NCBI GenBank assembly: GCA_964634935.1
Contig: CAZWJT010000002.1
Location: 10,570-74,569 of the forward strand
Direction of reading: 5' to 3'
Source of the DNA: an uncultured Planctomycetia bacterium
Lineage (GTDB): Bacteria > Omnitrophota > Gorgyraeia > Duberdicusellales > Duberdicusellaceae
DNA length: 64,000 nucleotides
In this document: one piece after another, positions 1 through 64,000 of the stretch
Layout: each line of letters opens with the position of its first letter
Numbering within the stretch: position 1 is the first letter of the stretch
Position numbers and translations under genes: made by a program
Notes under the pieces: model-generated
What the model was told of the DNA's origin: nothing
The model's input: only the letters and a program-made list of their open reading frames with translations
Databases searched by the model: none

Positions 1-2
1 AC

Positions 3-545
3 CTGCCATGCCGAATGAGTTATTTAGGAGATTTTCCTCAAGTTCCCGGAATCGTTGAAGACGGAAAAACTTTTCTTGAGAACGCGGCAAAAAAGGCAAT
101 GAGCATGTCCAGGATTTCCAGCCTATGGACTCTTGCTGATGATTCTGGTCTTGAAGTCAGGGCCTTGAACGGAAAACCGGGAGTTTTCTCTGCTCGATTC
201 GCAGGGACCCATGCGTCGTATGACGCGAACAATCGAAAATTACTGCGACAACTGCGCGGTGTTGCCAGAAAAGAACGGAACGCAAGATTTGTTTGTTGCG
301 TAGCGCTTGCTCGAAGCGGGATGATGGTGAAGCATTTTATGGGATTTTTGAACGGAATGATTGCTGAAGCGCCAGTCGGCAAGAATGGCTTCGGATATGA
401 TCCGGTATTCTTTCTGCCGAAATACCAGAAAACGCTGGCTGAACTTTCGCCGGAATTCAAAAACTCGATCAGCCATCGTTTCAAGGCTTTTATTCGTTTC
501 AAAGAATATTTTTTAAAATATTTGGAGCATCCGGATAAAATCTGA
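3..545 (+). CDS. rdgB: RdgB/HAM1 family non-canonical purine NTP (dITP/XTP) pyrophosphatase, 5'-truncated at the window edge
   Basis: C-terminal part of the Ham1 fold: LADDSGLEVRALNGKPGVFSARFAG, FGYDPVFF. The ORF is open to the window start. Confidence 0.8.
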   Translation: MPCRMSYLGDFPQVPGIVEDGKTFLENAAKKAMSMSRISSLWTLADDSGLEVRALNGKPGVFSARFAGTHASYDANNRKLLRQLRGVARKERNARFVCCVALARSGMMVKHFMGFLNGMIAEAPVGKNGFGYDPVFFLPKYQKTLAELSPEFKNSISHRFKAFIRFKEYFLKYLEHPDKI

Positions 546-598
546 TATAATCTGTTGCCTGTCGCGGATAGTTGTTATTCGATGGGTATTCTATGGTT

Positions 599-673
599 CG
601 GGGCGTGGCTCAGCTTGGCTAGAGCGCTTGGTTTGGGACCAAGATGTCGGAGGTTCAACTCCTCTCGCCCCGA
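599..673 (+). tRNA. tRNA-Pro (anticodon UGG); CCA not encoded
   Basis: Cloverleaf read by hand: 7-bp acceptor CGGGGCG/CGCCCCG, GCTCAG D-loop, anticodon loop TTTGGGA, T-loop GGTTCAACTCC, discriminator A. Confidence 0.8.
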
Positions 674-837
674 CTTTATCTTGATTTAATGCAAAAATTT
701 TCATTTTTAGGGGTGGGGGCGGTTTTCTGGTAACGTTACGGATGAAATAAAACGGTAATAGCTCGCGACTTATCAGAATAACTTGACAAGAGCTGTTTCA
801 GGATAGCGCTCAAAAATAGCGAGGTTGTACCGGTCAT

Positions 838-911
838 GCGCCTGTAGCTCAAACGGATAGAGCATCTGCCTTCTAAGCAGGTGGTTGGCAGTTCGATTCT
901 GCCCAGGCGCG
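838..911 (+). tRNA. tRNA-Arg (anticodon UCU); CCA not encoded
   Basis: Acceptor GCGCCTG/CAGGCGC, D-loop AGCTCAAACGGATAGAGC, anticodon loop CTTCTAA, T-arm GGCAGTTCGATTCTGCC, discriminator G. Confidence 0.8.
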
Positions 912-915
912 TTTT

Positions 916-2193
916 ATGAGCGCAGCACCGAAGAATCAAAACTGCGATATGATCAACAATAAAACCTTCAAAAAAAATCTCATTTTTTTCCTTTTTGGAT
1001 GTGTTATTTTCTATGGGGGTTTATCAATATTTCTTAATACTGCAGGTAAAAACAGACTAAATAAATTGCTCTGTGAATCTCTCGGCGAGCAGATTACTTT
1101 TCGGCGAGCTTTCTTTCTTCCTTTTCTTACTCTTCGGATAACGGGAGTTGTCACTTCGGATGCCGCGATTGAGGAACTTGTTGTAAGTCCGAATATCAGC
1201 AGCTTTTTTTCCGGCAAATTCGGCTTGCATGCCCTTTTAATCAAGCATCCAAGAATACTGATCACACGGAACAAGGATGGTTTTAAAATTCCTTTTCGGA
1301 ATTTGCTTGAAAGAAAGCTGCTCAAGCAGAGGGCGGCAGGGAATTCTGAAACGTCAGAGAGCGCGGAGCCTGTCCGCGATCGAGGAAAATCTTCCAAGCC
1401 AGCTGAATTTTTCTGCGATAAACTTCTCGTTGTAAACGGCGCTCTTGAAGTACGAGATGAAAGCGCCGGGAAAGAAAGATTCTTTGAGCTTCGGGGTATC
1501 CAGATTTCAATTTCTTCATTTCATCCGTCAGCAAACTCGGTATGTAAATTTTCCGTAAACGCACACCTCAAAACAGTTTCGCAGGGAATAAATGATTTCA
1601 TTGATTTTTCCGGCTGGGTTAATTTCCCTAAAAAAGCGATGCAGGCACAATGTCAGATAAAAAGTATCCCTTACCATGATGTGGCTTTTATTCTTCCGCA
1701 TTTTCTTCAGACTGACGCCCTGGGAATCCAGAATGCAGTTTTTTCTTTTGACGCCAAGATGAATTCCAAAGATAATGAACTGGTGATGAACTGTCTTGTG
1801 TTTTTGGATCAATACGTCTTGCAGTCTGAATCAGGCAGTATTTCCCAGGGAGTTCTTTTGCAAAGCCTCATCCGGTTGTTTCACGAAAAAGGCAAGACAG
1901 CCCCTTTTGAATTTACCGTGAAGACAAAATTTGATAATCCCCGGATAGATTTAAACCAGATTGGCAATCAGGCACTTTCACAGATTGGGTCAATAACTTT
2001 TATCGTCGGGAAAGAGGCGATGAAAAAAGCAGGCTCAAACGCAAAAGAGGTTGGGATAAAAGCAGCTGATACAATAAAGAAGGCCGCTCAAGAAATTTCC
2101 GATTCTCCTCGGGAGGCGATCCGCATTGCCGATGATTTTATGAATGCGGTGATCAGCACAAAGCCGGCTGAAGAGAATGCCACCAGCCAGTAA
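916..2193 (+). CDS. Hypothetical membrane-anchored protein (N-terminal TM helix; possibly AsmA/DUF748-like); true start may be ATG 949
   Basis: Long ORF starting 5 nt after tRNA-Arg. Hydrophobic LIFFLFGCVIFYGGLSIFL segment near the N terminus. No confident family match by eye. Confidence 0.45.
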   Translation: MSAAPKNQNCDMINNKTFKKNLIFFLFGCVIFYGGLSIFLNTAGKNRLNKLLCESLGEQITFRRAFFLPFLTLRITGVVTSDAAIEELVVSPNISSFFSGKFGLHALLIKHPRILITRNKDGFKIPFRNLLERKLLKQRAAGNSETSESAEPVRDRGKSSKPAEFFCDKLLVVNGALEVRDESAGKERFFELRGIQISISSFHPSANSVCKFSVNAHLKTVSQGINDFIDFSGWVNFPKKAMQAQCQIKSIPYHDVAFILPHFLQTDALGIQNAVFSFDAKMNSKDNELVMNCLVFLDQYVLQSESGSISQGVLLQSLIRLFHEKGKTAPFEFTVKTKFDNPRIDLNQIGNQALSQIGSITFIVGKEAMKKAGSNAKEVGIKAADTIKKAAQEISDSPREAIRIADDFMNAVISTKPAEENATSQ

Positions 2194-2255
2194 GCGCACG
2201 AAGAAACTTTACAATCGGTTTTTTTTGTATATAGTATACAGTAAGGAGTACCCAT

Positions 2256-2666
2256 ATGAGTCATGTCTATCATGGTCCAGAACGGAGAAATTTTAAGCGG
2301 GTTAAAGTTAATCTTATCGTAGTTTATCGGGAAGATGCGCCGCTCGATGTGCATATCCGGGCAAGCGGTGTTGATTACCAGGCGTCGATGGTTGATATCA
2401 GTGAAGGCGGAATGTCAATTTTAACCGAGGCAAATATTGCGGTTTCTACGACACTCTGGATAAAATTTTCGCTCCTTGACCGTAAAGACAAAGGGGTTGA
2501 TTTCTATGGAACAATGGAGCTGAAAGGCAAGGTTTTGAGCAATATTTTACTTGAAGGAGATACCCACCGCCTCGGCATCCAGTTTTTCAGCGTTGAAGAA
2601 AAAGATAAGTCCGATATCGCCCACTTTGTAGAAATTATCGATCAGCGTTTCAATCCCGGAAGTTAA
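2256..2666 (+). CDS. PilZ domain protein (c-di-GMP binding)
   Basis: RRNFKR..(c-di-GMP switch) and DISEGGMSI match the PilZ RxxxR / DxSxGG motifs. RBS AAGGAG 8 nt upstream. Confidence 0.7.
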   Translation: MSHVYHGPERRNFKRVKVNLIVVYREDAPLDVHIRASGVDYQASMVDISEGGMSILTEANIAVSTTLWIKFSLLDRKDKGVDFYGTMELKGKVLSNILLEGDTHRLGIQFFSVEEKDKSDIAHFVEIIDQRFNPGS

Positions 2667-2798
2667 TCCGCAATATTTTTTTGTTCTGAAAACCAGAGAA
2701 TAAGTTTATTGTTTGACAAAAGCCGTTTCTTTTATACAATAGAAACGTTTCCCGGCAAAAAAACAAATACACTTTAAAAACTTGATGCAGCAACTTTT

Positions 2799-4535
2799 AT
2801 GATTCTCCAGACACGGCAATGTACTCTGCTCGTCCTCATTTTACTTCTTTGCGTTCCGGTTTTTGGAGCTGAAGTATACTATCTGGGCCAGAATTCTTCC
2901 GGGGTCTCCGAAAAGACAACAAATCCTCGCTATTCCCTACAACAACGCTTCGCCGACTTTTTCACTTCACTCCAATCGCCCCAGAAAAACAATGAGAGTT
3001 CCGGGTATTTGGGTGGAACATTTATGCAGTCCGTTACGTGGAATGATATTGATGGCAATACTTCAAAATCCTACCTTGAGCAAGGGACAGACTATCTTAC
3101 CGAAGCGAATCTCAATATGCTTGAAAAGCTCGGAGGTGATTATCATTTTGAGGGGCAGTGGTTTTTGCGGAAAACTGATGACCGGAGGATTGAACCTCGC
3201 CGAGATGTGCGCCTAAAACAAGTTGACTTGCGGGTGTCAAACGATGAAAATCTATACCAGTTCGGTGATTTTTACGCTGACTTCTCACAATTTGTGCTTG
3301 GATCAAGTTTGGAAGGTTTTAATATTGATCTGCGGCCGGAAAAAAATCAGCACTATCAGTTTGTAACCGCCCGAAAGAGTAAGGCCGATATCGCGGCAGA
3401 TCTTTTTCAGAGGAATGTTTTTGGCTTTAAGGCCGACCGATATTTTCTTCAAGATTCAGAAATATTCTCGAACTTGCGTTTTGGTTTTCAGGCTGCCAGC
3501 AGCCAGGACGACAGCTCAACGTTACCCGCGCCGAATAGCACAAAGGATTTGCGCAATACCGTAATCGGATTTGACGGAGAGGTAGCGTTTCAGAGGGGTC
3601 CGGCAGTGCAGTATGAGTATGCCCGTAGTATGTATCTGGAGCATGAAGACTCTGCAACCGGGCATGATACTGATTTCGGGAGTGCCTTCCGAATCCAGCC
3701 TTCCTGGAATCTCGGAAAAACAAATTTACGATACCTTTATTATTACGGCCAGCCGGGATTCTATTCAGATGCCGGGTCATCGATGGCAGACAAGATTCAG
3801 CATCAACTGAGCATTGACCATCGTTTCAGCGATCGCTTGAGCGTGACGGTCAGTGAAAATTACTATTGGGATCATCTAACCGGCAGCACCTTAACCAAGC
3901 GGACGTATAATAATGAGAAGTATCTAAACCTAAACATCGTTCCATTTGCTTGGCGGACCAGCTTGTTTTTACGGCCGTATGTTAATTATCTGGCAAAAGA
4001 TTCGGATGATGAAATTAATTCCGTAGAGTCTCGTACGGTTACCACAGGAATCAATATGAATGATCGCTTGAATGAACATACGACATGCGGGTTAGGGTAT
4101 GAGTACCGGTCTTTTACTGATCAGGCCGCGAAAACTTCTTCCGAAACATTTCATCGGATCAAAGGCGACATCGCGCAGGATTTTATTTTTTTAAAACGGC
4201 GCCTGTACTATTCATTTGGTCCGATCGTGGATATTCGGAATCGCAAAGGCGATGACGATAAGGATGTTCACACGAGCATCGATTGGAATCTTCAGTATGA
4301 TCTGACTCCGGGAACCACGATGCGGATGGGCCACACCATCGCTGATACCAACAGCGCGACCCCCGACGGTGATTACTTGAACAATCGCGGATTTTGGGAA
4401 TTTGATTTTTTGATCAATAAGGAACGTTCGGCGCATTTTGTGCTTCGCAGCGAACGGAACCATTATATCAATGGGAATGGGGCGCAGAGTTATAAGGAGC
4501 TTCGGGTGATTTCGAAACTCGTGGTGAATTTCTGA
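2799..4535 (+). CDS. Outer-membrane beta-barrel protein (signal peptide, C-terminal Phe)
   Basis: N-terminal signal peptide LLVLILLLCVPVFGAEV. Alternating amphipathic pattern. Terminal ...KLVVNF. Stop overlaps the next start (TGATG). Confidence 0.55.
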   Translation: MILQTRQCTLLVLILLLCVPVFGAEVYYLGQNSSGVSEKTTNPRYSLQQRFADFFTSLQSPQKNNESSGYLGGTFMQSVTWNDIDGNTSKSYLEQGTDYLTEANLNMLEKLGGDYHFEGQWFLRKTDDRRIEPRRDVRLKQVDLRVSNDENLYQFGDFYADFSQFVLGSSLEGFNIDLRPEKNQHYQFVTARKSKADIAADLFQRNVFGFKADRYFLQDSEIFSNLRFGFQAASSQDDSSTLPAPNSTKDLRNTVIGFDGEVAFQRGPAVQYEYARSMYLEHEDSATGHDTDFGSAFRIQPSWNLGKTNLRYLYYYGQPGFYSDAGSSMADKIQHQLSIDHRFSDRLSVTVSENYYWDHLTGSTLTKRTYNNEKYLNLNIVPFAWRTSLFLRPYVNYLAKDSDDEINSVESRTVTTGINMNDRLNEHTTCGLGYEYRSFTDQAAKTSSETFHRIKGDIAQDFIFLKRRLYYSFGPIVDIRNRKGDDDKDVHTSIDWNLQYDLTPGTTMRMGHTIADTNSATPDGDYLNNRGFWEFDFLINKERSAHFVLRSERNHYINGNGAQSYKELRVISKLVVNF

Positions 4536-4987
4536 TGAAAAGAACATTCATCTGCATGATCACGGTGAATCTTTTGCTTGCAGGCTGTGCTGGTGCGCCT
4601 GTAGCGTCCATCCAGCGTACCGAAGAAAAAAAGAATGATTTTGTGCTCGCCGAAAAGGTTGTTCGCGACCTGTTTGATATCTACCAGGATTTTACCATGA
4701 AGAAATTCTCGGATGCCGTAGCAGATGATTTTGTTCCGATGCGCAGCGATTTTATCAATACCGCATCGAGGAATACCAGTAAAACCGTTCTTGTGGAAGT
4801 TACCTTTTCTTTGGAGCAGGTTTTGTCCAACAAGGATACGTTGGCAATAGAAATAAAGTGGCAAAAACACTCTCAGTCCTATGGCGATACGTCTGTAGGG
4901 TTAACGCAAGGGCGGGCCAATTTGGTATTTAAGAATAAACCAGGCCGGTGGCAGCTTTACCAGGTGAGCGGCGATAATCCATTTTAA
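4535..4987 (+). CDS. Lipoprotein (lipobox LLLAGC)
   Basis: MKRTFICMITVNLLLAGCAG is a lipoprotein signal. Translationally coupled to the upstream barrel gene. Confidence 0.55.
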   Translation: MKRTFICMITVNLLLAGCAGAPVASIQRTEEKKNDFVLAEKVVRDLFDIYQDFTMKKFSDAVADDFVPMRSDFINTASRNTSKTVLVEVTFSLEQVLSNKDTLAIEIKWQKHSQSYGDTSVGLTQGRANLVFKNKPGRWQLYQVSGDNPF

Positions 4988-5013
4988 TAGATGCACGAGA
5001 ACATGAGGAAACA

Positions 5014-8000
5014 ATGAGGTTTAAAACGATATTTTTTCTTACGCTTCTTGGTTTTCATTTCTGCGGTGTTTGTTGTTCTGGCTACGCGGAGGATGAGAGC
5101 CTTTCTCAGAAAGCGGCAAACCAAGTCATCGACAGCCTGCCTGATTTCATAAAAGATGTTCAGGCGATGCGGAATATGACTCCTCAGCAGAAAATCGATT
5201 ACCTTATGGGTGCGGTTGATGACCGGGTGAAAGAGAAGGTAAGCGAGAAATTCAAGGATCAAATCAAAGATAAAGTGAAAGATTTTACAAGAGCTGCTCT
5301 GCGGGCGCGCGCGTTCCAGGAATTCGGCATTCCTCAAATCCGCAATGCATTTGTTTTGGGCGAAGCGGTCAATTGGGGCAAGATTGAATCTGAGATCGTT
5401 TCCAACGTGGACACGAAGATGCGTATGTTTGATGCCGGATGGAAAGCCGCCGAAATCGGTTGGGGAGCCTATGAGGCATACGCGACAGGTGATGCGGTGG
5501 CGGCTGCGAAATCAATTAGCGGCAGCGTCTGTGAACTTTTGGCTGAGGCTTACATTCCAGGGTGGGGATGGATTAAGTTTGGAGCCAAGATGGTCGAAGC
5601 GCTGGGTAATTATGTTCTTTCATATGCCACGGATACCGCTGTTCAGGGTATGCTTGAAGATATGTATGGCATGAAATCGAATCCCTCGGGTTTTGCAGAT
5701 TGGTTGATTAAACAGTCTCCGCAGGCGATTATGGCGGATTTAAACAGTAAATGGGATGATGGCATGGCGTTTGGCTATCTCTGGCAGGGACAGGGAACGG
5801 ATAAAGGCGACGAAGAGATGAAGTCGCGTTTGCAATCGGTTCTTGTCGGGCTGCGTGGCCAGCTTCTTGCGAAAATCAAGGAAGAAGAAGCCAAAGAAAA
5901 AGAGCTTCAGCAGTATATGGAGCAGTATAACCAGGAGACAGAGAAGAGAGCGAAAGACTTGCAGTCTGTTGCAAAACAGGCTACCGATGAAGCAGAAAAG
6001 ATTTTGGCTCCAGTAAAATCGTTCCGCGAGAAATACTACGGGATTCGTAAACAAGAAGTTCAACAGCAGGAAACAAGAATCCGATCGCAAATGGTAGGCG
6101 GAGCAGGAATTGCGTATTCTTCTCTTAACTACAAAGGGCTGGTCAATATCTATAGAAACGCGCTGTCAGAAGTAAAAGACGGGCCTTCGAAAAGCGGCTT
6201 TGATAAAGAGGCCTACGAGCGTATGTACAATGAGTATGGTCCGGCAGTCGCAAAGGAATTAAAACGTTTCAGTGAGACGAATGAAGCGGCAATACAGGCC
6301 GCGGGAAAGGCCATGTGGGCGGCGTGGGGTCCTCAGTTTGATGCGCTCTCAACGCAGATTAACGCGGCTTTTAAGCGAGGGGATCATAGAACAGTAGAAG
6401 CGTTAAATAATCAGCTTGCCGCTTTGAACGCGCGATTTGCTCCGGTGCAACAGGCACACGCGAAAGCAGTCAGCGAGGCGCGCACAAAGATGGCGCTTGA
6501 AGAACAACTTTTGGGGACAGAGTATACGCTCGCAACGCTTGAAGCTACAGAACGAGGAGCAAAATTCGGCATGCGCATCGTAGAGGCGTATAAGTCAATC
6601 AATGATCAGTTGTCGAAAGCAAACACAGAGCTTGGCCTTGGCTTAAAAATATTGCGCGAAAATATCCATAAACTTAACTATCCAGGTTTATGGCGCCATG
6701 CTGGCAGTATTGCCGGAGCTATTGGCGGGGGTTACAGCGGTCCAGCTGAACAGCTGCGTAAAGGTGAGTATGAATTTTTTGTTGGTCCGGGGCATCTTTC
6801 AGGGGCGATTGCCAATGCTGAAGAAGAGGAGCGTAAACTCAAGGCAGACTTAGAAAAACTCAGTGAGCTTGACAGTGCAGAGCGGAAACTCTATGCGGCA
6901 TATCGCCAGGTAGTTGCTAACGCGTTCAATAGCTATCAAGCGGTCACTCCGGAACGGCTTCAGGTAATACATAAACCGCCAATTTTTTCAGGGGACCAGG
7001 AGGAAAATCGCCGCAATTCAATGATTGGTGCGGCTCGAAGTGGTAACCCGTCTTCGTTGGGAGATGAGTATTGGGGGATTGCTGATTTTCCCTATGTATC
7101 GTTTCCTGGAGGATATCCTCGTATTACCGGGACGATCATTTCTTTAGAGTTTTTAAACCAGATCGACAGTTTTCTGGGGAATCCATCTGAGCCGTATCGC
7201 GAGGCCTTAAAAAAGGTACAGCAAGATATTACGGCTTTACGCGGCTGGGCAGAAACTGACGAATTGGCAGGGATTATCAATCAGCTTGGTCCTCGGCTCT
7301 CCAAGCTTTTTGACCAGTACGCTTATTTTGGCGAAGGTATTCCTGGAATAATTTACAAATTTCGCGCGCTTCCTGAAGGAAAAGGCGGGCAGGGAACCAT
7401 TATTGATGAGCGCACCGTGTTGGATACGGCGGGTTATGTGTATCTTCAGGAGATGAAGGAAGTGTGGGAAAAGAATGGGCATCGTGTTGCGCAATTTGCC
7501 AATCTCGCAAAAGGATATGGGAAAGGCCATAACTATCCAAGGGATTATAACCCAAAGCGGTATATCGATAAGCTCCCTACCTGGCAGGGGATTCCTCAAA
7601 AGATTCAGATCTATGAACAGGCAATGATTCAGGCAATAAAAGAGAGTAAAGAGGCGTATGCTCAGGCTCGAAAGCAAATCGATGAGTTGAAAGACCAATT
7701 TGAGCAGTCGCGCAGCGGATTCGGCGCGATGAATCTGAAGAATATGCAGAATGTTCAAAAAACCCTGAAACTCATTATTCAGTACAATCTTGTTGCTCCA
7801 GGGTATACGGCAATGAAAGATGAGATTCTTCAGTTTGAAAAAGATATGGAAGAAGGAATCGCAACCTGGTTGGAAGAACAGAAAAAAAAGAATGAAGAAT
7901 ACCAGCGTCGGCAGGCAGAAGAAGCCAAATTCCAGGCGGAGGAGGCCCGCAAACAGGAAGAGGCAAGAAATCAGGATGCTTTAAAGCGGACCAATCCGGC

Positions 8001-9246
8001 TGAATACTATGGCTATCGAGTGGTGAGTAGCCGTCTGAATACATACTCGGTTGATGGTGTTTCCGGAGATATTATTGTTACTCGTGACAAGCTTGTTCAG
8101 GGGCAGCTGCATATTGACGCACAATTGAGCCATACAGATAAGGCAAAGACGCTTCTTTTCTCAGAAGATGGAGGAAGGACTTGGAAAGAAATACCACTAA
8201 GCGCGAACATCAGGTATTCGTTTTATCCGATGCCAAACAGGCTTTACAATCCTTTTGTCCAGATTAAAACCGAAGATCTTCTTGTAGTCAATCTCAAGCT
8301 TATTCCCAGCGCGAACGGGATTATCTATAAGGATGAAGATTTTAACCAGCAGGTAGTAGCCGCAGTTAAAGCGCTTGCCGAAGCATACGAGCGCCGGGAT
8401 TTATCGGGTTTTAGCGACCTTATTTCTCGGAATTATGCGGGAAATAAGACATTTCTCGAAGAAGGCGTTCGGTTTGATTTTGATCTTTTTCTCAATATTT
8501 CTTTGAAAATTTACATCAATCGCATTGAACAACGCGGAGATCGATTTGTCGTTGAAACCAAGTGGGATAAAAGCCAAACACCACGTCAGACAGGTCAGAC
8601 TCAAAAGACAACCGGACGAACCACGATTATGTTTGTAGTAGAGGATGGTAAACTCAAAGTTCAAAACCTGCGAGGAGATCTTCTCTATGCGACACTTTCT
8701 CCTGAAATTGCTCAAGCGAGTGGATTGTCTTCCGCCAAGGTTGAAGAAATCCGCACTGCTCGTGATGAGCGTAATCCGATACAACCGGGCGCGGGAACTA
8801 CAGATGATGATGGAGGGATCGCTTCTCCGGCGGCCACTTTGACTGTTACCACAAAAAGCTTGGAAGATGATTACGGTACCGGCGGCATGCCGGATCAGCA
8901 CATAGACTTTGCTACGGGTAATGTTATTTTAGGCGGAGCAGGAGGCGATATCGGACTTGAAGTGAATGGTTTCTGGGCACAAATAGGTGCCGGGATTAAA
9001 GAAGTCGGCACTTCATTCAATGCGACTACCGACGCTTCCGGAGTAACAGCGTTGGATAATAGCGTTTTTGGTCTTACAACAGGCAAAGTCTATATCTTTT
9101 TGACTACGGGTGGTTACTACGGTAAGCTTGAAGTGATTTCTTGGGATGAAGAAGACAGAGATCTTGATACTGTTTTTGATACCTCAATTGTGCAATTTCG
9201 CTATGCTGTCCAGACAAATGGGACATCCGATGTAACTACTCAGTAA
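5014..9246 (+). CDS. Giant (1410 aa) secreted coiled-coil protein, function unknown
   Basis: Signal peptide MRFKTIFFLTLLGFHFCGVCCSGYA. Long K/E/Q-rich heptad stretches (e.g. EEQKKKNEEYQRRQAEEAKFQAEEARKQEEARNQ). Gly/Thr-rich beta-like C-terminal 250 aa. RBS GAGGAAACAATG. Confidence 0.6.
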   Translation: MRFKTIFFLTLLGFHFCGVCCSGYAEDESLSQKAANQVIDSLPDFIKDVQAMRNMTPQQKIDYLMGAVDDRVKEKVSEKFKDQIKDKVKDFTRAALRARAFQEFGIPQIRNAFVLGEAVNWGKIESEIVSNVDTKMRMFDAGWKAAEIGWGAYEAYATGDAVAAAKSISGSVCELLAEAYIPGWGWIKFGAKMVEALGNYVLSYATDTAVQGMLEDMYGMKSNPSGFADWLIKQSPQAIMADLNSKWDDGMAFGYLWQGQGTDKGDEEMKSRLQSVLVGLRGQLLAKIKEEEAKEKELQQYMEQYNQETEKRAKDLQSVAKQATDEAEKILAPVKSFREKYYGIRKQEVQQQETRIRSQMVGGAGIAYSSLNYKGLVNIYRNALSEVKDGPSKSGFDKEAYERMYNEYGPAVAKELKRFSETNEAAIQAAGKAMWAAWGPQFDALSTQINAAFKRGDHRTVEALNNQLAALNARFAPVQQAHAKAVSEARTKMALEEQLLGTEYTLATLEATERGAKFGMRIVEAYKSINDQLSKANTELGLGLKILRENIHKLNYPGLWRHAGSIAGAIGGGYSGPAEQLRKGEYEFFVGPGHLSGAIANAEEEERKLKADLEKLSELDSAERKLYAAYRQVVANAFNSYQAVTPERLQVIHKPPIFSGDQEENRRNSMIGAARSGNPSSLGDEYWGIADFPYVSFPGGYPRITGTIISLEFLNQIDSFLGNPSEPYREALKKVQQDITALRGWAETDELAGIINQLGPRLSKLFDQYAYFGEGIPGIIYKFRALPEGKGGQGTIIDERTVLDTAGYVYLQEMKEVWEKNGHRVAQFANLAKGYGKGHNYPRDYNPKRYIDKLPTWQGIPQKIQIYEQAMIQAIKESKEAYAQARKQIDELKDQFEQSRSGFGAMNLKNMQNVQKTLKLIIQYNLVAPGYTAMKDEILQFEKDMEEGIATWLEEQKKKNEEYQRRQAEEAKFQAEEARKQEEARNQDALKRTNPAEYYGYRVVSSRLNTYSVDGVSGDIIVTRDKLVQGQLHIDAQLSHTDKAKTLLFSEDGGRTWKEIPLSANIRYSFYPMPNRLYNPFVQIKTEDLLVVNLKLIPSANGIIYKDEDFNQQVVAAVKALAEAYERRDLSGFSDLISRNYAGNKTFLEEGVRFDFDLFLNISLKIYINRIEQRGDRFVVETKWDKSQTPRQTGQTQKTTGRTTIMFVVEDGKLKVQNLRGDLLYATLSPEIAQASGLSSAKVEEIRTARDERNPIQPGAGTTDDDGGIASPAATLTVTTKSLEDDYGTGGMPDQHIDFATGNVILGGAGGDIGLEVNGFWAQIGAGIKEVGTSFNATTDASGVTALDNSVFGLTTGKVYIFLTTGGYYGKLEVISWDEEDRDLDTVFDTSIVQFRYAVQTNGTSDVTTQ

Positions 9247-9376
9247 TCTTTTCATCGCACGACATTTGCTCGTGGTATTTTAGAGAAATCTTCCTTTACA
9301 GCTCGCATAAAATTTGATAAAGTTATACAGATTTCTTAGGCCCTCTATACGTTGATTTTTTGGAATACGATAATAC

Positions 9377-9455
9377 GGTGGGTGTAGCTCAGTTTGGCTA
9401 GAGCACTTGACTGTGGCTCAAGATGTCGAGGGTTCAAATCCCTTCACCCACCCCA
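9377..9455 (+). tRNA. tRNA-His (anticodon GUG) with extra G-1 and encoded 3' CCA
   Basis: G(-1) precedes acceptor GTGGGTG/CACCCAC. Anticodon loop CTGTGGC. T-arm GAGGGTTCAAATCCCTT. Discriminator C followed by CCA in the DNA. Confidence 0.8.
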
Positions 9456-9462
9456 TATTTAA

Positions 9463-9518
9463 CCCTCATGCGAACCCGGACTCTTCGGAGCCACAAACGC
9501 ATGAGGGTTTTTCTTTTT
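9463..9518 (+). terminator. Hairpin plus T-run immediately after tRNA-His
   Basis: CCCTCATGCG ... CGCATGAGGG (10-bp stem, large loop) followed by TTTTTCTTTTT. Confidence 0.5.
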
Positions 9519-9553
9519 CTGGTGGGGAAGCGCTTGAGTTTGCTCCCCAAGAG

Positions 9554-10084
9554 ATGGTCGAGTTTATCAAATATCTGAAGAGCTATTCTTCGATATGGCC
9601 GAGAACTTACTTTTGTGAATTTCCTTTCTTTATCTCCATTACCAATTTTAAACGAAAAATATGCTTTGGAACACGGCCCGAAGACTTGGCCGATATGGGG
9701 ATTATTCATCAAAAAGCATGGGAAAGGCATCAGGCGCATTTAAATCGTCTGTCCCGATTTCCGCTTGATAAGGCAGAATATTATCAAAGGTTGAAGGAGA
9801 TGCATGCGGTGAATACCGTTCGTGGGCTTTCGACAATAACAGGGGAGGACTGGTCGTATATTGCTAAGATTCTTAGAGTTTTATTATTGCCGGAACCAAT
9901 TAAAGATTTTTTGAGGAATAATAAGAGCAATTCTGAGATTGTGAAGTTCTTCACTCTACGTCGTCTTCTTAATATTGTGCGGCAACGTGAGGAAAGGCTT
10001 CAATTAAGCTATTTCAGTGAGCTTATGGAAAAATATGGGATGGCGTTTATCGACTCTTGGACGCAGGATAACATCAAAAGATGA
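9554..10084 (+). CDS. Hypothetical protein (first gene of the island downstream of tRNA-His)
   Basis: ORF track 9407..10084 begins inside the tRNA. The first ATG downstream of the tRNA terminator is 9554 (MVEFIKYL...). No recognisable domain. Confidence 0.4.
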   Translation: MVEFIKYLKSYSSIWPRTYFCEFPFFISITNFKRKICFGTRPEDLADMGIIHQKAWERHQAHLNRLSRFPLDKAEYYQRLKEMHAVNTVRGLSTITGEDWSYIAKILRVLLLPEPIKDFLRNNKSNSEIVKFFTLRRLLNIVRQREERLQLSYFSELMEKYGMAFIDSWTQDNIKR

Positions 10085-10119
10085 ATCAAATCGCCGTGCC
10101 TAAATGTCCATTCCGTATG

Positions 10120-10147
10120 AATGTCCGCTCATTAGCGGACATTTTCT
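10120..10147 (+). terminator. Stem-loop after the hypothetical gene
   Basis: AATGTCCGCT-catt-AGCGGACATT followed by TT. The T-run is short, so this is a weak call. Confidence 0.3.
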
Positions 10148-10388
10148 AGCCAGCAGACATTTATAATAAAAGCGTAGGAACTGAAATTCCAATTAAGTTT
10201 ATTCACTTTTTCTGTATTCGGAAAAACAAGTAATATTTTGGGCTTCAAACGGCTCAAATTAGCCTGAAAAATAGTCTATTCCTGCAAAAATTGATTATTT
10301 TGCAGGCTTACGATAAAATGCCTTCGTTTTAGGTATTTGAGAATTTTTTTGATATTTTAGCCATAACATCGTGCAAGAAAAAAAAGAA

Positions 10389-10417
10389 TTGACAAATATT
10401 TGTTAAAATGGTATTAT
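10389..10417 (+). promoter_or_regulatory. Sigma70-like promoter TTGACA-N17-TATTAT for the ATPase/TOPRIM operon, overlapped by the near-palindrome TTGACAAATATTTGTTAA
   Basis: The -35 is 10389..10394 and the -10 is 10412..10417. The -35 lies inside an imperfect 9-9 inverted repeat, which could be an operator. Confidence 0.45.
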
Positions 10418-10462
10418 TACATTGTCAATAACGCTCAAAATAAGTATTTCAGGAGGGATAAA

Positions 10463-11689
10463 ATGATTCATTCATTTACGTTCAAAAATTTTTGTTCCTT
10501 TGCAAATAATGCCACAATATTGTTTCAGGATATTCGCAAAGGAGTAGAAACTAAGAGTAATATGTTTTGCGACACCTCGTTAGGCGACCGTGTAAGCAAA
10601 GTTATGATCGTGGTTGGGCCTAACGCGTCTGGTAAGACAAGCGCCCTTAAGGCGTTGGCTTTTCTTAGTTGGTTTGTGCGAAATTCCTTTGTTGGGCTGG
10701 AAGGGGAAAAGGAGCCAATCCCTGTCGATAATTTCGCTTTCTCAGAGGATAAAGAAAGCGTGTCGGAATTCGAATTGGTTTTTGATCACAAAGATGTTGT
10801 TTATAAATATATCCTGCATTTATGCAAAACCCATGTCATAAAGGAAGAGCTATACCGCAAAGAAGATACCCAGCATTTTAATTATATATTCAAGAGAAAT
10901 TGGAACGCACAGGCGGGGAGTTCTGAGATTGTTCAGCGCATAAATTTAAAGACAGAAATTCTTAAAGAAATCTTGCGCAAGAACGTGTCTTTAATTGCCG
11001 CGTCAGTCGCGATAAAGAACGATTTTCTTACAGATATTGCCGGGTTCTGGGAGAAGATCATTAGCAACGTTAATCGCATGGGAAAATCATGGGACACTTC
11101 TTCGCTTGGCGAACGCGGCTTATTTGAAGCCACAGAGGCCTATAATAAAAATCAAAATCTTTTTGTTAAAGTTGTTCAGTTTTTGAAAGACATTGATCTT
11201 GGTTTAGAGGGAGTGTTGATCGAAGAGGGAGAAGCTCGAAATCCTAAAACCGGAGAAGCGAAGAAAATTTATTTGCCATATGGCGTGCATAAGGTTAAGG
11301 ACAAGCAATATAAATTACCGTTAGCTTTTGAATCCAGCGGCACAAAAAATATGTTTGTGCTTTTGCATTTTCTTTTGCCAGCTATTGAGCAGGGCGGGCT
11401 TGCGGTAATAGACGAGCTTGAGATCGATTTGCATCCTCACGCCGTCCCGCAAATAATCGAGTTGTTCGCTAACCCAGCCACCAACCCTAAAAATAGCCAA
11501 CTCCTTTTTACTTCACATTCCCTGGAGGTTCTTAACCATCTTGAGAAGGAACAAATTGTTCTGGTTGAGAAAAAACAGGAGTGTAAAAGTGAGCTTTATC
11601 GGCTTGATGAATTGAAAGGAATACGTCGCGACGATAACATCTACGCAAAATATATGGCCGGTGCTTATGGCGCGGTTCCAAACATATAA
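10463..11689 (+). CDS. AAA_21/AAA_15 (ABC/OLD-type) ATPase, AbiLi/RloA/AriA-like
   Basis: Walker A VVGPNASGKTSALKAL. C-terminal ESSGTKNMFVLLHFL ... AVIDELEIDLHP ... LLFTSHSLEVL signatures. The ORF track starts at TTG 10400, but ATG 10463 has a strong RBS (AGGAGGG). Confidence 0.75.
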   Translation: MIHSFTFKNFCSFANNATILFQDIRKGVETKSNMFCDTSLGDRVSKVMIVVGPNASGKTSALKALAFLSWFVRNSFVGLEGEKEPIPVDNFAFSEDKESVSEFELVFDHKDVVYKYILHLCKTHVIKEELYRKEDTQHFNYIFKRNWNAQAGSSEIVQRINLKTEILKEILRKNVSLIAASVAIKNDFLTDIAGFWEKIISNVNRMGKSWDTSSLGERGLFEATEAYNKNQNLFVKVVQFLKDIDLGLEGVLIEEGEARNPKTGEAKKIYLPYGVHKVKDKQYKLPLAFESSGTKNMFVLLHFLLPAIEQGGLAVIDELEIDLHPHAVPQIIELFANPATNPKNSQLLFTSHSLEVLNHLEKEQIVLVEKKQECKSELYRLDELKGIRRDDNIYAKYMAGAYGAVPNI

Positions 11690-11705
11690 ATAAGGGAGCC
11701 GCGAT

Positions 11706-12248
11706 ATGACGCCAAGACGAATAAAGCCGACCAGAAACACAAAAACAACTGTTCTCATTGTAGGCGAAGGCCCTACCGAGAAAGCATTTTTGCAATATCT
11801 CAAGGAGTTATACGTCGCGTGTGATTATGCCTGTGCCGTAAAAGTAGAATGCGGTTCTGGCGGCTCACCTCGCTGTGTAGTGCAAAAAGCCATACGTTTA
11901 CGAGGTAGCAGGGCTTATGATAAGTGTTACGTGCTTTTTGACGCGGATAGGCCGCTTGAAACTGATTATAAATTATCTGATCGCATGAATAAGCGGCCTC
12001 GCGTTGAAGTTCTCAAGGCCACGCCATGCATAGAGGGGTTATTTTTGGCAATATTGAAACACCCCGGATTTTCTCAAGGAAGCGCCGCGTCACATGATTG
12101 CAAACGGGATTTCCATGCCGGTTACATATCCGAAGACAAAAAGATGGACAAACGGTCATATGGGGGGAAGTTTCCAAAAACGATACTGGATAGCCAAAGA
12201 GCGCAGGTTGCAGAGTTAGACCTTATTTTAAAGGCAATGCAGGTTTAG
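11706..12248 (+). CDS. RloB/DUF4276-like TOPRIM protein (AbiLii/OLD-nuclease-like partner)
   Basis: N-terminal basic tail then VLIVGEGPTEKAFLQYL (TOPRIM Glu) and VLFDADRP (DxD). Sits 16 bp after the ATPase gene; RBS AAGGGAG. Confidence 0.6.
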   Translation: MTPRRIKPTRNTKTTVLIVGEGPTEKAFLQYLKELYVACDYACAVKVECGSGGSPRCVVQKAIRLRGSRAYDKCYVLFDADRPLETDYKLSDRMNKRPRVEVLKATPCIEGLFLAILKHPGFSQGSAASHDCKRDFHAGYISEDKKMDKRSYGGKFPKTILDSQRAQVAELDLILKAMQV

Positions 12249-12316
12249 TGAATTTGCTTCAGGCGGTGTCGTCAGCAGGACGTTGTGGGTACCGGGAGCA
12301 ATAAACGGAGGATTTT

Positions 12317-12664
12317 ATGGGTGAAATAAAGGAACTTACAGAGAAAATAAAAGAATTCCGTGACGAGCGAGATTGGAAACAATTTCATAATCATAAGGAT
12401 ATGTCTCTCTCACTAATGCTTGAGGCAGCTGAAGTTTTAGAGCACTTTCAGTGGAAATCACAGAGCGAAGTCGAAAAACATGGAAATGCATGCAAAAATG
12501 AAATAGCTGAAGAGCTCGCTGATGTTGCTATGTACCTATTTGAGCTCGCAGATAATCTTGGTATTAATTTGTCCGATGCTATTGAGCATAAGCTGACAAA
12601 AAATGCTAAAAAGTACCCTGTAGAGAAAGCTAAAGGTAAACACACAAAATACGATAAATTATGA
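12317..12664 (+). CDS. MazG-like nucleoside triphosphate pyrophosphohydrolase (small all-alpha NTP-PPase)
   Basis: IKEFRDERDWKQFHNHKDMSLSLMLEAAEVLEHFQWK and EELADVAMYLFELA are typical of the MazG/dUTPase-like fold. RBS GGAGG. Its stop overlaps the next start (ATGA). Confidence 0.7.
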   Translation: MGEIKELTEKIKEFRDERDWKQFHNHKDMSLSLMLEAAEVLEHFQWKSQSEVEKHGNACKNEIAEELADVAMYLFELADNLGINLSDAIEHKLTKNAKKYPVEKAKGKHTKYDKL

Positions 12665-15075
12665 GGCTTTACTCGGGAACATCACAGCAATTCATTCAAG
12701 ATGCAATTCATAACCAAATCGCAGAGAAGTTAAAGAACGCATTTTTCGGATATTATCGTTACAATCCTTCCCCAGCGGAGATTAATTCTTGGCGCAACTC
12801 CCTTCGTTCGATTAGCCAAGTATTTCAGCATGCGGATCTGATGGATCATGGAGTTCTTCTTGAATACCAATTACCTTTAACTTCTCGCCGACTAGATTGC
12901 ATGATCTGTGGCCGTGATCAACAAAAAGCAGATAATGCTGTTATTGTGGAATTAAAACAATGGGATAGATGTGAAGAGGCGTATGGCGATAACGAAGTGC
13001 TCACATGGGTTGGAGGCGCAAAGCGAGAAGTATTACATCCTTCAGTCCAGGTTGGGCAATATCATCTTTACCTAGAAGATACGCACACAGCATTTAATGT
13101 TGATGATGACCCTGTTACCCTGAACGCTTGTACTTATTTACATAATTACAACTATTATTCCGACGACGTTATTTTTTCAGATAAATTCCAACTTCCTCTT
13201 AAACGGTATCCTCTATTTACTGCAGATGATGTTGAAAAGCTAACAGATTATTTGAGGGATAGACTTTTAACCGGAGACGGCCTAGATGTTTTACAAAGGA
13301 TCGAAGAAAGTAAATATCGTCCAAATAAAAAGCTCATGGATCACGTAGGTAACATAATAAAAAACAAAACAGAGTATATTCTGCTAGATGAGCAACTTAT
13401 CGTTTATGATGCTGTCTTGGGATGCGCAAAAAGAAGCTTCCATGATAAGCAAAAGTCTGTAATTGTTGTTAAAGGTGGCCCAGGCACTGGCAAGTCTGTT
13501 ATAGCAATTAACTTAATGGCTGACTTGCTATTGAAAGGTTACAACTCTCATTATGCCACTGGTTCAAAGGCTTTCACAGAGACATTGCGGAAGATCATCG
13601 GAACTCGCGGATCCGTACAGTTTAAATATTTTAACAGTTATGGTCAAGCAGAAGAGAATGCTGTAGATATTCTCATCGCGGATGAGGCCCATCGTATACG
13701 AGAGACAAGCAATAGTCGATTTACACCTCGCGCGAGCCGCTCCGAAATGACACAAATTGAAGAATTGCTTCGGGCGTCTAAGGTCGCGGTATTTTTTATT
13801 GATGATGACCAAGTAGTGCGTCCTAATGAAATAGGCTCTGTTGATTATATTAAGAGAATCGCAGACGATCGCAAAATCAAACTCCATGAATATGAATTAG
13901 AAGCTCAATTTCGTTGTAATGGATCTGATGCGTTTGTAAGTTGGATCAACAATACCTTAGGGATTAAAAGAACCGCCCATGTAATCTGGGATCAACATGA
14001 AGAATTTGATTTTAAGATATTTTCTAGTCCAATTGAACTTGAAAATGCCATACGTAATAATGTTGCACGAGGCTTTACTGGAAGAGTAACAGCTGGTTTT
14101 TGCTGGGATTGGTCGCTCCCGAATGAAGATGGTACGTTGAAAAATGATGTAATCATAGGAGATTATAAACGACCATGGGATGCAAAGCCGGAGGCTAAAC
14201 GCTTAGCTCCAGGTATTCCGAAAGCTTCCCTGTGGGCATATGATCCTAATGGTATTAATCAAGTTGGATGTGTGTATACTGCACAGGGTTTCGAGTTTGA
14301 TTATGTCGGAGTTATTTTTGGTGAAGATTTAGTATATGACTTTGATAAGCAAGAGTGGATCGGCAATTCGGCTAATTCCTCTGATAGCGTAGTTAAGCGG
14401 TCTAAGAACAAATTTGTGGATTTGGTAAAAAATACTTATAGAGTTTTATTAAGCCGAGGAATGAAGGGTTGTTACGTCTATTTTATGAATAAAGATACCG
14501 AGAGGTTTTTTAAATCACGAATTGAAGGTGATAATACACAAATAGATGAATCTTTAACCGTTTCTAGGCTTCTAGGTAGCGAGGTAGATTTTCTTGAACG
14601 TATTCTCCAAGACGTTGATAGCTCTTTGAAATACAAAGAATATTTACCAGTTTATACTTTGGCTGCGGCAGCCGGTGCATTCGGCGAAGGCATGGATGTT
14701 AAAGAAAAGGGTTGGATTAAGGTTAACATCGGTAAGGCTTTGAATAAAAAATTATTCGTTGCGAAAGTAATCGGTAAGTCTATGGAACCGTTAATTCCTG
14801 ATGGGAGCTATTGTGTGTTTAGTGCGAACGTTGTTGGCACGCGAGCGAATAAGATTGTTTTAGTTCAACACAGCAGCATTTCTGATCTTGATAGTGGCGG
14901 AAAATATACGGTGAAGAAATATACGAGTAAGAAAAAATACTCGTCAGATGACACTTGGGAACATGACGAAATAACTTTGTTGCCGCTAAATCCTGACTAC
15001 GCTCCCATCATAATACCGAATACCAATGAGGGCGAGTTTATGGTGATCGCAGAATTTATATCAGTATTAAAATAA
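12661..15075 (+). CDS. DUF2075-type nuclease/helicase: N-terminal PD-(D/E)xK motif, P-loop NTPase, C-terminal LexA/UmuD-type S24 autopeptidase domain
   Basis: RLDCMICG...AVIVELKQW matches D..ExK. Walker A VVKGGPGTGKSV and Walker B ILIADEAHRI. DUF2075 tail CVYTAQGFEFDYVGVIFGEDL. The C terminus has AAAAG (Ala671-Gly672) then 35 aa later VIGKSMEPLIPDGSYCVF (Ser707), TVKKY (Lys), LLPLNPDYAPIIIP, matching the S24 layout. Confidence 0.75.
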   Translation: MRLYSGTSQQFIQDAIHNQIAEKLKNAFFGYYRYNPSPAEINSWRNSLRSISQVFQHADLMDHGVLLEYQLPLTSRRLDCMICGRDQQKADNAVIVELKQWDRCEEAYGDNEVLTWVGGAKREVLHPSVQVGQYHLYLEDTHTAFNVDDDPVTLNACTYLHNYNYYSDDVIFSDKFQLPLKRYPLFTADDVEKLTDYLRDRLLTGDGLDVLQRIEESKYRPNKKLMDHVGNIIKNKTEYILLDEQLIVYDAVLGCAKRSFHDKQKSVIVVKGGPGTGKSVIAINLMADLLLKGYNSHYATGSKAFTETLRKIIGTRGSVQFKYFNSYGQAEENAVDILIADEAHRIRETSNSRFTPRASRSEMTQIEELLRASKVAVFFIDDDQVVRPNEIGSVDYIKRIADDRKIKLHEYELEAQFRCNGSDAFVSWINNTLGIKRTAHVIWDQHEEFDFKIFSSPIELENAIRNNVARGFTGRVTAGFCWDWSLPNEDGTLKNDVIIGDYKRPWDAKPEAKRLAPGIPKASLWAYDPNGINQVGCVYTAQGFEFDYVGVIFGEDLVYDFDKQEWIGNSANSSDSVVKRSKNKFVDLVKNTYRVLLSRGMKGCYVYFMNKDTERFFKSRIEGDNTQIDESLTVSRLLGSEVDFLERILQDVDSSLKYKEYLPVYTLAAAAGAFGEGMDVKEKGWIKVNIGKALNKKLFVAKVIGKSMEPLIPDGSYCVFSANVVGTRANKIVLVQHSSISDLDSGGKYTVKKYTSKKKYSSDDTWEHDEITLLPLNPDYAPIIIPNTNEGEFMVIAEFISVLK

Positions 15076-15085
15076 TAGGTTAGGC

Positions 15086-15790
15086 ATGATATTAAAACCC
15101 GGTGAAATAGTTTCTTATTTAACAATGTGCCAGCACGAAGGGGTAAACCTTCAGCGGGGCATGAATTTCCGGTTAAAGGGCGGGCTAAGTGTCATTTTAA
15201 TGAGCTTAAGAAAGAATGCCCCGTATGCTGATAGAGTCGAGGATGATGGTGGCGTTCTGATCTATGAAGGCCACGATGTTCCGAAATATCAGGGGTTAAA
15301 GCAAAATCCAAAACAAATTGATCAGCCAGGGCTTACTCCCTCAGGGGCATTAACCGAAAATGGCAAGTTTTTCAAAGCGGCCGAAGGATATAAGAAAAAT
15401 AATGGCATTCCAGAGCTCGTTAAAGTTTATGAGAAGATACGTAACGGCATTTGGACGTATTCTGGGATTTTTGAATTGATTGATGCATGGCAGGAAGCTG
15501 CTGGGAAGCGAAAGGTATTTAAATTCAAACTAAAAATTACCGATCGGTCAGAGGCCGATCGCGACCCTGCAAATAAGGACGACTTGGATCATACGCGCGT
15601 AATACCCACAGATGTTAAATTGGCGGTATGGGAGCGCGATAAAGGACGATGTGTTGTATGCAATTCGGCAAACAACTTGCACTTTGATCACATTATCCCA
15701 TTCTCAAAGGGCGGTACATCTTTAAAAGCAGAAAATATTCAATTGATGTGTGCAAGGCATAATCTAAATAAACGAGATAAATTAATTTAG
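15086..15790 (+). CDS. SRA(YDG)-like domain fused to an HNH endonuclease: putative type IV modification-dependent restriction enzyme
   Basis: C-terminal HNH: CVVCNSANNLHFDHIIPFSKGG...NIQLMCARHN. The N-terminal GGLSVILMS...YADRVEDDGGVLIYEGHD resembles the SRA motif S-V-L-SGG...Y-DD-D-G...YTG-GG. 10 bp after the DUF2075 gene. Confidence 0.55.
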   Translation: MILKPGEIVSYLTMCQHEGVNLQRGMNFRLKGGLSVILMSLRKNAPYADRVEDDGGVLIYEGHDVPKYQGLKQNPKQIDQPGLTPSGALTENGKFFKAAEGYKKNNGIPELVKVYEKIRNGIWTYSGIFELIDAWQEAAGKRKVFKFKLKITDRSEADRDPANKDDLDHTRVIPTDVKLAVWERDKGRCVVCNSANNLHFDHIIPFSKGGTSLKAENIQLMCARHNLNKRDKLI

Positions 15791-15970
15791 ATTCGATAAA
15801 CTTTTGATAAGGAAACGAATTAAATGGCATTGGTTTGTTGATCATTGGGTTTTGTTAGCTCAAAATTCGGGGAGCTTCACATTTTTTTGCTCCTGTGGCT
15901 CTAGACTGCGCGGTTTCTAATACCGCGAGGCCACCCCAGCTTAAAAATTTCTGCCAAATTTTTAAGCGTC

Positions 15971-16148
15971 CCAAAGCCATCCCGGGAAATATCCACAGGA
16001 AATTTCCCGGGTATTCAAACGGCGAGGGGCAGGATTACATATCGCTACTTCCAATGTCTTCCTGAGCATATCAATCAGATCTTCTGAATATCAAATGGCA
16101 GAGGGTTTTGTCTGGTAAAGGAAAACCTTTTATAATATAATGTTTTAT
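15971..16148. repeat. 178-bp direct repeat, copy 1 (identical to 18686..18863); contains a palindrome and a consensus promoter
   Basis: Base-by-base comparison of the two copies shows identity over 178 bp. Internal inverted repeat CCCGGGAAAT-N11-ATTTCCCGGG at 15981..16011. Confidence 0.9.
16108..16136 (+). promoter_or_regulatory. Sigma70 promoter TTGTCT-N17-TATAAT at the 3' end of repeat copy 1
   Basis: -35 16108..16113, 17-nt spacer, -10 TATAAT 16131..16136. Points toward the gene starting at 16323. Confidence 0.6.
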
Positions 16149-16322
16149 GCCCTTTTTGTAAATAAGAATGGCCTTGCCCGAGTGCTGGATTGTGCCGTCT
16201 ACCGAGATCAAAGGGCTTCTGTACAAGAACCCAAAGGGCAACCGATCGGTGATTGACTGTTATGGCGAGAAAGGCATGCTAAAAAGAGGGCTTCGCTTTA
16301 AGGATAACTGGGAGCTTCTGAA

Positions 16323-16820
16323 ATGACAGAATTGCTTCAAGCACAAGTTCGATCTATCGGCGAGCATTACGTTGTTGCTCGGCTTACGACGCTGGGGTTT
16401 ATCGTGGGCTTGGCGCCTGAGAATACAAGAGCTGTTGATATTATTGCGATGAGCGAGGATGGCAAAAGAAACCTCCAGATTCAGGTTAAAACGCGAACGG
16501 AAGGCCGTTCTGCCGATAAAGGCTGGATGATGAGTGAGAAACACGAATCCTTAGTGAATGACAATTTATATTATATTTTCGTTACTTTACCGGAGCAATG
16601 GACTGACCGCGATCAACCGTCCACTTTTATTATTCCATCAAAGAAAGTGGCCGCTATTGTTAAGCAATCGCATAAAGACTGGACATCCAGCCCCGGGCGT
16701 AAAGGTCAAAAGCGTAACGATACCAAAATGAGACGAATCAAGCCGATCTATTCAGATTCTCCATCAATTCCTGCTGACTGGATGGATGAATACCGGGATA
16801 ATTGGGAGATTTTGAAATGA
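16323..16820 (+). CDS. Small hypothetical protein with a PD-(D/E)xK-like motif arrangement
   Basis: GEHYVVARL ... VDIIAM ... LQIQVK resembles the E / D / (E/Q)xK restriction-endonuclease-fold core. No other match. Confidence 0.4.
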   Translation: MTELLQAQVRSIGEHYVVARLTTLGFIVGLAPENTRAVDIIAMSEDGKRNLQIQVKTRTEGRSADKGWMMSEKHESLVNDNLYYIFVTLPEQWTDRDQPSTFIIPSKKVAAIVKQSHKDWTSSPGRKGQKRNDTKMRRIKPIYSDSPSIPADWMDEYRDNWEILK

Positions 16821-17470
16821 CTTTAGATCGATATGTCGCATGGGCCTTGGCTAATATTAACATAACCCTTCCCGTTTCCCGCAGAGTTGAGGAAGATTGG
16901 TTATATAATTGGTCGAGGACGTTGGATGCGATTAACAGCGTGACTGGGATATTTGAGGTTACGTCGTTGATATTCTCACGGTCTGAGTTTCTTGGCGGTT
17001 TATATCTTGGAAAAACGGCGGATACAACAGCTGACGATTTTAAACTGTTCTGGGATAAGTTCTTCCCGGAGGAGTATAAGGATTTTCATAATATGAGCGG
17101 CCAAGGTAAAGGTTCAGACATCTTCAATGTATTCAGAAATAATATCCTTCACTCAGGGACAGCAACGGCGATTAAATCTGGTGCCGATGATATTATTGGC
17201 TGGTTGATGGGATACGGGGTAAATCCCGATGGCAAGGGCATATCTTTTAAGGATCGGGCGTTTCATATTGACTGCCAGAATCTAACTACCGAGTTCAAAG
17301 AGGCGCTGAAGAAATATATTTCTTACTTGAAAGATGATACGGATGATTTAAACGGACAGGGCATTCCAAGCGTACGCTGGAGAAAAGGATTTTGGTATAC
17401 CTTAAAGCCTGTTTATATGGATTCTGCTTCATGGGGCGCTTTAGGTCGAGATAATAAGATTTATTCTTAA
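16817..17470 (+). CDS. Hypothetical protein, translationally coupled (ATGA) to the upstream gene
   Basis: ATG 16817 overlaps stop 16818..16820. No recognisable motif. Confidence 0.4.
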   Translation: MTLDRYVAWALANINITLPVSRRVEEDWLYNWSRTLDAINSVTGIFEVTSLIFSRSEFLGGLYLGKTADTTADDFKLFWDKFFPEEYKDFHNMSGQGKGSDIFNVFRNNILHSGTATAIKSGADDIIGWLMGYGVNPDGKGISFKDRAFHIDCQNLTTEFKEALKKYISYLKDDTDDLNGQGIPSVRWRKGFWYTLKPVYMDSASWGALGRDNKIYS

Positions 17471-17485
17471 TGCGAGAGGTTAATT

Positions 17486-18436
17486 ATGGCGAAAATTATA
17501 TGCTTCACTGCAATATTATTGCTGAATACTATTTTAGCAAGCGCGCAGGATACCCCTTTGGAAAAACAACTGACATTGATATACAAGAATGCGGAAGATG
17601 CAACCACCAAAGGCGATATCGAGCAGTCAGATTTTTGGTTGGCCAGATACATGGGTTTAACAGCCACAGATGAAAACACAAACCGTGGCTACCCCGATTT
17701 AATCCCATTGTTTAAAAAACGAGAGGATTTAAAACCCACAGCATTTATCTCTGGAAAGTACGATGATAGTTTTATCGAATTCTACGCTCGCGGAACATGT
17801 GGCATGTGGGGCGCGCCCGATGAAGGTATTGATAGAGAAAAGCGAGAATTTATAATTCAGTCCTATTCAGATGGTCGCTATTTTGTCGAGATAACAGCTT
17901 CGCCTCGGCTTGAGAATTGGTCTATTTTAAAAGAGCCCGCAGTTGTAGCCGTTATCCCTCTCGGGAAAAACCCCATTATCCATTCAGGTAAACTTGATAA
18001 AAATGCGGTTGCTAAACGCTTCAAGAATATGCCCTTTGATATCGGAGAAAGTTTTATCCACTACGTCTGGCAACCGGAAATGCACGATTTAGATGGGGAT
18101 GGCATACCTGAAGTATGGATCCGCTATATTAAGGCTTGGGCCGATGGTTTTTCTCAGGAATTGGCTATATATAAAATTAAAGATGACAGTGATCTTGTCC
18201 TATTAAAGCAGTTCTCCGGTGAAGCCGAAGGCATTGCCAGACGCCTTGACGGGAATGGGGTCGAGATAGGCACCGGCTTTACTAATAAGAATGTTGGGCA
18301 TCTAGGTTTTGATCAGACACGCCTTGAAATATGGGCATACAGAGATGGCAAATTCATAAAGACTTCCGAAAGGAATGTTCCCCATATTCTCTGGAGTAAT
18401 GCATGGGAGAAGTATTATTTTAATAGTCAAAAATGA
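17486..18436 (+). CDS. Secreted hypothetical protein (signal peptide)
   Basis: MAKIICFTAILLLNTILASAQD signal peptide. RBS GAGAGG. Confidence 0.5.
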   Translation: MAKIICFTAILLLNTILASAQDTPLEKQLTLIYKNAEDATTKGDIEQSDFWLARYMGLTATDENTNRGYPDLIPLFKKREDLKPTAFISGKYDDSFIEFYARGTCGMWGAPDEGIDREKREFIIQSYSDGRYFVEITASPRLENWSILKEPAVVAVIPLGKNPIIHSGKLDKNAVAKRFKNMPFDIGESFIHYVWQPEMHDLDGDGIPEVWIRYIKAWADGFSQELAIYKIKDDSDLVLLKQFSGEAEGIARRLDGNGVEIGTGFTNKNVGHLGFDQTRLEIWAYRDGKFIKTSERNVPHILWSNAWEKYYFNSQK

Positions 18437-18463
18437 TGTTTTGCGGGACAATGGATTAGTTAG

Positions 18464-18506
18464 CAGGCTACAAGGCAGTTTCTAACCTGCTTAAGCCATC
18501 GACCCC
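18464..18506. repeat. 45-bp motif copy A (CAGGCTACAAGGCAGTTTCTAA core)
   Basis: A 22-nt perfect match plus a similar 20-nt extension relative to 20515..20557. Starts 28 bp after the stop of the secreted-protein gene. Confidence 0.7.
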
Positions 18507-18685
18507 AATGAAACTTACTTCTTTCTGTCTCGACAAAGCAGAAAGAAGTTTAGTTGAATTGTCCCCGAACAGCTTTCGGAAAATGTCAAAGAGATTTTCC
18601 GAATATGAGAGATGTTCGGGGTACAACACTGCATGCGGTGCAAAAAGCAGCGCAGGCCATCAGAAAAGGCCAAGGTTTAGTTACT

Positions 18686-18863
18686 CCAAAGCCATCCCGG
18701 GAAATATCCACAGGAAATTTCCCGGGTATTCAAACGGCGAGGGGCAGGATTACATATCGCTACTTCCAATGTCTTCCTGAGCATATCAATCAGATCTTCT
18801 GAATATCAAATGGCAGAGGGTTTTGTCTGGTAAAGGAAAACCTTTTATAATATAATGTTTTAT
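18686..18863. repeat. 178-bp direct repeat, copy 2
   Basis: Identical to 15971..16148. ORF-track ORFs 18508..18780 and 18554..18802 lie in it and are considered spurious. Confidence 0.9.
18823..18851 (+). promoter_or_regulatory. Sigma70 promoter TTGTCT-N17-TATAAT (repeat copy 2) driving gltA
   Basis: -10 18846..18851. gltA ATG 18935 with RBS AGAGAGGTGG. Confidence 0.6.
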
Positions 18864-18934
18864 AATCGTGTATTAAGAGATTGTACCTGTTGCTAAAATA
18901 AACCAGTATATGATGTCTGAAAGAGAGGTGGCAA

Positions 18935-20230
18935 ATGAATATTCCGGAATCAGGTAAGCCGCTCGATACGGCCGCAATAACAATTGGTGATAAGATCGTT
19001 TCCTGTCCTATTATCACAGGCGTTGAGAATGAGAAAGCCTTGGATATTTCTGGGCTTCGCAATAAAACAGGTTACGTGACGTATGACGAGGGATATGTCA
19101 ATACCGCCTCTTGCTTAAGCAGCATTACCTACATAGACGGGGAGAATGGAATATTGCGATACAGGGGGATTCCCGTGGAAGAACTTGCCGCAAAACGAAG
19201 CTTTATTGAAGTCGCTCATTTGCTTATTTTCGGGCACTTGCCGTCGGTTACAGAGAAAAGTACCTTTTCTAAACTTCTTACCAGTAACTGCATGATTCAT
19301 GACAATATGGTCAAGCTTTTTGATAACTTGCCCGGTTCAAGCCATCCCATGGCTACTTTGTCGGCAATGGTGGTGACGCTTTCTGCGTATTATCCTGAGT
19401 TGGTAAAGCCCGAGATGAACGCAGGGGAGATGAATAAAATTATTGCCGAACTTCTTGCCAAGATCAGGACCCTTGCGGCGTATTCATACAAAAAATCCAT
19501 CGGTGAACCTATCATTTACCCGAAACGCGAGTATAAATATGTCGAAAACTTTCTTCATATGATGTTTTCCACTCCTGTAGATGAATACCCCTTAGATCAA
19601 GAAGTGGTAGATGCCCTGGAAAAGATTCTTATCCTCCACGCTGATCATGAGCAGAATTGCAGTACTTCAACCGTGCGGTTGGTGGGAAGTTCTAAAGCCA
19701 ATCTTTTTGCGTCTATCTCTGCGGGTATTTGTGCCCTCTGGGGACCTTTACATGGCGGTGCGAATCAAGCCGTTATTGAGATGCTTGAGGCGATCGTTAG
19801 GGATAAGATAGATGTGAGGCATGTTATCGAGAAAGCAAAGGACAAAAATAATCCTTTCTTGCTTATGGGTTTTGGCCATCGAATTTATAAGAATTTTGAT
19901 CCCCGGGCGAGGATTATTAAGGAAATATGCGATAAAGTGCTCACGAAACTGGGTATCAATGATCCTTGTCTTGAGATTGCTAAAAAGATCGAGGAAGTAG
20001 CCCTGAAAGACGATTTCTTCATTCAACGCAAACTTTATCCTAACGTTGATTTTTACAGCGGCATAATTCTTCGCGCGATCGGTATCCCGACGAATATGTT
20101 TACCGTTATTTTTGCTATGGGGCGGCTTCCTGGATGGATCGCACATTGGAAGGAACAATGTGAGTCTCCCAATCAAAAGATTGGGCGACCCCGTCAAGTC
20201 TATATCGGAGCGCCACTGACGCATATATAA
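18935..20230 (+). CDS. gltA: Citrate synthase
   Basis: Canonical LILHADHEQNCSTSTVRLVGSS, GPLHGGANQAV, MGFGHRIYKNFDPRA motifs. Confidence 0.9.
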   Translation: MNIPESGKPLDTAAITIGDKIVSCPIITGVENEKALDISGLRNKTGYVTYDEGYVNTASCLSSITYIDGENGILRYRGIPVEELAAKRSFIEVAHLLIFGHLPSVTEKSTFSKLLTSNCMIHDNMVKLFDNLPGSSHPMATLSAMVVTLSAYYPELVKPEMNAGEMNKIIAELLAKIRTLAAYSYKKSIGEPIIYPKREYKYVENFLHMMFSTPVDEYPLDQEVVDALEKILILHADHEQNCSTSTVRLVGSSKANLFASISAGICALWGPLHGGANQAVIEMLEAIVRDKIDVRHVIEKAKDKNNPFLLMGFGHRIYKNFDPRARIIKEICDKVLTKLGINDPCLEIAKKIEEVALKDDFFIQRKLYPNVDFYSGIILRAIGIPTNMFTVIFAMGRLPGWIAHWKEQCESPNQKIGRPRQVYIGAPLTHI

Positions 20231-20514
20231 CGCTACCGGTTTTCAGGTCGGATATCGTGGGTGATTTGCTGTAGCGGTTATTCCTCTTATAAAAATCCCG
20301 GTTCTTCATGCAAGCAAGCTTCATAGCGACAAGGCCGTTCAACATTTCAAGAATTTTGATCAGATCCATCTTGAAATATTGAGAATATAGAAATGGGCAA
20401 TTTGTGAAAACTTCAGGACGGGATACCTCCTCATATTTTGTGGAAAGAATCTTGGGGGGGGTATTAGTTGGCAGCGCTGAAGGGTGTTCTATGAGATTAT
20501 AGGTGTTACGCCAA

Positions 20515-20557
20515 CAGGCTACAAGGCAGTTTCTAATCCGCTGAATCCGGCGATTCC
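20515..20557. repeat. 45-bp motif copy B (CAGGCTACAAGGCAGTTTCTAA core), with a partial upstream copy at 20463..20483
   Basis: See copy A. Located 284 bp after the gltA stop. Confidence 0.7.
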
Positions 20558-20649
20558 ACAGTTTGACTGCGTACGACCCTTGAATTTTGCATGATAATGT
20601 TTCTGACTGATGTTTTTATTGACTTTAAGAATATTTTTGCTATTATAAT

Positions 20650-20664
20650 TAGAAATAATTTCTA
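20650..20664. promoter_or_regulatory. 7-1-7 palindrome TAGAAATaATTTCTA: putative Fur-family (Zur) operator
   Basis: Perfect 7-1-7 inverted repeat ending 6 nt before the ATG of the Fur-family regulator gene. Fur, Zur and PerR boxes are 7-1-7 repeats. Confidence 0.45.
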
Positions 20665-20670
20665 TTTAGA

Positions 20671-21090
20671 ATGAGCACGCTAGAAGATTATTTAGGCAAA
20701 TTGAAACAGGGCGGGTTTAAACTCACGCCGCGCAGGCAGGCAATTATTGAGCTTTTTGTTGACGGCAAGAGCCACTTGACACCGGAAGATGTGTGGGAAA
20801 AACTCAAGAAGCAGTTCGACCATTGCGGGCTTCCCAGCGTGTACCGTAATCTGGAGAGCCTTGTCGAATGCGGGATATTAACAAGAATTCAGCAATTTGA
20901 CCGCAAGAAGCATTACGGATTGTGTTCATCCGTCCACAGCGACCACCACCATCATATTACCTGCGTGAAATGCGGAAGAGTTGAGGGAATACATGGTTGC
21001 ACAATCGGCAACGCGAAAAAAATTAAAGGATATAAAATTATCAGCCATTTTATGCAGGTGAATGGGGTATGTTCTGGATGTGCCCGATGA
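20671..21090 (+). CDS. zur: Fur-family metalloregulator, probably Zur
   Basis: Winged-helix N terminus (TPRRQAIIELF), His-rich HSDHHHHITC and C-terminal CxxC. Directly upstream of znuACB. Confidence 0.7.
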   Translation: MSTLEDYLGKLKQGGFKLTPRRQAIIELFVDGKSHLTPEDVWEKLKKQFDHCGLPSVYRNLESLVECGILTRIQQFDRKKHYGLCSSVHSDHHHHITCVKCGRVEGIHGCTIGNAKKIKGYKIISHFMQVNGVCSGCAR

Positions 21091-21142
21091 TCGATTTTTG
21101 AGCGTTTTCCGGTGTTTGTATGACCGAAAACGAAGATAGCTT

Positions 21143-22099
21143 ATGAAGGTTGGTTTTATGAGAAATTCCATCGTTCTTCTTTTTATTCTTTTATTGAGCA
21201 TGCCATCCGGGATAAGCCAACAGGCTGCTGAGAAATTGGAGGTTATGACTACGCTTTTTCCTTTCTATGATTTTGTCCGGCAGATCGGCAAAGAAAAAGT
21301 TACCGTACGACTGCTGGTACCGCCTGGCGTTGAACCCCATGCGTTTGAATTGAAGCCACGAGATATCATTCAGATTAACAAATCAGATATTTTTATCTAT
21401 ACGGGAAAATATATGGAGCCGTGGGTTCAGGACATGCTTGCCGGCATCAGACATACGAATCTTTTAGTTATTGACGCAAGTCAGGGAATTGAGCTTTTAT
21501 CGGGAGAACACTCGCATTCCGAATTGCACCATTCCCAAAAAGAGGATGCTTCTCTGGAAAAAGATCCTCACATCTGGCTGGATCTCGGGCATGACCAAAG
21601 CATAGTTGATGCTATTACCCAGGCTCTCATCGAACGTGATCCGGCGAACAAGGAGTTTTATCTTCAAAATGCCAAGGCATATAAACTCAAGCTTGCTGAT
21701 CTCGACAGCCGCTTCAAGAAAAGTTTTGCCGGGGTCCAGCAGAGGACGATTCTTCATGCTGGACATTTCGCATTTGGCTACTTTGCGAAGCGATACGGCT
21801 TAGAGTACGTTTCTCCATACGCTGGTTTTTCTCCAAATGCCGAGCCAAGCCCAAAGGCGATAGCAGAGTTGATTCAGAAGTCAAAGCAACTGAAAGCACA
21901 GCGTATTTATTATGAGGAGCTTTTAGATCCTAAAGTTGCACGAACAATTGCCCGGGAAACAGGGGTGAAGTTGGAGTTGCTCCACGGGGCGCACAATGTC
22001 AGCAAGAATGAGCTTGCAAGAGGGATCACATTTCTGGAAATCATGGAAGACAATCTTAAGAAATTACAAAAAGGGTTTGGTTCTCATGAACATCATTGA
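21143..22099 (+). CDS. znuA: Zinc ABC transporter substrate-binding protein (ZnuA/TroA family) with His-rich loop
   Basis: Signal peptide, His/Glu-rich loop HSHSELHHSQKED, TroA-like fold motifs. The alternative start ATG 21158 has the better RBS. Confidence 0.75.
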   Translation: MKVGFMRNSIVLLFILLLSMPSGISQQAAEKLEVMTTLFPFYDFVRQIGKEKVTVRLLVPPGVEPHAFELKPRDIIQINKSDIFIYTGKYMEPWVQDMLAGIRHTNLLVIDASQGIELLSGEHSHSELHHSQKEDASLEKDPHIWLDLGHDQSIVDAITQALIERDPANKEFYLQNAKAYKLKLADLDSRFKKSFAGVQQRTILHAGHFAFGYFAKRYGLEYVSPYAGFSPNAEPSPKAIAELIQKSKQLKAQRIYYEELLDPKVARTIARETGVKLELLHGAHNVSKNELARGITFLEIMEDNLKKLQKGFGSHEHH

Positions 22100-22826
22100 T
22101 GTCGCTGATCTGAGCGTTGAATACCGGGGTGTTGAGGCTCTTGCAAACATTTCCTTCCAGGTGGATGCCGGAGATTACATTGGGATCGTAGGTCCGAATG
22201 GTTCGGGTAAAACTACGCTTGTCAAGGCACTGCTTGGGCTTGTCGTATGCCGCGGTTCTATATTTTTTGAGGGCACGAGCCTACCCGATTTTTCTTCACG
22301 AAACCACATTGGATACCTTCCGCAGAAAATGTCGTTTCTTGATGCGCGATTTCCCGCGACAGCCCAAGAGATCGTTGTTTCCGGGATGTATTGTTGTAAA
22401 AAGTTTCCCCGGCGTTTATCCAAAGGCGACTACGGGGCTGCGGAAAAGGTGATGGAGCTTCTCGGTATTGCCGATTTGCGCAGTCGTTCCATTGGCAGGC
22501 TTTCCGGCGGTCAGCAGCAACGCGTTTTTTTGGCACGGGCGCTTGTGCAGCGCCCTAAACTTTTAATTTTGGATGAACCAACGGTAGCATTAGATCCGCA
22601 GTCCCGGGAAATATTTTACTCAACCGTTCAGAAACTGAACCGGGAAGATAACATTACGGTTCTTCTGGTGTCGCATGATGTCGGTTCTATCGGGAATTAT
22701 GCTTCAAAATTATTGTATGTCGACAGGCAAATTATATTTTACGGAACATTCGAAGAGTTTTGTAAATCGCAGAAGATGTCCGCTTATTTCGGGTCCGGAC
22801 AGCATATGATCTGTCACCGGCATTAA
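22086..22826 (+). CDS. znuC: Zinc ABC transporter ATP-binding protein
   Basis: Walker A GPNGSGKTT, ABC signature LSGGQQQR, Walker B LLILDEPT. Start taken at ATG 22086, overlapping the znuA stop. Confidence 0.8.
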   Translation: MNIIDVADLSVEYRGVEALANISFQVDAGDYIGIVGPNGSGKTTLVKALLGLVVCRGSIFFEGTSLPDFSSRNHIGYLPQKMSFLDARFPATAQEIVVSGMYCCKKFPRRLSKGDYGAAEKVMELLGIADLRSRSIGRLSGGQQQRVFLARALVQRPKLLILDEPTVALDPQSREIFYSTVQKLNREDNITVLLVSHDVGSIGNYASKLLYVDRQIIFYGTFEEFCKSQKMSAYFGSGQHMICHRH

Positions 22827-22882
22827 TGAACGCAAGAAGCATCATCAGCATGCGCTTTTAGTTTTTATCCAACGAAGGAACA

Positions 22883-23719
22883 ATGATGGAGCATGTTTTT
22901 AATCAAATTCAGGAAGCGCTCCAGTATTCGTTTATTCACCGGGCGTTGATAGCTGGCTGTTGCATAGCATTAGGCTGTTCTTTTCTCGGTGTTTTTCTTG
23001 TATTGCGCAGGCTTTCTTTGATCGGAGATGGTCTTGCGCACGTGAGTTTCGCGACGGTCGCTTTCGCGTTAGTTGTTCACGCCCAGCCGATGCTCATCTC
23101 AATGCCTCTTGTGGGGCTTATGTCGCTTCTCATCCTCAAACTGAATGAAAAAGCACAGGTGTACAGCGACGCGGCAATCGGTCTTGTAGCCTCATTTGGC
23201 ATCGCATTGGGGGTGCTTCTTGCCAGTACCGGAGGAGGATTCAACATTGATTTATTTAGTTACCTGTTTGGCAATATTCTTTCCATCAGCGATCTTGAAG
23301 TCTGGATGACCGCTGGCATCTCTTTTTTGGTCGCCGCAACAATCATGCTTCTGTACCATGATTTATTCGCGATAGCCTTTGATGAAGAATACGCGCAGGT
23401 TTTAGGAATCAAGGTACGTCTGGTCAATAAGATTTTAATCCTTTTGACTGCTTTTATCGTGGTGCTGGGAATTAAGGTGGTTGGCACCATGCTGGTTTCC
23501 AGCCTGATTATTTTGCCAGCGATATCAGCGCTGCAAGTGGTACGGAGTTTCCGGGCGACGATTGTGCTTGCTGGAATATTCGCGATCACTTCGGTCGTTG
23601 CCGGCATCGTTGTTTCATACCTTCTGGATTATCCTTCCGGAGCGACCATTGTTCTGATTAATTTTGTATTTTTTATCGGATCCTTTTTTTCCGGCAGGCT
23701 GAATACAGGAAAACATTAG
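22883..23719 (+). CDS. znuB: Zinc/manganese ABC-3 family permease
   Basis: Multi-TM ABC-3 permease pattern, ending in a hydrophobic Gly-rich C terminus. Confidence 0.7.
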   Translation: MMEHVFNQIQEALQYSFIHRALIAGCCIALGCSFLGVFLVLRRLSLIGDGLAHVSFATVAFALVVHAQPMLISMPLVGLMSLLILKLNEKAQVYSDAAIGLVASFGIALGVLLASTGGGFNIDLFSYLFGNILSISDLEVWMTAGISFLVAATIMLLYHDLFAIAFDEEYAQVLGIKVRLVNKILILLTAFIVVLGIKVVGTMLVSSLIILPAISALQVVRSFRATIVLAGIFAITSVVAGIVVSYLLDYPSGATIVLINFVFFIGSFFSGRLNTGKH

Positions 23720-23777
23720 TCTATTTTTTAAAACCTCGCGATTCTATTCTTGGCGCCCTGGATTTAAACAAGATTTC

Positions 23778-23806
23778 TTGACAATGTGGTTTATTGCTGT
23801 ATTATT
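23778..23806 (+). promoter_or_regulatory. Sigma70-like promoter TTGACA-N17-ATTATT ending 5 nt before the ATG (possibly leaderless transcript)
   Basis: -35 23778..23783. -10 about 23801..23806. ATG 23812 has no RBS. Confidence 0.4.
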
Positions 23807-23811
23807 AGCAT

Positions 23812-24156
23812 ATGCCAGAAAATAAACAATTGGTGGTTGGCCGGCCGAAAAAATACCGCTGTGTTCAGGGTGAGCCGAAGATTAAATATTTTAAGCCGCA
23901 AGGAGTTCCGCCGCGGCTTCTCAGGGAAGTTTTGCTTACGATTGATGAGTGTGAAGCGCTTTGTCTGGCCGACCGGCAGGGTAAGTACCATTTGGATGCT
24001 GCTCGGATCATGAGGATCTCCCGCCAAACTTTCGGCAATATTCTTGCGAGCGCACGTCAAAAGGTAGCTGAGGCGATTCTTTCCGGCAAAGCGCTCCGCA
24101 TTGGTGGTGGAACATACGAAATTTCGAAACACTCAAAGGAAGAAAAAGATGCGTAA
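23812..24156 (+). CDS. DUF134/UPF0251 family small DNA-binding protein (sigma-70 region-4-like HTH)
   Basis: GRPKKYRCVQGEPKIKYFKPQGVP...LTIDECEALCLADRQGKYHLDAARIMRISRQTFGNILASARQKVAEAIL matches the DUF134 consensus. Confidence 0.7.
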   Translation: MPENKQLVVGRPKKYRCVQGEPKIKYFKPQGVPPRLLREVLLTIDECEALCLADRQGKYHLDAARIMRISRQTFGNILASARQKVAEAILSGKALRIGGGTYEISKHSKEEKDA

Positions 24157-24508
24157 AGCACGCGCGAAGAAATATTTTTTGGGCGAAGGGAACAGCCGGA
24201 GATTGAATTGCGCTCAGGCGGTCATTGAAGCCTATCGGGATCTGTTTGGCGTGCCTGAAGGAGAAACTGCCCAGTTTGCACAATGCGGCGGGGGACGGGC
24301 CCCTGAAGGTAAATGTGGCGCTTACTATGCGGCTCAGTATTTAGTCGCCAGAAAGGACGCAAAGGAGCTGGTTGGCTTAGAGCAATTATTCAAGACTGCC
24401 GCCGGTTCTCTCCGATGTAGAGATATACGCCGCCAGGGGAAACTTTCTTGCGTTGGTTGTGTTGAAGTTGCTTCAGAATTTCTTGAAGGAGGGTGTCATG
24501 ATTCATAA
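24149..24508 (+). CDS. C_GCAxxG_C_C family redox-active Cys-rich protein
   Basis: CAQAVIEAY ... CGGGRAPEGKCGAYYAAQY ... CVGC spacing. Start ATG 24149 (RBS AAAGGAAGAAAAAG) overlaps the DUF134 stop. Confidence 0.55.
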   Translation: MRKARAKKYFLGEGNSRRLNCAQAVIEAYRDLFGVPEGETAQFAQCGGGRAPEGKCGAYYAAQYLVARKDAKELVGLEQLFKTAAGSLRCRDIRRQGKLSCVGCVEVASEFLEGGCHDS

Positions 24509-27014
24509 ACTCATTGCGTTTGCCTTGGCCAAGCCAAAAATTGTATTTTTTTTAACCGGACTAGCAGTTTTTCTGTCTTTCTTTGCGTTTCTTCGGATAA
24601 AAGTTGATACGGATCCTGAGAATATGCTTCCTGAGAATGAATTTGTTCGCGTGTTTAACCATGAGGTAAAACGCGAATTTGCCATTTATGATTATGTGGT
24701 GCTGGGAGTGGTGAACGAGCACGATGCAAATGGAGTTTTTAATCCGGCTACATTGGAAAAAATATATGCGATCAGTGGCGAGATAAAAACCGTAGATGGT
24801 GTTATTTCCTATGAGGTGATGAGTATTTCAAATAAAGATGATATCGAGCAAGCCGGAGAAGGCGCAATCAGTTTTCGCTGGCTTATGGGCAAACCACCCT
24901 ATACTGTAAATGAAGCCCTTCGCATTAAGTCGCGTGCTTTAGAAAATCCGATGTTTTACGACACGTTGATTTCGCGTGATGGCAAGGCGCTTTGCGTCTA
25001 TGTTCCGATCAAAGAAAAGAAATTGAGTTACCGTGTAGCAAAGTCAATTCAAAAAATTCTTCAGAAATATCCCGGAACAGAGCAATATCATTTAACCGGT
25101 CTTCCTCTGGCGGAGGATGCCTTTGGGATTGAAATGTTCTGGCAGATGGGGATTTCTGCTCCGCTTGCGGTCCTAGTCATTTTTCTTCTTATGTGGTGGT
25201 TCTTCCAGCATGTGGTTTTGGTTATCATGCCGCTGGTTATGGCTCTTGTTGTTGTTATTTTGACTATGGGCCTTTTGGTTGGGCTTGGTTTTCCTATTCA
25301 TATTATGAGTTCGATGATTCCCATATTTCTTTTGCCGATATCAGTGCTTGATTCCATCCATATCCTGAATGAATTCTTTGAGAAATATCGGACCTTTCGC
25401 GATAAAAATAAAACAATTACCCATGTTTTGAACGAGCTTTACCGGCCAAACCTTTTTACTTCTCTCACTACAGTTGCTGGTTTTTTCTCGCTTTCCTTCG
25501 CGCCGATCCCCCCGGTTCAGGTATTCGGTATTGCCGTGGCTTTTGGCGTTAGTCTTGCTTGGTTTCTTACGGTATTGTTAATTCCCGCATATATTGCGCT
25601 TTTGGATGAAAAAAAGATGGTGCATTTCGGTGTGCATGAAGATGAGATAAAAAAAGGTTTTTTAAGCCGCCTGCTTGCGGCCTGGGGAAGGTTTACCGTA
25701 GTACGATGGCAGCAGGTATTGTTTGGCGCTTTTGTGGTGGTGGGTGTTTCGATTTATGGGATTACACACATTGAGATTAACGATAATCCTACGAAGTGGT
25801 TTAACAAAAAACACCCGATACGAGTCGCCGATAAGGTATTGAATGCGCATTTTGGAGGTACGTACAGTGCGTATCTTGTACTTGACGCTCATGACAAACA
25901 GGCACAGGTTTTCCAGGAACCGCAGATGTTACGCTACATTGAAGGTTTGCAGAGCTATCTTCTGGAAAAAGGAAAAGTGGGGAAATCGACGTCTGTGGCA
26001 GATATCACCAAAAAGGTATACTATGAGTTATTGGGCGGGGATAAAAAGAATAACGTGATACCCGCAACACCGCAGGCTGTGGCTCAAGCGTTGATCTCAT
26101 TCGAGAATTCGCATAAGCCGGATGATCTATGGCATTTTGTGACTCCGGATTATTCCAAAGCGAATCTTTGGCTTCAGCTGACTTCAGGAGACAATAAGGA
26201 TATGGCAGCGGTAGTACGACAGGTAGATGAATACTTCAAGGCTCATCCTGCGCCTTTTCGCCTATCGCATCACTGGGCAGGATTGACCTATGTCAATATG
26301 GTTTGGCAGGATAAGATGGTAGTGGGAATGCTCGTGAACTTTTTAGGGAGTTTTCTTATTGTTCTTTTCATGATGCTCATCCTTTTTAAATCTCCTTTTA
26401 CCGGGTTTTTATCGATGCTGCCGCTTACGCTCACCATTCTTTTTATCTACGGGTCGCTGGGTTTCACCGGCAAGGAATATGATATGCCGGTAGCCGTGCT
26501 TTCTGCCCTTACCTTGGGATTGGCAGTTGATTTTGCGATTCATTTTATTGAACGTTCCAGGATGCTGTACGCGGAAAATAAAAGCTGGCCGAAAACCGCT
26601 GAAAAAATGTTTGCTACTCCAGCGAGGGCTTTGATCAAGAACGCGCTGGTTATTTCAATAGGGTTTCTTCCGCTTTTTGCTTCGCCGCTTGTTCCGTACA
26701 ATACCGTTGGTTTTTTCATGTTTATGATCATGCTTATCGCAAGCATAACAACGCTTATGGTCCTGCCGGCTTTTATCACCGGTTTTCCACGGCTTGTATT
26801 TAACGATTCAGAAGTAAGAACGCTCTGCTCTTGCAGTAAGTGCGTTTTTCTGTCATTGTTCATTGCGGCTGCGGTCGTTTATATTCTTCTGGGTTATAAC
26901 TTGGCAAGAATGAATGTAGCGACAATCATCGGAGTGGGGGTCGTCGTCCTTTTATCAGGAATTTGTTTTTTTACTTCGCGACAAAAAATGTGCAAAAAAG
27001 GAGGATCACAATGA
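24498..27014 (+). CDS. MMPL/RND-superfamily transporter (HpnN-like lipid exporter)
   Basis: Two 6-TM bundles with large periplasmic loops, MMPL-type. Start ATG 24498 with RBS GAAGGAGGG. Confidence 0.7.
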   Translation: MIHKLIAFALAKPKIVFFLTGLAVFLSFFAFLRIKVDTDPENMLPENEFVRVFNHEVKREFAIYDYVVLGVVNEHDANGVFNPATLEKIYAISGEIKTVDGVISYEVMSISNKDDIEQAGEGAISFRWLMGKPPYTVNEALRIKSRALENPMFYDTLISRDGKALCVYVPIKEKKLSYRVAKSIQKILQKYPGTEQYHLTGLPLAEDAFGIEMFWQMGISAPLAVLVIFLLMWWFFQHVVLVIMPLVMALVVVILTMGLLVGLGFPIHIMSSMIPIFLLPISVLDSIHILNEFFEKYRTFRDKNKTITHVLNELYRPNLFTSLTTVAGFFSLSFAPIPPVQVFGIAVAFGVSLAWFLTVLLIPAYIALLDEKKMVHFGVHEDEIKKGFLSRLLAAWGRFTVVRWQQVLFGAFVVVGVSIYGITHIEINDNPTKWFNKKHPIRVADKVLNAHFGGTYSAYLVLDAHDKQAQVFQEPQMLRYIEGLQSYLLEKGKVGKSTSVADITKKVYYELLGGDKKNNVIPATPQAVAQALISFENSHKPDDLWHFVTPDYSKANLWLQLTSGDNKDMAAVVRQVDEYFKAHPAPFRLSHHWAGLTYVNMVWQDKMVVGMLVNFLGSFLIVLFMMLILFKSPFTGFLSMLPLTLTILFIYGSLGFTGKEYDMPVAVLSALTLGLAVDFAIHFIERSRMLYAENKSWPKTAEKMFATPARALIKNALVISIGFLPLFASPLVPYNTVGFFMFMIMLIASITTLMVLPAFITGFPRLVFNDSEVRTLCSCSKCVFLSLFIAAAVVYILLGYNLARMNVATIIGVGVVVLLSGICFFTSRQKMCKKGGSQ

Positions 27015-27796
27015 AAAATTTTCTCGCAGCTATCAGCATGATGCTCTTGCTCGGGAATGTGCACGCTCAAGAATTGAGCGTTGATGCGATTGTCAGCAAA
27101 GCGAATGACCGTTCATACTATCAAGGGAAGGATGGCAGCGCGAAAGCGACCATGGTCGTCACCGATGCTCAGGGGCGTACCCGGCAGCGTCAGTTAACAA
27201 TTTTGAAACTGAATACCCAGAAAGGCGGAGACCAAAAGTATTATGTGTATTTTCATAAGCCGAATGATGTGAAAGGAATGAGTTATGTTGTTTGGAAGCA
27301 CACAGGTAAAGATGACGACCGCTGGTTATATCTTCCGGCTATGGATTTAGTACGGCGGATTGCCGCATCGGACAAGCGTTCCAGCTTTGCCGGGACAACA
27401 TTCCTCTATGAAGATATATCAGGCCGTTCCATTACCCTGGATACGCATGAATTAGTTTCAAGCGACGGCAGCCGGTATGTTGTCAAAAATACCCCGAAAG
27501 ACCCTGGAGAAGTTGAATTTATTTCTTACCTTGTTTCGATTGACAAGCATAACTTCCTTCCATTGAAAGCAGAATATTTTGATAAGTCCGGGAAGCTCTA
27601 CCGAACTATCGAGGCTTTAGAAGTGCGGGATATTCAAGGGTATCCGACTATTACCAAAATGAAGGCCGTTGATTTAAACGCCAACTCCAATACGGTAACA
27701 GAATTCAGCGATATTGCATATGATTTGGGGTTGCAGGATGATATATTTACTGAGCGCTCCTTGCGCACGCCGCCGCAGAAATGGCTGAAGGAGTGA
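27011..27796 (+). CDS. Outer-membrane lipoprotein-sorting (LolA-like) periplasmic protein
   Basis: Signal peptide MKNFLAAISMMLLLGNVHAQ. LolA-like family commonly paired with MMPL exporters. RBS AGGAGG. Confidence 0.55.
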   Translation: MKNFLAAISMMLLLGNVHAQELSVDAIVSKANDRSYYQGKDGSAKATMVVTDAQGRTRQRQLTILKLNTQKGGDQKYYVYFHKPNDVKGMSYVVWKHTGKDDDRWLYLPAMDLVRRIAASDKRSSFAGTTFLYEDISGRSITLDTHELVSSDGSRYVVKNTPKDPGEVEFISYLVSIDKHNFLPLKAEYFDKSGKLYRTIEALEVRDIQGYPTITKMKAVDLNANSNTVTEFSDIAYDLGLQDDIFTERSLRTPPQKWLKE

Positions 27797-27800
27797 AGTA

Positions 27801-29081
27801 ATGAGGCGTATTCTGACATTGAGCGTGCTTGCCATTTTTTCTACGTTGCCCTTAGCTCAAGCAGTAGATTTTCCTGAATGGCACGGGTTTATTGAACATG
27901 CGTTTGGCGGCCGTGCGAATCAAGATTTCCTTACGAAACACAAAAACTACAATTTATTGGAACAGAGGTTGCAGCTCAAGACCCGCTACGCGATACCGGG
28001 AGATAATCTTTTATCTTCCTGGAACGGAGTTTTAACCTATAAGGGTGATTTTGTTCTCGACGAATACTTTAATACTACAGGGTCTTACGAGGTACGTGAT
28101 TTCAATCTTGCTTTTAGTCCGGTGCGATTTATGGATCTTAAGCTTGGGCGTCAAGTGCTAACCTGGGGTACCGGTGATTATCTCTTTATTAACGATCTTT
28201 TTCCAAAAGACTATGTTTCTTTCTATGCTGGAAGGGACGATGAATATCTGAAAAAGCCTTCTGACGCGCTGCGTGTATCATTGTACCCGAGCATGGCGAA
28301 TGTTGATTTTGTCGTCATTCCACATTTTACCCCGAATACCTTACCCGAAGGAGACAGACTCTCGTTTTTTGACAGTTTCCAGGGCGGTATCTCCGGCAGA
28401 GAAAGCGATCGTAACGCTGTGAAACCAGCCTGGCAAGCGCGCAATTTCCAATATGCCTTACGTTTTTATCGCACCTTTGGCAGTGTTGAGGGCGCTTTCT
28501 ATTATTATCGAGGGTTTGACCCTTCACCAAGGAGCTATCTTAATGAGGCAAACCGACAGCTTTTTTATGAACGCTTAGATGCGTATGGCGCAAGTGTGCG
28601 AGGTCATTTTTTTGGAGGCATCGGCTCTTTTGAGATGGGGTATTACCGGTCACGGCAGGATCCCAACGGGAATAACCGGCTTATTGAGAATTCAATGCTG
28701 AAGTGGCTTATTGGATATGAGAAAGACATGGGGAATGATTTCAAACTTGGACTGCAGTATCTTTTTGAGCAAAAGTTAAATTACGATAATTATCAAGCGG
28801 CGCTTTTACCTCAAGATTATTTTTGGGATGAATATAAACATCTTTTGACGCAGCGTTTAACCAAATTTTATAAGAATCAAACTGTGATGCTGGGAATTTT
28901 CAACTTTTGGTCTCCGTCGGATAAAGACGGGTATGTTCGAATATTAGGAACCTATGATTTAAACGATCAGTGGAAACTTGCCTGCGGCTTTAATATTCCG
29001 TGGGGGGAAGATGAGAATACTGATTTTGGGATGATGCAGAAGAACAAAAATGTATTCATCCGTATGCGCTATAGTTTTTAG
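27801..29081 (+). CDS. Outer-membrane beta-barrel protein (DUF1302-like partner of MMPL/LolA-like systems)
   Basis: Signal peptide, beta-strand periodicity, C-terminal FIRMRYSF. Confidence 0.5.
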   Translation: MRRILTLSVLAIFSTLPLAQAVDFPEWHGFIEHAFGGRANQDFLTKHKNYNLLEQRLQLKTRYAIPGDNLLSSWNGVLTYKGDFVLDEYFNTTGSYEVRDFNLAFSPVRFMDLKLGRQVLTWGTGDYLFINDLFPKDYVSFYAGRDDEYLKKPSDALRVSLYPSMANVDFVVIPHFTPNTLPEGDRLSFFDSFQGGISGRESDRNAVKPAWQARNFQYALRFYRTFGSVEGAFYYYRGFDPSPRSYLNEANRQLFYERLDAYGASVRGHFFGGIGSFEMGYYRSRQDPNGNNRLIENSMLKWLIGYEKDMGNDFKLGLQYLFEQKLNYDNYQAALLPQDYFWDEYKHLLTQRLTKFYKNQTVMLGIFNFWSPSDKDGYVRILGTYDLNDQWKLACGFNIPWGEDENTDFGMMQKNKNVFIRMRYSF

Positions 29082-29115
29082 AATTTACAGGAGTTTTTCT
29101 GGGTGAGGAGGAGAC

Positions 29116-29295
29116 ATGGAACGGATCTTAAGGGGTATAGCTGGTTTTTTTGTACTGGGAAGCTTATTGCTTGCGCATTTTGTTGATATCCGCTGGCTCT
29201 GGTTTACTGCTTTTGTTGGAGCGAATCTTTTCCAGTCGGCGTTTACCAACTGGTGTCCAATGATGGAAATCTTGCGGAAATTACGCATCCGGTGA
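29116..29295 (+). CDS. DUF2892 (YgaP-like) small membrane protein, 59 aa; below the ORF-track cutoff
   Basis: MERILRGIAGFFVLGSLLLAHFVDIRWLWFTAFVGANLFQSAFTNWCPMMEILRKL has the DUF2892 GxxLxxxG...NLFQS..TxxCP pattern. RBS GAGGAGGAG. Confidence 0.6.
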   Translation: MERILRGIAGFFVLGSLLLAHFVDIRWLWFTAFVGANLFQSAFTNWCPMMEILRKLRIR

Positions 29296-29329
29296 TGGGC
29301 CATACGCACAACTTCTTGGCTCTATCGAA

Positions 29330-30076
29330 ATGAGAGAAATGGCGAATCCCGCGGCTATGAATGCATCTTCCTCAGTTACCTTTCTTCAGGATATCTTTCA
29401 GGCAAGAGGTGTTTCCTTCGCGCGCATTGCTTACTATGCGGATAGCTACCTTTTTCCGTTTGATGTTCACGGCTGTCGGATTCTTGAAGTTGGAGGAGGA
29501 AATGGAGCTTTGGCTCTCTATATCCAGGCTTGCCGAAAAGCGCGAATCGACGTGCTTGACGCATACTGCGGGCCTGGAAATACAATTTCCAATCAAGAGA
29601 CCTTTTTAAGCTGGATTGAGCGCACCGGAGCCATGAGTATACAGATCATGAAGGAAGATGCGCGCACAGCATCAATAGAGAAATCTTCCTACAACCATAT
29701 TTATATGCGTAATTGCCTGCATCACATCTTTGGAAAAACCAAGCATAGCCACGATGATATTACACGCCAGATGAGTTTATTTTATGACTGGCTTACCCCA
29801 GGAGGCTCATTGGTTCTGGGAGAGGTTGGCTGGATGGTAGCCTGGCGGCTCTGTCCACCATTGCGGCAGCTCCTTTTCCCTGGGGTTGTGTATGCCTCGA
29901 AGCATGGTTTTCGAAGCTGGCTTTTTTGCGCAGAGCAAGCGGGATTTCAATTCAAGGGTATTCGTTGGTATGTACCATTTAGGCTGAGAAAGATAAGTTT
30001 TTTATTCGCGAATGAATTTGCCAATATGTTTCTTACCGGAGCATTTGTGCTTTATTTCGATAAGCCGAAAGTGTGA
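29330..30076 (+). CDS. Class I SAM-dependent methyltransferase
   Basis: Motif I ILEVGGGNGALAL. Post-I acidic residue. Confidence 0.55.
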   Translation: MREMANPAAMNASSSVTFLQDIFQARGVSFARIAYYADSYLFPFDVHGCRILEVGGGNGALALYIQACRKARIDVLDAYCGPGNTISNQETFLSWIERTGAMSIQIMKEDARTASIEKSSYNHIYMRNCLHHIFGKTKHSHDDITRQMSLFYDWLTPGGSLVLGEVGWMVAWRLCPPLRQLLFPGVVYASKHGFRSWLFCAEQAGFQFKGIRWYVPFRLRKISFLFANEFANMFLTGAFVLYFDKPKV

Positions 30077-30395
30077 CTTCAGAAAGAAGAGGAAACAGTT
30101 CGTGTCATATCTCATCAGGGATGTTATTTTAAAGGTGGTTTCTATTCATAAATCGTCATGAGTTTTTTTGTGGATCAGTATTATCATATTGGATGTCGCA
30201 TGTTTTTTTCTTCCATAGTGTAACAATATTTATGAGCGCATAGATTCTTTTCATTTGCGCAAATCGCTTCTGGTATTCCAAAAATATACCCCGTTCTGCG
30301 CACACGATCGAAAGTAAAAACAAAAATACTTGCAAAGCAGTTCAATATTGATTATTATGAATGTGCAATATTCTTAACATGTAACAAAGCTTTAT

Positions 30396-31499
30396 ATGTT
30401 GATCGAAACGCCATATTATTTAATTCATGAGAGGAAATTGCTGAAAAATCTCAAGGTCATCCAGTATGTACGCGAGCATTCTGGAGTAAAATCAGTGCTG
30501 GCGCTTAAGTGTTTTTCAACCTGGAGTGTTTTTGGACTGATGAAAAAATATATGGATGGAACAACAGCCAGTTCGGTCTATGAAGCTCGCCTGGGTTATG
30601 AAAAGTTCGGCAAGGAAGTGCACGTTTATTCAGTAGCTTTCTCTCAAAAAGAGATCGAAGAGGTTGGTAAATTTTCCGATACAGTTATTTTCAATTCGGT
30701 CAATCAATTAAAAACGTTTTTCCCTTATGTCCGCTCGCGGCGAATCGGATTGCGTATTAATCCTTTCGTCAGCTATTCGCATTTTGATTTAGCAGATCCA
30801 GCGCGGAAATTTTCTCGGCTTGGCGTTGTCCAGAAAAAACTGCCGCGCGATGCGTGTTCCCTGATTAACGGCGTTATGTTCCATTTTAACTGTGAAAATG
30901 ACAACTTCAGCAATTTTTCTTCAAATCTCGATTTTATCAGCCAGCGATATGGGGCTGTATTGCGTGATTTAGAATGGGTAAGTCTTGGTGGGGGAATTTA
31001 TTTTACCAAAACTGGCTATCCGCTTGAACAGTTTTGCAAGAAACTGAAGGAATTTCGTGATCGTTTTCATCTCGATGTGTATTTAGAGCCGGGCGAAGGC
31101 GCGATCACTGAGTCAACCGAATTGGTTACCCGTGTTCTCGATATTGTTCGGAACAAAGTCGATATCGCAATTGTAGATGCGTCTACCGAAGCGCACATGC
31201 TTGATTTGTTGGTTTACCGCATACCGGCTAAGGTGGAAAATGTTGGACGAGGGAAGTTTCGCTATATGATCACCGGACGGTCGTGTCTGGCGGGGGATAT
31301 CTTTGGTAATTTTGAGTTTCAAAGGAAACTGAAAATCGGTACTGTTATTAAATTTTCTGATGCGGCTGGCTATACGATGGTTAAAAAAAACTGGTTTAAC
31401 GGGCTTCCAATGCCGGCTATCGTTGTTGAGAGGCTTGATGGGTCAGTTGAAATGATCCGTCGGTTCAATTATAAAGATTTTGTCACAAGCTTATCTTAG
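30396..31499 (+). CDS. nspC: Carboxynorspermidine/carboxyspermidine decarboxylase
   Basis: NspC family N terminus and PLP-fold motifs (VLALKCFS..., EPGEGAI). Confidence 0.8.
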   Translation: MLIETPYYLIHERKLLKNLKVIQYVREHSGVKSVLALKCFSTWSVFGLMKKYMDGTTASSVYEARLGYEKFGKEVHVYSVAFSQKEIEEVGKFSDTVIFNSVNQLKTFFPYVRSRRIGLRINPFVSYSHFDLADPARKFSRLGVVQKKLPRDACSLINGVMFHFNCENDNFSNFSSNLDFISQRYGAVLRDLEWVSLGGGIYFTKTGYPLEQFCKKLKEFRDRFHLDVYLEPGEGAITESTELVTRVLDIVRNKVDIAIVDASTEAHMLDLLVYRIPAKVENVGRGKFRYMITGRSCLAGDIFGNFEFQRKLKIGTVIKFSDAAGYTMVKKNWFNGLPMPAIVVERLDGSVEMIRRFNYKDFVTSLS

Positions 31500-31535
31500 G
31501 AACAAGGTTCTACCACAATAAGGAGATTTGATGAG

Positions 31536-32783
31536 ATGAAGAAAAACGTGTTGATTCTTGGGGCGGGGGGAGTGGCAAATGTTGCAGCACATAAATGTGC
31601 TCAGCACAACGATATTCTCGGTGATATTTGTATTGCTTCAAGAAAACAAGATAAATGCGATATGATTATCGAAAGTATCCGGAAAAAGAAAAACATTCGC
31701 GATGCGTCAAAAAAAATATATTCTCGCCAGATTGAGCTTTTTGATATTCCGGCGACCGTTAAGCTTATCAACGAAACAGGTTCGCAGATAGTGATCAATC
31801 TTGCCCAGGCTTATGTAAATATGTCTGTACTTGAAGCCTGTATTCAGGCGGGAGTGTCCTATATGGATACCGCAATACACGAGGATCCCAATAAAGTCTG
31901 CGAAGATCCGCCGTGGTACGCAAATTATGAGTGGAAAAGAAAAGGCCGCTGTAAGGAGAAAAACATTACCGCTATTCTTGGTGTTGGTTTTGATCCGGGA
32001 GTTGTTAATGCGTATTGCGCGCTTGCCGTAAAGCGATATTTTGACACGATAGACACCATCGACATATTAGATGTGAACGCTGGAAGCCACGGAAAGTATT
32101 TTGCAACCAATTTTGATCCTGAAATAAATTTCCGTGAGTTTAAAAAAGTCTGGACATGGATTGACCGTTCCTGGGTTATGGAAAAGATGCATTCAATAAA
32201 GATGATCTACGATTTTCCCGTTGTTGGCAGGCAGCCGATCTACTTGAATGGGCATGATGAGCTGCATTCGTTGTCTAAAAACATCGATGCGAATAGTATT
32301 CGTTTTTGGATGGGTTTTAGCGATCACTACATCAATGTTTTTACGGTTTTGACAAATCTGGGGATGATTTCAGAGAAACCAATAAAAACAGCAGAAGGTA
32401 TTGAAGTCGTTCCTTTAAAGGTGTTAAAGGCTCTTCTTCCGGATCCGGCCTCTCTTGCTCCGAGCTATACCGGAAAAACCTGTATCGGAAATTTCATAAG
32501 AGGAACGAAAGAGAGGAAAGCACGCGAAATATTTATCTATAATATCTGTGACCACGCTGAATGTTTTCAGGAAGTCGAATCGCAGGCGATTTCATATACT
32601 GCTGGTGTTCCGCCTGCGGCAGCCGCTATTCTTCTTGCCCAAGGTATCTGGGATGTGGGAACTATGGTAAATGTTGAGGAGTTAGATCCGGATCCTTTTC
32701 TGAAATTATTAGACACTATGGGGCTTACTACGAGCATTGAAGAACATCCGGTACCTCTGGAACCAAGCGTACGAATCAAATAG
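31536..32783 (+). CDS. Carboxynorspermidine synthase / saccharopine dehydrogenase family
   Basis: Rossmann LILGAGGVANVAAHK. Adjacent to nspC, the canonical alternative spermidine pathway pair. Confidence 0.75.
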   Translation: MKKNVLILGAGGVANVAAHKCAQHNDILGDICIASRKQDKCDMIIESIRKKKNIRDASKKIYSRQIELFDIPATVKLINETGSQIVINLAQAYVNMSVLEACIQAGVSYMDTAIHEDPNKVCEDPPWYANYEWKRKGRCKEKNITAILGVGFDPGVVNAYCALAVKRYFDTIDTIDILDVNAGSHGKYFATNFDPEINFREFKKVWTWIDRSWVMEKMHSIKMIYDFPVVGRQPIYLNGHDELHSLSKNIDANSIRFWMGFSDHYINVFTVLTNLGMISEKPIKTAEGIEVVPLKVLKALLPDPASLAPSYTGKTCIGNFIRGTKERKAREIFIYNICDHAECFQEVESQAISYTAGVPPAAAAILLAQGIWDVGTMVNVEELDPDPFLKLLDTMGLTTSIEEHPVPLEPSVRIK

Positions 32784-32806
32784 TCAGGAAACCCCTGGAG
32801 TGAGTA

Positions 32807-34081
32807 GTGATTGAACCAAGGATCATAGCGCTTTTTGTTTTTATCGTAACCTATATTCTTTTTGTTTTTTTGCCGCATAAAAGGACAATTGTCTGCATTT
32901 TTTCTTCATTACTGCTGCTTCTTCTGCGAACGATTTCTTGCCGGGAGGCTTTTTCGGCGATTAATTGGAATGTGATGGGCATTTTTATCGGTACACTCGC
33001 GGTTGCTGATGTTTTCATGAAAAGCCGGGTTCCGGCTTATATCGCGGAAATAATCGTTGATCGAGCAAAGAATACCTGCCAGGCAATTTTATTTATTTGT
33101 CTTTTGACTGGATTTATTTCTGCATTTGTTGAGAATGTGGCGACCGTACTGATCGTTGCGCCTATCGCATTGTCTTTAGCAAAGAAACTCAAAATGAACC
33201 CAACCAATATGATGATAGCAATTGCTATCTCAAGTAATCTCCAGGGAACTGCGACGTTAATCGGAGATCCGCCAAGTATGCTTTTAGGCGGGTTTGCCAA
33301 GATGAACTTCATGGATTTCTTTTTCTACCAGGGAAAACCCAGCATATTCTTTGCAGTCGAATTAGGAGCGGTTGCTTCATTTTTTATTCTGTATTTCGTT
33401 TTTCGAAACTACCGTCAAAAAACTCAGCTTGTGCCGGTAGAGAAGGTATATTCTTGGGTTCCAACGGTTATGCTGGTTACGCTTATTCTTTTGCTGGCAG
33501 TAAGTTCATTCTTTGATACAGGGTTTTCTTACCTTGCGGGAGTTTTAAGTATGGTATTTGGGGTTATTGCGCTTCTTTGGCAGAAATGTATCTATCGGAA
33601 ATCGCTTATTCAGGATCTGAAAGCGCTCGATTGGGATACTACTTTTTTTCTGATCGGTGTTTTTATTCTCGTCGGGAGCATTACCGTGACCGGATGGATT
33701 GAGGTTGCTTCAAGTTTTCTTTCAAGCGTGGTAGGGGAGAATCTTTTTCTGGGGTATACTCTGCTTGTTTTCCTAGCGATGGTTCTTTCGGCCTTTGTCG
33801 ACAATGTTCCATTCTTGGCTACAATGTTGCCGGTTGCAATCTCAATGTCTGACAAATTACAGATTCATCCCGCACTGTTTCTGTTCGGACTACTCATTGG
33901 AGCAAGTCTTGGGGGAAATATTACTCCCATAGGCGCTTCAGCAAATATCGTCGCGTGTGGGCTTTTAAAAAAAGAAGGATACCGGGTAACTTTTAAGGAT
34001 TTTGGAAAGATCGGGATACCCTTTACGCTTGCTGCAGTGGGCGCTGCGTATCTTTTTGTCTGGTTTACTTGGAAAGGGTAA
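32807..34081 (+). CDS. ArsB/NhaD-superfamily permease (GTG start)
   Basis: Multi-TM, inverted-repeat transporter pattern. GTG start with RBS GGAG. Confidence 0.5.
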   Translation: MIEPRIIALFVFIVTYILFVFLPHKRTIVCIFSSLLLLLLRTISCREAFSAINWNVMGIFIGTLAVADVFMKSRVPAYIAEIIVDRAKNTCQAILFICLLTGFISAFVENVATVLIVAPIALSLAKKLKMNPTNMMIAIAISSNLQGTATLIGDPPSMLLGGFAKMNFMDFFFYQGKPSIFFAVELGAVASFFILYFVFRNYRQKTQLVPVEKVYSWVPTVMLVTLILLLAVSSFFDTGFSYLAGVLSMVFGVIALLWQKCIYRKSLIQDLKALDWDTTFFLIGVFILVGSITVTGWIEVASSFLSSVVGENLFLGYTLLVFLAMVLSAFVDNVPFLATMLPVAISMSDKLQIHPALFLFGLLIGASLGGNITPIGASANIVACGLLKKEGYRVTFKDFGKIGIPFTLAAVGAAYLFVWFTWKG

Positions 34082-34274
34082 GCTTAAACAGGGGCCGTGT
34101 GCTTTGCCAATCCTGCCTTGACAAAGACTTTGGAATGTGTTATTATTTATCCACGGTGACATTATGAGCCCAAAAAATATCTCCACAAAGAAATCTTTGG
34201 CGTATGTGCTTGTACGCGTAGAGGTATTTTTTGCCTCGGTGTTTTCACCGTAAAGCTCGCGCATTGCTTAATCA

Positions 34275-34306
34275 AGCCCTGTCGGTGAAAACCGACAGGG
34301 CTTTTT
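34275..34306 (+). terminator. Rho-independent terminator GCCCTGTCGG-tgaaaa-CCGACAGGGC-TTTTTT
   Basis: Perfect 10-bp GC-rich stem followed by a T6 run. Confidence 0.75.
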
Positions 34307-34366
34307 TGTTTTTAAACGCATCCTAAATTGGTAGTTTCGGTGAAGAAAAAAAGTAATTCGGGAAGA

Positions 34367-34429
34367 ATGATTATGAATTTTATGGTTGCAGTTATTTTAG
34401 TATGTGTGCTTGTATGTGCTCCGCCATAG
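34367..34429 (+). CDS. Branched-chain amino-acid leader peptide MIMNFMVAVILVCVLVCAPP
   Basis: 20-codon ORF with 5 Val, 2 Ile and 2 Leu. RBS GGGAAG. Followed 20 nt later by a terminator hairpin, directly upstream of ilvB. Confidence 0.6.
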   Translation: MIMNFMVAVILVCVLVCAPP

Positions 34430-34449
34430 CGGGTATTTTTCCATTTATA

Positions 34450-34485
34450 CCCCTGTTGGCGGAAGTGAACAGGGGTTTTTCTTTT
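34450..34485 (+). terminator. Attenuator terminator CCCCTGTT-N10-AACAGGGG-TTTTTCTTTTT
   Basis: 8-bp stem plus T-run between the leader peptide and ilvB (start 34505). Confidence 0.65.
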
Positions 34486-34504
34486 TATCAGGAAAGGAGT
34501 AAAA

Positions 34505-36154
34505 ATGAAATATTCAGGAGCAGAAATAATCATTCGGATTTTGGAAATAAATGGAATAGGCCTTATTGCTGGGATTCCAGGGGGTTCTAACTTGCCTTTG
34601 TATGACGCGCTGCACAAAAGCACGATACGTCATATTTTGGCCCGCCATGAACAAGGAGCTGGATTTATTGCTCAGGGCATAGCCCGTTCCACAGGGAAAC
34701 CCGGAATTTGTTTTGCCACTTCTGGTCCGGGAGCGGCAAACTTAATTACTGCGATTGCTGATGCAAAATTAGACTCTATTCCCATTATTGCGATTACCGG
34801 CCAGGTTCCCCGCGCATACATTGGGACTGATGCTTTTCAGGAAGTGGATATGTACGGAATGACCATTCCTATTACAAAGCATAATTTTCTTGTGAAGGAA
34901 GCGAAAGAATTGGTTCGGATTATACCTGAAGCGTTTCACATCGCTTTGTCCGGGAGGCCAGGCCCTGTTCTTGTGGATGTTCCCAGGGATGTGCAGATTG
35001 AAAAGGCAACAGTATCAAATTGGCCGGATGCGTTCTCTGGGGGAAAACCATCGCTGATTCATCTTCACGATATCAGAAAGGCGGTAGCGTTATTTCAAAA
35101 ATCACGGCTACCTCTTTTCTATGTAGGCGGAGGAATACGTTTTGGGAATGCTGGTAAATATATTGAAGAGATATCATCAGATGGGAATATACCGATTGCT
35201 GCAACACTGATGGGCTTGAGCACTATTGATACCGCTCATCCCTGGTACTACGGATTGGTGGGAATGCACGGCCAGCGTGAAACCAATGAAATGTTCCGGA
35301 AGGCAGATTTGATTATTGCATTAGGAGCGCGATTCGGCGATCGGACGACCGGAGACATCGAATACTTTTGTCCGCAGGCAAAAATCATCCATGTTGACAT
35401 TGATGAAGCCGAAATTGGAAAGAACCAGAGCGTGGATTTAGGCATCTGCGCGGATAGTGCCAGTTTTCTACGCGCATTTCAGAAACATTGCGACATAAGA
35501 AAGAGTAGGTGGCCTTGTCGGGTGCGGCAATTTACTCTTGGGGCAAACAGTTCATTCGAGCGTGCTCTACAACCAAGAGCAATCATGCAATATATTGCCC
35601 GGTGTGTTGGCCGGAACGCTCTTATTACTACGGATGTTGGCCAACATCAGATGTGGACAGCGCAATATTACCCATTTACGCCAAAAAATAAGTTTTTGAC
35701 TTCGGGTGGTCTTGGGACAATGGGCTTTGGATTTCCTGCGGCGATAGGAGCGGCTCTCATGCATCCAAAAAGAAAAGTTATCTGCATAAGCGGCGATGGC
35801 TCATTCTTAATGAACATGCAGGAGTTAGCAGTTTTAAGTGAGGAGAACTTGGACTTGAAAATCATTATATTGAAAAACAACCATTTGGGGCTTGTGCGGC
35901 AGCAACAGAATCTTTTCTATAACCAGCGCTATATTGCGTCGCAGCTTCAGTGTTCACCTGATTTTGCAGGCATTGCTCGTGGTTTTGGCGTCTTAGGTTA
36001 TGATCTGTCCTGCACGGAAAATCCAGAAGCGCTCTTATACGACGCATTAAAAAAGAAAGGTCCGGCTCTGGTTAGTATACCAATCAGCCATGAGGAAGCA
36101 GTTTTGCCGATGGTTATTCCGGGGAAAAGTAATCTTGAAATGATAGGAGGTTAA
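34505..36154 (+). CDS. ilvB: Acetolactate synthase large subunit (biosynthetic, TPP-dependent)
   Basis: IAGIPGGSNLPLYDAL ... GPGAANLITAIADAKLDSIPIIAITGQVP ... TPP motif GDGSFLMNMQEL. Confidence 0.85.
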   Translation: MKYSGAEIIIRILEINGIGLIAGIPGGSNLPLYDALHKSTIRHILARHEQGAGFIAQGIARSTGKPGICFATSGPGAANLITAIADAKLDSIPIIAITGQVPRAYIGTDAFQEVDMYGMTIPITKHNFLVKEAKELVRIIPEAFHIALSGRPGPVLVDVPRDVQIEKATVSNWPDAFSGGKPSLIHLHDIRKAVALFQKSRLPLFYVGGGIRFGNAGKYIEEISSDGNIPIAATLMGLSTIDTAHPWYYGLVGMHGQRETNEMFRKADLIIALGARFGDRTTGDIEYFCPQAKIIHVDIDEAEIGKNQSVDLGICADSASFLRAFQKHCDIRKSRWPCRVRQFTLGANSSFERALQPRAIMQYIARCVGRNALITTDVGQHQMWTAQYYPFTPKNKFLTSGGLGTMGFGFPAAIGAALMHPKRKVICISGDGSFLMNMQELAVLSEENLDLKIIILKNNHLGLVRQQQNLFYNQRYIASQLQCSPDFAGIARGFGVLGYDLSCTENPEALLYDALKKKGPALVSIPISHEEAVLPMVIPGKSNLEMIGG

Positions 36155-36157
36155 CGA

Positions 36158-36583
36158 ATGGAACATAAATCTATTTTTTGCCTTGAGCTTATTGTGCGAA
36201 ACCATTCCGGAGTCATGGCGCATATTACGGGTCTTTTCTCGCGGCGTAACTTCAATTTAGAAGGTATTCTTTGTGCGCCGCTGAGGGATGAAGAAAAAAG
36301 CTGTGTCTATTTATTCGTGAGAGAGACTGGGCGGATGGAGCAGACGATAAAACAACTTCTTAAACTCTATGACGTTGTTTCGGTTCGGATGCGGATGGAC
36401 AGAAACCAATATTTTTTCCACGATTTGCGCAAACTTGTTCGGCGCCATGCAAAATTTTTGCATGGAAGGAACTTTGCCGGAGAGAGCGTGTCTAAGGAAA
36501 AGGAATCCATCAAAGGTTTTCATCCGGTGTTTTCGGGCAAAACACCGGAAGACGTGCTGAAAAAAAATAAAAAAGTGGTATAG
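36158..36583 (+). CDS. ilvN: Acetolactate synthase small (regulatory, ACT-domain) subunit
   Basis: LIVRNHSGVMAHITGLFSRRNFNLEGI ACT-domain signature. 3 nt after ilvB. Confidence 0.7.
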   Translation: MEHKSIFCLELIVRNHSGVMAHITGLFSRRNFNLEGILCAPLRDEEKSCVYLFVRETGRMEQTIKQLLKLYDVVSVRMRMDRNQYFFHDLRKLVRRHAKFLHGRNFAGESVSKEKESIKGFHPVFSGKTPEDVLKKNKKVV

Positions 36584-36590
36584 TATATCT

Positions 36591-37853
36591 ATGAAATTAT
36601 TCCGTGTAATTTTCCTGTGTCTTATTTCTTTTTCTTTTTTTTCAGAATTAGACGCAGAAGAAATTCTTTCCTGGGGCGACTGTCTGCTCGAAGCGCAAAA
36701 AAACAACCCTGACTTAATTTCCGCAGCCGCCAGCATCAGCCAGAAGCAAGCGGCAAAAACTATTGCTGGAAGTGGGCTTTACCCGCGTGTTGATCTGAGC
36801 GCTGCTGCTTCTTCGAGCAAATCTGAACCAGCGAGCGCCTCTGACTCTTATTCATACGCAGTCACCGGAAAACAACTCTTATTCGACGGTTTTAAGACGA
36901 TCAATAAAGTAGGATCCGCTTCGGAGAACATAAAGGTTGCACAGGAAGGATACCGCTATACTTCGGGTGATGTCCGTTTTCGTCTGCGTGCTGCTTTTGT
37001 GAATCTTCTAAAAGCGCAAGAACTTATTAACGTTGCTGAAGAGATTGTGCGCATTCGACGGAGCAGTCTTGAGCTTATTACGTTGCGTTATCTATCGGGT
37101 TTCGAACACAAGGGAGCTTTGCTGACCGCAGAAGCGAATCTTCGGCAAGCAAAGTTTGAGCTTTCTCAGTCGCGACGTAATGCTGAATTTTTGCAAAGGC
37201 AGTTAACCAAAGAAATGGGACGGAAGATCTTTGCGCCGGTAACCGTAAGGGGAGATTTTTCCGTGCGTACCGATATTTCGGAAAGACCAGAATTTGAGCG
37301 CTTAGCAAAAGAACATCCATCGGTTCTTCAGGGGGCAGCAAAAAAGAACGCGGCATTTCTTGATCTTCGATCTGCGTATGGAGAGTTTATTCCTCAGGTT
37401 TCAGCAAACACATCAGTCGGGAAGCGAGGTTCTCATCTTTTTCCAGAGAATGATCAGTGGAGTTTAGGGCTTACCTTTTCACTGCCTTTGTTGGAAGGTG
37501 GGTTACGGCACGCTCAGGTAGCGCAAGCCCAGGCAGTCTATGCCCAGCTTATTGCGGATGAGCAGAGCACGCTTGATGCAATTTCCGTTCATCTTCATGA
37601 CGCTTGGATGGCGCTTGAAGATGCCCTAGAGAACGTTGAGGTACAGGATAAGATTTTAATCGCGGCAAAAGAACGATTGAAGATTGCTGAAGCCCAGTAC
37701 TCCACTGGTTTTATCAATTTTGATAACTGGATTATCATAGAAAACGATTTAGTCAAAGCCAAGAAGACCTACCTTGAAGCTGAGGCAAACGCGCTGCTTG
37801 TGGAAGCAAGTTGGGTTTTGGCGAAAGGAGAAACCTTAGAATATGCACAGTAG
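36591..37853 (+). CDS. TolC-family outer-membrane efflux protein
   Basis: Signal peptide plus two OEP repeat halves. Confidence 0.7.
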   Translation: MKLFRVIFLCLISFSFFSELDAEEILSWGDCLLEAQKNNPDLISAAASISQKQAAKTIAGSGLYPRVDLSAAASSSKSEPASASDSYSYAVTGKQLLFDGFKTINKVGSASENIKVAQEGYRYTSGDVRFRLRAAFVNLLKAQELINVAEEIVRIRRSSLELITLRYLSGFEHKGALLTAEANLRQAKFELSQSRRNAEFLQRQLTKEMGRKIFAPVTVRGDFSVRTDISERPEFERLAKEHPSVLQGAAKKNAAFLDLRSAYGEFIPQVSANTSVGKRGSHLFPENDQWSLGLTFSLPLLEGGLRHAQVAQAQAVYAQLIADEQSTLDAISVHLHDAWMALEDALENVEVQDKILIAAKERLKIAEAQYSTGFINFDNWIIIENDLVKAKKTYLEAEANALLVEASWVLAKGETLEYAQ

Positions 37854-38817
37854 AGCCCTAAAAATCATTCTCGTTGTTTTGTTACTGACTGGTATTGGAT
37901 GGTGGGTATACATGAAGACCCACTCAGTGAAGCAGGGGCAATCGTTAGTGCGTGAAGTCAGTCCATCGTATGGGAGTTTGCAGAAGATTATTTCTGCGAC
38001 GGGAACAGTCCTTCCTAAGAACAGGCTTGCGGTAAAACCGCCAGTAAACGGAAGAATTGACCAGATGCTTGTAAAAGAAGGAGAAAAAGTGAAAGCTGGC
38101 CAAGTTCTGGCCTGGATGAGTTCGACCGAGCGGGCGGCTCTGCTTGATGCGGCACGCGGCCAAGGAGCAGAAACTCTGGATTATTGGAGTCAGGTTTACA
38201 AGGCAATTCCTCTTGTTTCTCCGATAGACGGCGAAGTTATCGTTGCTACCATACAGCCTGGACAAAGCATCACGACAAATGATCCAGTAGCCGTTATTTC
38301 CGACCAGCTCATTATCCGGGCGCAGGTCGATGAAACTGATATCGGTCATATTCTGGTTGGCCAAAAAGCAACGGTTATAATCGATGCGTATCCACAAGAG
38401 CGGATTGATGCTTCGGTGGAGCATTTGTATTACGAATCGGCAACCGTAAACAATGTTACGATTTATCAGGTGGATCTTACGCCTCAGAAAATTATGCCGT
38501 TTTTCCGTTCCGGGATGAATGCCACGATTGATTTTATCATCCAGCAAAAAGATCATGTTTTAGTGATTCCTCAGGAAGCTGTATATGCGTCTGATGATGA
38601 ACAGTATGTTTTTGTTCGAGATCCTGACCAGGGTGAACCAAGGCGGATTCCAGTCCAATTAGGTCTTTCTGATGACAAGAATGTTGAAATTCTATCCGGG
38701 GTTACGAGTCAGGATGTGATTATCGTAACGACAAAAAAATATACTTTACCGAGTGGTAATACCGGAAGCAATCCATTTATGCCTAGAATGTCCGGTTTAC
38801 GGAGACAAGCTCGGTAG
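37843..38817 (+). CDS. macA: Efflux periplasmic adaptor (MacA/HlyD family membrane fusion protein)
   Basis: N-terminal TM, barrel-sandwich and lipoyl motifs. Overlaps the TolC gene stop. Confidence 0.7.
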   Translation: MHSRALKIILVVLLLTGIGWWVYMKTHSVKQGQSLVREVSPSYGSLQKIISATGTVLPKNRLAVKPPVNGRIDQMLVKEGEKVKAGQVLAWMSSTERAALLDAARGQGAETLDYWSQVYKAIPLVSPIDGEVIVATIQPGQSITTNDPVAVISDQLIIRAQVDETDIGHILVGQKATVIIDAYPQERIDASVEHLYYESATVNNVTIYQVDLTPQKIMPFFRSGMNATIDFIIQQKDHVLVIPQEAVYASDDEQYVFVRDPDQGEPRRIPVQLGLSDDKNVEILSGVTSQDVIIVTTKKYTLPSGNTGSNPFMPRMSGLRRQAR

Positions 38818-38836
38818 AACTGAGTTGCCTACAAAG

Positions 38837-40810
38837 ATGATCAGTGTAAGGAATATATCCAAGGCATACCAGATGGGTGAAGTGCGGGTTGAGGCTCTGT
38901 GCGCTGTATCCTTAGAGATTACCCAGGGAGAATTTGTTGCGATTATGGGAGCTTCTGGCTCAGGGAAATCTACCTTAATGCATGTTCTTGGTTTGTTGGA
39001 TCGTCCTGATTCCGGAGAGTATTTTTTGGCGGGACATGATGTAACGAAGCTTACCGATAACGATCTGGCGCTCGTTCGAAATCAGTTGGTTGGTTTTGTT
39101 TTCCAGCAGTTTCATCTGTTGTCACGGATGACTGCTCTGGAGAATGCTGAGCTTCCACTTGTTTATGCCGGCAAACGGAACTTAAAGGAACGAGCGATCA
39201 AAGAGCTTACCGAAGTTGGTCTTCATGAGAGGCTTATGCACCGGCCGAATGAGATGTCTGGGGGACAACAGCAGAGAGTTGCTATTGCACGAAGTTTAGT
39301 GAATGATCCACTGATCATTTTTGCTGACGAGCCAACAGGGAATTTGGATTCAAAGAGCAAGGAGGAAATACTAGGGATATTACAAAAGCTACACAGAAGT
39401 GGGAAAACAGTAGTTATTGTTACTCATGAAAATGATATTGCTGCTCATGCTCAGCGCATTATTACGATGCGCGATGGGCAGATTATTGCTGATCGAGTTG
39501 TTTCGGATGTGAAAAAAGATCCAGGAATAAAATTGCAGGAAAACCTGGTTGGAAATGTTTTATCACGCTCCGAGAAAATGTTTAAGGGAGGGATGGAGTT
39601 TCTTGATTATGTGAAGCAAGCGGTTTCCGCGATGATAACGCACAAGCTGCGGGCATTTTTGTCCATTCTCGGGATCTTGATTGGCGTTGCTGCTGTTGTT
39701 GCAATGCTTGCAATTGGGCAAGGCGCGAAAGAATCAATCGAGAAGCAACTTTTATCCCTGGGATCGAATTTGTTGGTTGTGCGTCCCGGGGCGCAGCGTT
39801 CCATGGGCGTAGCTTTGCAATCAGGCGTAACCACTCGTTTTACGCTGCGCGATGTCGAAGAAATCAAGAAGAATATTCATTTAGTGAAGGATGTCAGTCC
39901 TTCCATGCGCGCGAGAGCTCAACTGGTGTATGCGAATAAAAATTGGAATACGCAGATTGAAGGAGTCGGAGTCGGGTATGCTCAACTACGTTCCGCAATT
40001 CCGGAAATTGGAAGGTTTTTTACCGAAGAAGAAGTAAAAACGCGCAGCAAGGTAGTGTTACTTGGTATCACTGTGGCAAAGGAGCTTTTTGGTGTTCTGA
40101 ATCCTGTTGGTGAAAACATAAAAATCAATCTGATTAACTTTAAAGTGATTGGTGTATTGCCGGAGAAAGGTTCAGCCGGTCATCAGGATCAGGATGATTT
40201 GGCTCTTATTCCGGTGACTACTGCAATGTACCGGGTCATCGGAAGGCAATATATTGATTCGATTTATGTCGAAGCCGTCGATGCCGATTCCCTGGGTGAA
40301 GTCGAGGATGCCATCAGAGATACGATTATCAAGCAACACCGCCTTCTTACTGAAGAACAGAAAGATTCATTTCAGATTAGGAATATGTCGGATATCCGGA
40401 AAACTTTGGAATCTACAACGCACACCATGTCTCTTTTACTTGGGGCAATTGCCGCTATCTCGCTTGTGGTTGGGGGGATAGGGATTATGAATATCATGCT
40501 GGTGTCTGTTACTGAGCGCACACGCGAAATCGGGCTACGGAAAGCAATCGGAGCTAATAATCGAGATATTTTGAACCAGTTTCTCATCGAAGCAATATTA
40601 ATGTCATCTATTGGCGGCGTAGCTGGTATCTTATTGGGTAGTGGAGCATCGATGCTGATTGCATTGATAACCGGATGGTCGGTTAAGATTTCCGTCTTTG
40701 CCGCGACTCTTTCTACTGTTTTTTCGCTCTTGGTCGGAGTAATTTTCGGTTTGTGGCCGGCAAAACAAGCATCCCGCTTAAACCCGATCGAAGCACTGCG
40801 TTATGAGTAA
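38837..40810 (+). CDS. macB: MacB-type ABC transporter (ATPase fused to FtsX-like permease)
   Basis: Walker A GASGSGKST, LSGGQQQR, Walker B IIFADEPT, then an FtsX 4-TM domain. Start ATG 38837. Confidence 0.8.
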   Translation: MISVRNISKAYQMGEVRVEALCAVSLEITQGEFVAIMGASGSGKSTLMHVLGLLDRPDSGEYFLAGHDVTKLTDNDLALVRNQLVGFVFQQFHLLSRMTALENAELPLVYAGKRNLKERAIKELTEVGLHERLMHRPNEMSGGQQQRVAIARSLVNDPLIIFADEPTGNLDSKSKEEILGILQKLHRSGKTVVIVTHENDIAAHAQRIITMRDGQIIADRVVSDVKKDPGIKLQENLVGNVLSRSEKMFKGGMEFLDYVKQAVSAMITHKLRAFLSILGILIGVAAVVAMLAIGQGAKESIEKQLLSLGSNLLVVRPGAQRSMGVALQSGVTTRFTLRDVEEIKKNIHLVKDVSPSMRARAQLVYANKNWNTQIEGVGVGYAQLRSAIPEIGRFFTEEEVKTRSKVVLLGITVAKELFGVLNPVGENIKINLINFKVIGVLPEKGSAGHQDQDDLALIPVTTAMYRVIGRQYIDSIYVEAVDADSLGEVEDAIRDTIIKQHRLLTEEQKDSFQIRNMSDIRKTLESTTHTMSLLLGAIAAISLVVGGIGIMNIMLVSVTERTREIGLRKAIGANNRDILNQFLIEAILMSSIGGVAGILLGSGASMLIALITGWSVKISVFAATLSTVFSLLVGVIFGLWPAKQASRLNPIEALRYE

Positions 40811-40988
40811 TTTTCTAAGCGTAATGCAGTTGGTTCATCAAAGATATTTTTAGAAACTTCTTGTTCTCTTGTCACAATACTATATAATCGTTAAATCGCT
40901 TGTGTCGTTTGTCTGTTCGTTTCGCTAAGCTTTCGCGCAGAATTGGTGAGCGGTTTGTGATTTTTAGGCTATCAAATTTGTTAGGATA

Positions 40989-42431
40989 ATGAAATACAAA
41001 AATGCTTTGTTTCTCAACCCGTATGTTGAAGGTTCCGCGACAAGCGCAATGAAATTTTTTCCTCCTACCGGGCTTGAATATGTCGCGACAAGCGCCAAGG
41101 GTTATGTCGAAAAAGTAACCTTGCTTGATTTACGTTATGAACCGGAACTTTCCAAGCCCGACGCGCTTATTGATCTTATCAGCAGAGAAATCGACATTGT
41201 TTGTGCCGGAATAGGCTGGGATAGACAGCTTCCCGAAATCTGCAGTCTTCTCAACCGTATCCCTGAAGGAATTTTAGTTATTGTTGGAGGGTATACAGCG
41301 ACTGAAAAAGTTGAGGAGCTTTTTAAAAATTGCCAGAGGATAGACATAATTGTTCGTGGTGAAGGGGAAGAAACGATACGTGAGATTCTCCGGGGTTTGT
41401 CACTTGATCGAATTCTTGGTATTTCGTACCGTCAAAAGGAAGGAATTATTCACAACGCGAATCGTCCTTTGCCGGATATTGATAACATTCTTTCTCCTGA
41501 TCGTTCATTACGGCGGAATCAATATCGACTCAACTTCAGCGGGGTCAATATTTCAAACTTAAGTTTTGACACAGTCTTAAGTGCCAGAGGATGCCCTTTT
41601 AACTGTAAATTCTGCACTTTCAGTTTAAACCCGCTTGGGCAAAAAAGAAGCTACGCCCCACGAAATGCCGTTTCAGTAGTTGAAGAAATAGCCAACCTTA
41701 ACGCCAATATTATTCTTTTTAGCGACGAGAATTTTTCCGTTGATCCTCGGCGTGCAGAGGAAATTTGCGATTTGATTATTGCCCGTAAGCTAAAAAAAAG
41801 ATTTGCAGCGCAGGTCCGTCTTGATATCGCGAAATATCCGATTCTCCTTGAGAAAATGGTTCAAGCTGGATTTAAAGCGCTTTTGATCGGAATTGAATCT
41901 CCCCACGATTGGATTCTTGCCCAATTGAATAAAGGTTTTGATTCAAAAACTATTCGCGAGTCCTTTAAGGTACTTACCAAATACCCTATTTTTTATCACG
42001 GCTATTTTATTTACGGCAACATTGGCGAAACCGAGGACGAGATGCTCCAGATTCCCATTTTTGCCAAACAAATAGGGGTTGATTCAATTACCTGTCTTAA
42101 ATTGCGCATTGAAAAATTTTCTCCGTTGCGGGAGCTTGCCGAGCGTACACCTGGGTATCACGTAACCTCGCGAGGTGAACTCTATTCCGATTCCTACAGC
42201 CATGCTGCTCTGAAAAAAATCGGCAGGCGGATCAAATTCTCTTTTTATAACCCCGGGAGATTTATTAAGATTCTTCGTAAATCAACGAAGGTAAGATTTT
42301 TCACTTTCAAGGAAATTTTTCTTTTAATCCTTGCTTTGCCGCTTGTTTTGGCGAATTTTATTATCCGGGATATCCAAAAAGGTAGGCTTCTTGATTCTCT
42401 AAAGCGCCTTTTTATTAAGAATACCCGATAA
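40989..42431 (+). CDS. B12-binding domain-containing radical SAM protein
   Basis: N-terminal cobalamin-binding Rossmann fold and CPFNCKFC (CxxxCxxC). Confidence 0.7.
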   Translation: MKYKNALFLNPYVEGSATSAMKFFPPTGLEYVATSAKGYVEKVTLLDLRYEPELSKPDALIDLISREIDIVCAGIGWDRQLPEICSLLNRIPEGILVIVGGYTATEKVEELFKNCQRIDIIVRGEGEETIREILRGLSLDRILGISYRQKEGIIHNANRPLPDIDNILSPDRSLRRNQYRLNFSGVNISNLSFDTVLSARGCPFNCKFCTFSLNPLGQKRSYAPRNAVSVVEEIANLNANIILFSDENFSVDPRRAEEICDLIIARKLKKRFAAQVRLDIAKYPILLEKMVQAGFKALLIGIESPHDWILAQLNKGFDSKTIRESFKVLTKYPIFYHGYFIYGNIGETEDEMLQIPIFAKQIGVDSITCLKLRIEKFSPLRELAERTPGYHVTSRGELYSDSYSHAALKKIGRRIKFSFYNPGRFIKILRKSTKVRFFTFKEIFLLILALPLVLANFIIRDIQKGRLLDSLKRLFIKNTR

Positions 42432-42574
42432 GTCCAGATTTTAACCTAAAAACCACTTTTCATCTTCCGTTCCTCTAGATATAATTATTGTGTAACGTGT
42501 CATTGCGATGGTTTGTTTTCTGGTTCTATACGGAACTTTTCCAATGATTTCAGTGTCTAAGGAGTAAAAGCCGG

Positions 42575-43129
42575 ATGGAAAATGTTAATCATGAGATTAT
42601 TCATAACGCAGCATCAGGCGACATTTCTGCATTTGAAGAGATTTATAAAACATACGGAGGTTTTGTGTATACTTTAGCCTTAAAAGTTACGCGAAATACC
42701 CATGATGCTGAAGAAATTACCCAAGAGGTATTTTTAAAGATATACTCGCATTTACGGGGGTTTCGTTTTCGTTCTTCCTTTAAAACCTGGGTGTATCGAA
42801 TCGCCATCAATACAAGTTTCAATTATTTGAGAAAGCATAAAAAAGAAAAACAGCAAGTTGTGCACGTTGAAGATATTCAGCAAATTCCAACCAAGGAGAT
42901 TGAACCAGATTACACCAATGAGAAGCGGGAAGAGATTTCCCGCGCACTTTTAACCCTTAATCTTCAACAAAAAACCTGCATACTACTGCGGGAAATAGAA
43001 GGGTTAAGTTATCAGGAAATATCTCAAGCATTGAAAATCCCGATAAATACTGTTCGTTCTCGAATTAAGCGAGCCCGTCAGGCGCTCCTGGCGTATGGGC
43101 AACGGGGGATTAAAGATTATGCAGTGTAA
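42575..43129 (+). CDS. ECF-subfamily RNA polymerase sigma-70 factor
   Basis: Regions 2 and 4 (YRIAINTSFNYLR; LSYQEISQALKIPINTVRSRIKRAR). Confidence 0.8.
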   Translation: MENVNHEIIHNAASGDISAFEEIYKTYGGFVYTLALKVTRNTHDAEEITQEVFLKIYSHLRGFRFRSSFKTWVYRIAINTSFNYLRKHKKEKQQVVHVEDIQQIPTKEIEPDYTNEKREEISRALLTLNLQQKTCILLREIEGLSYQEISQALKIPINTVRSRIKRARQALLAYGQRGIKDYAV

Positions 43130-43601
43130 TCAGGTTCAGGATATTTTATTGACAGATTATTCGGATCGCGAGATTGCTCCCTGGAAAAAACAGGAAATCG
43201 ACAGACATCTTGCGCAGTGCTCTGGATGCCGGGAGCTTTATGAGCAAATTCAGGGGCTTCGTATTGAACTCAAAAAAGATCGCTCGGATTTTCCGCCTTC
43301 CCGGGTCTGGGAGAGGATTCGAGCGCGCATTGAAGGACAGCGTTTAGCTGTGCCGGAAAGAATTCCATGGTTCCAGAGATTATTTGAGCGTATCCGTTTA
43401 CCCGCTCCAGTGTTGTATCCTGTTTTTGCATCTTTCGCAGTCATTCTTCTTTTGGCGGGCACGGTTTATTTTCACTCATCCCATCGGCCGAGTTTACGAC
43501 CGGGATCCGGGGTAAGCTTGTTTCAGCTGGCTGCATTAGCAACCGACGCGCAGGATGATGAAAAGAATTTTCTCATGGACGTTGAGAAATATTTTCTCTG
43601 A
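43119..43601 (+). CDS. Anti-sigma factor (zinc-finger HxxxCxxC, single TM)
   Basis: HLAQCSGC zinc-binding motif and a central TM helix. Overlaps the sigma-factor gene stop. Confidence 0.6.
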   Translation: MQCNQVQDILLTDYSDREIAPWKKQEIDRHLAQCSGCRELYEQIQGLRIELKKDRSDFPPSRVWERIRARIEGQRLAVPERIPWFQRLFERIRLPAPVLYPVFASFAVILLLAGTVYFHSSHRPSLRPGSGVSLFQLAALATDAQDDEKNFLMDVEKYFL

Positions 43602-43647
43602 AGGAACTTTTCTTGGGTTCCTTTGTCTAAGTTTTTGAAAGGAGGTA

Positions 43648-44145
43648 ATGAACATGAAGATTCCAAGGATGATTTTAGGGGTGCTTTTTGGGTGTTTTGT
43701 CGCAGTTTCTGGTTATGCCCAAGAAGAAGGAGTAGAAGAGAAAGGTTCTGGATCGCATTTTGAGCGCATGATGGACGGAGTAACCCAAGGGTTGGGCTTA
43801 ACTGCCCAACAGCAAGAACAACTGCAACAAAACAGAAAACTTCAGCGTGAAAAAATAGCGGTTTTACGAAAAGAACTCAAGGGAAAATGGACACGTCTCA
43901 ATGATGCTTTGCGCGATCCAAAGGTAACAAAAGACTCTGTGCAGCCGCTTCTTGCAGAGTTAAAATCCGTACACAGTCAGATTATTGATGCACGCATCGA
44001 TGGCATCTTAAGAGTACGGACAATTCTCACTCCGGAGCAGTATGAGAAATTTCAGAAATTTGCCCTAGAGCGTAAAGAAAAAAATAAAGGACGTTTTCAG
44101 GAGCGGATGAGAGAAAAGCGGCAAAAATACGAGTCGGAAGAATAA
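43648..44145 (+). CDS. Periplasmic LTXXQ-motif protein (CpxP/Spy family)
   Basis: Signal peptide, LTAQQQEQL and LTPEQYEKF repeats. Confidence 0.65.
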   Translation: MNMKIPRMILGVLFGCFVAVSGYAQEEGVEEKGSGSHFERMMDGVTQGLGLTAQQQEQLQQNRKLQREKIAVLRKELKGKWTRLNDALRDPKVTKDSVQPLLAELKSVHSQIIDARIDGILRVRTILTPEQYEKFQKFALERKEKNKGRFQERMREKRQKYESEE

Positions 44146-44166
44146 AACTTTTTCCTGTTCCTTCTG

Positions 44167-44203
44167 CTATCCCATGGGTTAAGCCCGTGGGATAGTTTTG
44201 TTT
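44167..44203 (+). terminator. Rho-independent terminator CTATCCCATGGG-ttaag-CCCGTGGGATAG-TTTTGTTT
   Basis: 12-bp stem (one G-U) plus T-run after the LTXXQ gene. Confidence 0.7.
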
Positions 44204-45166
44204 ACTTTATTGATTTCATTTTCAAAAAGTTACAAGAAGATTCGACAGGGTATTCTAGTGCAAAAAAAACGTCTTTCTATTTGGATTCAGGCAGTACGTC
44301 CGTTTGCCTTTTCGGCATCCGTAATTCCAGTTTTGCTTGGTGGAGCAACGGCGTTCTTTTTTTCACAGCGAGCGGATTGGTATTTATTGCCAGTTGCGAT
44401 GCTTTGTGCGATCCTTTTCCATTCCGGGACAAACCTGATTAATGAATATTATGATTTTAAGCGGGGAGTTGATCGGAAAGAGACTTTTGGCTCAAGCCGG
44501 GTATTAGTCGATAACCTCGAAAAACCAGAAGTTATTCTGCAGCTCGGTGTTACATTTTTTATCATAGGAATTTTGTTTTCAGGATTCCTGATCTCAGTGC
44601 GTGGTTTCGGGCTGTTTCTTTTTATGCTCGTAGGACTGATTGGAGGTTTTTTTTATACCGGTGGCCCACGCGGTTATAAGTACTTAGCGTTGGGGGATAT
44701 TTTGGTTTTTCTCTTGATGGGTCCGGTCATGGTGATTGGTTCGTATTTTACCTTGACTGGGACCTATCGGGTTGAGGCGTTCTATTTTTCTTTGCCGGTA
44801 GGTTTGTTGGTTGTCGCCATACTCAGTGTGAACAATATGCGCGATATACGACATGATCGTCAAGCCGGCATATGGACTTTAGAAAATATTGTGGGATTTG
44901 AAAGGGCAAAGATTGGAAATATTTTGCTTCTTATCGGTGCCTATCTCAGTGTTTTGTTGATGATCGCGGTGAGGATTTTGCCGTTCTGGTCATTCTCGAT
45001 ATTGCTAAGCCTTCCGTTGGGGCTACGCAGTATGAGGGTTATTCTAGCTAGTAACCAAGATAACAGTTTCACCCTCATGCATGCTGACCGGCAGAATGCT
45101 CAACTGCATCTTTTTTTTGGCCTCCTTTTGATTTTATCGCTGGTGTTTGGCAAAATTCTCAGATAG
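44198..45166 (+). CDS. UbiA-family prenyltransferase (MenA-like 1,4-dihydroxy-2-naphthoate octaprenyltransferase)
   Basis: NLINEYYDFKRGVD and a second Asp-rich region in an 8-9 TM protein. Confidence 0.6.
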   Translation: MFTLLISFSKSYKKIRQGILVQKKRLSIWIQAVRPFAFSASVIPVLLGGATAFFFSQRADWYLLPVAMLCAILFHSGTNLINEYYDFKRGVDRKETFGSSRVLVDNLEKPEVILQLGVTFFIIGILFSGFLISVRGFGLFLFMLVGLIGGFFYTGGPRGYKYLALGDILVFLLMGPVMVIGSYFTLTGTYRVEAFYFSLPVGLLVVAILSVNNMRDIRHDRQAGIWTLENIVGFERAKIGNILLLIGAYLSVLLMIAVRILPFWSFSILLSLPLGLRSMRVILASNQDNSFTLMHADRQNAQLHLFFGLLLILSLVFGKILR

Positions 45167-45262
45167 ATTGTGCCCGGTAAGCGGAACTTCTTTCGTTAAA
45201 TTATCCAGATCGTTTGCCGTTGCAAAATATTCAGTAATGATTTTTAGCAAATATTTTTTGCG

Positions 45263-46402
45263 ATGTTCCATCATTGGGTTTCGCTAAACCTTCCAAGAAA
45301 AATACATAAATCAGGCGCTTTTGTCTGGGTATCCTATTTTTCGTTCTTCACCGTTATGGTTTTTTATGTTTATTCTGCTTTCGGTTTGTCGCAAGATACC
45401 TTCCGATTACTTCCGCAAAATCGTTCATTTTTGATGGGATTTATTCCGATCCCTAAGCAGCCACTCGGTACAAAAAGTTGGCAGGATGCATTTCTGTTGC
45501 TTGGAAAACATTCTGAGGTTGTATTGCATCATCTTCATGTTGACTGGGGTTATTTTCTCGGACGAACGACGCATGCTCCAGAAATAGAAAGTCTGGAATT
45601 TATCTCTGCGATGGCCAAAAAGCACAATCTTCATCTATTTTTAGTTATTGATCCCTTGACTCCCGATCGGTCGACTATTGATTGTTTTGAAACTGGGCTG
45701 AGTCCGAGTTTTTCCGATGAGAACATCCGGAAGGCTTTCCGCAAGTGTGTTCAGCGGGTAATTGCGCGATATCAGCCTGCGTACCTTGCGCTTGGTTCGG
45801 AGTTCAATACATATTTTGCAAAGAACCAGGCGGAAAAAAAACATTTTCTCAGCTTATACCGGATACTTTACAAAGGTTTGAAAGAGAGGTTTCCGGCGCT
45901 TCCGATTTTCATAACTTTCCAATTCGAATCTTTGTCCGGTATGGTTGACGGGAATTCGCAGTGGGAGCTCATCGAAGATTTTTTCCCGTATCTCGATATT
46001 TTTGCAATCAGTACTTATCCCTATCCGTGGTTCCGCAATCCAGGCTTGATACCCGAAAATTACTATCATCAGATCAAAGAGCACATCAATAAGCCGCTTG
46101 TGATCGCTGAATCTGGTTGGCCGAGTAATCCCCCGGGAAACCGAGATAGCGGTGATCAGCAAGAAGCATTTTTAAGGATTTTTGCTAGGCATATCGAAGA
46201 GCTTTCTGTCCAGGTATGGATTTGGTGGTTTTTGCACGATTGGCAGGGAGAAGGGTATCCGGAAGTTTTTAGGACAATGGGTTTTTTTAGTTCGCAGGGG
46301 AGAAAGAAGCCTGCCTGGGATTTTTGGGTACAACTACAGAATTTGCCGCTTTCGTCCATCGCGCGAAAACCTTTTTCAGATTGTTCACTCGAATTTCAAT
46401 GA
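45263..46402 (+). CDS. Putative clan GH-A (TIM-barrel) glycoside hydrolase
   Basis: LALGSEFN (acid/base Glu) and VIAESGWPSNPPG (nucleophile Glu) resemble GH5/GH17/GH26 signatures. Confidence 0.4.
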   Translation: MFHHWVSLNLPRKIHKSGAFVWVSYFSFFTVMVFYVYSAFGLSQDTFRLLPQNRSFLMGFIPIPKQPLGTKSWQDAFLLLGKHSEVVLHHLHVDWGYFLGRTTHAPEIESLEFISAMAKKHNLHLFLVIDPLTPDRSTIDCFETGLSPSFSDENIRKAFRKCVQRVIARYQPAYLALGSEFNTYFAKNQAEKKHFLSLYRILYKGLKERFPALPIFITFQFESLSGMVDGNSQWELIEDFFPYLDIFAISTYPYPWFRNPGLIPENYYHQIKEHINKPLVIAESGWPSNPPGNRDSGDQQEAFLRIFARHIEELSVQVWIWWFLHDWQGEGYPEVFRTMGFFSSQGRKKPAWDFWVQLQNLPLSSIARKPFSDCSLEFQ

Positions 46403-46471
46403 GTGTGCGTTTGTTTCTGTTGAAAAACAATTTTCGTCGCAGTAGAATAAGCATATAATTTTTAGAACATT

Positions 46472-47107
46472 ATGGAGATAGATTTTACGGTTCTCCGCGA
46501 GCACATGGTTTCCGAACAAATTGAGAAGAGGGGGATACAGGATACCCGCCTTCTTGATGTTTTGCGTTCAGTTGAACGCCATCTTTTTGTCTCCGATCAT
46601 ATGCGCCAGTTTGCTTATGAAGATCGACCCTTGCCGATCGGAGCAGAACAAACGATTTCTCAGCCGTATATCGTTGCATTCATGACCGAGCTTCTTGCTC
46701 TTCAAGGAACTGAGCGCGTTCTTGAGATTGGCACTGGCAGCGGTTACCAGGCAGCCATTTGTTCGCGCTTAGCCAATGAGGTATATACGGTTGAGATAAT
46801 CCCCGAGCTTGCCCAAAAAGCGGAGCTAGTTGTTCGGGCGCTTGGGTATGACAATATTCATATTCTTTGTGCCGATGGAATTGAGGGTTGGGCTGGGGCT
46901 GCTCCTTTTGACGCGATTATCGTAACCTGTGCGCCCGCTGAAGTGCCAAAACAGCTTATCCTGCAGCTGAAAGATAATGGGAAAATGGTTATTCCGGTTG
47001 GAATCGATTATCAAAATCTTCAGATTGTGCATAAACAAAAAACGCATATTGAACGGCAAACCGTTCTTCCAGTGATGTTTGTTCCAATGATTCGAAAGAG
47101 CGGATAA
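46472..47107 (+). CDS. pcm: Protein-L-isoaspartate O-methyltransferase
   Basis: VLEIGTGSGYQAAI SAM motif and Pcm-specific N terminus. Confidence 0.8.
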   Translation: MEIDFTVLREHMVSEQIEKRGIQDTRLLDVLRSVERHLFVSDHMRQFAYEDRPLPIGAEQTISQPYIVAFMTELLALQGTERVLEIGTGSGYQAAICSRLANEVYTVEIIPELAQKAELVVRALGYDNIHILCADGIEGWAGAAPFDAIIVTCAPAEVPKQLILQLKDNGKMVIPVGIDYQNLQIVHKQKTHIERQTVLPVMFVPMIRKSG

Positions 47108-47115
47108 GGAAAATG

Positions 47116-47766
47116 TTACTGTGAGCGTTTTTGTTCAGTTTCAATTTTTTGAATCAGGCGGTCTATCTCGTTTGTTATCGGGGCAGGGAGGACATTGAGT
47201 AGCTGCACATCGTTGCGAAATTTTTTAAGTGCATGGATAAACTGGATTACGATGAGTTTTTGTTTTCTTTTTTCTTCATCCGGGTCATGAGCTTTCCGCT
47301 GGCGGATTAAATCAACCACTTCCTTTTTTACAGTCTCATAGTTATCCGTATTTTCGATAAAATTTTGCTTTACCTTTTGATACATTGGTGCGTCAAGGCT
47401 TTTTTTTGCTTTTTGCAGCATCGTAACCATTTCCAATGTCGGCATTTCTTGGTTTTGGTCCGATGTTTTGGCACCGGAAGAATCCGGCAGTTCTTTTTTC
47501 AGAAACAGATGCGATCGGATAAGCTTAAGGGCGGTCAGCTTTTTAATTTTGAGTTCTTGGTTGATGTAGCCGTCAAAATCATCAAAGCCCCACTGCCGGT
47601 ATATTTTTTCCTGCCAAACCCAAGAAAGGACTTCTCCGAATTTACGCCATGAATGTTTAAAATTGCGCGAACTCTGCAATACCTGTGCGCGCAAGGTATT
47701 TTCCTCGGGCAAGCACTGGCGTTCGTGTGGAGGAATTTTTTTGTTGTTCGCTGTCGATGGTTCCAT
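47116..47766 (-). CDS. Hypothetical protein (the only clear minus-strand gene)
   Basis: 216-aa ORF convergent with pcm. No recognised domain. Confidence 0.45.
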   Translation of the reverse strand: MEPSTANNKKIPPHERQCLPEENTLRAQVLQSSRNFKHSWRKFGEVLSWVWQEKIYRQWGFDDFDGYINQELKIKKLTALKLIRSHLFLKKELPDSSGAKTSDQNQEMPTLEMVTMLQKAKKSLDAPMYQKVKQNFIENTDNYETVKKEVVDLIRQRKAHDPDEEKRKQKLIVIQFIHALKKFRNDVQLLNVLPAPITNEIDRLIQKIETEQKRSQ

Positions 47767-47864
47767 TTCTTGAGTATTGTATAGGAGGTATCCGCGCTGT
47801 CAAGCACGATATCGATGATTTAAATTTTTCTTATTTTTTCCTTTCCCAATGATATAATATCTCC

Positions 47865-48563
47865 ATGATTCATGAAACGATAGTTTTTCGCTGGTCGTAT
47901 AGGTTCTTGTCGGCAATTTTTCTTTTTTCCAGCACTTTCTTTTCCGTCTTTGCAGATACGATATACCTGCGCAACGGCCGGGCTATGGAAGGGGTTATTC
48001 GTCAGGAAAATGAATCAGGAATAAAGCTTGAAGTTGGTTTTGGGACGGTTACAGTAGAGCGTGAGGAAATTCTGCGTGTCGAAAGGACAGAAGGTTCAGA
48101 GTCGGCATTGCAGGAAAAATGGGAAGAAAAGAAAAAGTTTCGGGCAAAAATAGATGAAGAATTAAGCGCGCAACCTAAAACCGTCCGTTACGACCAAGCA
48201 GCCGGTCATATTATTGTAAGCGTTCTATTGAATAAAAAAACCCGTGTTCTCCTGCTTCTTGATACTGGAGCTTCTTTGGTAATATTGACGAACCGCATTG
48301 CCCAGGAACTTGGTATTGATATGAATAAACTCACCGGCGATCTTCAATTGCAATTGGCTGATGGTAGGCGTGTTCTTGCCAAGCGCGTGCTTTTGGAGAG
48401 CGTTAAAGTTGAAGATGCCGAGGTTGAAAACGTTGAAGCCGCAATTATTCCCACTGAAATCGGAGGGGGCACAGAGGGGCTGCTCGGGATGTCGTTTTTA
48501 AAGAATTTTAACTTTCGCATTGATCAAGATAATAAAAAGTTAATTTTAGAGAAAGTGCGGTAA
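47865..48563 (+). CDS. Retropepsin-like (clan AA) aspartic protease, membrane-anchored
   Basis: LLLDTGASLVILT catalytic D-T-G motif. N-terminal TM. Confidence 0.65.
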   Translation: MIHETIVFRWSYRFLSAIFLFSSTFFSVFADTIYLRNGRAMEGVIRQENESGIKLEVGFGTVTVEREEILRVERTEGSESALQEKWEEKKKFRAKIDEELSAQPKTVRYDQAAGHIIVSVLLNKKTRVLLLLDTGASLVILTNRIAQELGIDMNKLTGDLQLQLADGRRVLAKRVLLESVKVEDAEVENVEAAIIPTEIGGGTEGLLGMSFLKNFNFRIDQDNKKLILEKVR

Positions 48564-48582
48564 TTCATACTCTTCCATCGAT

Positions 48583-49794
48583 ATGTCGAGTGAAACAAAA
48601 CGCGCAATGTCTCTCATCGTTCTTTTTGGCTTTGTGAGCCTTTTCGGTGACATCGTTTATGAAGGCGCGAGAAGTGTTAACGGGCCGTATCTTAAAATTC
48701 TGGGAGCAAATGCAGCGCTTGTAGGTATTATTGCTGGCATCGGAGAGCTTTTTGGATATGCGATCAGATTATTTTCCGGGTATTTTGCCGATCGGACTAG
48801 GGCATATTGGGTTTTTATGTTTTTAGGCTACGGAATGCTTATTACGGTTCCGCTTCTCTCGCTCGCAAACACCTGGCAAGTCGCCGCTCTTTTTATCGTT
48901 GCCGAACGCTTAGGTAAGGCATTGCGTGGTCCTGCGCGCGATACCATTCTTTCGCAAGCCACCAAAAAAGTAGGCACTGGATTTGGATTCGCCATCGCAG
49001 AGTTTCTTGACCAGATTGGCGCAATTACTGGTCCGTTGATCTTTGTTTTGTTTTTTATGATCCAGGGTGTTCGCGAGAAGGCAATTTTAGATTATCAGAA
49101 TGCCTATGCATTGCTTTGGGTGCCTTTTCTCATAGTGTTTCTCTGTATATGGTGGGCACGGCGGAAAGTACCGAATCCAGAAATTTTTGAACAAGTTTCA
49201 TCGAGAAAAAGCGATAAACTTACGCGTGTATTTTGGCTGTATGTTTGTTTTACTTTTATTACCACGCTTGGTTTTGTTAATTTTGTTCTTGTCGGGTATC
49301 ATCTGAAAGCAGCAGGATTAGTCAGTGAAACCGTCATCCCGTTATTATATGCAATTGCCATGGGAGTTGATGCTTTTGTCGCACTTGCAGTCGGTAAGTG
49401 GTATGATCTTTGCAAGGAGAAAACCAAGAATGAGAACGCCGGATTGTCAGTGCTTTTAATCATTCCTTTTTGCTCGTTGCTTATTCCGCTATGCGTTTTT
49501 TCGACAAAGATTCCACTCTTAATTGCTGGTGTTATTTTATGGGGAATGACCATGGGAGCGCATGAGACGGTGATGCGTTCGGCAATCGCTGATATCACGC
49601 CTCTTTTGAAGCGCGGAACCGGATATGGTATTTTTAATACCAGTTACGGAATTGCTCTCTTTTTAGGAAGTGCTGGTATGGGTTTTTTTTATGATTTTTC
49701 ACGCGCTGCTTTAATTGGAATATCAATGCTAGTCCAATGCATCGCAATCGGGATGTTTTTTGTCTTACGGAAGCATGCTTTTCAAATTTCATAA
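48583..49794 (+). CDS. MFS transporter
   Basis: 12-TM MFS pattern. Confidence 0.6.
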   Translation: MSSETKRAMSLIVLFGFVSLFGDIVYEGARSVNGPYLKILGANAALVGIIAGIGELFGYAIRLFSGYFADRTRAYWVFMFLGYGMLITVPLLSLANTWQVAALFIVAERLGKALRGPARDTILSQATKKVGTGFGFAIAEFLDQIGAITGPLIFVLFFMIQGVREKAILDYQNAYALLWVPFLIVFLCIWWARRKVPNPEIFEQVSSRKSDKLTRVFWLYVCFTFITTLGFVNFVLVGYHLKAAGLVSETVIPLLYAIAMGVDAFVALAVGKWYDLCKEKTKNENAGLSVLLIIPFCSLLIPLCVFSTKIPLLIAGVILWGMTMGAHETVMRSAIADITPLLKRGTGYGIFNTSYGIALFLGSAGMGFFYDFSRAALIGISMLVQCIAIGMFFVLRKHAFQIS

Positions 49795-49807
49795 CTGAAG
49801 GAGATGT

Positions 49808-50902
49808 ATGTCGCAGAAAAAGAAAAAAGTGGCAATTCTTACTGGCGGGGGTGATTGTCCTGGACTGAATGCGGTGATTCGGGCAATTACAAAAAAATTG
49901 ATTTTGGGATATGACATCGAGGTTCTTGGCATTGAAGATGGCTATGAAGGCTTGGTCCAGAATCGTTGGCATCGGCTTTCCTATAACGATGTTTCAGGGA
50001 TCTTGACACTCGGTGGGACGATATTGGGTACGTCTAATGTCGCGAATCCATATCGGTACGCCATCAAAAAAAATGGAAGAGTTTTTTTTAGGGATTTTTC
50101 TCGGAAAACGTTAAGAAATATCCGCCGGATGGGTATTGATGCATTGGTGTGCATCGGCGGCGATGGCACTCTGAATACAGCATACCGTCTTTTCCAAGAC
50201 GGAGTTTCGGTAATCGGGGTTCCGAAAACGATTGATAATGACATAAAAGAAACGGATATTACTTTTGGTTTTGATACGGCGGTGGCAATAGCTACGGAGG
50301 GCATCGATCGGATTCATACTACCGCTCAATCCCATCATCGGATTATGATTGTAGAACTTATGGGTCGCAAAGCGGGTTGGATTGCTCTTTATGCCGGTGT
50401 CGCCGGCGGGGGTGATATTATTTTGATCCCCGAGATCAAGTATTCTTTGCAATCCGTAGCGAAAAAAGTTGAGGAGCGTAATCGGAAAGGAAAGAAGTTT
50501 AGCATTATTGTGGTTGCCGAGGGCGCTCGTGCGCGGGGAAAAGATTTTACGGTACAAAGAATTGTAAAGGAAAGTCCGGATGCGCTGCGTTTTGGAGGTG
50601 TCGGTTTTTCCTTAGGCGCAAGCCTTGAGCATATGACTGATATTGAAACGAGAACAGTTGTAATGGGGCATTTGCAGCGGGGAGGTACTCCCACGGCGTT
50701 TGATCGTATTTTAGCAACTCAGCTTGGTGCGGAAGCGGCAGAAATGGTTGCCCAGGGAAAGTTTGGGAAGATGGTAGCAGTGCGAAACGGAGAGTTTGTC
50801 CATGTCCCGTTGGAACATGTAGCGGGAGGGTTTAAAGAGGTCCCGCCGGACAATAAGGTATTCTTATCAGCTCGTGAAGTCGGCATTTGTTTCGGCGATT
50901 AA
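49808..50902 (+). CDS. pfkA: 6-phosphofructokinase
   Basis: GGDCPGLNAVIRA, GGDGT, MGR motifs. Confidence 0.85.
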   Translation: MSQKKKKVAILTGGGDCPGLNAVIRAITKKLILGYDIEVLGIEDGYEGLVQNRWHRLSYNDVSGILTLGGTILGTSNVANPYRYAIKKNGRVFFRDFSRKTLRNIRRMGIDALVCIGGDGTLNTAYRLFQDGVSVIGVPKTIDNDIKETDITFGFDTAVAIATEGIDRIHTTAQSHHRIMIVELMGRKAGWIALYAGVAGGGDIILIPEIKYSLQSVAKKVEERNRKGKKFSIIVVAEGARARGKDFTVQRIVKESPDALRFGGVGFSLGASLEHMTDIETRTVVMGHLQRGGTPTAFDRILATQLGAEAAEMVAQGKFGKMVAVRNGEFVHVPLEHVAGGFKEVPPDNKVFLSAREVGICFGD

Positions 50903-50929
50903 CCGGGCGTGAGCAGGTAAAGCATTGGA

Positions 50930-52471
50930 ATGCGAGCGAAGCTTCAGGAAAAATACATTCTGTTTTCTGTCCCGCTTCATCCCCAATTGGAGGTTTTTTC
51001 TCGGAAAATCATAGAACAGGGTTGGAGGATCATCGCGACAGAACCGGCCTATTCCTATCTTCGAAAACGAGGGCTTATGATTCGAAGCATGAATAGCTTT
51101 ACTGGCATGCATTTTCACTATCCATTTCCTGATACGCTCTCTCCGAAAGTAGAGGCGGCTTTAACTTTGGATATCCCTGAACGAATTGATGCACTCTATG
51201 AAATCCCATACCCTCTTTCTGAAGGGAATGACGTGGGAGGTATGACGCTTGTGGCTTTGGCATTAAAAGGAAAAAGAGTCGTGATGACCGAGCCTGCGCA
51301 GATGCGGATATTTCTTTCTGAGCTTGAACAAGGGCGGTGTTTTTCGGTGTCGCTCAGAGAAAGCTTTTCAAGCGATGCATACAGGAAAATTTGTCAGCAT
51401 TATCTTTCGTTAGCGCAACGCGATTGTGCTTTGCATGATACAGTCGGTATCTGCGGCAGCAAGATACGCAATTTATCGCACGGGGAAAACCCATATCAAA
51501 AGAATGCAGCTTTCTATGCGCTCAATGGGGTTTCTGCCGGCGTTGCTTCGTTACGGCAAGTGCTTGGGGTTGATCCTTGTTACACCAATCTCGCTGATGT
51601 TGATTCACTTTTGATCACTCTGGGAAAACTCCAGGAGGCTTTTAGAGTAAATCAAATCGGAAGGCCATATATCGCGGTTTCAGCAAAGCATGGAAATGCT
51701 TGCGGTATAGGAGTGAGTCTGTGTAGCCCTTTTCAGGCATTGCTAAAGGCTTTTTGGGGAAATCCCCGAGCTATCTGGGGAGGGGAGTGTATTGTTAATT
51801 TTCCCATTGATGAACAACTTGCCGAGATGTTTTTAAGAAGTACAAGGCGCAAGCGGCTTCACGGGTCATCGTATTGGATGTTTGATGTTGTGATCGCCCC
51901 GAGGCTACGGAATGGGGCGAAAAAGATTCTGGGCGTAAATTCACAGAGAAAGGTGTTTCTTTATTCCCAGGCGCAGTATGGGAAGAGCTATTTGCAAAAA
52001 AAGCAGTTAAGAATTCTTCAGGGAGGATTTCTTGTCCAAGATCCGCCAAATTATATTCTGCGATTGAATGCCCTTCAGTGGTTTCGGAAACCGAAGAGCA
52101 TGAGGACAAAGATCGATTTGTTAATTGCCTGGGCTGCTGCGTATACATCGTTTCACGGAGGAAATGAAATTGCCGTTGCGCGTAACGGAATGCTTCTTGC
52201 AGCAGGGGGCGGGCCGTCGACTTTCGATGCCGCGCAGACTCTTGTTCAGCGTGCTCGAGAGTGTGGACATCTATTGCAGAAATCTGCTTTTTGCGCCAAT
52301 GCTTTTTTCCCTTTTCCGGATTCTGCCCGGGTGCTTATCCGCAGTGGTTGCGATAGCGGAGTTGTTCCTGAAGGAGGGAAGCGCTTTGCAGAAGTATCGT
52401 CATTCCTTTCGCGGCACACATCGGCCCTTGGTTTTATTCCTTTCTGCTATCGTGGATTCTGCCGTCATTAA
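50930..52471 (+). CDS. purH: Divergent bifunctional AICAR transformylase / IMP cyclohydrolase
   Basis: GENPYQKNAAFY, KHGNACGIG, VVIAPRL and the C-terminal NAFFPFPDS...GVVPEGG match PurH landmarks. N-terminal MGS-like domain. Confidence 0.65.
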   Translation: MRAKLQEKYILFSVPLHPQLEVFSRKIIEQGWRIIATEPAYSYLRKRGLMIRSMNSFTGMHFHYPFPDTLSPKVEAALTLDIPERIDALYEIPYPLSEGNDVGGMTLVALALKGKRVVMTEPAQMRIFLSELEQGRCFSVSLRESFSSDAYRKICQHYLSLAQRDCALHDTVGICGSKIRNLSHGENPYQKNAAFYALNGVSAGVASLRQVLGVDPCYTNLADVDSLLITLGKLQEAFRVNQIGRPYIAVSAKHGNACGIGVSLCSPFQALLKAFWGNPRAIWGGECIVNFPIDEQLAEMFLRSTRRKRLHGSSYWMFDVVIAPRLRNGAKKILGVNSQRKVFLYSQAQYGKSYLQKKQLRILQGGFLVQDPPNYILRLNALQWFRKPKSMRTKIDLLIAWAAAYTSFHGGNEIAVARNGMLLAAGGGPSTFDAAQTLVQRARECGHLLQKSAFCANAFFPFPDSARVLIRSGCDSGVVPEGGKRFAEVSSFLSRHTSALGFIPFCYRGFCRH

Positions 52472-52593
52472 CCGGGAAAATTGCCAAAAAGTTCTTGATT
52501 AATTAAAAAAGCGCGATAAAATTTTTCTTTACATTCATGGATAAAATTTAAAAAAGAACGACAGCGAAAGTTCAGATAAAAAGGACGGTTCAT

Positions 52594-53070
52594 ATGAATG
52601 CTGGGCCAGTAAGCAAAGAAATTGAAAACCTTGTTGCGGAATGGAAAGACAAGGAAGGGAACCTCATTATGATTCTTCATGCTATTCAGAATCACCATGG
52701 GTATGTTCCCCGGGAACTTTCGCTTGAGCTTTCCCGTCTGCTTGATGTACCGCTTGCGCGTATTTATGAAGTAATTACTTTCTATAATTTTTTCAAAATA
52801 GATGCCCCCGGGAAGCATACAATTTCTATCTGTATGGGTACCGCGTGCTATCTGAGAGGCGCCCCTGATATCTTAGAGCAGGTGAAAGGGATTCTTAATA
52901 TTGTAGAAGGGCAGACAACGGAAGATGGTTTGTTTCATCTCGAAGTTGTGCGGTGTCTCGGATGTTGCGGGTTAGCCCCGGTAGTGAAGATTGACGAAAA
53001 GATATACGGAAAGCTGAAAAAAAGTGAGATTGCCGAGATTCTCGCGCATTACGATAAAACAGAGGAATGA
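52594..53070 (+). CDS. hndA: NuoE-like [2Fe-2S] subunit of NAD(P)-dependent [FeFe]-hydrogenase
   Basis: CMGTACYLRG ... CLGCCGLAP thioredoxin-like 2Fe-2S motif. Confidence 0.8.
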   Translation: MNAGPVSKEIENLVAEWKDKEGNLIMILHAIQNHHGYVPRELSLELSRLLDVPLARIYEVITFYNFFKIDAPGKHTISICMGTACYLRGAPDILEQVKGILNIVEGQTTEDGLFHLEVVRCLGCCGLAPVVKIDEKIYGKLKKSEIAEILAHYDKTEE

Positions 53071-53073
53071 TCT

Positions 53074-53433
53074 ATGAAAAAAATTCTGAAGGAAGATCTT
53101 GAGAGGATGGTTCAACCAGGAGAATCTTCTGCGCGCCAATATATCAAAGTCGGAATGAGCAGTTGCGGTATTGCTGCCGGAGCGGAGGAAGTTTTTCGTA
53201 CTTTGGTTGAAGAATCAGCCAAGCGCAACATCACCATTGAGATTAAGAAAAGCGGGTGTCTTGGCATGTGTCATCTTGAGCCGCTTGTTGAAGTTTCAGT
53301 CCAGGATGTTCCTCGGGTCATCTATGGAAAAGTCACCAAAGATTCAGCAGTCGCTATTCTCGAGAAACATGTCGTTGGCAAAAGTTTAGTGCAAGATGCG
53401 ATCGTTGAATTTCAAGCAAAGGAAGGCCTATAG
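53074..53433 (+). CDS. hndB: Small [2Fe-2S] ferredoxin-like hydrogenase subunit
   Basis: SSCGIAAGAEEV ... SGCLGMCHLEP. Confidence 0.65.
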   Translation: MKKILKEDLERMVQPGESSARQYIKVGMSSCGIAAGAEEVFRTLVEESAKRNITIEIKKSGCLGMCHLEPLVEVSVQDVPRVIYGKVTKDSAVAILEKHVVGKSLVQDAIVEFQAKEGL

Positions 53434-55176
53434 ATGTATACGCGGCACATATTGCTGAAAGATACCTCGAATAAAGGGCCGGACGTTACCAAGGAATTTT
53501 ATGCCCAATTTGTGAATCAGCTTCGGGAGGCAAACTTAGTAGATATCATTCAGGTTGTCCGGGTAGCGGATATTGGGTTCTATGGGCAGGGAGTAGTTGT
53601 TAAAATTCTCCCTGAGAACCTCGTTTATGTCAACGTGAAGGATGTTGATATCCGGAACATTATCGCCCATGCCTTTCAATCCGGCGAAGCTCCCGCAGGT
53701 TTACAGCATGATTTTCAGCCGAAGCAGAGCAGAATTGTTTTACGGAATTGCGGGGTTATCGATCCGGAAAATATTGAAGATTATATAGCGCATGGAGGTT
53801 ACCAAGCGCTCAAGAAAGCTATTTTTGACCTGACTTCTGAGCAGGTGCTCGATGAAATGAAAAAAAGCGGGCTGCGGGGCCGGGGTGGAGCAGGATATCC
53901 AACCTGGATGAAATGGAAGTTTACCCGTGACCAGAAAGCAGAGCAGAAATATATTATTTGCAATGGCGACGAAGGCGATCCTGGAGCATATATGGATCGG
54001 AGCGTTTTGGAAGGTGATCCCCATTCAGTTATTGAAGGATTGATGATCGGCGGCATTACCATTGGAGCGCAGAAAGGCTATTTTTATATTCGTGCCGAAT
54101 ATCCCTTGGCTGTTGAACGCATCAAAAAGGCTATTGGTCAAGCATATGAATGCGGGTTAGCCGGAAAGAATATCTTAGGGAGTAAGGTTTGTTTTGATCT
54201 TGATGTGCGGCTTGGAGCAGGAGCGTTTGTTTGTGGAGAAGAAACAGCGTTGATTGCCTCAATTGAAGGAAGAAGAGGAACTCCACGTCCCAGGCCACCA
54301 TATCCTTCGGTGAAAGGACTCTGGAATAAACCAACGGCAATTAATAATGTTGAAACCTTGGCCAATGTTCCGCAGATTATCAGGCATGGAGGTAGCCGGT
54401 TTGCTCAAATTGGTACGGAAAAGTCAAAAGGGACCAAAGTGTTTGCGGTAACTGGAAAAGTAAAAAACTCAGGCTTGGTAGAAGTTCCTATGGGTATTGC
54501 GCTTCGTGAAATAGTTTATGATATCGGTGGGGGCACCGTTTCGGGTAAGGATGTGAAAGCCGTACAAACCGGAGGACCATCTGGGGGGGTGATTCCGAAA
54601 GAATTTTTGGATACGCCCATTGATTATGAAAATCTCCAGAAGCTTGGCTCAATCATGGGTTCGGGCGGTATGATCGTGATGGATACAGATGACTGCATGG
54701 TTGATATTGCGAAATTTTATCTCCAGTTTTGTGTTGATGAATCATGCGGTAAATGCGCCCCGTGTCGTATCGGCGGATATCAGTTGCTGAGTATTTTGAA
54801 TAAAATTTCAGAAGGACGTGCTTCACTCGATGATTTAGGTAATTTAAAAAAGATAGCTCATGCTATGCAAAAAGCGTCACTCTGCGCTCTCGGGCAGACT
54901 GCAGCGAATCCGGTTTTATCGACGATACAGTATTTTGAACAGGAATATAAGGAACACATACTTAATAAGAAGTGTCCCGCTCACCGTTGCAAAGCTTTAG
55001 TGACGTACAGTATCGTCCAGGCAAAATGTAAGCGCTGTAAAGTGTGTGCAATGAATTGTCCGGTGCACGCTATCGGGGGTGATCGGGATAAAGGTTTTTA
55101 TGTTGAATTGGATAAATGCATTAAGTGTGGCAAGTGTCTTGAGGTATGTAAGTTTGGGGCAATTTTAAAGGAGTAG
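53434..55176 (+). CDS. hndC: NuoF-like NAD(P)H-binding flavoprotein subunit (FMN, [4Fe-4S], C-terminal 2x[4Fe-4S])
   Basis: GRGGAGYPT, FMN/NADH motifs, CGKCAPC, and C-terminal CKRCKVCAMNCP / CIKCGKCLEVC. Confidence 0.85.
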   Translation: MYTRHILLKDTSNKGPDVTKEFYAQFVNQLREANLVDIIQVVRVADIGFYGQGVVVKILPENLVYVNVKDVDIRNIIAHAFQSGEAPAGLQHDFQPKQSRIVLRNCGVIDPENIEDYIAHGGYQALKKAIFDLTSEQVLDEMKKSGLRGRGGAGYPTWMKWKFTRDQKAEQKYIICNGDEGDPGAYMDRSVLEGDPHSVIEGLMIGGITIGAQKGYFYIRAEYPLAVERIKKAIGQAYECGLAGKNILGSKVCFDLDVRLGAGAFVCGEETALIASIEGRRGTPRPRPPYPSVKGLWNKPTAINNVETLANVPQIIRHGGSRFAQIGTEKSKGTKVFAVTGKVKNSGLVEVPMGIALREIVYDIGGGTVSGKDVKAVQTGGPSGGVIPKEFLDTPIDYENLQKLGSIMGSGGMIVMDTDDCMVDIAKFYLQFCVDESCGKCAPCRIGGYQLLSILNKISEGRASLDDLGNLKKIAHAMQKASLCALGQTAANPVLSTIQYFEQEYKEHILNKKCPAHRCKALVTYSIVQAKCKRCKVCAMNCPVHAIGGDRDKGFYVELDKCIKCGKCLEVCKFGAILKE

Positions 55177-55177
55177 A

Positions 55178-56923
55178 ATGCTTAAGGCGAGAATTAATGA
55201 TATCGAAGTGAGCGTCAAAGAAGGGACGACGATTCTAGACGCAGCAAAACAAGTACAGATAAAAATACCGACTCTTTGCAAGCATCCAGATCTTTTCTCT
55301 TCCGCCGCATGCGGCATCTGTATCGTTCGCATTAAAGGTTCTGCCAAGATGTTGCGTGCGTGTTGCACGCCTATTGAATCAGGGATGGAAATTATTACGC
55401 ACGATCCCGAAATAGTTGCTGTACGCAGGACGGTTCTCGAGCTCATTTTGTCAAATCACCCAAATGATTGTTTGAAATGTGGAAGAAATAACAACTGTGA
55501 ACTGCAAAAATTAGCCGCTGATTTCGGGATTCGGGAGGATCTTTTCGCCAAGTTTCTGAAAAATATTCCGAAGGATGAGTCGACGGGAACAATTGTCCTT
55601 GAGCCGTCAAAATGTATCCTTTGTGGTAGGTGCATTGAAGTCTGTCAAGATATGCAGAATGTTTGGGCGCTTTCTTTTCTCGAAAGAGGATTTAGTACGC
55701 GCATTTCACCTGCGGGGGATATTAAATTATCGGATTCACCTTGTGTGCGTTGTGGGCAGTGCTCCAACCATTGTCCGACAGGGGCAATTTTCGAGAAAGA
55801 TGATACGGAAAAAATATGGCGAGCGCTTCAGGATACCGAGAAATACTGCGTTGTTCAGATTGCTCCGGCGGTACGCGTTGCCATCGGTGAAGCCTTTGGA
55901 TTTGGCATTGGAAAGAATTTGACCAAAAAACTCTACGCTGCCTTGCGTCGGCTTGGTTTTGAAGCGGTGTTTGATACAAGTTTTGGCGCAGATGTGACGA
56001 TTATGGAAGAAGCCAGTGAGTTTGTCGAGCGGTTTCAACATCAAAAAGGTCCTTTACCGCTTATTACCACCTGTTGTCCTTCCTGGGTTGATTTTATGGA
56101 AAAATTTCATCACGATATGATTCCGCATTTTTCATCCTGTAAATCACCCCACGAAATCGTAGGGGCTATTGCGAAAACATATTACGCAAAACAACGCGGG
56201 ATTGATCCGAAAAAGATTTTTATGGTTTCGATAATGCCCTGCACATCAAAAAAATATGAGATTACACGAAGTGACGAAATGTTTGCTTCTGGTTGTCAGG
56301 ATATCGATGTTTCGATCACGACCCGGGAGCTTGCGCGGATGATTAAACAATCGGGAATTTATTTTGAAGACCTTCCAGAAGAGGATGCCGATAGCCTGCT
56401 GGGTCAGTATACTGGAGCAGGGGTAATTTTCGGGGCGACAGGAGGGGTTATGGAGGCAGCTCTGCGCACCGCTTATTTTTTTATTACCGGCAAAGATATC
56501 GTTGATGTGGAGTTTAAAAATGTGAGAGGCCTGAAAGGGGTTAAAGAGACAGAGATTGAAATCAACGGGAAAATTATTCGGCTGGCAATTGCCCATGGTT
56601 TGAGCAATGTTGAGTATGTTATCGATAAAGTACGCCAAGCTCAGCTGATGCACGCAGAGCTTCCCTATCACTTCATTGAAGTAATGGCGTGCGCCGGCGG
56701 CTGTGTTGGCGGAGGAGGACAGCCCTACGGCGTGACTGACGAACTACGCACAAAACGCGCAAACGGTCTTTATCAGGATGACCGGGAGCAGCAGGTTCGA
56801 TATTCGCATCGCAATCCGGCGATTGAGAAGCTCTATCAGGACTTTTTGGAAAAACCCTTAAGCATACAGTCAGAAAAACTTCTCCATACTACGTATAAAG
56901 CACGCCCGCTTTATCGGAAATAA
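55178..56923 (+). CDS. hndD: [FeFe]-hydrogenase catalytic subunit (H-cluster)
   Basis: L1 TTCCPSWV, L2 MPCTSKKYE, L3 EVMACAGGCVGGGGQP. N-terminal 2Fe-2S and 4Fe-4S ferredoxin modules. Confidence 0.9.
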   Translation: MLKARINDIEVSVKEGTTILDAAKQVQIKIPTLCKHPDLFSSAACGICIVRIKGSAKMLRACCTPIESGMEIITHDPEIVAVRRTVLELILSNHPNDCLKCGRNNNCELQKLAADFGIREDLFAKFLKNIPKDESTGTIVLEPSKCILCGRCIEVCQDMQNVWALSFLERGFSTRISPAGDIKLSDSPCVRCGQCSNHCPTGAIFEKDDTEKIWRALQDTEKYCVVQIAPAVRVAIGEAFGFGIGKNLTKKLYAALRRLGFEAVFDTSFGADVTIMEEASEFVERFQHQKGPLPLITTCCPSWVDFMEKFHHDMIPHFSSCKSPHEIVGAIAKTYYAKQRGIDPKKIFMVSIMPCTSKKYEITRSDEMFASGCQDIDVSITTRELARMIKQSGIYFEDLPEEDADSLLGQYTGAGVIFGATGGVMEAALRTAYFFITGKDIVDVEFKNVRGLKGVKETEIEINGKIIRLAIAHGLSNVEYVIDKVRQAQLMHAELPYHFIEVMACAGGCVGGGGQPYGVTDELRTKRANGLYQDDREQQVRYSHRNPAIEKLYQDFLEKPLSIQSEKLLHTTYKARPLYRK

Positions 56924-57005
56924 TGCCGTGTTTTCTCGGGGGAAAATATTTTACTTGACAAATGATACGAATATAGTATCATTATTATCAGCAAGGAGGT
57001 CACGT

Positions 57006-57497
57006 ATGAACGATAAAAAAGAAACAACCATTATACGAGATATAGCGACTGTTCTTGAAGCAGAAAATTTTTTCTCTACCTGCTTTGGGCATCTGGAGGT
57101 TTTAATTAAGAATGGAACAATACAAAGCACGATTCGTTTCTATCGTGAACAGTCACTGAAGAACGCTCAGTTTTTACGCAAGTATCTGAATACGTTTGCG
57201 GGAGAGCGTACGCCAGAAAAGAGCACTTGTTCGCAATGCAAGGTATTGCCGGAGAGTTTTTCTCTCGAAGGAGCTCTGAATTTGGGTCTTGAAATTATCG
57301 ATGTAGCCATTACTCATTATCGCTCAATCATCAAAAAAATTCCTGCGTCACCCGAAAAAGAAACACTTGAGAGGTATCTTTCCGAGAAACTTGAGCAGAA
57401 AAAGTTTTTTAAGCGAGAAAAGCAGTTTGATCATATACACAGCGCAGGAGTGGTTGATTCATTTTGTGTGCCATATTTGCTTTCCCGGTTATATTAA
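57006..57497 (+). CDS. Hypothetical protein downstream of the hydrogenase
   Basis: ATG 57006 with RBS AGGAGG. The ORF track starts earlier at GTG 56928. Confidence 0.4.
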   Translation: MNDKKETTIIRDIATVLEAENFFSTCFGHLEVLIKNGTIQSTIRFYREQSLKNAQFLRKYLNTFAGERTPEKSTCSQCKVLPESFSLEGALNLGLEIIDVAITHYRSIIKKIPASPEKETLERYLSEKLEQKKFFKREKQFDHIHSAGVVDSFCVPYLLSRLY

Positions 57498-57524
57498 TCT
57501 TGCAAATTATCAGGTAAAGACGGT

Positions 57525-57923
57525 ATGAAATTGATTACGCGTGATACTGACTACGCAATACGTTCGTTGATTTATTTTGCAAAAGGGAAAAATTCGATAA
57601 TTTCGGTCAACCAGCTCGTTGAGGATTTAAAAATTCCGCGGGCTTTTCTCCGGAAAATCCTCCAGGTGCTCAGCGCGAATCATCTGTTGGCGTCTACAAA
57701 AGGGAAACGAGGGGGGTTTTATCTTGCGAGAGAGCCAAAGAAAATTAGGATTTTTGATGTCGCAATTCTTTTTCAAAAAAAACTCCCTTTTACCGAATGT
57801 TTTTTTAAGAAAAATATTTGCCCAGAACAGAGAACTTGTCCACTCAGGAAGAGGCTTTTGGGTATTGAGAGATATATTGTTATGAATTTGAAGGATATGT
57901 CCATTGCTTCGCTTTTATCCTAG
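57525..57923 (+). CDS. Rrf2-family transcriptional regulator (NsrR/IscR-like, 3 Cys)
   Basis: MKLITRDTDYAIRSLIYFA ... wHTH. C-terminal Cys cluster CFFKKNICPEQRTC. Confidence 0.75.
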   Translation: MKLITRDTDYAIRSLIYFAKGKNSIISVNQLVEDLKIPRAFLRKILQVLSANHLLASTKGKRGGFYLAREPKKIRIFDVAILFQKKLPFTECFFKKNICPEQRTCPLRKRLLGIERYIVMNLKDMSIASLLS

Positions 57924-57933
57924 ATAGAATTCC

Positions 57934-58728
57934 ATGAAGCGGACGATTATCACTATTCACAAAGATAAATGCATCGGTTGCGGTATGTGCATAAGCGGAT
58001 GTCCTGAGGGAGCAATAGAGTTAATTGATGGGAAGGCATGCCTGGTGAATGCCAGTCATTGCGATGGGCTGGGTGCGTGCGTCGGAGTGTGTCCATATGG
58101 GGCAATCGAGACGGTTGAAAAAGAAAGTGCCGCTTACAACGAGCAGGCAGTTCTTGAAAGCATTATCCCACAGGGAAAAGAATCGGTTTCTCAACATCTA
58201 CGGCATTTAAAAGAACATCAGCAGTATGAGTATTTACGTGATGCGAAAAAGTATCTTGATCAACACGGTCTCTCGGATTATTATTCTTCAGCGGACAATG
58301 TTCATTCCGCTTGTCCTTTTAGTTCTCCAGAAAGATCATCAGGGATGAAGTCTGACATTGGCAAGAATTTACAACCCTGGCCGATACAGCTTCAACTCGT
58401 GAATCCGGATGCGCTCTTCTTCGAAAATGCGAAAATAGTTATTGCCGCCGATTGTGTTGCCTATCGTTATAGAGATTTTCAAAGCGCGGTTTCTTGGGGC
58501 AGTGTGGTTTTAATATTTTGTCCGAAACTTGATCATGCAAATGAACTTTATCAGGAAAAACTCGTATCGATTTTTAAGGCTCATACCATTCTTTCTGTAA
58601 CTGTTTTTCGAATGGAAGTTCCCTGTTGTTCTGCGTTAAGTAAATTAGTTTTTCAGGCTCAGAAAACTTCTGGAAAGGACTTTTTGATCCAAGAGCAAGT
58701 CATTTCCATTGCTGGCGAGAAACTATAA
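57934..58728 (+). CDS. 4Fe-4S dicluster ferredoxin-domain protein with uncharacterised C-terminal domain
   Basis: CIGCGMCISGCP and CDGLGACVGVCP. Confidence 0.6.
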   Translation: MKRTIITIHKDKCIGCGMCISGCPEGAIELIDGKACLVNASHCDGLGACVGVCPYGAIETVEKESAAYNEQAVLESIIPQGKESVSQHLRHLKEHQQYEYLRDAKKYLDQHGLSDYYSSADNVHSACPFSSPERSSGMKSDIGKNLQPWPIQLQLVNPDALFFENAKIVIAADCVAYRYRDFQSAVSWGSVVLIFCPKLDHANELYQEKLVSIFKAHTILSVTVFRMEVPCCSALSKLVFQAQKTSGKDFLIQEQVISIAGEKL

Positions 58729-58756
58729 AGGAAACCAGATAAGCAAGGAGGATGTT

Positions 58757-60421
58757 ATGGATATGTTGTGTCGTCAATGCGAGCAAACTGCTCGGGGGAC
58801 CGGCTGTACGGTCAAAGGAGTATGCGGTAAAACTCCGGAAACAGCGGGTCTACAGGATTTATTGATTTATTCATTGAAAGGCATTGCTTATTATGGTTGG
58901 CGTGCCGCTGAACTCGGTGTACGAGAATCCAGCGTTGAGCGATTTGTTATCGAAAGCCTTTTTACAACGATTACCAATGTGAATTTTGATCAGCAGGTGA
59001 TCGCTGAGTTGATTTATGCCTCTGTATCAATGAGGGAAAAAATAAGAGATTCTTTTCTGTCCGCCTACAAAGCCAAATACGGTTGTCCATGTACCGACGC
59101 ACTTTCTCAGTCTGCACTTTATATGCCAGAAAAGACAATTGCGGGCTTGCTTGCTCAAGCGTATGCGGTTCGCCAAGAAGCTTTATCCGAAGTGGATTCC
59201 GACACAACGAGCTTACGTGAGATTCTTCTTTTTGGGCTTAAGGGGATGGCCGCATATGCTGATCATGCCGCTCTTTTGGGCAGGGAGGATACGGGGGTGA
59301 ATCTTTTCTTCTATAAAGGTCTTATGGCGCTTGCCGACAAAAACTTTACCTCGGAACGACTCGTCAACTTAATCATGGATTTTGGCCTTCAAAACCTGCG
59401 TTGTATGGAGATTTTGGATGATGGGCATACGGGTACATTCGGGCATCCTGTTCCAACGAAAGTCATTGTTGGGGTCAGGAAGGGTCCAGCGATTATTGTC
59501 TCTGGGCATGATCTCAATGATTTACAGCAGCTCCTTGAACAGACAAAGAACAAAGGAATCAACATCTATACTCACGGTGAGATGCTGCCGGCTCATGGGT
59601 ATCCAGTGCTTAAGGACTATTCTCATTTAGTCGGTCATTTTGGCACGGCTTGGCAGAATCAACAACGTGAATTTGATAATCTACCGGCAGTCATACTCAT
59701 GACAACCAATTGTATCCAAGAACCGCGGACGTCGTATCAAGACAGAATTTTTACTACTGGTCTTGTTCGATGGCCAGGCGTCCGTCATATCAGCGCTCAG
59801 AATGGCAAGAAAGATTTTACGCCAGTTATTGAAAAAGCTCTTGCTTTGGGAGGTTTTAGTGCTGAGAAGCAAGATGCCCAGACCATGGTAGGTTTTTCAC
59901 GCAATGCGGTTCTCAATGTCGCAAGTAAAGTAATTGAACTTGTTCAGACAAAGAAAATCAGGCATTTTTTCCTGGTTGGCGGTTGTGATGGGGCAAAACC
60001 CGGTAGAAATTACTATACCGAATTAGTCAAGAAAATTCCGTCCGATTGTCTGATTCTTACTCTTGCCTGCGGTAAATTTCGATTTAATACCATAGATTTT
60101 GGAACGATAGAAGGTTTGCCGCGCCTGCTCGACTGTGGTCAATGTAACGACGCATACTCTGCGATTCAGATCGCACTGGCCCTGGCAAAAGCATTCCGTT
60201 GCGACGTCAATAGTCTGCCACTTTCTTTAATACTTTCCTGGTATGAACAGAAAGCCGTTTGTATCTTACTTACGCTTCTGGCCCTAGGGGTAAAAAACAT
60301 ACGCATAGGACCTTCTTTGCCTGCGTTCATTTCTCCGAATATACTTACCGTGCTTGTCGAAAAGTTTGGTTTAAAGCCAATTTCAACTCCCGAAGAAGAT
60401 TTGCGTTCAATTTTAGGGTAA
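58757..60421 (+). CDS. hcp: Hybrid-cluster protein / hydroxylamine reductase
   Basis: N-terminal CRQCEQTARGTGC Cys cluster plus the Hcp fold. Start ATG 58757 after AAGGAGGA. Confidence 0.85.
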   Translation: MDMLCRQCEQTARGTGCTVKGVCGKTPETAGLQDLLIYSLKGIAYYGWRAAELGVRESSVERFVIESLFTTITNVNFDQQVIAELIYASVSMREKIRDSFLSAYKAKYGCPCTDALSQSALYMPEKTIAGLLAQAYAVRQEALSEVDSDTTSLREILLFGLKGMAAYADHAALLGREDTGVNLFFYKGLMALADKNFTSERLVNLIMDFGLQNLRCMEILDDGHTGTFGHPVPTKVIVGVRKGPAIIVSGHDLNDLQQLLEQTKNKGINIYTHGEMLPAHGYPVLKDYSHLVGHFGTAWQNQQREFDNLPAVILMTTNCIQEPRTSYQDRIFTTGLVRWPGVRHISAQNGKKDFTPVIEKALALGGFSAEKQDAQTMVGFSRNAVLNVASKVIELVQTKKIRHFFLVGGCDGAKPGRNYYTELVKKIPSDCLILTLACGKFRFNTIDFGTIEGLPRLLDCGQCNDAYSAIQIALALAKAFRCDVNSLPLSLILSWYEQKAVCILLTLLALGVKNIRIGPSLPAFISPNILTVLVEKFGLKPISTPEEDLRSILG

Positions 60422-60430
60422 GCCACGAAA

Positions 60431-60477
60431 AACCCGCACAGCTGATTCGAAAAGGTTGTGCGGGTTTCCTTTTTTTC
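60431..60477 (+). terminator. Rho-independent terminator after hcp
   Basis: AACCCGCACA-N16-TGTGCGGGTT-TCCTTTTTTT. Confidence 0.7.
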
Positions 60478-60487
60478 AAGAAACAGG

Positions 60488-60515
60488 TTTACAACTTTTT
60501 TGCGGCGGATATAAT
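60488..60515 (+). promoter_or_regulatory. Sigma70 promoter TTTACA-N16-TATAAT
   Basis: -35 60488..60493. -10 60510..60515. Upstream of the small ORF and olsBA. Confidence 0.45.
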
Positions 60516-60542
60516 ACACCTATTATAAATTCAGGATGGATA

Positions 60543-60800
60543 ATGCTTCTTTTTTATCTGATTATCTTTATTTCAGGGATCTTTACGTTTTGGACTGTGC
60601 CAGCCCGAGAGTTTCCTTTCATTGGAGACAGCGCGCCTTCTTTTGCCGTTGAAACTACACAAGATTCAGCTCATTTTCTGGATACTGATCGCGGTACAGC
60701 CAAGATGCGCATCGAGCCAGTCTATGCTTCTTATGCGTATTCAGCTTGTTTTTTTGTGAGCAACAATTACCATCCAAAAAACAACCAGAACAATACATGA
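60543..60800 (+). CDS. Small single-TM protein, translationally coupled (ATGA) to olsB
   Basis: MLLFYLIIFISGIFTFW TM helix. Its stop overlaps the olsB ATG 60797. Confidence 0.35.
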   Translation: MLLFYLIIFISGIFTFWTVPAREFPFIGDSAPSFAVETTQDSAHFLDTDRGTAKMRIEPVYASYAYSACFFVSNNYHPKNNQNNT

Positions 60801-61513
60801 GCGTAGTATCTCGGCGTTTTCAGATTATGCGAATTTCTGATGGTATTTTTTTGCAAAAAGCCCAGGCATTGCGCCAACGCGTTTTCTTTGGAAGCCAAGG
60901 GTATGACACGGATCAATACGATTCGTTTTGTACGCATCTTGTCGTCGTTGACAAAACGACAGGTTCGGTTGTTGGTACGTATCGAATGTTGCTGCGTTCG
61001 GAGGCGGAAAAAGGATGCGGTTTCTATTCAGAAAGTGAGTTTGATCTGCGCCGCATACGTGATTATTACCAGGGTGAGATTTTAGAAATAGGCCGGGCAT
61101 GCGTAGATCCTCTCTACCGAAAATACCCGGTTTTGAATAGAATTTGGAAAGAAATTTTTTTGTTTTGCAGTGAACACAAAGTTCAGGTTATTATTGGGTG
61201 TGCAAGTATCCTGGAGCCAAAACCTGATTCTCTAGGGAGAATAAATGCTTTTTTTCGTGCCCATTGTTTTTCATCGGAAGCATTAAGGGTGTATCCGCAT
61301 CCCGGGAAAGCTTATCCATATGATCGATCCGTTTCTTTGCAGCCAGCGGATCATATCGCGAAAACGCTTCCTTCTTTAATCAAAGGATATTTAAATCTAG
61401 GCGCTGTTGTTTGCGGAGATCCGGTGTGGGATGGCGTATTTCAGACGGCAGATTTTTTTATGATGCTGGATTTGACTAAATCACAAACCGCCTATCACCG
61501 TAAGTTTTTATAA
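60797..61513 (+). CDS. olsB: Ornithine-acyl-ACP N-acyltransferase (GNAT-like, OlsB family)
   Basis: OlsB/hemolysin-like acyltransferase family motifs. Confidence 0.65.
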   Translation: MSVVSRRFQIMRISDGIFLQKAQALRQRVFFGSQGYDTDQYDSFCTHLVVVDKTTGSVVGTYRMLLRSEAEKGCGFYSESEFDLRRIRDYYQGEILEIGRACVDPLYRKYPVLNRIWKEIFLFCSEHKVQVIIGCASILEPKPDSLGRINAFFRAHCFSSEALRVYPHPGKAYPYDRSVSLQPADHIAKTLPSLIKGYLNLGAVVCGDPVWDGVFQTADFFMMLDLTKSQTAYHRKFL

Positions 61514-61514
61514 C

Positions 61515-62315
61515 ATGTCTGCGATGCGGTTTTTCTTTTTTTGTCTTGCGCTTTTACTCTGCATCTGCGGTACGGCATTTCTTCAGATTCTCTTTTTTAT
61601 ACCTCGCGCATATCGCCGCCGGGCAATCGCTCTTTTTATCCGTTTTTTTGGGCGAATATTTATTTTTCTTTTAGGTATCCGGGTAAAGATATCGGGGAAA
61701 CTCGATGTTCTTTTTCTAAGGGGTGCATTTTTAGTCTCTAACCATCTTGGATATCTTGATGGGATTATTCTGACAAGTATTTTTCCATTGGTATTTGTCG
61801 CCAGGGCTGATTTACGCACATGGCCAGTTTTTGGTTTTTTTTCGTTTCTTTCAAATACTATTTTTGTAAATCGTACGAATCCAGGGAATATCCGAAATGA
61901 GATTGCCAGGATCCAATCTTTTTTAAAAGACCGGGTTAACGTTGTTCTGTTTCCTGAAGGAACTTCGACCGATGGCATGCGTATGAATCCTTTTAAATCT
62001 TCATTCTTTGAAGCCCCGTTGCAGGCACAAGCCAGTATTTTGCCGATAGCAATTACCTATAGGTATTTGGACGATGTTTTAGTTGATGAAACGAATAAAG
62101 ATCATTTATACTGGTACGGTGATATGCGGTTTTTCCCTCATTTCTTCAGGCTTTTTCAGCATAAATCGATTGACGTGACCGTGGATGTTGCGGAACCGAT
62201 TGCATACGAGGAAAACGTACAAACCCGTAAGGATGTTTGTAATTTGGTTCGCAAGTCTATTCAAGAATCCCTTCAGGCCGCTCAGCGCAATAGTTCCGAA
62301 GCAGTAGAAGCATAG
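61515..62315 (+). CDS. olsA: Lyso-ornithine lipid O-acyltransferase (PlsC family)
   Basis: NHLGYLD (HxxxxD) and FPEGTST motifs. 2 nt after olsB. Confidence 0.65.
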   Translation: MSAMRFFFFCLALLLCICGTAFLQILFFIPRAYRRRAIALFIRFFGRIFIFLLGIRVKISGKLDVLFLRGAFLVSNHLGYLDGIILTSIFPLVFVARADLRTWPVFGFFSFLSNTIFVNRTNPGNIRNEIARIQSFLKDRVNVVLFPEGTSTDGMRMNPFKSSFFEAPLQAQASILPIAITYRYLDDVLVDETNKDHLYWYGDMRFFPHFFRLFQHKSIDVTVDVAEPIAYEENVQTRKDVCNLVRKSIQESLQAAQRNSSEAVEA

Positions 62316-62452
62316 AATCATATACGCACTTCTTGACTTTTGGTCAATACTTCCTTACAATACCGTCGTATAGAAAAAGATCCTTTCGAGCAATATTTCC
62401 AGAGGCGGAGGAGATTTCGTGAAAAATCTCAGGGTTGTAAGCGGAGGATAGT

Positions 62453-62974
62453 ATGGAGCAGACTGAAAATATTTTCTTTGAAGAAATCCAGCAATTTCGC
62501 AGAAAGGTTCATATTGCTATTGCCCTCGGATTCTCGATGCTTTTTTGGGGAGTGGCTTCCTTCTTGTTTTTCATGCGTACTATTTTCCTTGAGGATGTCG
62601 TGTCGGTTCAAGAAGTGCTTCCTGGAGTATTGCTTTTCGGTCTTCTTTTGCCGTGGTTCCTTTATGCTGCCAAATTGATCGTTGAAGTAAGAGCTGACGG
62701 GGTTTACTTTCGATTTTTTCCTTTTCATTGCAAAATGCGGAAAATTCCACTGAGCGCGCTTATAAGCTATGAGCCAAAGCCATGCAATCCCTTGCCAGAT
62801 GTTGGCGGGTTTGGTTTTGGGCGTTTTCCCAAAACGAGAGTATACAATATTTGCGGTACAACGGGCGTACGACTCGAGTTATCCGATGGCAAGGGGATTA
62901 TTTTCGGTTCACAGCGGCCCAAGGAATTTATTGAAGCAATCTCTTTGGTTAAAAAACAGCAGGTTGTTTCATAA
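62453..62974 (+). CDS. Hypothetical membrane protein (2 TM plus PH-like C-terminal domain?)
   Basis: Two hydrophobic helices. No family assigned. Confidence 0.4.
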   Translation: MEQTENIFFEEIQQFRRKVHIAIALGFSMLFWGVASFLFFMRTIFLEDVVSVQEVLPGVLLFGLLLPWFLYAAKLIVEVRADGVYFRFFPFHCKMRKIPLSALISYEPKPCNPLPDVGGFGFGRFPKTRVYNICGTTGVRLELSDGKGIIFGSQRPKEFIEAISLVKKQQVVS

Positions 62975-63032
62975 TGTAAGTAGTCTTTTCAGAGATTACG
63001 GTAAAAAGCGATTCAGAAGAAAGGAGTCTTGT

Positions 63033-63611
63033 ATGGGAAAATCTTTACGCGGCACAGAGACTGAAAAGAATCTTTTAAAGGCATTTGCGGGTGAATCACA
63101 GGCGAGGAACCGCTATACCTATTTCGCGAGTGTTGCGAAAAAAGAAGGATTTGAGCAGATTGCCAATATTTTCGACGAAACCGCCCTGAATGAAAAAGAA
63201 CACGCAAAAGTGTTTTTTAAATATCTTGAAGGAGGGGAAGTTGAAATTACTGCGGCATATCCTGCGGGTATGATACAGAATACGCTCAAAAATCTTGAAG
63301 CTGCTGCCGATGGGGAAAAAATGGAGTGGACGACGCTCTACGCAGATTTTGCTCAAGTTGCGAAGAACGAAGGATTCCCTGAAGTTGCGCGTTCATTTGA
63401 ACAAATCGCCAAAGTAGAAAAGTTCCACGAATCCCGCTACCGGACATTAATTTCTTCTATTGCCGCAGGCGAGGTATTCAAGAAGAAAACGACCGTGAAG
63501 TGGCATTGTATAAATTGTGGATATGTTTTTGAGGGTGCGGAAGCTCCTCGGGAGTGTCCGGCTTGCAAGCATCCACAGTCATTCTACGAGGTTCTGGCGG
63601 AAAATTATTAA
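63033..63611 (+). CDS. rbr: Rubrerythrin
   Basis: Two EXXH ferritin-like motifs and C-terminal rubredoxin CINCGY...CPAC. RBS AAGGAG. ATG 63033, internal to the ORF-track ORF. Confidence 0.85.
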   Translation: MGKSLRGTETEKNLLKAFAGESQARNRYTYFASVAKKEGFEQIANIFDETALNEKEHAKVFFKYLEGGEVEITAAYPAGMIQNTLKNLEAAADGEKMEWTTLYADFAQVAKNEGFPEVARSFEQIAKVEKFHESRYRTLISSIAAGEVFKKKTTVKWHCINCGYVFEGAEAPRECPACKHPQSFYEVLAENY

Positions 63612-63641
63612 GATATCATAATAAACTGCAAAAGAGGAGGC

Positions 63642-64000
63642 ATGATGAAATTCAAACGGGTAGGAGTAGTATTTTTTGTTCTTGGCTTGATTGTTTCTCT
63701 GTTTTTTCTCGGAAATATCCAGGCTCAAGAATTTTCTGCAGACATCGTTTCTAAAGTGTCTGGAACCGAGATGAAGGGGAAAATTTATTCGGCGAAAGAC
63801 AAAGTTCGCATGGAAGCCGGACAGCAAATCACGATAACCAGAATGGATAAAAAACTAGCAATTGTGCTGATGCCGGATCAGAAAATGTATATGGAGATGC
63901 CGATTCAAGGGCAAATTCCAACCCCGATGGACGTGTCTTCTCAGGATACCGCTGATCGTATTTTAGTTGGCACGGAAGTTCTGGAAGGGAAAACGGTTGA
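63642..64000 (+). CDS. Secreted protein, 3'-truncated at the window end (LolA/DUF4412-like?)
   Basis: Signal peptide VVFFVLGLIVSLFFLGNIQAQ. Open to the window end. Confidence 0.4.
   Translation, partial: MMKFKRVGVVFFVLGLIVSLFFLGNIQAQEFSADIVSKVSGTEMKGKIYSAKDKVRMEAGQQITITRMDKKLAIVLMPDQKMYMEMPIQGQIPTPMDVSSQDTADRILVGTEVLEGKTV

What the first reader, a model, noticed from the sequence alone, without database searches (positions are those of the whole stretch)
12317..15075. Candidate new defense module: MazG-like pyrophosphohydrolase translationally coupled to a DUF2075 nuclease-helicase that ends in a complete LexA/UmuD-type self-cleavage domain
Seen directly: the 115-aa MazG-like ORF stop overlaps the start of an 804-aa ORF (ATGA at 12661..12664). 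The large protein has a PD-(D/E)xK-like motif (DCMICG...VIVELKQW) and Walker A/B motifs (GGPGTGKS; ILIADEAHRI) in a DUF2075-like arrangement. Its last about 135 aa reproduce the whole S24 peptidase layout: an Ala-Gly bond (AAAAG, Ala671-Gly672), exactly 35 residues later the Ser in VIGKSMEPLIPDG, then TVKKY (Lys) and LLPLNPDYAPIII. This spacing matches LexA Gly85 to Ser119. Established knowledge: in LexA, UmuD and lambda CI this module self-cleaves on contact with RecA-ssDNA filaments. Inference: phage-induced DNA damage could remove a C-terminal dimerisation or inhibitory domain and unleash the nuclease/helicase. The MazG partner would add nucleotide hydrolysis, as known dNTP-depletion defenses do. 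It sits in a defense island next to AbiL-like and HNH genes. I do not recall a described MazG + DUF2075-S24 system.
Basis: partly seen in the sequence, partly recalled or inferred. Interest (0 to 1): 0.9.

Follow-up and report, generated by a model that had tools for sequence, protein, structure and literature searches.

The report
Nuclease-helicase with self-cleaving LexA-type tail
A bacterial anti-phage-type DNA-cutting and unwinding enzyme, paired with a small nucleotide-hydrolysing enzyme, carries at its end the same self-cutting module that lets LexA sense DNA damage, and that module turns out to be attached to hundreds of different restriction and defence enzymes, which suggests a direct and so far undescribed link between DNA-damage sensing and bacterial immunity.

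Summary
ORF 12317..12664 is a MazG-like (DCTPP1-like) pyrophosphohydrolase, and its stop overlaps (ATGA) the start of an 804-aa protein. That protein has a PD-(D/E)xK-fold N-domain, a DUF2075/SLFN-g3 SF1 helicase and a complete S24 domain (Ala671|Gly672, Ser707, Lys752), supported by Pfam, hhalign and AlphaFold/Foldseek.

The interpretation needs revising in three ways.
- The nuclease + DUF2075 core is the known Nhi / Nhi-like architecture.
- The conserved unit is MazG + core (55 of 80 species loci, bacteria and archaea). S24 is optional: 19 of 80 loci, bacteria only, with at least 12 gains or losses.
- The same S24 subtype (502 clusters at E ≤ 1e-30) ends many other restriction and defence enzymes (Type ISP, MmeI/Eco57I, ResIII/SNF2, AlwI, Mrr and others) and almost never an HTH repressor.

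I read S24 as a portable, probably RecA*-responsive, self-cleaving switch. The direction of the switch is unresolved. No paper describing this was found. It is a new variant of known kinds. Interest 0.72.

The parts
12317..12664 (+). MazG-like (DCTPP1/RS21-C6-like) all-alpha nucleoside-triphosphate pyrophosphohydrolase, 115 aa. Its stop overlaps the next gene's start (ATGA).
   Evidence: PF12643 E 8.6e-21. Closest PDB sequences are 4qgp (1.9e-20) and dCTP pyrophosphatase 1 (3.5e-17). Metal-binding E36, E39, E66 and D69 are invariant in 52/52 partner genes. No PADLOC hit.
12661..15075 (+). 804-aa nuclease-helicase-S24 fusion protein (whole gene, including the stop codon)
   Evidence: ORF. More than 100 clusters of full-length homologues at 61-87% identity with the same Pfam architecture.
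12661..13446 (+). N-terminal domain (aa 1-262) with a restriction-endonuclease-like PD-(D/E)xK fold. Putative catalytic residues D79 (12895-12897), E97 (12949-12951) and K99 (12955-12957).
13453..14484 (+). DUF2075 / Schlafen-group-3-type SF1 helicase domain (aa 265-608). Walker A GGPGTGKS starts at 13474. Walker B DEAHR starts at 13681.
   Evidence: PF09848 E 1.9e-88. Partial hits to the PADLOC models PDC-S41, AbiO and Nhi.
14527..14640 (+). Variable linker (aa 623-660) between the end of the core (…FFKSRIE) and the cleavage-site region. S24-less orthologues stop at its beginning.
   Evidence: Alignment A1. Low pLDDT (53-66) in the model.
14641..14685 (+). Cleavage-site region YLPVYTLAAAA|GAFG. 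Predicted scissile bond Ala671 (14671-14673) | Gly672 (14674-14676). The N-terminal product would end …TLAAAA-COOH.
   Evidence: The motif (L/V)(Y/F)SLxAA(A/C)|GxF(G/S) is conserved across fusions. P3-P1 is AAA in 80, AAC in 33 and VAA in 9. It resembles LexA LPLVGRVAA|GEP (my reading of the sequences).
14650..15072 (+). S24 (LexA/UmuD/lambda-CI type) autopeptidase domain. Ser707 (14779-14781) is the nucleophile and Lys752 (14914-14916) the general base.
   Evidence: PF00717 E 1.1e-9. AF2 pLDDT 87.9. The top 37 Foldseek PDB hits are all LexA/CI/UmuD. hhalign to E. coli LexA gives probability 90% with S707=S119 and K752=K156.
15086..15790 (+). 234-aa SRA-like + HNH endonuclease starting 11 nt after the S24 gene. 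Probably a modification-dependent (Type IV-like) nuclease. An occasional third gene of the cassette.
   Evidence: PF01844 HNH 28.6 bits, above the cutoff. SAD_SRA 22.2 bits, below the 30.7 cutoff. Weak profile hit to the SUVH9 SRA domain. The same gene lies directly downstream in L005, L068 and L081/L082.
10400..12248 (+). Neighbouring, separate AbiL system: AbiLi ATPase (10400..11689) and AbiLii/RloB (11706..12248). Context only, not part of the cassette.
   Evidence: PADLOC AbiLi E 9.7e-77 and AbiLii E 3.3e-11. Pfam AAA_21 and RloB. Not found next to homologues elsewhere.

Best explanation
The locus is a small, horizontally mobile, DNA-targeting defence cassette.

Core pair. The core is an Nhi-like enzyme: a PD-(D/E)xK nuclease fused to a DUF2075 SF1 helicase. 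By analogy with Nhi, it would unwind and degrade phage DNA or replication intermediates. It is co-expressed with a DCTPP1-like MazG pyrophosphohydrolase. I infer that this partner hydrolyses non-canonical or phage-specific (deoxy)nucleotides rather than the bulk pool.

Third gene. In this window, and in a minority of relatives, an SRA-like HNH nuclease follows. It is probably modification-dependent.

S24 tail. The C-terminal 133-140 aa form a catalytically intact S24 autopeptidase with its own Ala671|Gly672 substrate site. This is a portable add-on, not part of the conserved core. I propose that it docks on RecA-ssDNA filaments as LexA, UmuD and lambda CI do, and cuts itself off.

Direction of the switch. 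My preferred reading is a safety (off) switch. Host DNA damage creates exactly the ssDNA and free-end structures that such an enzyme attacks. Cleavage then leaves the enzyme ending in …TLAAAA-COOH, an ssrA/LexA-like latent ClpXP degron, and the enzyme is destroyed. That would be a built-in form of restriction alleviation.

What is shown and what is inferred. Shown: the domain identities, the catalytic residues, the gene pairing, and the modular distribution of S24. Inferred: self-cleavage, RecA dependence, the degron, the direction of the switch, the MazG substrate, and anti-phage activity.

Rough confidences: about 0.8 that this is an Nhi-like + MazG cassette carrying a functional self-cleaving S24; about 0.6 that RecA* is the trigger; about 0.4 for the whole statement including the off-switch direction.
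For: Domains and catalytic residues.

Nhi precedent: an N-terminal PD-(D/E)XK nuclease plus a DUF2075 helicase gives anti-phage activity, the C-terminal domain is variable, and 'Nhi-like' proteins are defined by this architecture.

MazG pairing: 55 of 80 species loci carry it. In 47 it is directly upstream on the same strand with a 0-55 nt gap. In 4 it is downstream, so the association survives a change of gene order. The catalytic acids are invariant in 52/52.

S24 is optional and portable. Orthologues 78-84% identical lack it. There are at least 12 state changes on the core tree. The S24-only profile finds 502 clusters at E <= 1e-30, nearly always at the extreme C-terminus of proteins of 150-1970 aa.

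Partners of this S24 subtype are DUF2075, ResIII/SNF2, Type_ISP_C, MmeI/Eco57I methylase-nucleases, MZB helicases, AlwI, Mrr, LlaJI, DUF3427 and HsdS / HsdR-C domains. HTH domains occur in only about 5 of 150. Ser, Lys and the AA(A/C)|G site are conserved across all these fusions, so cleavage chemistry is under selection.

Arguments for the off-switch. Fusion to R-M enzymes that must be active in uninfected cells, and portability across unrelated folds, fit a generic cleave-and-degrade tag better than fold-specific auto-inhibition (inference). LexA-like proteins carry latent ClpXP C-degrons next to the cleavage site (PMC5742171). Potent C-degrons end in Ala-Ala with the consensus [LFYW][LAR]LAA (PMC10862746). 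Damage-induced, ClpXP-mediated restriction alleviation is established for EcoKI (PMC11109961).

Argument for RecA dependence: S24 is absent from all 13 archaeal loci against 19 of 67 bacterial ones (p = 0.03), although archaeal cores nest among S24-bearing bacterial ones.
Against: - No experiment supports cleavage, RecA dependence, ClpXP degradation or anti-phage activity for any member.
- About 26% of family members would end in …AAC, not Ala-Ala, and about 13% lack the Gly altogether (AVATSF variant). The degron cannot be universal.
- Position 3 of the predicted degron is Ala, whereas the optimum is Leu.
- The small residues before Gly may simply reflect S24 substrate preference.
- S24-less orthologues show that the cleaved core is probably a stable, active enzyme. 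On its own that favours activation by cleavage.
- The archaea/bacteria contrast is only p = 0.03 and is not phylogenetically corrected.
- Most immediate neighbours of the cassette in other genomes are not defence genes.
- MazG-core co-evolution is weak (Pearson 0.35, Spearman 0.06).
Confidence: 0.4

Rival explanations
1. The full-length enzyme is held inactive, or as an inactive dimer, by the S24 domain. Phage-induced ssDNA/RecA* triggers self-cleavage at Ala671|Gly672 and releases an active nuclease-helicase. MazG adds nucleotide hydrolysis.
For: The S24 domain and cleavage site are intact. Natural S24-less orthologues 78-84% identical end where the cleaved product would roughly end, so the product is probably a competent enzyme. 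UmuD to UmuD' is a precedent for activation by S24 cleavage (established knowledge). The co-operonic SRA-HNH nuclease could create breaks in modified phage DNA that load RecA (inference). S24 is found in bacteria only.
Against: The same S24 subtype ends Type ISP, MmeI/Eco57I and other R-M enzymes, which must methylate and restrict without any damage signal. Auto-inhibition would need fold-specific contacts in dozens of unrelated enzymes, while the module is swapped freely, with at least 12 gains or losses in this family alone. Host DNA damage would then unleash a sequence-nonspecific nuclease-helicase on a chromosome full of ssDNA gaps (inference).
Confidence: 0.3
2. The S24 domain works mainly as a non-cleaving or rarely cleaving scaffold. 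It would act as a dimerisation module (LexA and CI C-terminal domains dimerise) and/or as a tether that recruits the nuclease-helicase to RecA-coated ssDNA, much as SLFN11 is recruited to RPA-coated ssDNA.
Against: Ser and Lys are invariant, and the AA(A/C)|G site is present in about 85% of 150 diverse fusions. A pure scaffold would not require that.
Confidence: 0.12
3. The cassette is not an immune system but a DNA-repair or nucleotide-sanitising module wired into the SOS response. MazG would clean damaged dNTPs, the nuclease-helicase would process damaged DNA, and S24 would tune it during SOS.
For: Many neighbours in other genomes are housekeeping genes. One S24-less relative lies beside a umuD-umuC pair. 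MazG/DCTPP1 enzymes are classic house-cleaning enzymes (and established knowledge).
Against: The distribution is patchy and driven by horizontal transfer, with about 70% identity between Omnitrophota and Methanosarcina. The cassette sits next to AbiL here and next to CRISPR-Cas, Dsr1, HerA and MADS elsewhere, with recurrent HNH/SRA-type nucleases. There are low-GC, tRNA-adjacent island features in this window. The architecture is that of Nhi, a validated anti-phage enzyme.
Confidence: 0.08

Closest known systems
Nhi (S. epidermidis SERP2475; Bari et al., bioRxiv 10.1101/776245) and 'Nhi-like' (Millman et al. 2022, bioRxiv 10.1101/2022.05.11.491447)
   Same: An N-terminal PD-(D/E)xK nuclease followed by a DUF2075 SF1 helicase, with a variable C-terminal domain. 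Both are spread by horizontal transfer and occur near defence genes. Both are probably sequence-independent attackers of phage DNA or replication intermediates.
   Different: Only a partial, weak match to the Nhi and AbiO HMMs (E about 1e-13, helicase region only). Nhi works as a single gene, whereas this subfamily is paired with a MazG-like gene in 55 of 80 loci. The C-terminal domain is an S24 autopeptidase rather than Nhi's glyoxalase/bleomycin-resistance-like domain.
LexA / UmuD / lambda CI (MEROPS family S24 autopeptidases)
   Same: Same fold. The Ser-Lys dyad aligns with LexA S119/K156. An Ala-Gly site lies about 35 residues upstream within an LPxxxxxAAG context. The residues before the cut resemble LexA's latent ClpXP degron (…VAA).
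   Different: There is no DNA-binding HTH. The N-terminal 'cargo' is a 620-aa enzyme rather than a repressor domain or a short tail. The Ser-to-Lys spacing is 8 residues longer. This S24 subtype forms its own clade, attached almost exclusively to restriction and defence enzymes.
Restriction alleviation of Type I R-M (ClpXP degradation of HsdR after DNA damage; PMC11109961, PMC4231737)
   Same: The proposed logic is the same: DNA damage or recombination leads to proteolytic removal of a DNA-translocating nuclease so that the host chromosome is protected.
   Different: In EcoKI the signal is a stalled or translocating enzyme on unmodified host DNA, and no S24 is involved. Here the sensor would be built into the enzyme and would read RecA* directly. 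This is entirely inferred.
DCTPP1 / RS21-C6 and MazG-type house-cleaning NTP pyrophosphatases; dNTP-depleting defences (dCTP deaminase, dGTPase)
   Same: All-alpha MazG fold with ExxE…ExxD metal sites. Nucleotide hydrolysis as a possible antiviral strategy.
   Different: Not homologous to the known dNTP-depletion defence enzymes, and no PADLOC hit. The substrate is unknown. At 115 aa it has no regulatory domain, so constitutive bulk dNTP depletion is unlikely.
Human Schlafen 11 (group III SLFN)
   Different: The SLFN11 nuclease is a tRNA-cleaving SLFN core domain. Here the motif is PD-(D/E)xK. Coupling to ssDNA would go through S24-RecA, which is unproven.

Membership tests
Peptidase S24 (LexA/UmuD/CI autopeptidase domain) | S24 beta-fold | tested here: met
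   PF00717 at 38.5 bits against a cutoff of 23.3. AF2 pLDDT 87.9. The top 37 Foldseek PDB hits are all LexA/CI/UmuD, TM (target) 0.65-0.76.
Peptidase S24 (LexA/UmuD/CI autopeptidase domain) | Ser nucleophile and Lys general base at the positions of LexA S119 and K156 | tested here: met
   hhalign probability 90%: GKS707M aligns with GMS119M, and YTVK752 with VTVK156. Ser and Lys are invariant in 80 diverse fusions.
Peptidase S24 (LexA/UmuD/CI autopeptidase domain) | Ala/Cys-Gly scissile bond about 34 residues before the Ser | tested here: met
   A671|G672 lies 35 residues before S707. The motif is conserved (AAA/AAC/VAA then G) in about 85% of 150 representatives, with a modal spacing of 35. 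The hhalign alignment to LexA did not extend over this segment, and docking into the active site could not be measured.
Peptidase S24 (LexA/UmuD/CI autopeptidase domain) | Self-cleavage stimulated by RecA-ssDNA filaments | not testable with these tools
   Indirect only: S24 is present in 19 of 67 bacterial loci and 0 of 13 archaeal loci (p = 0.03).
LexA / CI-type transcriptional repressors | N-terminal DNA-binding (w)HTH domain | tested here: not met
   No HTH in the 804-aa protein. HTH occurs in only about 5 of 150 closest S24 relatives. This protein is not a repressor.
Nhi / Nhi-like nuclease-helicase defence proteins | N-terminal PD-(D/E)xK nuclease with conserved catalytic residues | tested here: met
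   [not shown]
Nhi / Nhi-like nuclease-helicase defence proteins | DUF2075 (PF09848) SF1 helicase with Walker A/B | tested here: met
   PF09848 E 1.9e-88. GGPGTGKS and DEAHR are invariant.
Nhi / Nhi-like nuclease-helicase defence proteins | Sequence match to the family models used by defence-finding tools | tested here: inconclusive
   PADLOC Nhi E 1e-13, AbiO 4.8e-14 and PDC-S41 2.3e-17, each covering only part of the protein. PADLOC provides no curated cutoff.
Nhi / Nhi-like nuclease-helicase defence proteins | Single gene sufficient for anti-phage protection | not testable with these tools
   Here a MazG-like gene accompanies the core in 55 of 80 loci, which suggests a two-gene unit.
MazG-like / DCTPP1 all-alpha NTP pyrophosphohydrolases | PF12643 match and ExxE…ExxD metal-binding residues | tested here: met
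   74.4 bits against a cutoff of 27. E36/E39/E66/D69 are invariant in 52/52. PDB relatives are 4qgp and DCTPP1. The substrate was not tested.
Known dNTP-depletion defence systems | Homology to the dCTP deaminase or dGTPase defence enzymes, or any PADLOC model | tested here: not met
   The MazG-like protein has no PADLOC hit at E <= 0.01.
SRA-HNH modification-dependent (Type IV) restriction endonucleases (TagI-like) | HNH nuclease plus an SRA base-flipping reader domain | tested here: inconclusive
   HNH is met (PF01844 28.6 bits against 21.4). SAD_SRA scores 22.2 bits, below the 30.7 cutoff. A profile hit to the SUVH9 SRA domain has E 0.33.

The most novel reading that the evidence does not exclude
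A distinct clade of LexA-type S24 autopeptidase domains is a portable C-terminal cassette. It places many otherwise unrelated DNA-targeting immune enzymes under direct, post-translational control of the RecA*/SOS signal. The enzymes include Nhi-like DUF2075 nuclease-helicases, Type ISP, IIG/IIL, I, III and IV restriction enzymes, and YprA/MrfA-like helicase-nucleases. Each enzyme would cleave itself when RecA filaments form, and would then be either destroyed (built-in restriction alleviation through an exposed ssrA-like end) or released. This would be a general link between DNA-damage sensing and bacterial immunity that has not been described. The DUF2075/S24-RecA pairing would also parallel human SLFN11 acting at RPA-coated ssDNA.
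Probability: 0.45. Interest if true: 0.85.

Novelty: new variant of a known kind. Interest (0 to 1): 0.72.

Why it matters
How restriction and other DNA-targeting defences avoid attacking the host chromosome during repair is understood mechanistically only for a few Type I systems, where ClpXP mediates restriction alleviation. A self-cleaving RecA*-sensing tail that can be attached to any enzyme would be a simple, general answer, and it could be tested directly with western blots and three point mutants. It would also be the first case in which the LexA/UmuD switch controls an enzyme rather than a repressor or a polymerase subunit. It would give defence-finding pipelines two new markers: the MazG-like partner and the C-terminal S24. 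It would also provide a ready-made, damage-inducible, self-removing degradation tag for synthetic biology. Separately, the conserved pairing of MazG with an Nhi-like enzyme, often alongside SRA/HNH nucleases, points to a cassette aimed at phages with modified bases or unusual nucleotide pools.

Tried and rejected
- Single-sequence phmmer of the C-terminal 179 aa and the N-terminal 260 aa against PDB sequences gave only noise. Profiles and structure prediction were needed.
- The exact protein (P0001) is not on record in the contig index, so neighbourhoods came from homologues and from GTDB loci.
- The mirror-tree test of MazG-core co-evolution was weak (Pearson 0.35, Mantel 0/2000 permutations, Spearman 0.06). 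I do not lean on it.
- Model coordinates are not exposed, so I could not measure the Ala671-Gly672 to Ser707 distance. DSSP shows the cleavage-site segment modelled partly as a helix, which I leave uninterpreted.
- I considered that AbiLi/AbiLii might belong to the system. I rejected this because they are absent next to all 80+ homologues.
- I considered SRA-HNH as an obligate third component. I rejected this because the 234-aa type occurs in only 4-5 loci. A different, roughly 300-aa HNH_2 protein recurs in 20 loci.
- Searches of E. coli complete genomes found nothing. Phage records gave only 4 distant S24-less hits. Plasmids gave S24-less relatives plus one Halomonas record in which the S24 part is in a separate blast piece, which may be a frameshift.
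- Literature searches for DUF2075+MazG, Nhi+MazG, S24+helicase+anti-phage, Peptidase_S24+defence+nuclease, and restriction alleviation+S24 found no description. The library covers open-access papers only, so an earlier mention elsewhere, for example in comparative-genomics surveys or REBASE notes, cannot be excluded.
- By mistake I ran Pfam first, rather than PADLOC, on the neighbour set. Both results are reported.


Full report
OBSERVATION. The window contains a 115-aa ORF at 12317..12664 and an 804-aa ORF at 12661..15075, both on the plus strand, overlapping by ATGA. Pfam assigns the small protein to PF12643 MazG-like (E 8.6e-21). It assigns the large one to PF09848 (SLFN-g3_helicase, formerly DUF2075; aa 265-608, E 1.9e-88) and to PF00717 Peptidase_S24 (aa 664-798, E 1.1e-9, above the gathering score). 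The proposed S24 landmarks are Ala671|Gly672, Ser707 and Lys752. The one inaccuracy is the spacing. Gly to Ser is 35 residues here and 34 in LexA, and Ser to Lys is 45 against 37.

THE S24 DOMAIN IS REAL AND LOOKS CATALYTICALLY COMPETENT. A single-sequence search of PDB sequences failed. A profile of 34 homologous C-termini returned only LexA, UmuD and lambda CI at the top, though each with a weak E-value. An AlphaFold2 model of aa 616-804 is confident (pLDDT 87.9). Its 37 best Foldseek matches in the PDB are all LexA, CI or UmuD (E 1e-6 to 1e-3). Profile-sequence alignment to E. coli LexA (hhalign, probability 90%) places Ser707 on Ser119 and Lys752 on Lys156. The segment YLPVYTLAAAA|GAF resembles LexA's LPLVGRVAA|GEP. 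I could not measure whether the scissile bond reaches the active site, because model coordinates are not exposed.

WHAT IS CONSERVED. The fusion is common. More than 100 clusters (at 90% identity) of full-length homologues at 61-87% identity carry PF09848 + PF00717. Relatives occur in at least 596 species-representative genomes across many bacterial and archaeal phyla. Identity reaches about 70% between Omnitrophota and Methanosarcina, which indicates horizontal transfer.

Orthologues that are 78-84% identical over aa 1-622 simply end after '...FFKSRIE' (P0093, P0101, P0112), and one carries an HTH_3 domain instead of S24 (P0110). In 80 fetched loci, a MazG-like gene accompanies the core in 55. 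In 47 of these it is directly upstream on the same strand with a 0-55 nt gap, in 2 it is divergent, in 2 it is 1.3-2 kb upstream, and in 4 it is downstream. The distant Halomonas relative also has it downstream. MazG is present with 15 S24-bearing cores and with 40 S24-less cores.

The conserved unit is therefore MazG + nuclease-helicase, and S24 is an accessory present in 19 of 80 loci. On a neighbour-joining tree of the cores the S24 state changes at least 12 times. None of the 13 archaeal loci has S24, against 19 of 67 bacterial loci (Fisher p = 0.03), although archaeal cores nest among S24-bearing bacterial ones. That fits dependence on a bacterial partner such as RecA, but the test is not phylogenetically corrected.

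THE MazG PARTNER. Its closest solved relatives are an uncharacterised pyrophosphatase (4qgp, E 1.9e-20) and mammalian dCTP pyrophosphatase 1 / RS21-C6 (E 3.5e-17). The four metal-binding acids (E36, E39, E66, D69) are invariant in 52 of 52 partner genes, so it is probably an active enzyme. It matches no PADLOC model. From my own knowledge, DCTPP1 prefers 5-modified dCTPs. A 115-aa enzyme with no regulatory domain is unlikely to deplete the bulk pool constitutively. I therefore infer hydrolysis of non-canonical or phage-specific nucleotides. This is unproven.

THIRD GENES AND CONTEXT. The 234-aa protein that starts 11 nt downstream (15086..15790) has a clear HNH domain. It also has two independent weak matches to SRA domains: Pfam SAD_SRA at 22.2 bits, below the cutoff, and SUVH9 at E 0.33. 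The same gene follows the S24 gene in L005, L068 and L081/L082. A different protein of about 300 aa carrying HNH_2 lies 1.3-2.4 kb upstream in 20 other loci. Its only nuclease-related PDB hit is the SRA-HNH enzyme TagI, at E 0.47. HNH nucleases, possibly modification-dependent ones, are therefore recurrent but not obligatory companions. Association of DUF2075 NTPases with modification-dependent nucleases has been noted before (PMC6765204).

Otherwise the neighbours vary widely, with 145 Pfam families among 141 nearest ORFs, many of them housekeeping. About 13% of these ORFs hit PADLOC models at E <= 1e-10, including HNH, Dsr1, HerA, MADS, Cas1 and PDC candidates. One S24-less relative sits between CRISPR-Cas and a umuDC pair.

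In this window the cassette follows an AbiLi/AbiLii pair. It lies in a low-GC stretch that starts at a tRNA-His gene. A consensus scan finds a strong promoter-like site only upstream of abiLi, and no plus-strand terminator within the five-gene run, which is weak evidence for co-transcription.

THE BROADER FINDING. A profile of the S24 part alone (aa 654-804) was searched against 1.84 billion representative proteins. It found 502 clusters at E <= 1e-30 and 1545 at E <= 1e-10. In the 150 best hits the match sits almost always at the extreme C-terminus of proteins of 144-1969 aa.

Pfam scans of these 150 show the N-terminal partners:
- DUF2075 helicases, with PD-(D/E)xK, GIY-YIG or no nuclease
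- ResIII/SNF2 helicases
- Type ISP specificity domains with Eco57I/N6 methylase
- MmeI-type methylase/TRD
- DEAD-MZB-REase helicase-nucleases
- AlwI, Mrr, LlaJI, DUF3427, DpnI_C, HsdS, HsdR-C, HNH_4, TnsA-like, PLD and Schlafen AlbA_2 domains

HTH domains appear in only about 5 of the 150. Across all these fusions the motif (L/V)(Y/F)SLxAA(A/C)|GxF(G/S) is conserved. So are the GxSM serine, with a modal spacing of 35, and the lysine, and the protein ends 132-140 residues after the Gly. About 13% have a Gly-less 'AVATSF' variant. This S24 clade is thus a portable C-terminal module of DNA-targeting restriction and defence enzymes whose cleavage chemistry is under selection. I found no paper describing it. 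The searchable library holds open-access papers only.

MECHANISM. Established knowledge: S24 domains of LexA, UmuD and CI cleave their own Ala/Cys-Gly bond when bound in the groove of RecA-ssDNA-ATP filaments. By homology, the most likely trigger here is RecA*.

Two facts support this. The cleaved product resembles the natural S24-less orthologues. UmuD is also activated by cleavage.

Three considerations make me favour the opposite direction.
- The module is attached to R-M enzymes that must methylate and restrict in undamaged cells, where a damage-dependent on-switch makes little sense. Damage-induced restriction alleviation, by contrast, is a known need, met in EcoKI by ClpXP degradation of HsdR (PMC11109961).
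- A module that hops between dozens of unrelated folds is more easily explained by a fold-independent effect than by specific auto-inhibition.
- Such an effect has precedent. LexA-like proteins carry latent ClpXP C-degrons immediately before the cleavage site, exposed only after cleavage (PMC5742171, citing Neher 2003 and Niu 2010). Potent C-degrons end in Ala-Ala, with the consensus [LFYW][LAR]LAA (PMC10862746). The N-terminal product here would end L-A-A-A-A.

For an Nhi-like enzyme that recognises ssDNA-containing intermediates rather than sequences, the host chromosome is most at risk during SOS. There are counter-arguments. A quarter of the members would end in ...AAC, and some lack the Gly. 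Small residues before the cut may only reflect protease specificity. Nothing has been tested. I put the off-switch at about 0.4, the on-switch at about 0.3, a mainly non-cleaving dimerisation or RecA-tethering role at about 0.12, and a non-immune repair role for the whole cassette at about 0.08.

VERDICT. The cassette is a new variant of known kinds: an Nhi-like enzyme, a MazG house-cleaning enzyme, and the LexA-type switch. It is not a categorically new system. The conserved pair is MazG + core rather than MazG + core-S24. The most interesting outcome goes beyond the given coordinates: an S24 clade specialised as a C-terminal tail of restriction and defence enzymes. That implies direct post-translational coupling of immunity to the DNA-damage signal, and a handful of point mutants and western blots would test it.

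Noticed in passing
window 15971-16148 and 18686-18863: A perfect 178-nt direct repeat (100% identity, 2715 nt apart) brackets three ORFs with no Pfam or PADLOC hit (16323..16820, 16802..17470, 17486..18436). The second copy lies just upstream of a citrate-synthase-like ORF (18935..20230). It could be an att-like duplication from an insertion.
   Followed up: partly
window 9378-9455 and 9500-15500: A tRNA-His(GTG) gene sits at the upstream edge of a low-GC stretch (0.36-0.42, against 0.45-0.49 before it). The stretch holds AbiL, MazG, DUF2075-S24 and SRA-HNH, and looks like a tRNA-adjacent genomic island. ORF 9407..10084, with a weak ParB-HTH hit, overlaps the tRNA and is doubtful.
   Followed up: partly
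L007:3749-4663 and 19 other loci (for example L008, L013, L015, L017, L023, L030, L060): A protein of about 300 aa with a C-terminal HNH_2 domain and an unannotated N-terminal half recurs 1.3-2.4 kb upstream of the core gene, on either strand. Its only nuclease-related PDB hit is the SRA-HNH enzyme TagI (E 0.47). It also matches the PADLOC 'HNH' model PDLC04132.
   Followed up: partly
L004:285-569 and L014, L016, L043, L050, L056, L061, L062: A small protein of about 94 aa with no Pfam hit recurs upstream of the core gene in 8 loci, several of which lack MazG. It might be an alternative partner.
   Followed up: no
L017:9290-9895, L049, L073: A HIT-family nucleotide hydrolase (PF01230, E 1.2e-23) lies about 3 kb downstream of the core in three loci. 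This is a second kind of nucleotide-hydrolysing neighbour.
   Followed up: no
L084 (P0093 locus): An S24-less orthologue (84% identical over the core) with its MazG gene lies between a CRISPR-Cas adaptation module (Cas4/Cas1/Cas2) and a umuD (stand-alone S24) - umuC pair.
   Followed up: no
P0110 (705 aa, alignment A1): A close homologue (78% identical over the core) carries an HTH_3 (XRE) domain at the C-terminus in place of S24. This is another sign that the C-terminal position is a swap site for accessory modules.
   Followed up: no
P0119, P0129, P0171, P0174, P0175 and others: About 13% of the S24 subtype has 'A(V/A)AT(S/T)F' instead of 'AAAGxF', so it has no scissile Gly, yet it keeps the Ser and Lys. 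These may be non-cleaving variants or may cleave differently.
   Followed up: no
[not shown]
   Followed up: no
P0121 (287 aa): The best-scoring S24 representative contains two S24 stretches in tandem and no other domain.
   Followed up: no
L086 (Halomonas sp. PA16-9, NZ_CP040452.1, 1.83-Mb replicon): A distant (35% identical) S24-bearing relative from a cultured strain. The core and S24 parts come out as separate blast pieces, and the long ORF ends before S24, so there may be a frameshift or pseudogene. MazG lies downstream here. The record carries no annotation.
   Followed up: partly
window 5014-9246: A 1410-aa ORF with a signal-peptide-like N-terminus and long coiled-coil-like, low-complexity stretches lies just upstream of the tRNA-His gene. 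It was not analysed.
   Followed up: no

What the first reader, a model, noticed from the sequence alone, without database searches (positions are those of the whole stretch)
15086..15790. SRA-like + HNH protein: probable modification-dependent (type IV) restriction endonuclease, last gene of the MazG/DUF2075 operon
The C-terminal HNH motif (CxxC...HFDHIIPFSKGG...CARHN) is unambiguous. The N-terminal 150 aa show the SAD/SRA pattern (GGLSVILMS ... YADRVEDDGGVLIYEGHD, compared with S-V-L-SGG...Y-DD-D-G...YTG-GG), the 5mC/5hmC flipping domain of ScoMcrA/TagI-type enzymes. It starts 10 bp after the DUF2075 gene, which suggests co-transcription: a modified-DNA-sensing nuclease combined with a helicase/nuclease and an NTP pyrophosphohydrolase.
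Basis: partly seen in the sequence, partly recalled or inferred. Interest (0 to 1): 0.55.

Follow-up and report, generated by a model that had tools for sequence, protein, structure and literature searches.

The report
Methylcytosine-sensing SRA-HNH restriction nuclease gene
This gene encodes a small two-domain enzyme that most likely recognises chemically modified cytosine in foreign DNA and cuts that DNA; the enzyme type is known, but it recurs next to a nucleotide-cleaning enzyme and a helicase-nuclease, which may form an undescribed three-gene anti-phage unit.

Summary
The ORF at 15086..15790 (+, 234 aa) is real, and the quoted motifs are present. It starts 10 nt after the DUF2075 gene.

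**Domains.** The C-terminus is an HNH nuclease above the Pfam threshold, with D201-H202, N217, N226 and a CCCH zinc finger. The N-terminal 150 aa form an SRA fold:
- Pfam SAD_SRA is sub-threshold (E 1.3e-4).
- A family profile hits the SUVH5 SRA domain (E 2.8e-4).
- The SUVH5 5mC-pocket residues align to Y47, D49 and Y60, and its thumb Gln to Q23.

No C5 methyltransferase lies nearby. The protein is therefore a divergent, compact SRA-HNH type IV (modification-dependent) endonuclease. Its family is large (at least 557 species) and I found no characterised member.

**Context.** A 94% orthologue stands alone, so the enzyme is probably autonomous. MazG-like + DUF2075 is a conserved pair. An SRA-HNH gene, or a VcaM4I-like HNH gene, lies within 3 kb in 15 of 84 sampled DUF2075 loci. 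It sits directly downstream mainly of DUF2075 forms with a C-terminal S24 (LexA-like) domain. The MazG-like protein is homologous to DCTPP1, which hydrolyses 5-methyl-dCTP. Functional coupling is plausible but unproven.

The parts
15086..15790 (+). SRA-HNH gene (234 aa plus stop), a putative type IV modification-dependent endonuclease
   Evidence: ORF; homologues; Pfam; fold searches
15086..15538 (+). SRA (SAD/SRA, PUA-superfamily) domain, residues 1-151. Thumb Q23 is at 15152-15154. Pocket residues are Y47 (15224-15226), D49 (15230-15232) and Y60 (15263-15265).
15539..15601 (+). Variable, probably flexible interdomain linker, residues 152-172
   Evidence: pLDDT below 50 for residues 160-171. 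Length and sequence vary in alignments A1 and A2.
15602..15787 (+). HNH (beta-beta-alpha-Me) nuclease domain, residues 173-234. Zinc ligands are C189, C192, C222 and H225. Active-site residues are D201-H202, N217 and N226 (Cas9/IscB/endonuclease VII type).
   Evidence: Pfam HNH 28.6 bits and HNH_5 27.6 bits. NCBIfam IscB and Cas9d HNH regions. PDB IscB, Gme HNH and Cas9. Residue numbering checked.
15076..15085 (+). 10-nt spacer between the DUF2075 stop codon and the SRA-HNH start codon (TAGGTTAGGC). No promoter-like or terminator-like site was called here.
   Evidence: Sequence; promoter/terminator scan
12661..15075 (+). Upstream partner: an Nhi-like protein of 804 aa. It has an N-terminal PD-(D/E)xK-like motif (D79, E97, K99), a DUF2075/SLFN-g3 helicase (265-608) and a C-terminal LexA/UmuD-like S24 domain (664-798; S707, K752).
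   Evidence: Pfam PF09848 E 1.9e-88 and PF00717 E 1.1e-9. PADLOC PDC-S41, AbiO and Nhi. Invariant residues in A4 and A5.
12317..12664 (+). Upstream partner: a MazG-like all-alpha NTP pyrophosphohydrolase of 115 aa, homologous to dCTP pyrophosphatase 1 (DCTPP1/RS21-C6). It overlaps the DUF2075 start by 4 nt.
   Evidence: Pfam PF12643 E 8.6e-21. PDB 4qgp E 1.9e-20, and 6sqw/2a3q (DCTPP1/RS21-C6) E 3.5e-17.

Best explanation
The ORF encodes a compact SRA-HNH modification-dependent (type IV) restriction endonuclease.

Inferred mechanism, by analogy with SUVH5, UHRF1 and TagI: the N-terminal SRA domain scans duplex DNA and flips a 5-substituted cytosine (5mC and/or 5hmC) out of the helix. The flipped base stacks between Y47 and Y60, and its Watson-Crick edge is read by D49. 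Q23 fills the gap opposite the orphan guanine. A flexible linker of about 20 residues lets the C-terminal HNH domain nick or cut nearby DNA. That domain has D201 and N226 as metal ligands, H202 as general base, and a CCCH structural zinc site. It probably acts as an HNH-mediated dimer. The host needs no protective methyltransferase, because its own DNA should lack the mark.

The enzyme is probably self-sufficient, since a 94% orthologue stands alone. In this genome it has been recruited as the third gene of a conserved MazG-like/DUF2075 module, and I think it more likely than not that the three cooperate against phages with modified cytosine. In that model the DCTPP1-like MazG hydrolyses (modified) dCTP. 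This would starve the phage, or keep 5-modified dC out of host DNA, where it would make the chromosome a target. The SRA-HNH makes the first breaks in marked DNA. The Nhi-like nuclease-helicase then processes the broken DNA, with its LexA-like S24 domain possibly gating activity in response to RecA filaments.

Shown here: the domain identities, the conserved residues and the gene order. Inferred: substrate specificity, dimerisation, and all cooperation between the three proteins.
For: **SRA domain**
- Pfam SAD_SRA E 1.3e-4 over nearly the whole profile.
- Many homologues carry a precomputed PF02182 hit.
- The domain profile hits SUVH5 at E 2.8e-4, with Q392/Y416/D418/Y428 aligned to Q23/Y47/D49/Y60.
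- Foldseek probability 1.00, E 2.4e-6, with only SRA proteins and ScoMcrA at the top.
- The pocket description matches TagI Y55/Y67/D58 (PMC6212794) and the thumb Gln of Sco5333/SUVH5 (PMC4333417).

**HNH domain**
- Pfam score above the gathering threshold.
- IscB, Cas9 and Gme HNH hits.
- Catalytic residues are intact.

**No methyltransferase**
- No C5-MTase motif pair in the 64-kb window.
- None within 6 kb in 80 family loci.
- This agrees with the MDRE neighbourhood rule of PMC6765204.

**Autonomy**
- L005, a 94% orthologue, lies between a sugar kinase gene and a HigBA-like pair.

**Coupling**
- The trio is conserved in L001/L006, L007, L026 and L059 (Omnitrophota), where DUF2075 is only 42-67% identical to this one.
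- MazG-like is immediately upstream of DUF2075 in most of the 84 DUF2075 loci.
- SRA-HNH is directly downstream (gaps 2 to 41 nt) in L085/L086 (50% identical), L092, L152 and L162. All of these are S24-bearing forms, of two different S24 subtypes.
- SRA-HNH is also nearby in L108, L123 and L136.
- A second, unrelated-sensor family with a VcaM4I-like HNH occupies the same neighbourhood in L096, L101, L114, L128, L133, L147, L159 and L169/L170.
Against: - There is no biochemical or genetic test of any kind.
- The window protein's SAD_SRA score is below Pfam's gathering threshold.
- The AF2 model is of only moderate confidence (mean pLDDT 72). Its pocket geometry could not be inspected.
- The loop between Y47 and Y60 is one residue longer than in SUVH5, so the role of D49 rests on the HMM alignment alone.
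- Q23 is R, K or E in 7 of 32 divergent members.
- Sequence profiles do not retrieve TagI or ScoA3IV-type proteins. Specificity therefore cannot be transferred from them with confidence.
- Most SRA-HNH loci lack DUF2075 (76 of 80). Most DUF2075 loci lack an SRA-HNH or a 310-aa VcaM4I-like HNH (X-HNH_2) gene (69 of 84).
- In some loci the nuclease gene lies upstream or about 0.8 kb away. This fits defence-island clustering as well as it fits a system.
- The Omnitrophota loci were ascertained through the SRA-HNH gene itself, which biases that sample.
- Whether the host DNA lacks 5mC is unknown.
Confidence: 0.72

Rival explanations
1. The protein is an SRA-HNH type IV enzyme, but its position after MazG/DUF2075 is only defence-island clustering. 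The three genes act independently, and any read-through transcription has no functional meaning.
For: The 94% orthologue in L005 is solitary. 26 of 80 family loci instead have a small XRE HTH gene upstream, and others have unrelated neighbours. Only 8 of 84 DUF2075 loci have an SRA-HNH within 3 kb, sometimes upstream or 0.8 kb away. The window region is itself a defence island, with AbiLi/AbiLii immediately upstream.
Against: Same-strand spacing of -4 to +41 nt is kept in at least nine loci although DUF2075 has diverged to 42-67% identity. The direct-downstream position is seen only with S24-bearing DUF2075 forms (5 of about 17, against 0 of about 45 short forms). A second HNH family takes the same place. 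The family occurs in about 0.3% of species genomes, so 8 of 84 is far above random expectation. The DCTPP1-like MazG and the 5mC reader share a modified-cytosine theme.
Confidence: 0.35
2. The SRA-like domain reads something other than 5mC/5hmC: another modified or damaged base, glucosylated 5hmC, or a hypermodified pyrimidine. The enzyme would then be modification-dependent but with a different target. Alternatively the domain could be a non-specific DNA clamp.
For: The subfamily is only 15-22% identical to characterised SRA domains. The Y47-Y60 loop is one residue longer than in SUVH5. H63 and D64 (EGHD) replace the T-G-x-G-G motif of canonical SRA domains. SRA-like folds in PvuRts1I and AbaSI prefer 5hmC and glucosyl-5hmC (PMC4333417).
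Confidence: 0.12
3. It is the toxin of a toxin-antitoxin-like or controller-regulated module, or a selfish HNH homing-type nuclease. Its role would be addiction or mobility rather than restriction of modified DNA.
For: In Bacteroidota the gene is preceded by an overlapping 73-aa XRE HTH gene, as in C-protein or antitoxin arrangements. Some family members are fused to a PemK/MazF-like or a HIT domain. L005 is adjacent to a HigBA-like pair.
Against: No HTH partner exists in the window. The SRA domain with an intact base pocket has no role in homing or toxin models. No intein, intron or mobile-element context was seen. No full-length homologue occurs in the phage or plasmid collections.
Confidence: 0.05

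Closest known systems
SRA-HNH type IV restriction endonucleases: ScoA3IV (Sco5333), TbiR51I (Tbis1), TagI (PDB 6GHS), MsiJI, VcaCI
   Different: This protein is much shorter: 234 aa against 285-311 aa for the TagI chains. Structural alignment gives only about 15% identity, and neither single-sequence nor profile search finds TagI. The zinc site is CCCH, not CCCC (Sco5333) or CCCD (TagI, Tbis1). The taxa differ: Omnitrophota, Bacteroidota, Chloroflexota, Acidobacteriota and others, against mostly Actinobacteria and Proteobacteria. I found no characterised member of this subfamily. Here the gene is embedded in a MazG/DUF2075 operon.
Plant SUVH5 / SUVH6 SRA domains (PDB 3Q0B, 6A5K)
   Different: They are eukaryotic chromatin readers fused to SET methyltransferase domains, not to nucleases. 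The loop before the second Tyr is one residue shorter.
ScoMcrA (SBD-SRA-HNH, PDB 5ZMM)
   Same: It has SRA plus HNH in the same order and is a type IV enzyme. Foldseek aligns both domains.
   Different: ScoMcrA has an extra N-terminal sulfur-binding domain and is phosphorothioate-dependent. It is more than twice as long.
VcaM4I-type EVE-HNH modification-dependent endonucleases (PDB 6YEX)
   Same: The logic is analogous: a PUA-superfamily reader plus an HNH domain. A 310-aa family with a VcaM4I-like HNH occupies the same slot next to MazG/DUF2075 in other genomes.
   Different: The reader domain differs (EVE rather than SRA) and the HNH subtype differs (HNH_2, PF13391). This family is not present in the window.
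NTPase-coupled type IV systems (McrBC, SauUSI, GmrSD), and the McaZI-DUF2075 adjacency noted by Lutz et al. 2019
   Same: If the trio is a unit, it combines a modified-base reader, a nuclease and an NTP-driven motor, as these systems do. An MDRE next to a DUF2075 NTPase was already noted for the McaZI group (PMC6765204).
   Different: The motor here is an Nhi-like SF1/Schlafen-type helicase-nuclease with an S24 domain, not a McrB GTPase. A DCTPP1-like pyrophosphatase is an additional component. No experimental link exists.

Membership tests
SRA-HNH type IV modification-dependent endonucleases (ScoA3IV/TagI architecture) | N-terminal domain with the SRA (SAD/SRA) fold | tested here: met
SRA-HNH type IV modification-dependent endonucleases (ScoA3IV/TagI architecture) | Flipped-base pocket with two aromatic walls and a carboxylate, plus a thumb residue that fills the gap | tested here: met
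   The HMM alignment puts Y47, D49, Y60 and Q23 on SUVH5 Y416, D418, Y428 and Q392. All four are invariant in 30 close homologues. This rests on alignment; the 3D geometry was not inspected.
SRA-HNH type IV modification-dependent endonucleases (ScoA3IV/TagI architecture) | C-terminal HNH (beta-beta-alpha-Me) nuclease with intact catalytic residues and a structural zinc site | tested here: met
   PF01844 scores 28.6 bits against a cut-off of 21.4. D201-H202, N217 and N226, and C189/C192/C222/H225, are all present.
SRA-HNH type IV modification-dependent endonucleases (ScoA3IV/TagI architecture) | No cognate DNA C5-methyltransferase next to the gene | tested here: met
   A motif scan (PCQxFS plus ENV) finds none in the 64-kb window and none within 6 kb in 80 family loci. 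The test is a crude regular expression.
SRA-HNH type IV modification-dependent endonucleases (ScoA3IV/TagI architecture) | Detectable sequence homology to the characterised clade (ScoA3IV, TbiR51I, TagI) | tested here: not met
   Neither phmmer nor two family profiles retrieve TagI (6GHS) from the PDB at E <= 10. Structural alignment gives 15% identity. The architecture is the same but the subfamily is separate.
SRA-HNH type IV modification-dependent endonucleases (ScoA3IV/TagI architecture) | Preferential binding and cleavage of 5mC/5hmC DNA, and toxicity in Dcm+ hosts | not testable with these tools
   This needs biochemistry and genetics.
SRA-HNH type IV modification-dependent endonucleases (ScoA3IV/TagI architecture) | Dimerisation through the HNH domains | not tested
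   Only a monomer was modelled.
Pfam SAD_SRA (PF02182) | Score at or above the curated gathering threshold (30.7 bits) | tested here: not met
   The window protein scores 22.2 bits, E 1.3e-4. Many homologues have precomputed PF02182 hits, some unmarked (E <= 1e-5), for example P0108.
Nhi / Nhi-like single-protein defence (for the upstream DUF2075 gene) | N-terminal nuclease followed by a DUF2075 (PF09848) helicase | tested here: inconclusive
   PF09848 E 1.9e-88. PADLOC Nhi E 1e-13, AbiO 4.8e-14 and PDC-S41 2.3e-17. A PD-(D/E)xK-like D79...E97-x-K99 is invariant in A4, but no nuclease profile matched. The extra S24 domain is not part of Nhi.
DCTPP1 / RS21-C6-type MazG-like dCTP pyrophosphatases (for the first gene) | All-alpha MazG-like fold with sequence homology to DCTPP1 | tested here: met
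   PF12643 E 8.6e-21. PDB 6sqw/2a3q E 3.5e-17 and 7mu5 E 6.4e-14. Substrate preference was not tested.
Controller- or antitoxin-regulated nuclease (HTH plus nuclease pair) | Small HTH gene immediately upstream of the nuclease gene | tested here: not met
   An HTH gene is present in 26 of 80 family loci. It is absent in the window, where DUF2075 ends 10 nt upstream.

The most novel reading that the evidence does not exclude
MazG(DCTPP1-like) + Nhi-like DUF2075 helicase-nuclease carrying a LexA-like S24 domain + an interchangeable PUA-superfamily-HNH reader-nuclease (SRA-HNH here, a VcaM4I-like HNH protein elsewhere) is a previously undescribed multi-gene defence system aimed at phages with modified cytosine. 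In it, nucleotide-pool cleansing, recognition of marked DNA and damage-gated processive degradation would be coupled.
Probability: 0.3. Interest if true: 0.7.

Novelty: new member of a known kind. Interest (0 to 1): 0.42.

Why it matters
Type IV enzymes are the main bacterial answer to phages that hide their DNA behind modified bases. They are also reagents for epigenomic mapping. This subfamily is small (about 230 aa), strongly conserved (about 60% identity across phyla) and found in at least 557 species, yet I found no characterised member. One characterised representative would therefore annotate thousands of 'HNH endonuclease / hypothetical' genes, and might give a compact 5mC/5hmC-directed nuclease.

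The recurring link with a DCTPP1-like pyrophosphatase and an S24-bearing Nhi-like helicase-nuclease would matter more if it is functional. It would connect three layers of defence:
- control of the modified-dNTP pool,
- restriction that reads DNA marks,
- DNA degradation gated by the SOS response.

It would also give a testable role to the very common MazG-DUF2075 gene pair.

Tried and rejected
**Searches and models that gave nothing useful**
- A single-sequence phmmer search against the PDB gave only weak HNH (IscB) hits and a spurious glycosidase hit. It was of no use for the N-terminal domain.
- The full-length profile A1 against the PDB reached only the last beta-strands of the SUVH9 SRA domain. 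A domain-only profile of divergent members was needed.
- PADLOC recognises the protein only through generic HNH models (REase_II, PtuB). NCBIfam recognises only the IscB and Cas9d HNH regions.
- Looking up the exact DUF2075 protein (P0271) to recover the source contig gave no record.

**Literature searches**
- DUF2075+MazG returned nothing, and MazG+Nhi returned nothing relevant.
- Nhi-like+S24 returned only Millman et al. 2022, and type IV+MazG returned nothing relevant.

**Other collections**
- No full-length homologue occurs in the phage or plasmid collections.

**Readings rejected**
- A homing endonuclease.
- An inactive HNH. Some relatives have lost the catalytic residues, but this protein has not.

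Full report
**Observation**

The window carries a 234-codon ORF at 15086..15790 on the + strand. It starts 10 nt after the stop of an 804-codon DUF2075 ORF (12661..15075). That ORF overlaps a 115-codon MazG-like ORF (12317..12664) by 4 nt.

The gene is real. At least 7870 database proteins match at E <= 1e-3. The best match is 93% identical, and almost all matches are 229-237 aa long. The exact sequence is on record from a 266,689-nt contig. Its cluster-mates and closest relatives are named as Candidatus Omnitrophota. Public names are only 'HNH endonuclease' or 'hypothetical protein'.

**Domain identity: HNH**

Pfam gives HNH (PF01844, 28.6 bits, cut-off 21.4) and HNH_5 for residues 189-232. 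The motif is C189-x2-C192 ... D201-H202 ... N217 ... C222-x2-H225-N226. This is the Cas9/IscB/endonuclease VII type of active site, with Asp and Asn as metal ligands, His as general base, and a CCCH zinc site. It is consistent with the IscB, Cas9d, Gme-HNH and Cas9 hits. It also matches the CCCH variant that Han et al. mention for another SRA-HNH protein (PMC4333417).

**Domain identity: SRA**

Pfam SAD_SRA is sub-threshold for this protein (22.2 bits against 30.7, E 1.3e-4), but the match spans profile positions 29-143 of 148. I tested the call in three further ways.
- *Domain profile.* A profile of the N-terminal domain, built from 32 members down to 38% identity (A3), hits the SUVH5 SRA domain in the PDB at E 2.8e-4 and SUVH6 at 0.02, over the whole domain.
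- *Aligned residues.* In that alignment SUVH5 Q392 (the thumb residue that replaces the flipped base) falls on Q23. The 5mC pocket residues Y416, D418 and Y428 fall on Y47, D49 and Y60. All four are invariant in 30 close homologues, and Y60 is invariant in all 32 divergent ones.

**What kind of enzyme**

The architecture is N-terminal SRA, a variable linker of about 20 residues (pLDDT below 50), then a C-terminal HNH. This is the architecture of the characterised SRA-HNH type IV enzymes ScoA3IV, TbiR51I, TagI, MsiJI and VcaCI. Those enzymes bind and cut 5mC/5hmC DNA and are toxic in Dcm+ hosts (PMC4333417, PMC6212794, PMC6765204).

As expected for a modification-dependent enzyme, no C5-methyltransferase motif pair occurs in the window. 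None occurs within 6 kb in 80 family loci either.

The protein is not a close relative of the characterised clade. Sequence searches, including profile searches, do not find TagI, and structural identity is about 15%. The protein is also 50-75 residues shorter.

The subfamily is compact and tightly conserved. There are 882 cluster representatives at 50% identity. At least 557 of 185,579 species genomes carry it, across Omnitrophota, Bacteroidota, Chloroflexota, Acidobacteriota, Nitrospirota, Desulfobacterota and a Bathyarchaeia MAG, at about 60% identity. No full-length copy is in the phage or plasmid collections.

**Context of the SRA-HNH family**

The best 80 genome loci fall into these groups:
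- 26 loci, largely Bacteroidota (Chitinophagaceae and relatives), have an overlapping 73-aa XRE-type HTH gene directly upstream.
- 4 loci, all Omnitrophota (L006, L007, L026, L059), have DUF2075 directly upstream with MazG before it.
- The rest have unrelated neighbours.

The closest orthologue (L005, 94% identical, Omnitrophica WOR_2 GWF2_43_52) is solitary. It lies after a sugar kinase gene and before a HigBA-like pair. The gene is therefore a self-contained cassette.

**Context of the DUF2075 family**

The window's DUF2075 protein has three parts:
- a PD-(D/E)xK-like motif (D79, E97, K99, invariant in A4);
- an SLFN-g3/DUF2075 helicase (E 1.9e-88);
- a C-terminal S24 LexA/UmuD-like domain (E 1.1e-9), with the GxSM serine S707 and K752 invariant.

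It also matches the PADLOC models PDC-S41, AbiO and Nhi.

I examined 84 loci ascertained through DUF2075: 80 metagenome contigs plus 4 look-ups.
- A MazG-like gene lies immediately upstream, with gaps of -4 to +4 nt, in most of them. MazG-DUF2075 is the conserved core.
- An SRA-HNH family member lies directly downstream (gaps 2-41 nt) in L085/L086 (50% identical to ours, hhalign E 1e-75), L092, L152 and L162.
- All five of those are long forms with a C-terminal S24 domain. L152 and L162 carry a different, more LexA-like S24 subtype.
- That makes 5 of about 17 long forms with enough downstream sequence, against 0 of about 45 short forms.
- SRA-HNH is also within 3 kb in L108, L123 and L136.

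A second family also neighbours this module. It is about 310 aa long, with a C-terminal HNH_2 domain homologous to the EVE-HNH enzyme VcaM4I (profile E 1e-8, same length and register).
- It lies directly after MazG-DUF2075-S24 in L096, L101 and L169/L170.
- It lies next to short forms in L114, L128, L133, L147 and L159.

In total, 15 of 84 DUF2075 loci carry one of these two reader-HNH families within 3 kb. By comparison, the SRA-HNH family occurs in about 0.3% of species genomes.

Lutz et al. had already noted that another MDRE group (McaZI) sits next to DUF2075 NTPases, and they suggested testing them together (PMC6765204). I found no paper describing a MazG-DUF2075-SRA-HNH unit.

**The MazG-like gene**

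It is a clear homologue of mammalian dCTP pyrophosphatase 1 / RS21-C6 (E 3.5e-17). [quoted passage not shown] This gives the operon a common theme of 5-substituted cytosine. The substrate of the bacterial protein is not known.

**Most likely mechanism**

*Shown:* an SRA fold with a conserved 5mC-type pocket, an intact HNH domain, no nearby methyltransferase, and conserved gene order.

*Inferred:*
- The enzyme flips 5mC/5hmC into the Y47/Y60/D49 pocket, with Q23 filling the gap, and the tethered HNH nicks or cuts nearby.
- It probably acts as a dimer, as TagI does.
- The enzyme can work alone.
- In the operon, the DCTPP1-like enzyme may destroy modified dCTP, starving the phage or protecting host DNA from acquiring the mark.
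- The Nhi-like helicase-nuclease may process DNA broken by the HNH.
- The S24 domain may act as a RecA-responsive gate.

The S24 idea is speculative. The LexA-like Ala-Gly site (AAAAG, residues 666-670) is not conserved in all homologues.

**Rivals**
- Pure defence-island co-location without cooperation (0.35).
- A different ligand for the SRA pocket (0.12).
- A toxin or selfish-nuclease role (0.05).

**Verdict**

The gene is a new, divergent member of the known SRA-HNH type IV endonuclease kind, which by itself is ordinary. The added value is the recurrent, tightly spaced association of reader-HNH nucleases with the MazG-DUF2075(S24) module. That association is worth an experiment but is not yet evidence of a system.

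Noticed in passing
window 15971-16148 and 18686-18863: A perfect 178-nt direct repeat (100% identity, spacing 2715 nt) brackets three ORFs with no Pfam or PADLOC match: 16323-16820, 16802-17470 and 17486-18436. The second copy lies just upstream of citrate synthase (18935-20230) and contains a promoter-like site. This looks like a cassette insertion with a long duplication, or an assembly artefact.
   Followed up: partly
window 9378-9455 and 10400-12248: tRNA-His borders the region. An AbiLi (AAA_21 ATPase, PADLOC E 1e-76) / AbiLii (RloB-like) pair follows, immediately upstream of the MazG gene. The finding therefore sits in a defence island between tRNA-His and gltA. No integrase was seen.
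   Followed up: partly
window 12661-15075 (residues 664-798 of the DUF2075 protein): A LexA/UmuD-type S24 peptidase domain with a conserved Ser707/Lys752 dyad is fused to the C-terminus of an Nhi-like nuclease-helicase. The fusion is widespread: nearly all of the top 120 homologues are about 800 aa long with this domain. A second, more LexA-like S24 subtype occurs in L152 and L162. I found no paper describing this fusion. It suggests SOS/RecA-gated activation.
   Followed up: partly
window 12317-12664: [quoted passage not shown] The MazG-like gene is the near-constant upstream partner of DUF2075 genes, with a 4-nt overlap or gaps of 1-4 nt, in the metagenome sample.
   Followed up: partly
L096 5539-6462; L101 3126-4058; L169 5001-5933; L114 1082-2008; L128 808-1740: A large family of about 310 aa, annotated 'putative restriction endonuclease', has a VcaM4I-like HNH_2 C-terminus and an unassigned, weakly PUA-like N-terminus. 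It repeatedly neighbours MazG-DUF2075 modules.
   Followed up: partly
alignment A2 (P0134, P0136, P0138, P0141, P0169, P0182, P0210; P0137, P0225): Some members of the SRA-HNH subfamily have lost the D-H catalytic pair while keeping the SRA domain. These may be sensor-only proteins. Others carry N-terminal HIT or PemK/MazF-like domains.
   Followed up: no
L002 7780-8001, L003 7783-8004 and 24 other loci: In 26 loci, largely Bacteroidota, a conserved 73-aa XRE-family HTH gene overlaps or abuts the start of the SRA-HNH gene (4-nt overlap in some loci). This resembles the controller proteins of restriction systems. L002 also has an SBD-HNH (ScoMcrA-type) gene next to it.
   Followed up: partly
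L017 7064-7522 and two other loci: An orphan Vsr (T:G mismatch endonuclease) gene lies about 360 nt downstream of the SRA-HNH gene in three loci. No C5-methyltransferase was detected within 6 kb.
   Followed up: no
window 18464-18507 and 20515-20558: A 44-nt repeat (82% identity) flanks the citrate synthase gene. A similar GTTTCTAA-loop hairpin occurs at about 15900-15925. This may be a REP-like intergenic element.
   Followed up: no

What the first reader, a model, noticed from the sequence alone, without database searches (positions are those of the whole stretch)
15893..20557. Family of about 45-bp motifs (core CAGGCTACAAGGCAGTTTCTAA) at the 3' side of each cassette, giving a promoter-genes-motif cassette architecture
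18464..18506 and 20515..20557 share a perfect 22-nt core plus a similar 20-nt tail (..CYGCTKAAKCCRKCGAYYCC). Each sits downstream of the last gene of a unit, namely the secreted-protein gene and gltA. A more degenerate relative, GGCTCTAGACTGCGCGGTTTCTAATACCGCGAGGCCACC, lies at about 15893..15935, downstream of the HNH gene. All contain a short hairpin with a TTTCTAAY loop (GCAG-tttctaac-CTGC, CGCGG-tttctaata-CCGCG). B also has a partial extra copy at 20463..20483. Together with the 178-bp promoter repeats, the layout is [motif]-[R178 promoter]-genes-[motif]-[R178 promoter]-gltA-[motif]. This resembles recombination-site-bounded cassettes (integron attC-like logic) or a repeated 3' RNA element.
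Basis: seen in the sequence. Interest (0 to 1): 0.5.

Follow-up and report, generated by a model that had tools for sequence, protein, structure and literature searches.

The report
Conserved tail hairpin of Omnitrophota defence operons
The repeated ~50-base motif is real and marks the end of accessory (mostly anti-phage) gene units in Omnitrophota bacteria, but here it is repeated because two decayed copies of one restriction-modification operon lie side by side, not because of integron-style cassettes.

Summary
The A/B repeat (18459-18507, 20510-20558) and the 178-nt repeat are real and non-random. The layout has an ordinary local origin.

- Unit 1 is a type III restriction-modification operon with its own promoter. 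It lost Mod/Res through an 8-bp microhomology deletion.
- Motif B is attached to a frameshifted pseudogene of a second copy of the same 316-aa tail gene. gltA sits between promoter copy 2 and that relic.
- Copy D (15893-15938) is at best a frameshifted relic. A covariance model trained elsewhere does not detect it.

The motif is nevertheless a genuine family. At least 10 further copies occur in other Omnitrophota/"Planctomycetia" contigs. All lie just after the stop codon of a gene, on that gene's strand, sometimes 2-3 in series. All end in ...GACCCCA, after which the sequence differs.

Each copy is an imperfect hairpin. Unexpectedly, its variation is codon-structured on the opposite strand (WGRWLKxVRNCL...stop), yet no start codon and no parent protein was found.

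It is not a canonical attC, REP, tRNA/tmRNA fragment or Rfam family. Most likely it is a unit-terminal hairpin module at which units are joined. The mechanism is unresolved.

The parts
15893..15938 (+). Copy D: a decayed, frameshifted relative of the motif, after the SRA-HNH gene. Stems GTGGC..CGCGG, loop TTTCTAATA, then CCGCG..GCCAC, ending in CCCA.
   Evidence: Folds with z -2.6. Not detected by nhmmer or the CM. With a 4-nt deletion the antisense frame reads ..GWPRGIRNRAV*. Its last 8 nt equal the 3' end of tRNA-His.
15971..16148 (+). R178 copy 1: native promoter region of the type III R-M operon. The -35 box is at 16108-16113, the -10 box at 16131-16136, and an upstream palindrome at 15981-16011.
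   Evidence: (D1, I2). Its 3' part is homologous to the region upstream of Mod in L026 and L033.
16170..16177 (+). Deletion junction. The 8-bp microhomology GGCCTTGC joins the operon 5' UTR to the inside of the 140-aa gene, with Mod, Res and the 5' part of that gene lost.
   Evidence: by comparison with L033 1-45, L033 5174 onward and L004 10622 onward. Supported by blastn.
16168..18436 (+). Remaining tail genes of the R-M operon: 52-aa stump of the 140-aa gene (16168-16326), 165-aa gene (16323-16820), 222-aa gene (16802-17470) and 316-aa secreted protein (17486-18436).
   Evidence: The 316-aa gene is the last gene of type III R-M or helicase+methylase operons in L004, L026, L031, L033 and L034.
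18459..18507 (+). Motif copy A (GTTAGCAGGCTACAAGGCAGTTTCTAACCTGCTTAAGCCATCGACCCCA), the tail module of unit 1. Antisense frame WGRWLKQVRNCLVAC*.
   Evidence: CM R2 E=7e-15. 98% identical to L004 although the adjacent gene is only 79% identical.
18508..18685 (+). 178-nt spacer with three hairpins. No homolog in any fetched locus except the near-identical contig L032.
18686..18863 (+). R178 copy 2: a duplicate of the R-M promoter, now in front of gltA. Identity ends about 12 nt after the -10 box.
18935..20230 (+). gltA (citrate synthase). Homology with relatives starts only 39 nt upstream of the start codon (18896).
20271..20509 (+). Pseudogene of a second, older copy of the 316-aa gene, plus its stop-to-motif spacer. 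Residues about 154-181 and about 266-310 survive, in three frames, with an internal stop and an internal deletion.
20510..20558 (+). Motif copy B: tail module of the older operon relic. The first 22 core nt are identical to A, the 3' half is diverged and the hairpin is lost.
   Evidence: CM R2 E=0.0045. Fold z -0.6. Antisense frame WNRRIQRIRNCLVAC with the stop lost.

Best explanation
The motif is the conserved tail module of a family of accessory (mostly anti-phage) gene units in Omnitrophota. It is an imperfect palindrome of about 50 nt, about 90 nt in the longer L026b-type form. It lies 0-100 nt after the last stop codon, always on the gene strand, and ends in ...GACCCCA.

WHY IT IS REPEATED IN THIS WINDOW (descent, not cassette capture)
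- Unit 1 is a type III R-M operon with its native promoter R178, its tail genes and module A. It lost Mod and Res by a microhomology deletion.
- Unit 2 keeps a duplicate of the same promoter. At its far end it keeps a pseudogenised older copy of the 316-aa tail gene with module B. gltA lies in between.
- D is a decayed module at the end of the preceding defence unit.

HOW THE MODULE WORKS (inferred)
- It is co-transcribed with the upstream unit and folds into a long bulged hairpin that closes the unit, acting as a 3'-end or terminator-like structure.
- Because it is nearly identical between otherwise unrelated units, it is the place where units become joined head to tail. Joining could occur by recombination between module copies or by an unidentified sequence-specific enzyme acting at its outer edge.

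SHOWN VERSUS INFERRED
- Shown: family membership, position, strand, hairpin potential, the sharp outer edge, and the relic-operon history of the window.
- Inferred: transcription, the terminator or stabiliser role, and the joining mechanism.
- Not explained by this model: the antisense codon-structured conservation.
For: THE MOTIF IS REAL AND RECURS
- It is non-random in the window.
- Homologous copies with unrelated flanks occur in L002/L008, L007, L004 and L033.
- Diverged copies occur in L035 (x3), L031 (x2), L027, L026, L036, L038 and L039.
- The exact 14-mer AGCCAKCGACCCCA is present in 10 relevant loci, always on the gene strand, and in none of the 25 other loci held at the time.
- All good GGT...ACCCCA hairpins lie on the gene strand just after a stop codon.

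HAIRPIN
- Fold z-scores reach -4.3, and the inner stems differ in sequence between copies.
- A CM trained without any window copy finds A at 7e-15 and B at 0.0045.

CONSERVATION AND EDGE
- The module is 98% identical between the window and L004, while the adjacent gene is 79% and, by my manual count on the sequences, the spacer about 59%.
- Sequence after CCCCA is unrelated in most contexts.

LOCAL HISTORY
- The 8-bp microhomology junction is shown.
- The R178 3' part is homologous to the region upstream of Mod in L026 and L033.
- The pseudogene upstream of B is shown.
- The 316-aa gene is the terminal gene of R-M-type operons.
Against: - There is no canonical U-tract directly after the stem. 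The terminator scan finds nothing at A, B or D.
- L035b is only 25 nt from the next start codon, so it cannot be a strong terminator there.
- The module follows none of the other gene ends in the 64-kb window, so it is not a general terminator.
- Near-invariance of almost every nucleotide, and conservation of the 3' arm and loop sequence, exceed what a purely structural hairpin needs.
- Variation is codon-like on the opposite strand, which this model does not predict.
- Window copy A folds weakly and B has lost the hairpin.
- MFE shows no strand asymmetry.
- L026b and L039 share about 21 nt beyond CCCCA, so the outer edge is not absolute.
Confidence: 0.4

Rival explanations
1. The module is a site-specific recombination or accretion site. 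Each incoming unit carries one copy at its far end and is inserted exactly at the outer edge (...CCCCA|) of a resident copy, giving head-to-tail arrays. In logic this resembles integron attC, or SCCmec/orfX and e14/icd-type integration, in which the element brings a surrogate gene end. The surrogate gene end would explain the antisense protein-level conservation that starts exactly at the edge.
For: - The outer edge is sharp, with unrelated downstream sequence in most contexts.
- Same-orientation arrays occur: three copies in L035, two in L031, and three in the window counting D.
- Modules that are 92-98% identical follow unrelated genes, for example the L008 methylase versus the 316-aa gene.
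- Codon-structured conservation begins at the edge codon W. This is the pattern seen for duplicated gene 3' ends at phage 21/e14-icd (my own knowledge).
- Recombinases lie in some islands: a tyrosine integrase in L008 and large serine recombinases in L004 and L007.
Against: - No recombinase is consistently adjacent, and no homolog of the L008 integrase or L004 serine recombinase is in the window.
- No intact target gene reads into any of about 15 copies.
- No long protein with this C-terminus exists among 5.8e9 clusters or 1.84e9 representatives scanned exhaustively.
- There is no empty-site versus filled-site pair.
- The attC consensus boxes are absent.
- The unit's left border in the window is a random microhomology deletion.
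- L026 and L027 carry the same 316-aa gene without the module.
Confidence: 0.22
2. The module is, or recently was, the 3' end of a tiny gene on the opposite strand, convergent and tail-to-tail with the upstream gene. It would encode a Trp/Arg-rich peptide: WGRWLKxVRNCLVAC*, with a longer form ...LMISQPTPFNPMYYQGA*. The hairpin would then be a terminator embedded in its coding end.
For: - The antisense frame is open in every copy, while the other two antisense frames carry 8-11 stops and most sense frames also carry stops.
- Arg is encoded by AGA, CGA and CGC. Leu is encoded by CTT, CTA, CTC, CTG and TTA.
- Variable columns by codon position are 10/5/11, and the column-permutation test gives P<0.0002.
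- L031a has diverged DNA but still reads DRKLQRVKTCFVVC*.
- Gene callers predicted seven small ORFs ending in this peptide.
- The stop codons of the two strands are 0-20 nt apart.
Against: - There is no conserved start codon, ribosome-binding site or N-terminal sequence.
- The upstream open frame varies from 0 to 128 codons with unrelated sequence.
- Window copy A has no in-frame start. L031b has only 5 open codons.
- There is no Pfam or NCBIfam match.
- A promoter would have to exist by chance in unrelated right flanks.
Confidence: 0.18
3. The module is a REP- or MITE-like selfish palindromic element that inserts by itself into 3' untranslated regions and is mobilised in trans, for example by a RAYT-like HUH transposase.
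For: - It is a discrete 49-nt unit with exact ends in unrelated contexts (L008 versus A, L004, L033).
- It is an imperfect palindrome with conserved terminal nucleotides and an extragenic 3' location.
- Several contigs break at or near it (L033, L038, L007).
Against: - Copy number is low: three clustered copies in 64 kb, none elsewhere in the window, and one exact 20-mer hit among GTDB species representatives.
- Co-orientation with the upstream gene is strict.
- There is no GTAG box.
- No empty site and no target duplication were seen.
- No RAYT was found, although this was not systematically searched.
Confidence: 0.1

Closest known systems
Integron attC sites / clusters of attC sites lacking an integrase (CALIN)
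   Same: - A hairpin-forming site of about 50-90 nt lies at the 3' end of each gene unit and is co-oriented with the genes.
- Arrays occur, with a conserved base of the stem and a variable middle.
- The units are accessory genes.
   Different: - There are no R''/R' boxes (RYYYAAC/GTTRRRY) and no conserved TTRRRY at the start of the next unit.
- No IntI was found.
- Units are multi-gene operons with their own promoters.
- The conserved sequence is the 3' arm plus the loop.
- There is an antisense coding signature.
REP/BIME extragenic palindromes (with RAYT transposases)
   Same: An imperfect palindrome with bulges, located extragenically just after genes, nearly identical copies in unrelated contexts, and a conserved terminal oligonucleotide.
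   Different: Low copy number, confinement to variable or defence regions, strict orientation, no GTAG, no RAYT seen, and codon-like variation.
Duplicated gene 3' ends at integration sites (phage 21/e14 in icd; SCCmec direct repeats in rlmH/orfX)
   Same: Same-orientation repeats at element borders are conserved at the protein level with synonymous differences, all truncated at the same codon. Tandem accretion gives arrays.
   Different: The target gene body is never present next to any copy, and no protein with this C-terminus exists in the databases searched.
Intrinsic terminators / 3'-UTR stabilising hairpins
   Same: A stem-loop lies directly after the last ORF on the sense strand. T-rich sequence follows in about half of the copies (40% T versus 29% background).
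   Different: There is no adjacent U-tract, a CCCA spacer intervenes, and the sequence rather than only the structure is conserved. The element is absent from most operon ends in the same genome, and one copy lies 25 nt before the next start codon.

Membership tests
Integron attC | R'' (RYYYAAC) at the 5' end and R' (GTTRRRY) at the 3' end, pairing at the base of the hairpin, with the crossover at G|TT so that the next cassette starts with TTRRRY. | tested here: not met
   By reading the sequences, the base of the stem is GGT...ACC followed by CCA. The bases after the edge are not conserved. The nearest GTTRRRY (18553) is not complementary to the TTCTAAC box.
Integron attC | An integron integrase (IntI) nearby, or at least two attC sites within 4 kb for a CALIN. 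| tested here: inconclusive
   tblastn with the L008 tyrosine integrase and the L004 serine recombinase found no homolog in the window. Pfam was run on about 20 window ORFs only. Two to three motif copies lie within 4.7 kb, but they are explained by relic operons. The IntegronFinder attC model is not available here.
Integron attC | Cassettes are usually single, promoterless ORFs bounded on both sides by recombination points. | tested here: not met
   Unit 1 has its own promoter and four genes. Its left border is an 8-bp microhomology deletion inside a gene.
REP / REPIN | Tens to hundreds of copies per genome in extragenic space, a conserved GTAG tetranucleotide, and an associated RAYT gene. 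| tested here: not met
   There are three clustered copies in 64 kb and none elsewhere. One exact hit was found among GTDB representatives. There is no GTAG. RAYT was not searched genome-wide because the genome is not available.
Intrinsic (Rho-independent) terminator | A G+C-rich stem-loop immediately followed by a U-tract. | tested here: not met
   The scan of 15000-21500 reports no terminator at A, B or D. The stem is followed by CCCA. T-runs start 1-8 nt later, and only in some copies.
tRNA/tmRNA 3'-end repeat (island att site) | The repeat equals the 3' part of the tRNA or tmRNA gene at the island's other end (T-arm, acceptor strand, discriminator, CCA). | tested here: not met
   ARAGORN finds no tRNA or tmRNA at any copy. 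The tRNA-His 3' 20-mer is unique in the window. Only the last 6-8 nt (ACCCCA / CCACCCCA) coincide. The tRNA-Gln in L007 is unrelated.
Any Rfam RNA family | A score at or near the family's gathering threshold. | tested here: not met
   Only tRNAs reach gathering score. Nothing relevant appears at E<=10 in 15800-20700 or around the L036 copy.
Gene-3'-end integration site (e14/icd, SCCmec/orfX type) | One copy of the repeat is the true end of an intact target gene that reads into it. | tested here: not met
   No long ORF reads into any copy. Database searches return only short ORFs with unrelated N-termini.

The most novel reading that the evidence does not exclude
The module is a previously undescribed dual-coded unit-end element of Omnitrophota mobile defence units. 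One reading is a new hairpin-type recombination or accretion site, integron-like in logic but with an unrelated sequence and enzyme. The other is a convergent mini-gene for a 15-29-aa Trp/Arg-rich peptide, overlapping the operon's terminal hairpin, that regulates or polices the adjacent defence operon.
Probability: 0.25. Interest if true: 0.7.

Novelty: new variant of a known kind. Interest (0 to 1): 0.45.

Why it matters
Omnitrophota are uncultured, and little is known about how their defence islands are built. A short conserved module that closes defence operons and sits at their joints would have two uses. It would be a practical marker for delimiting accessory units in metagenome-assembled genomes. 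It would also be a lead to the machinery that shuffles them.

The combination of a hairpin constraint with protein-like conservation on the opposite strand, without any parent gene, is unusual. If it reflects a real peptide or a new recombination system, it would be a new piece of mobile-element biology.

For this window specifically, the result is sobering. The apparent cassette architecture is the wreck of two R-M operons.

Tried and rejected
- **Integron attC.** The consensus boxes are absent and no IntI was found.
- **tRNA or tmRNA 3'-half att repeat.** Lengths and T-arm do not fit, ARAGORN is negative, and only ACCCCA is shared with tRNA-His.
- **Diversity-generating retroelement (template/variable repeat pair).** By my reading of alignment A1, A and B differ at all bases and by indels, and the ORFs scanned near the region include no reverse transcriptase.
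- **Terminal inverted repeat of a Tn3, IS3 or Tn7-like transposon.** The antisense strand starts TGGGGTCG, but no inverted partner exists on either strand in the window or the loci.
- **Group II intron end, IS200/IS605 or IS91 ends, oriT.** These were considered from memory only. No HUH, reverse-transcriptase or relaxase gene lies next to any copy.
- **SSV-type split integrase.** The serine recombinases of L004 and L007 have complete C-termini and inconsistent orientation.
- **Invertible C-terminal segment (shufflon).** There is no inverted copy of the repeat.
- **G-U asymmetry as evidence for an RNA hairpin on the sense strand.** None was found.
- **Model R1.** It was built with a structure shifted by one column and should be ignored.
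- **Covariation on the MAFFT alignment.** Uninformative, because diverged copies are out of structural register.
- **Collection and library searches that found nothing useful.** Viral contig scans, plasmid and phage tblastn with the peptide, Pfam and NCBIfam with the peptide, and a literature search for Omnitrophota integrons or attC.
- **Exact look-up of the window's gltA product.** It was not on record.

Full report
**1. The observation**

The 22-mer CAGGCTACAAGGCAGTTTCTAA occurs twice in the window, at 18464 and 20515 on the + strand, with none expected by chance. The repeat extends to 44 nt at 82% identity. A separate 178-nt repeat (15971-16148 and 18686-18863) is 100% identical.

Comparison with copies from other genomes defines the unit as 49 nt, GTTAG...GACCCCA. 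This gives 18459-18507 (A) and 20510-20558 (B).

A covariance model built only from copies in other genomes finds A (E=7e-15) and B (E=0.0045). It finds nothing else in the 64 kb, including the proposed third copy D at 15893-15938.

D shares three things with the family: the TTTCTAA loop, an outer stem, and the terminal CCCCA. Allowing a 4-nt deletion, it also shares the antisense peptide pattern. However, hairpins with a TCTAA loop are no more frequent in the window than in shuffles. I therefore treat D as a plausible decayed relative only.

The 'partial extra copy' at 20463-20483 is the end of a pseudogene, not a motif copy.

**2. Context**

The region follows tRNA-His (9378-9455) and is a defence island. 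It contains:
- a ParB-HTH ORF;
- an AbiL pair;
- a MazG-like gene plus a Schlafen-type helicase/S24 gene;
- an SRA-HNH gene.

Downstream of B lies a Fur-family gene, probably zur by its position, followed by ZnuA and two zinc-uptake ABC components.

tblastn with the L008 tyrosine integrase and the L004 serine recombinase found no homolog in the window. Rfam finds only the three tRNAs.

**3. Why the window looks like 'promoter-genes-motif' cassettes**

The 316-aa secreted protein (17486-18436) belongs to an Omnitrophota family; its closest named relative is from Ca. Omnitrophus magneticus at 85% identity. In other contigs it is the last gene of defence operons:
- type III R-M operons (Mod-Res-small genes-316) in L004, L026, L033 and L034;
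- an SNF2/PLD helicase plus Eco57I-type methylase operon in L031.

*Unit 1.* The window segment 16170-18507 is homologous to the tail of such an operon, at 93%/79% to L004 and 80% to L033. The 3' part of R178, together with the next 19-29 nt, is homologous to the region just upstream of Mod in L026 and L033. It carries the -35/-10 boxes.

The junction at 16170-16177 is an 8-bp microhomology, GGCCTTGC. This sequence is present both in the 5' UTR and inside the 140-aa gene of intact operons. Mod, Res and two-thirds of the 140-aa gene were therefore deleted in one step. Unit 1 is a relic R-M operon with its own promoter and its own tail.

*Unit 2.* Between gltA and B, positions 20271-20464 encode pieces of a second 316-aa protein, residues about 154-181 and about 266-310. 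They lie in three frames, with a stop codon and an internal deletion. B is the tail module of that older relic.

gltA shares only 39 nt of upstream sequence with its closest relatives. Their gltA neighbourhoods differ from the window's.

*Conclusion.* The two units share a promoter and a tail because both descend from the same operon family. The 100% identity of R178, against about 67-70% identity at the 3' ends, points to a recent duplication or conversion of the promoter segment; this is inference. A Logan contig from another sample reproduces 16119-18715 at 99.8%.

**4. The motif is nevertheless a real, wider family**

*A-type copies.* Exact-word scans of genome and metagenome collections returned true copies in L002/L008, L007 and L004. 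The remaining hits were chance matches. L033 came from the neighbourhood of a homolog of the 316-aa gene.

In L008 and L007 the module follows an Eco57I-type methylase directly, and its first bases contain the stop codon. An NYN gene and a tyrosine integrase lie downstream.

*Diverged copies.* nhmmer and the covariance model then found diverged copies:
- after a 799-aa gene in L035 (copy L035b);
- after an AAA_14 ATPase in L027 (L027b);
- after a 148-aa gene in L026 (L026b);
- near the end of locus L031 (L031b).

Other copies came from other routes:
- A tail-only copy follows the 316-aa gene in L035.
- A copy after a Fic gene in L039 came from the protein search.
- A more distant GGTT...GACCCCA subfamily occurs after DUF5674 and a 109-aa gene in L035, downstream of gltA in L036, and at the start of contig L038 just upstream of gltA.

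*Strand and edge.* The 14-mer AGCCAKCGACCCCA is in 10 relevant loci, always on the gene strand, and in none of the 25 other loci held at that time. Every good GGT...ACCCCA hairpin is on the gene strand just after a stop codon.

Sequence after CCCCA is unrelated in most contexts. One close pair, L026b and L039, shares about 21 further nt.

*Patchiness and conservation.* Not every 316-aa gene carries the module. L026 and L027 lack it, while L031 and L034 have diverged versions. Where it is present it is better conserved than the neighbouring coding DNA. Between the window and L004 the module is 98% identical, against 79% for the gene and about 59% for the spacer by my manual count.

**5. Structure**

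The whole unit is one long bulged hairpin. In L007 it reads GGTT-A-GC-A-GGCTA-CA-AGGCAG [TTTCTAAC] CTGCCT-TAGCC-A-GC-GACC, followed by CCA.

Fold z-scores range from -4.3 to -0.6. The window copies are the weak ones: A -1.6 and B -0.6.

The inner stems differ in sequence between copies but stay palindromic: GGCAG/CTGCC, CGCGG/CCGCG, AGCC/GGCT, AAGCAG/TTGCTT and others.

The reverse strand folds equally well. The MAFFT alignment gives no usable covariation statistics.

There is no U-tract directly after the stem, although the next 15 nt are T-enriched at 40% against 29% background.

**6. The unexpected part**

Read on the opposite strand, starting exactly at the outer edge (TGG GGT is the reverse complement of ACCCCA), every copy is an open frame.

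| Copy | Antisense frame |
|---|---|
| A, L004 | WGRWLKQVRNCLVAC* |
| L035b | WGRWLKQVRTCLIAEPATFITF* |
| L031b | WGRWLKKVRTCLINV* |
| L027b | WGRWLSRVRLALISEPAPYNPLFYQTTS* |
| L026b | WGRWLKDIRNLMISQPTPFNPMYYQGA* |
| L031a (strongly diverged DNA) | DRKLQRVKTCFVVC* |

The variation is codon-like:
- Arg is encoded by AGA, CGA and CGC.
- Leu is encoded by CTT, CTA, CTC, CTG and TTA.
- V/I and L/M exchanges occur.
- Variable columns by codon position are 10/5/11.
- Amino-acid similarity far exceeds column-permuted controls (P<0.0002).
- This frame has no stops, against 8-11 in the other two antisense frames.

Yet three things are missing:
- Nothing is conserved N-terminal of the W, and there is no conserved start codon.
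- The word-indexed search of 5.8e9 protein clusters returns only short ORFs with unrelated N-termini that end in this peptide.
- The exhaustive HMMER scan of 1.84e9 representatives returns the same kind of short ORFs, plus unrelated WGRWIDG repeat proteins.

Pfam, NCBIfam, plasmid and phage searches are all negative.

**7. Interpretation**

Terminator, attC, REP, tRNA-derived att site and gene-3'-end att site each fail at least one defining test (see the membership table).

I commit, at about 0.4, to the reading that best fits the position, strand, hairpin and portability. The element is a unit-terminal hairpin module that is co-transcribed with the operon and is the preferred joint between units. 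I note explicitly that this does not explain the antisense coding signature.

The rivals are:
- a true site-specific accretion site that carries a surrogate gene end (0.22), weakened by the complete absence of a target gene and of a linked enzyme;
- a convergent mini-gene (0.18), weakened by the lack of any start;
- a REP/MITE-like element (0.1), weakened by low copy number and strict orientation.

**8. Verdict**

The integron-like interpretation is only partly supported. The motif does mark unit ends across genomes, but the architecture in this window is the product of two decayed R-M operons, and the element is not an attC.

The family itself is a lineage-specific, apparently undescribed element with an odd dual constraint. 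It is moderately interesting (0.45), and more so if the recombination-site or mini-gene reading proves true.

Noticed in passing
window 9378-15790: A defence island lies directly after tRNA-His. It holds a ParB-HTH ORF (9407-10084), an AbiL pair (AbiLi 10400-11689, AbiLii 11706-12248), a MazG-like gene (12317-12664) overlapping a Schlafen-type helicase with a C-terminal S24 peptidase (12661-15075), and an SRA-HNH nuclease (15086-15790). No integrase was detected.
   Followed up: partly
window 15981-16011 and 18696-18726: Inside each R178 copy there is a palindrome, CCCGGGAAAT-11 nt-ATTTCCCGGG, about 100 nt upstream of the -35 box. It could be an operator of the R-M operon. The same repeat also carries a leftward promoter-like site (16094->16065, 18809->18780).
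   Followed up: no
window 16170-16177: An 8-bp microhomology (GGCCTTGC) marks the deletion that removed Mod, Res and most of the 140-aa gene from the type III R-M operon. It is a clean example of microhomology-mediated loss of a restriction system with retention of its tail genes.
   Followed up: yes
window 16802-17470: The 222-aa gene is present here and in L032 and L033, but absent at the same place in L004, where there is a 54-nt gap instead. It is an indel of one gene inside an otherwise collinear operon tail.
   Followed up: partly
window 9448-9455 versus 15931-15938: tRNA-His ends ...CACCCAC-C-CCA. Its last 8 nt (CCACCCCA) equal the last 8 nt of copy D, and all strong motif copies end in (G)AC-C-CCA, like an acceptor end with discriminator C73 plus CCA. 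This could be chance, or a hint of a tRNA-like minihelix.
   Followed up: partly
window 868-882: The anticodon arm of tRNA-Arg(TCT), CTGCCTTCTAAGCAG, has the same TTCTAA loop as the motif hairpin and a stem that mirrors it (CTGC/GCAG versus GCAG/CTGC). This is probably coincidence.
   Followed up: no
window 18508-18685: The 178-nt spacer between motif A and R178 copy 2 contains three hairpins, for example CTTCTTTCTG-11 nt-CAGAAAGAAG followed by TTTAGTT, which is terminator-like. It has no homolog in any fetched locus except L032.
   Followed up: no
L007 versus L008 (L007 32-311 and 6793-7156; L008 6594-6872 and 13691-14054): The two contigs share flanks at 88-98% identity around a helicase+methylase defence system whose proteins are only about 30% identical. 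This looks like allelic replacement of a whole defence system between conserved flanks, with the right flank including the motif.
   Followed up: partly
L036 11430-11513: In a relative, the distant subfamily copy downstream of gltA is preceded at about 15 nt by a strong promoter-like sequence, TTGTTT-17 nt-TATAAT. That copy might be transcribed on its own.
   Followed up: no
L026 10486-12721 and L039 1258-1386: IS3-family (HTH_Tnp_1/rve) and DDE_Tnp_1 transposase genes or fragments lie within a few hundred nt of the L026b-type motif copies.
   Followed up: no
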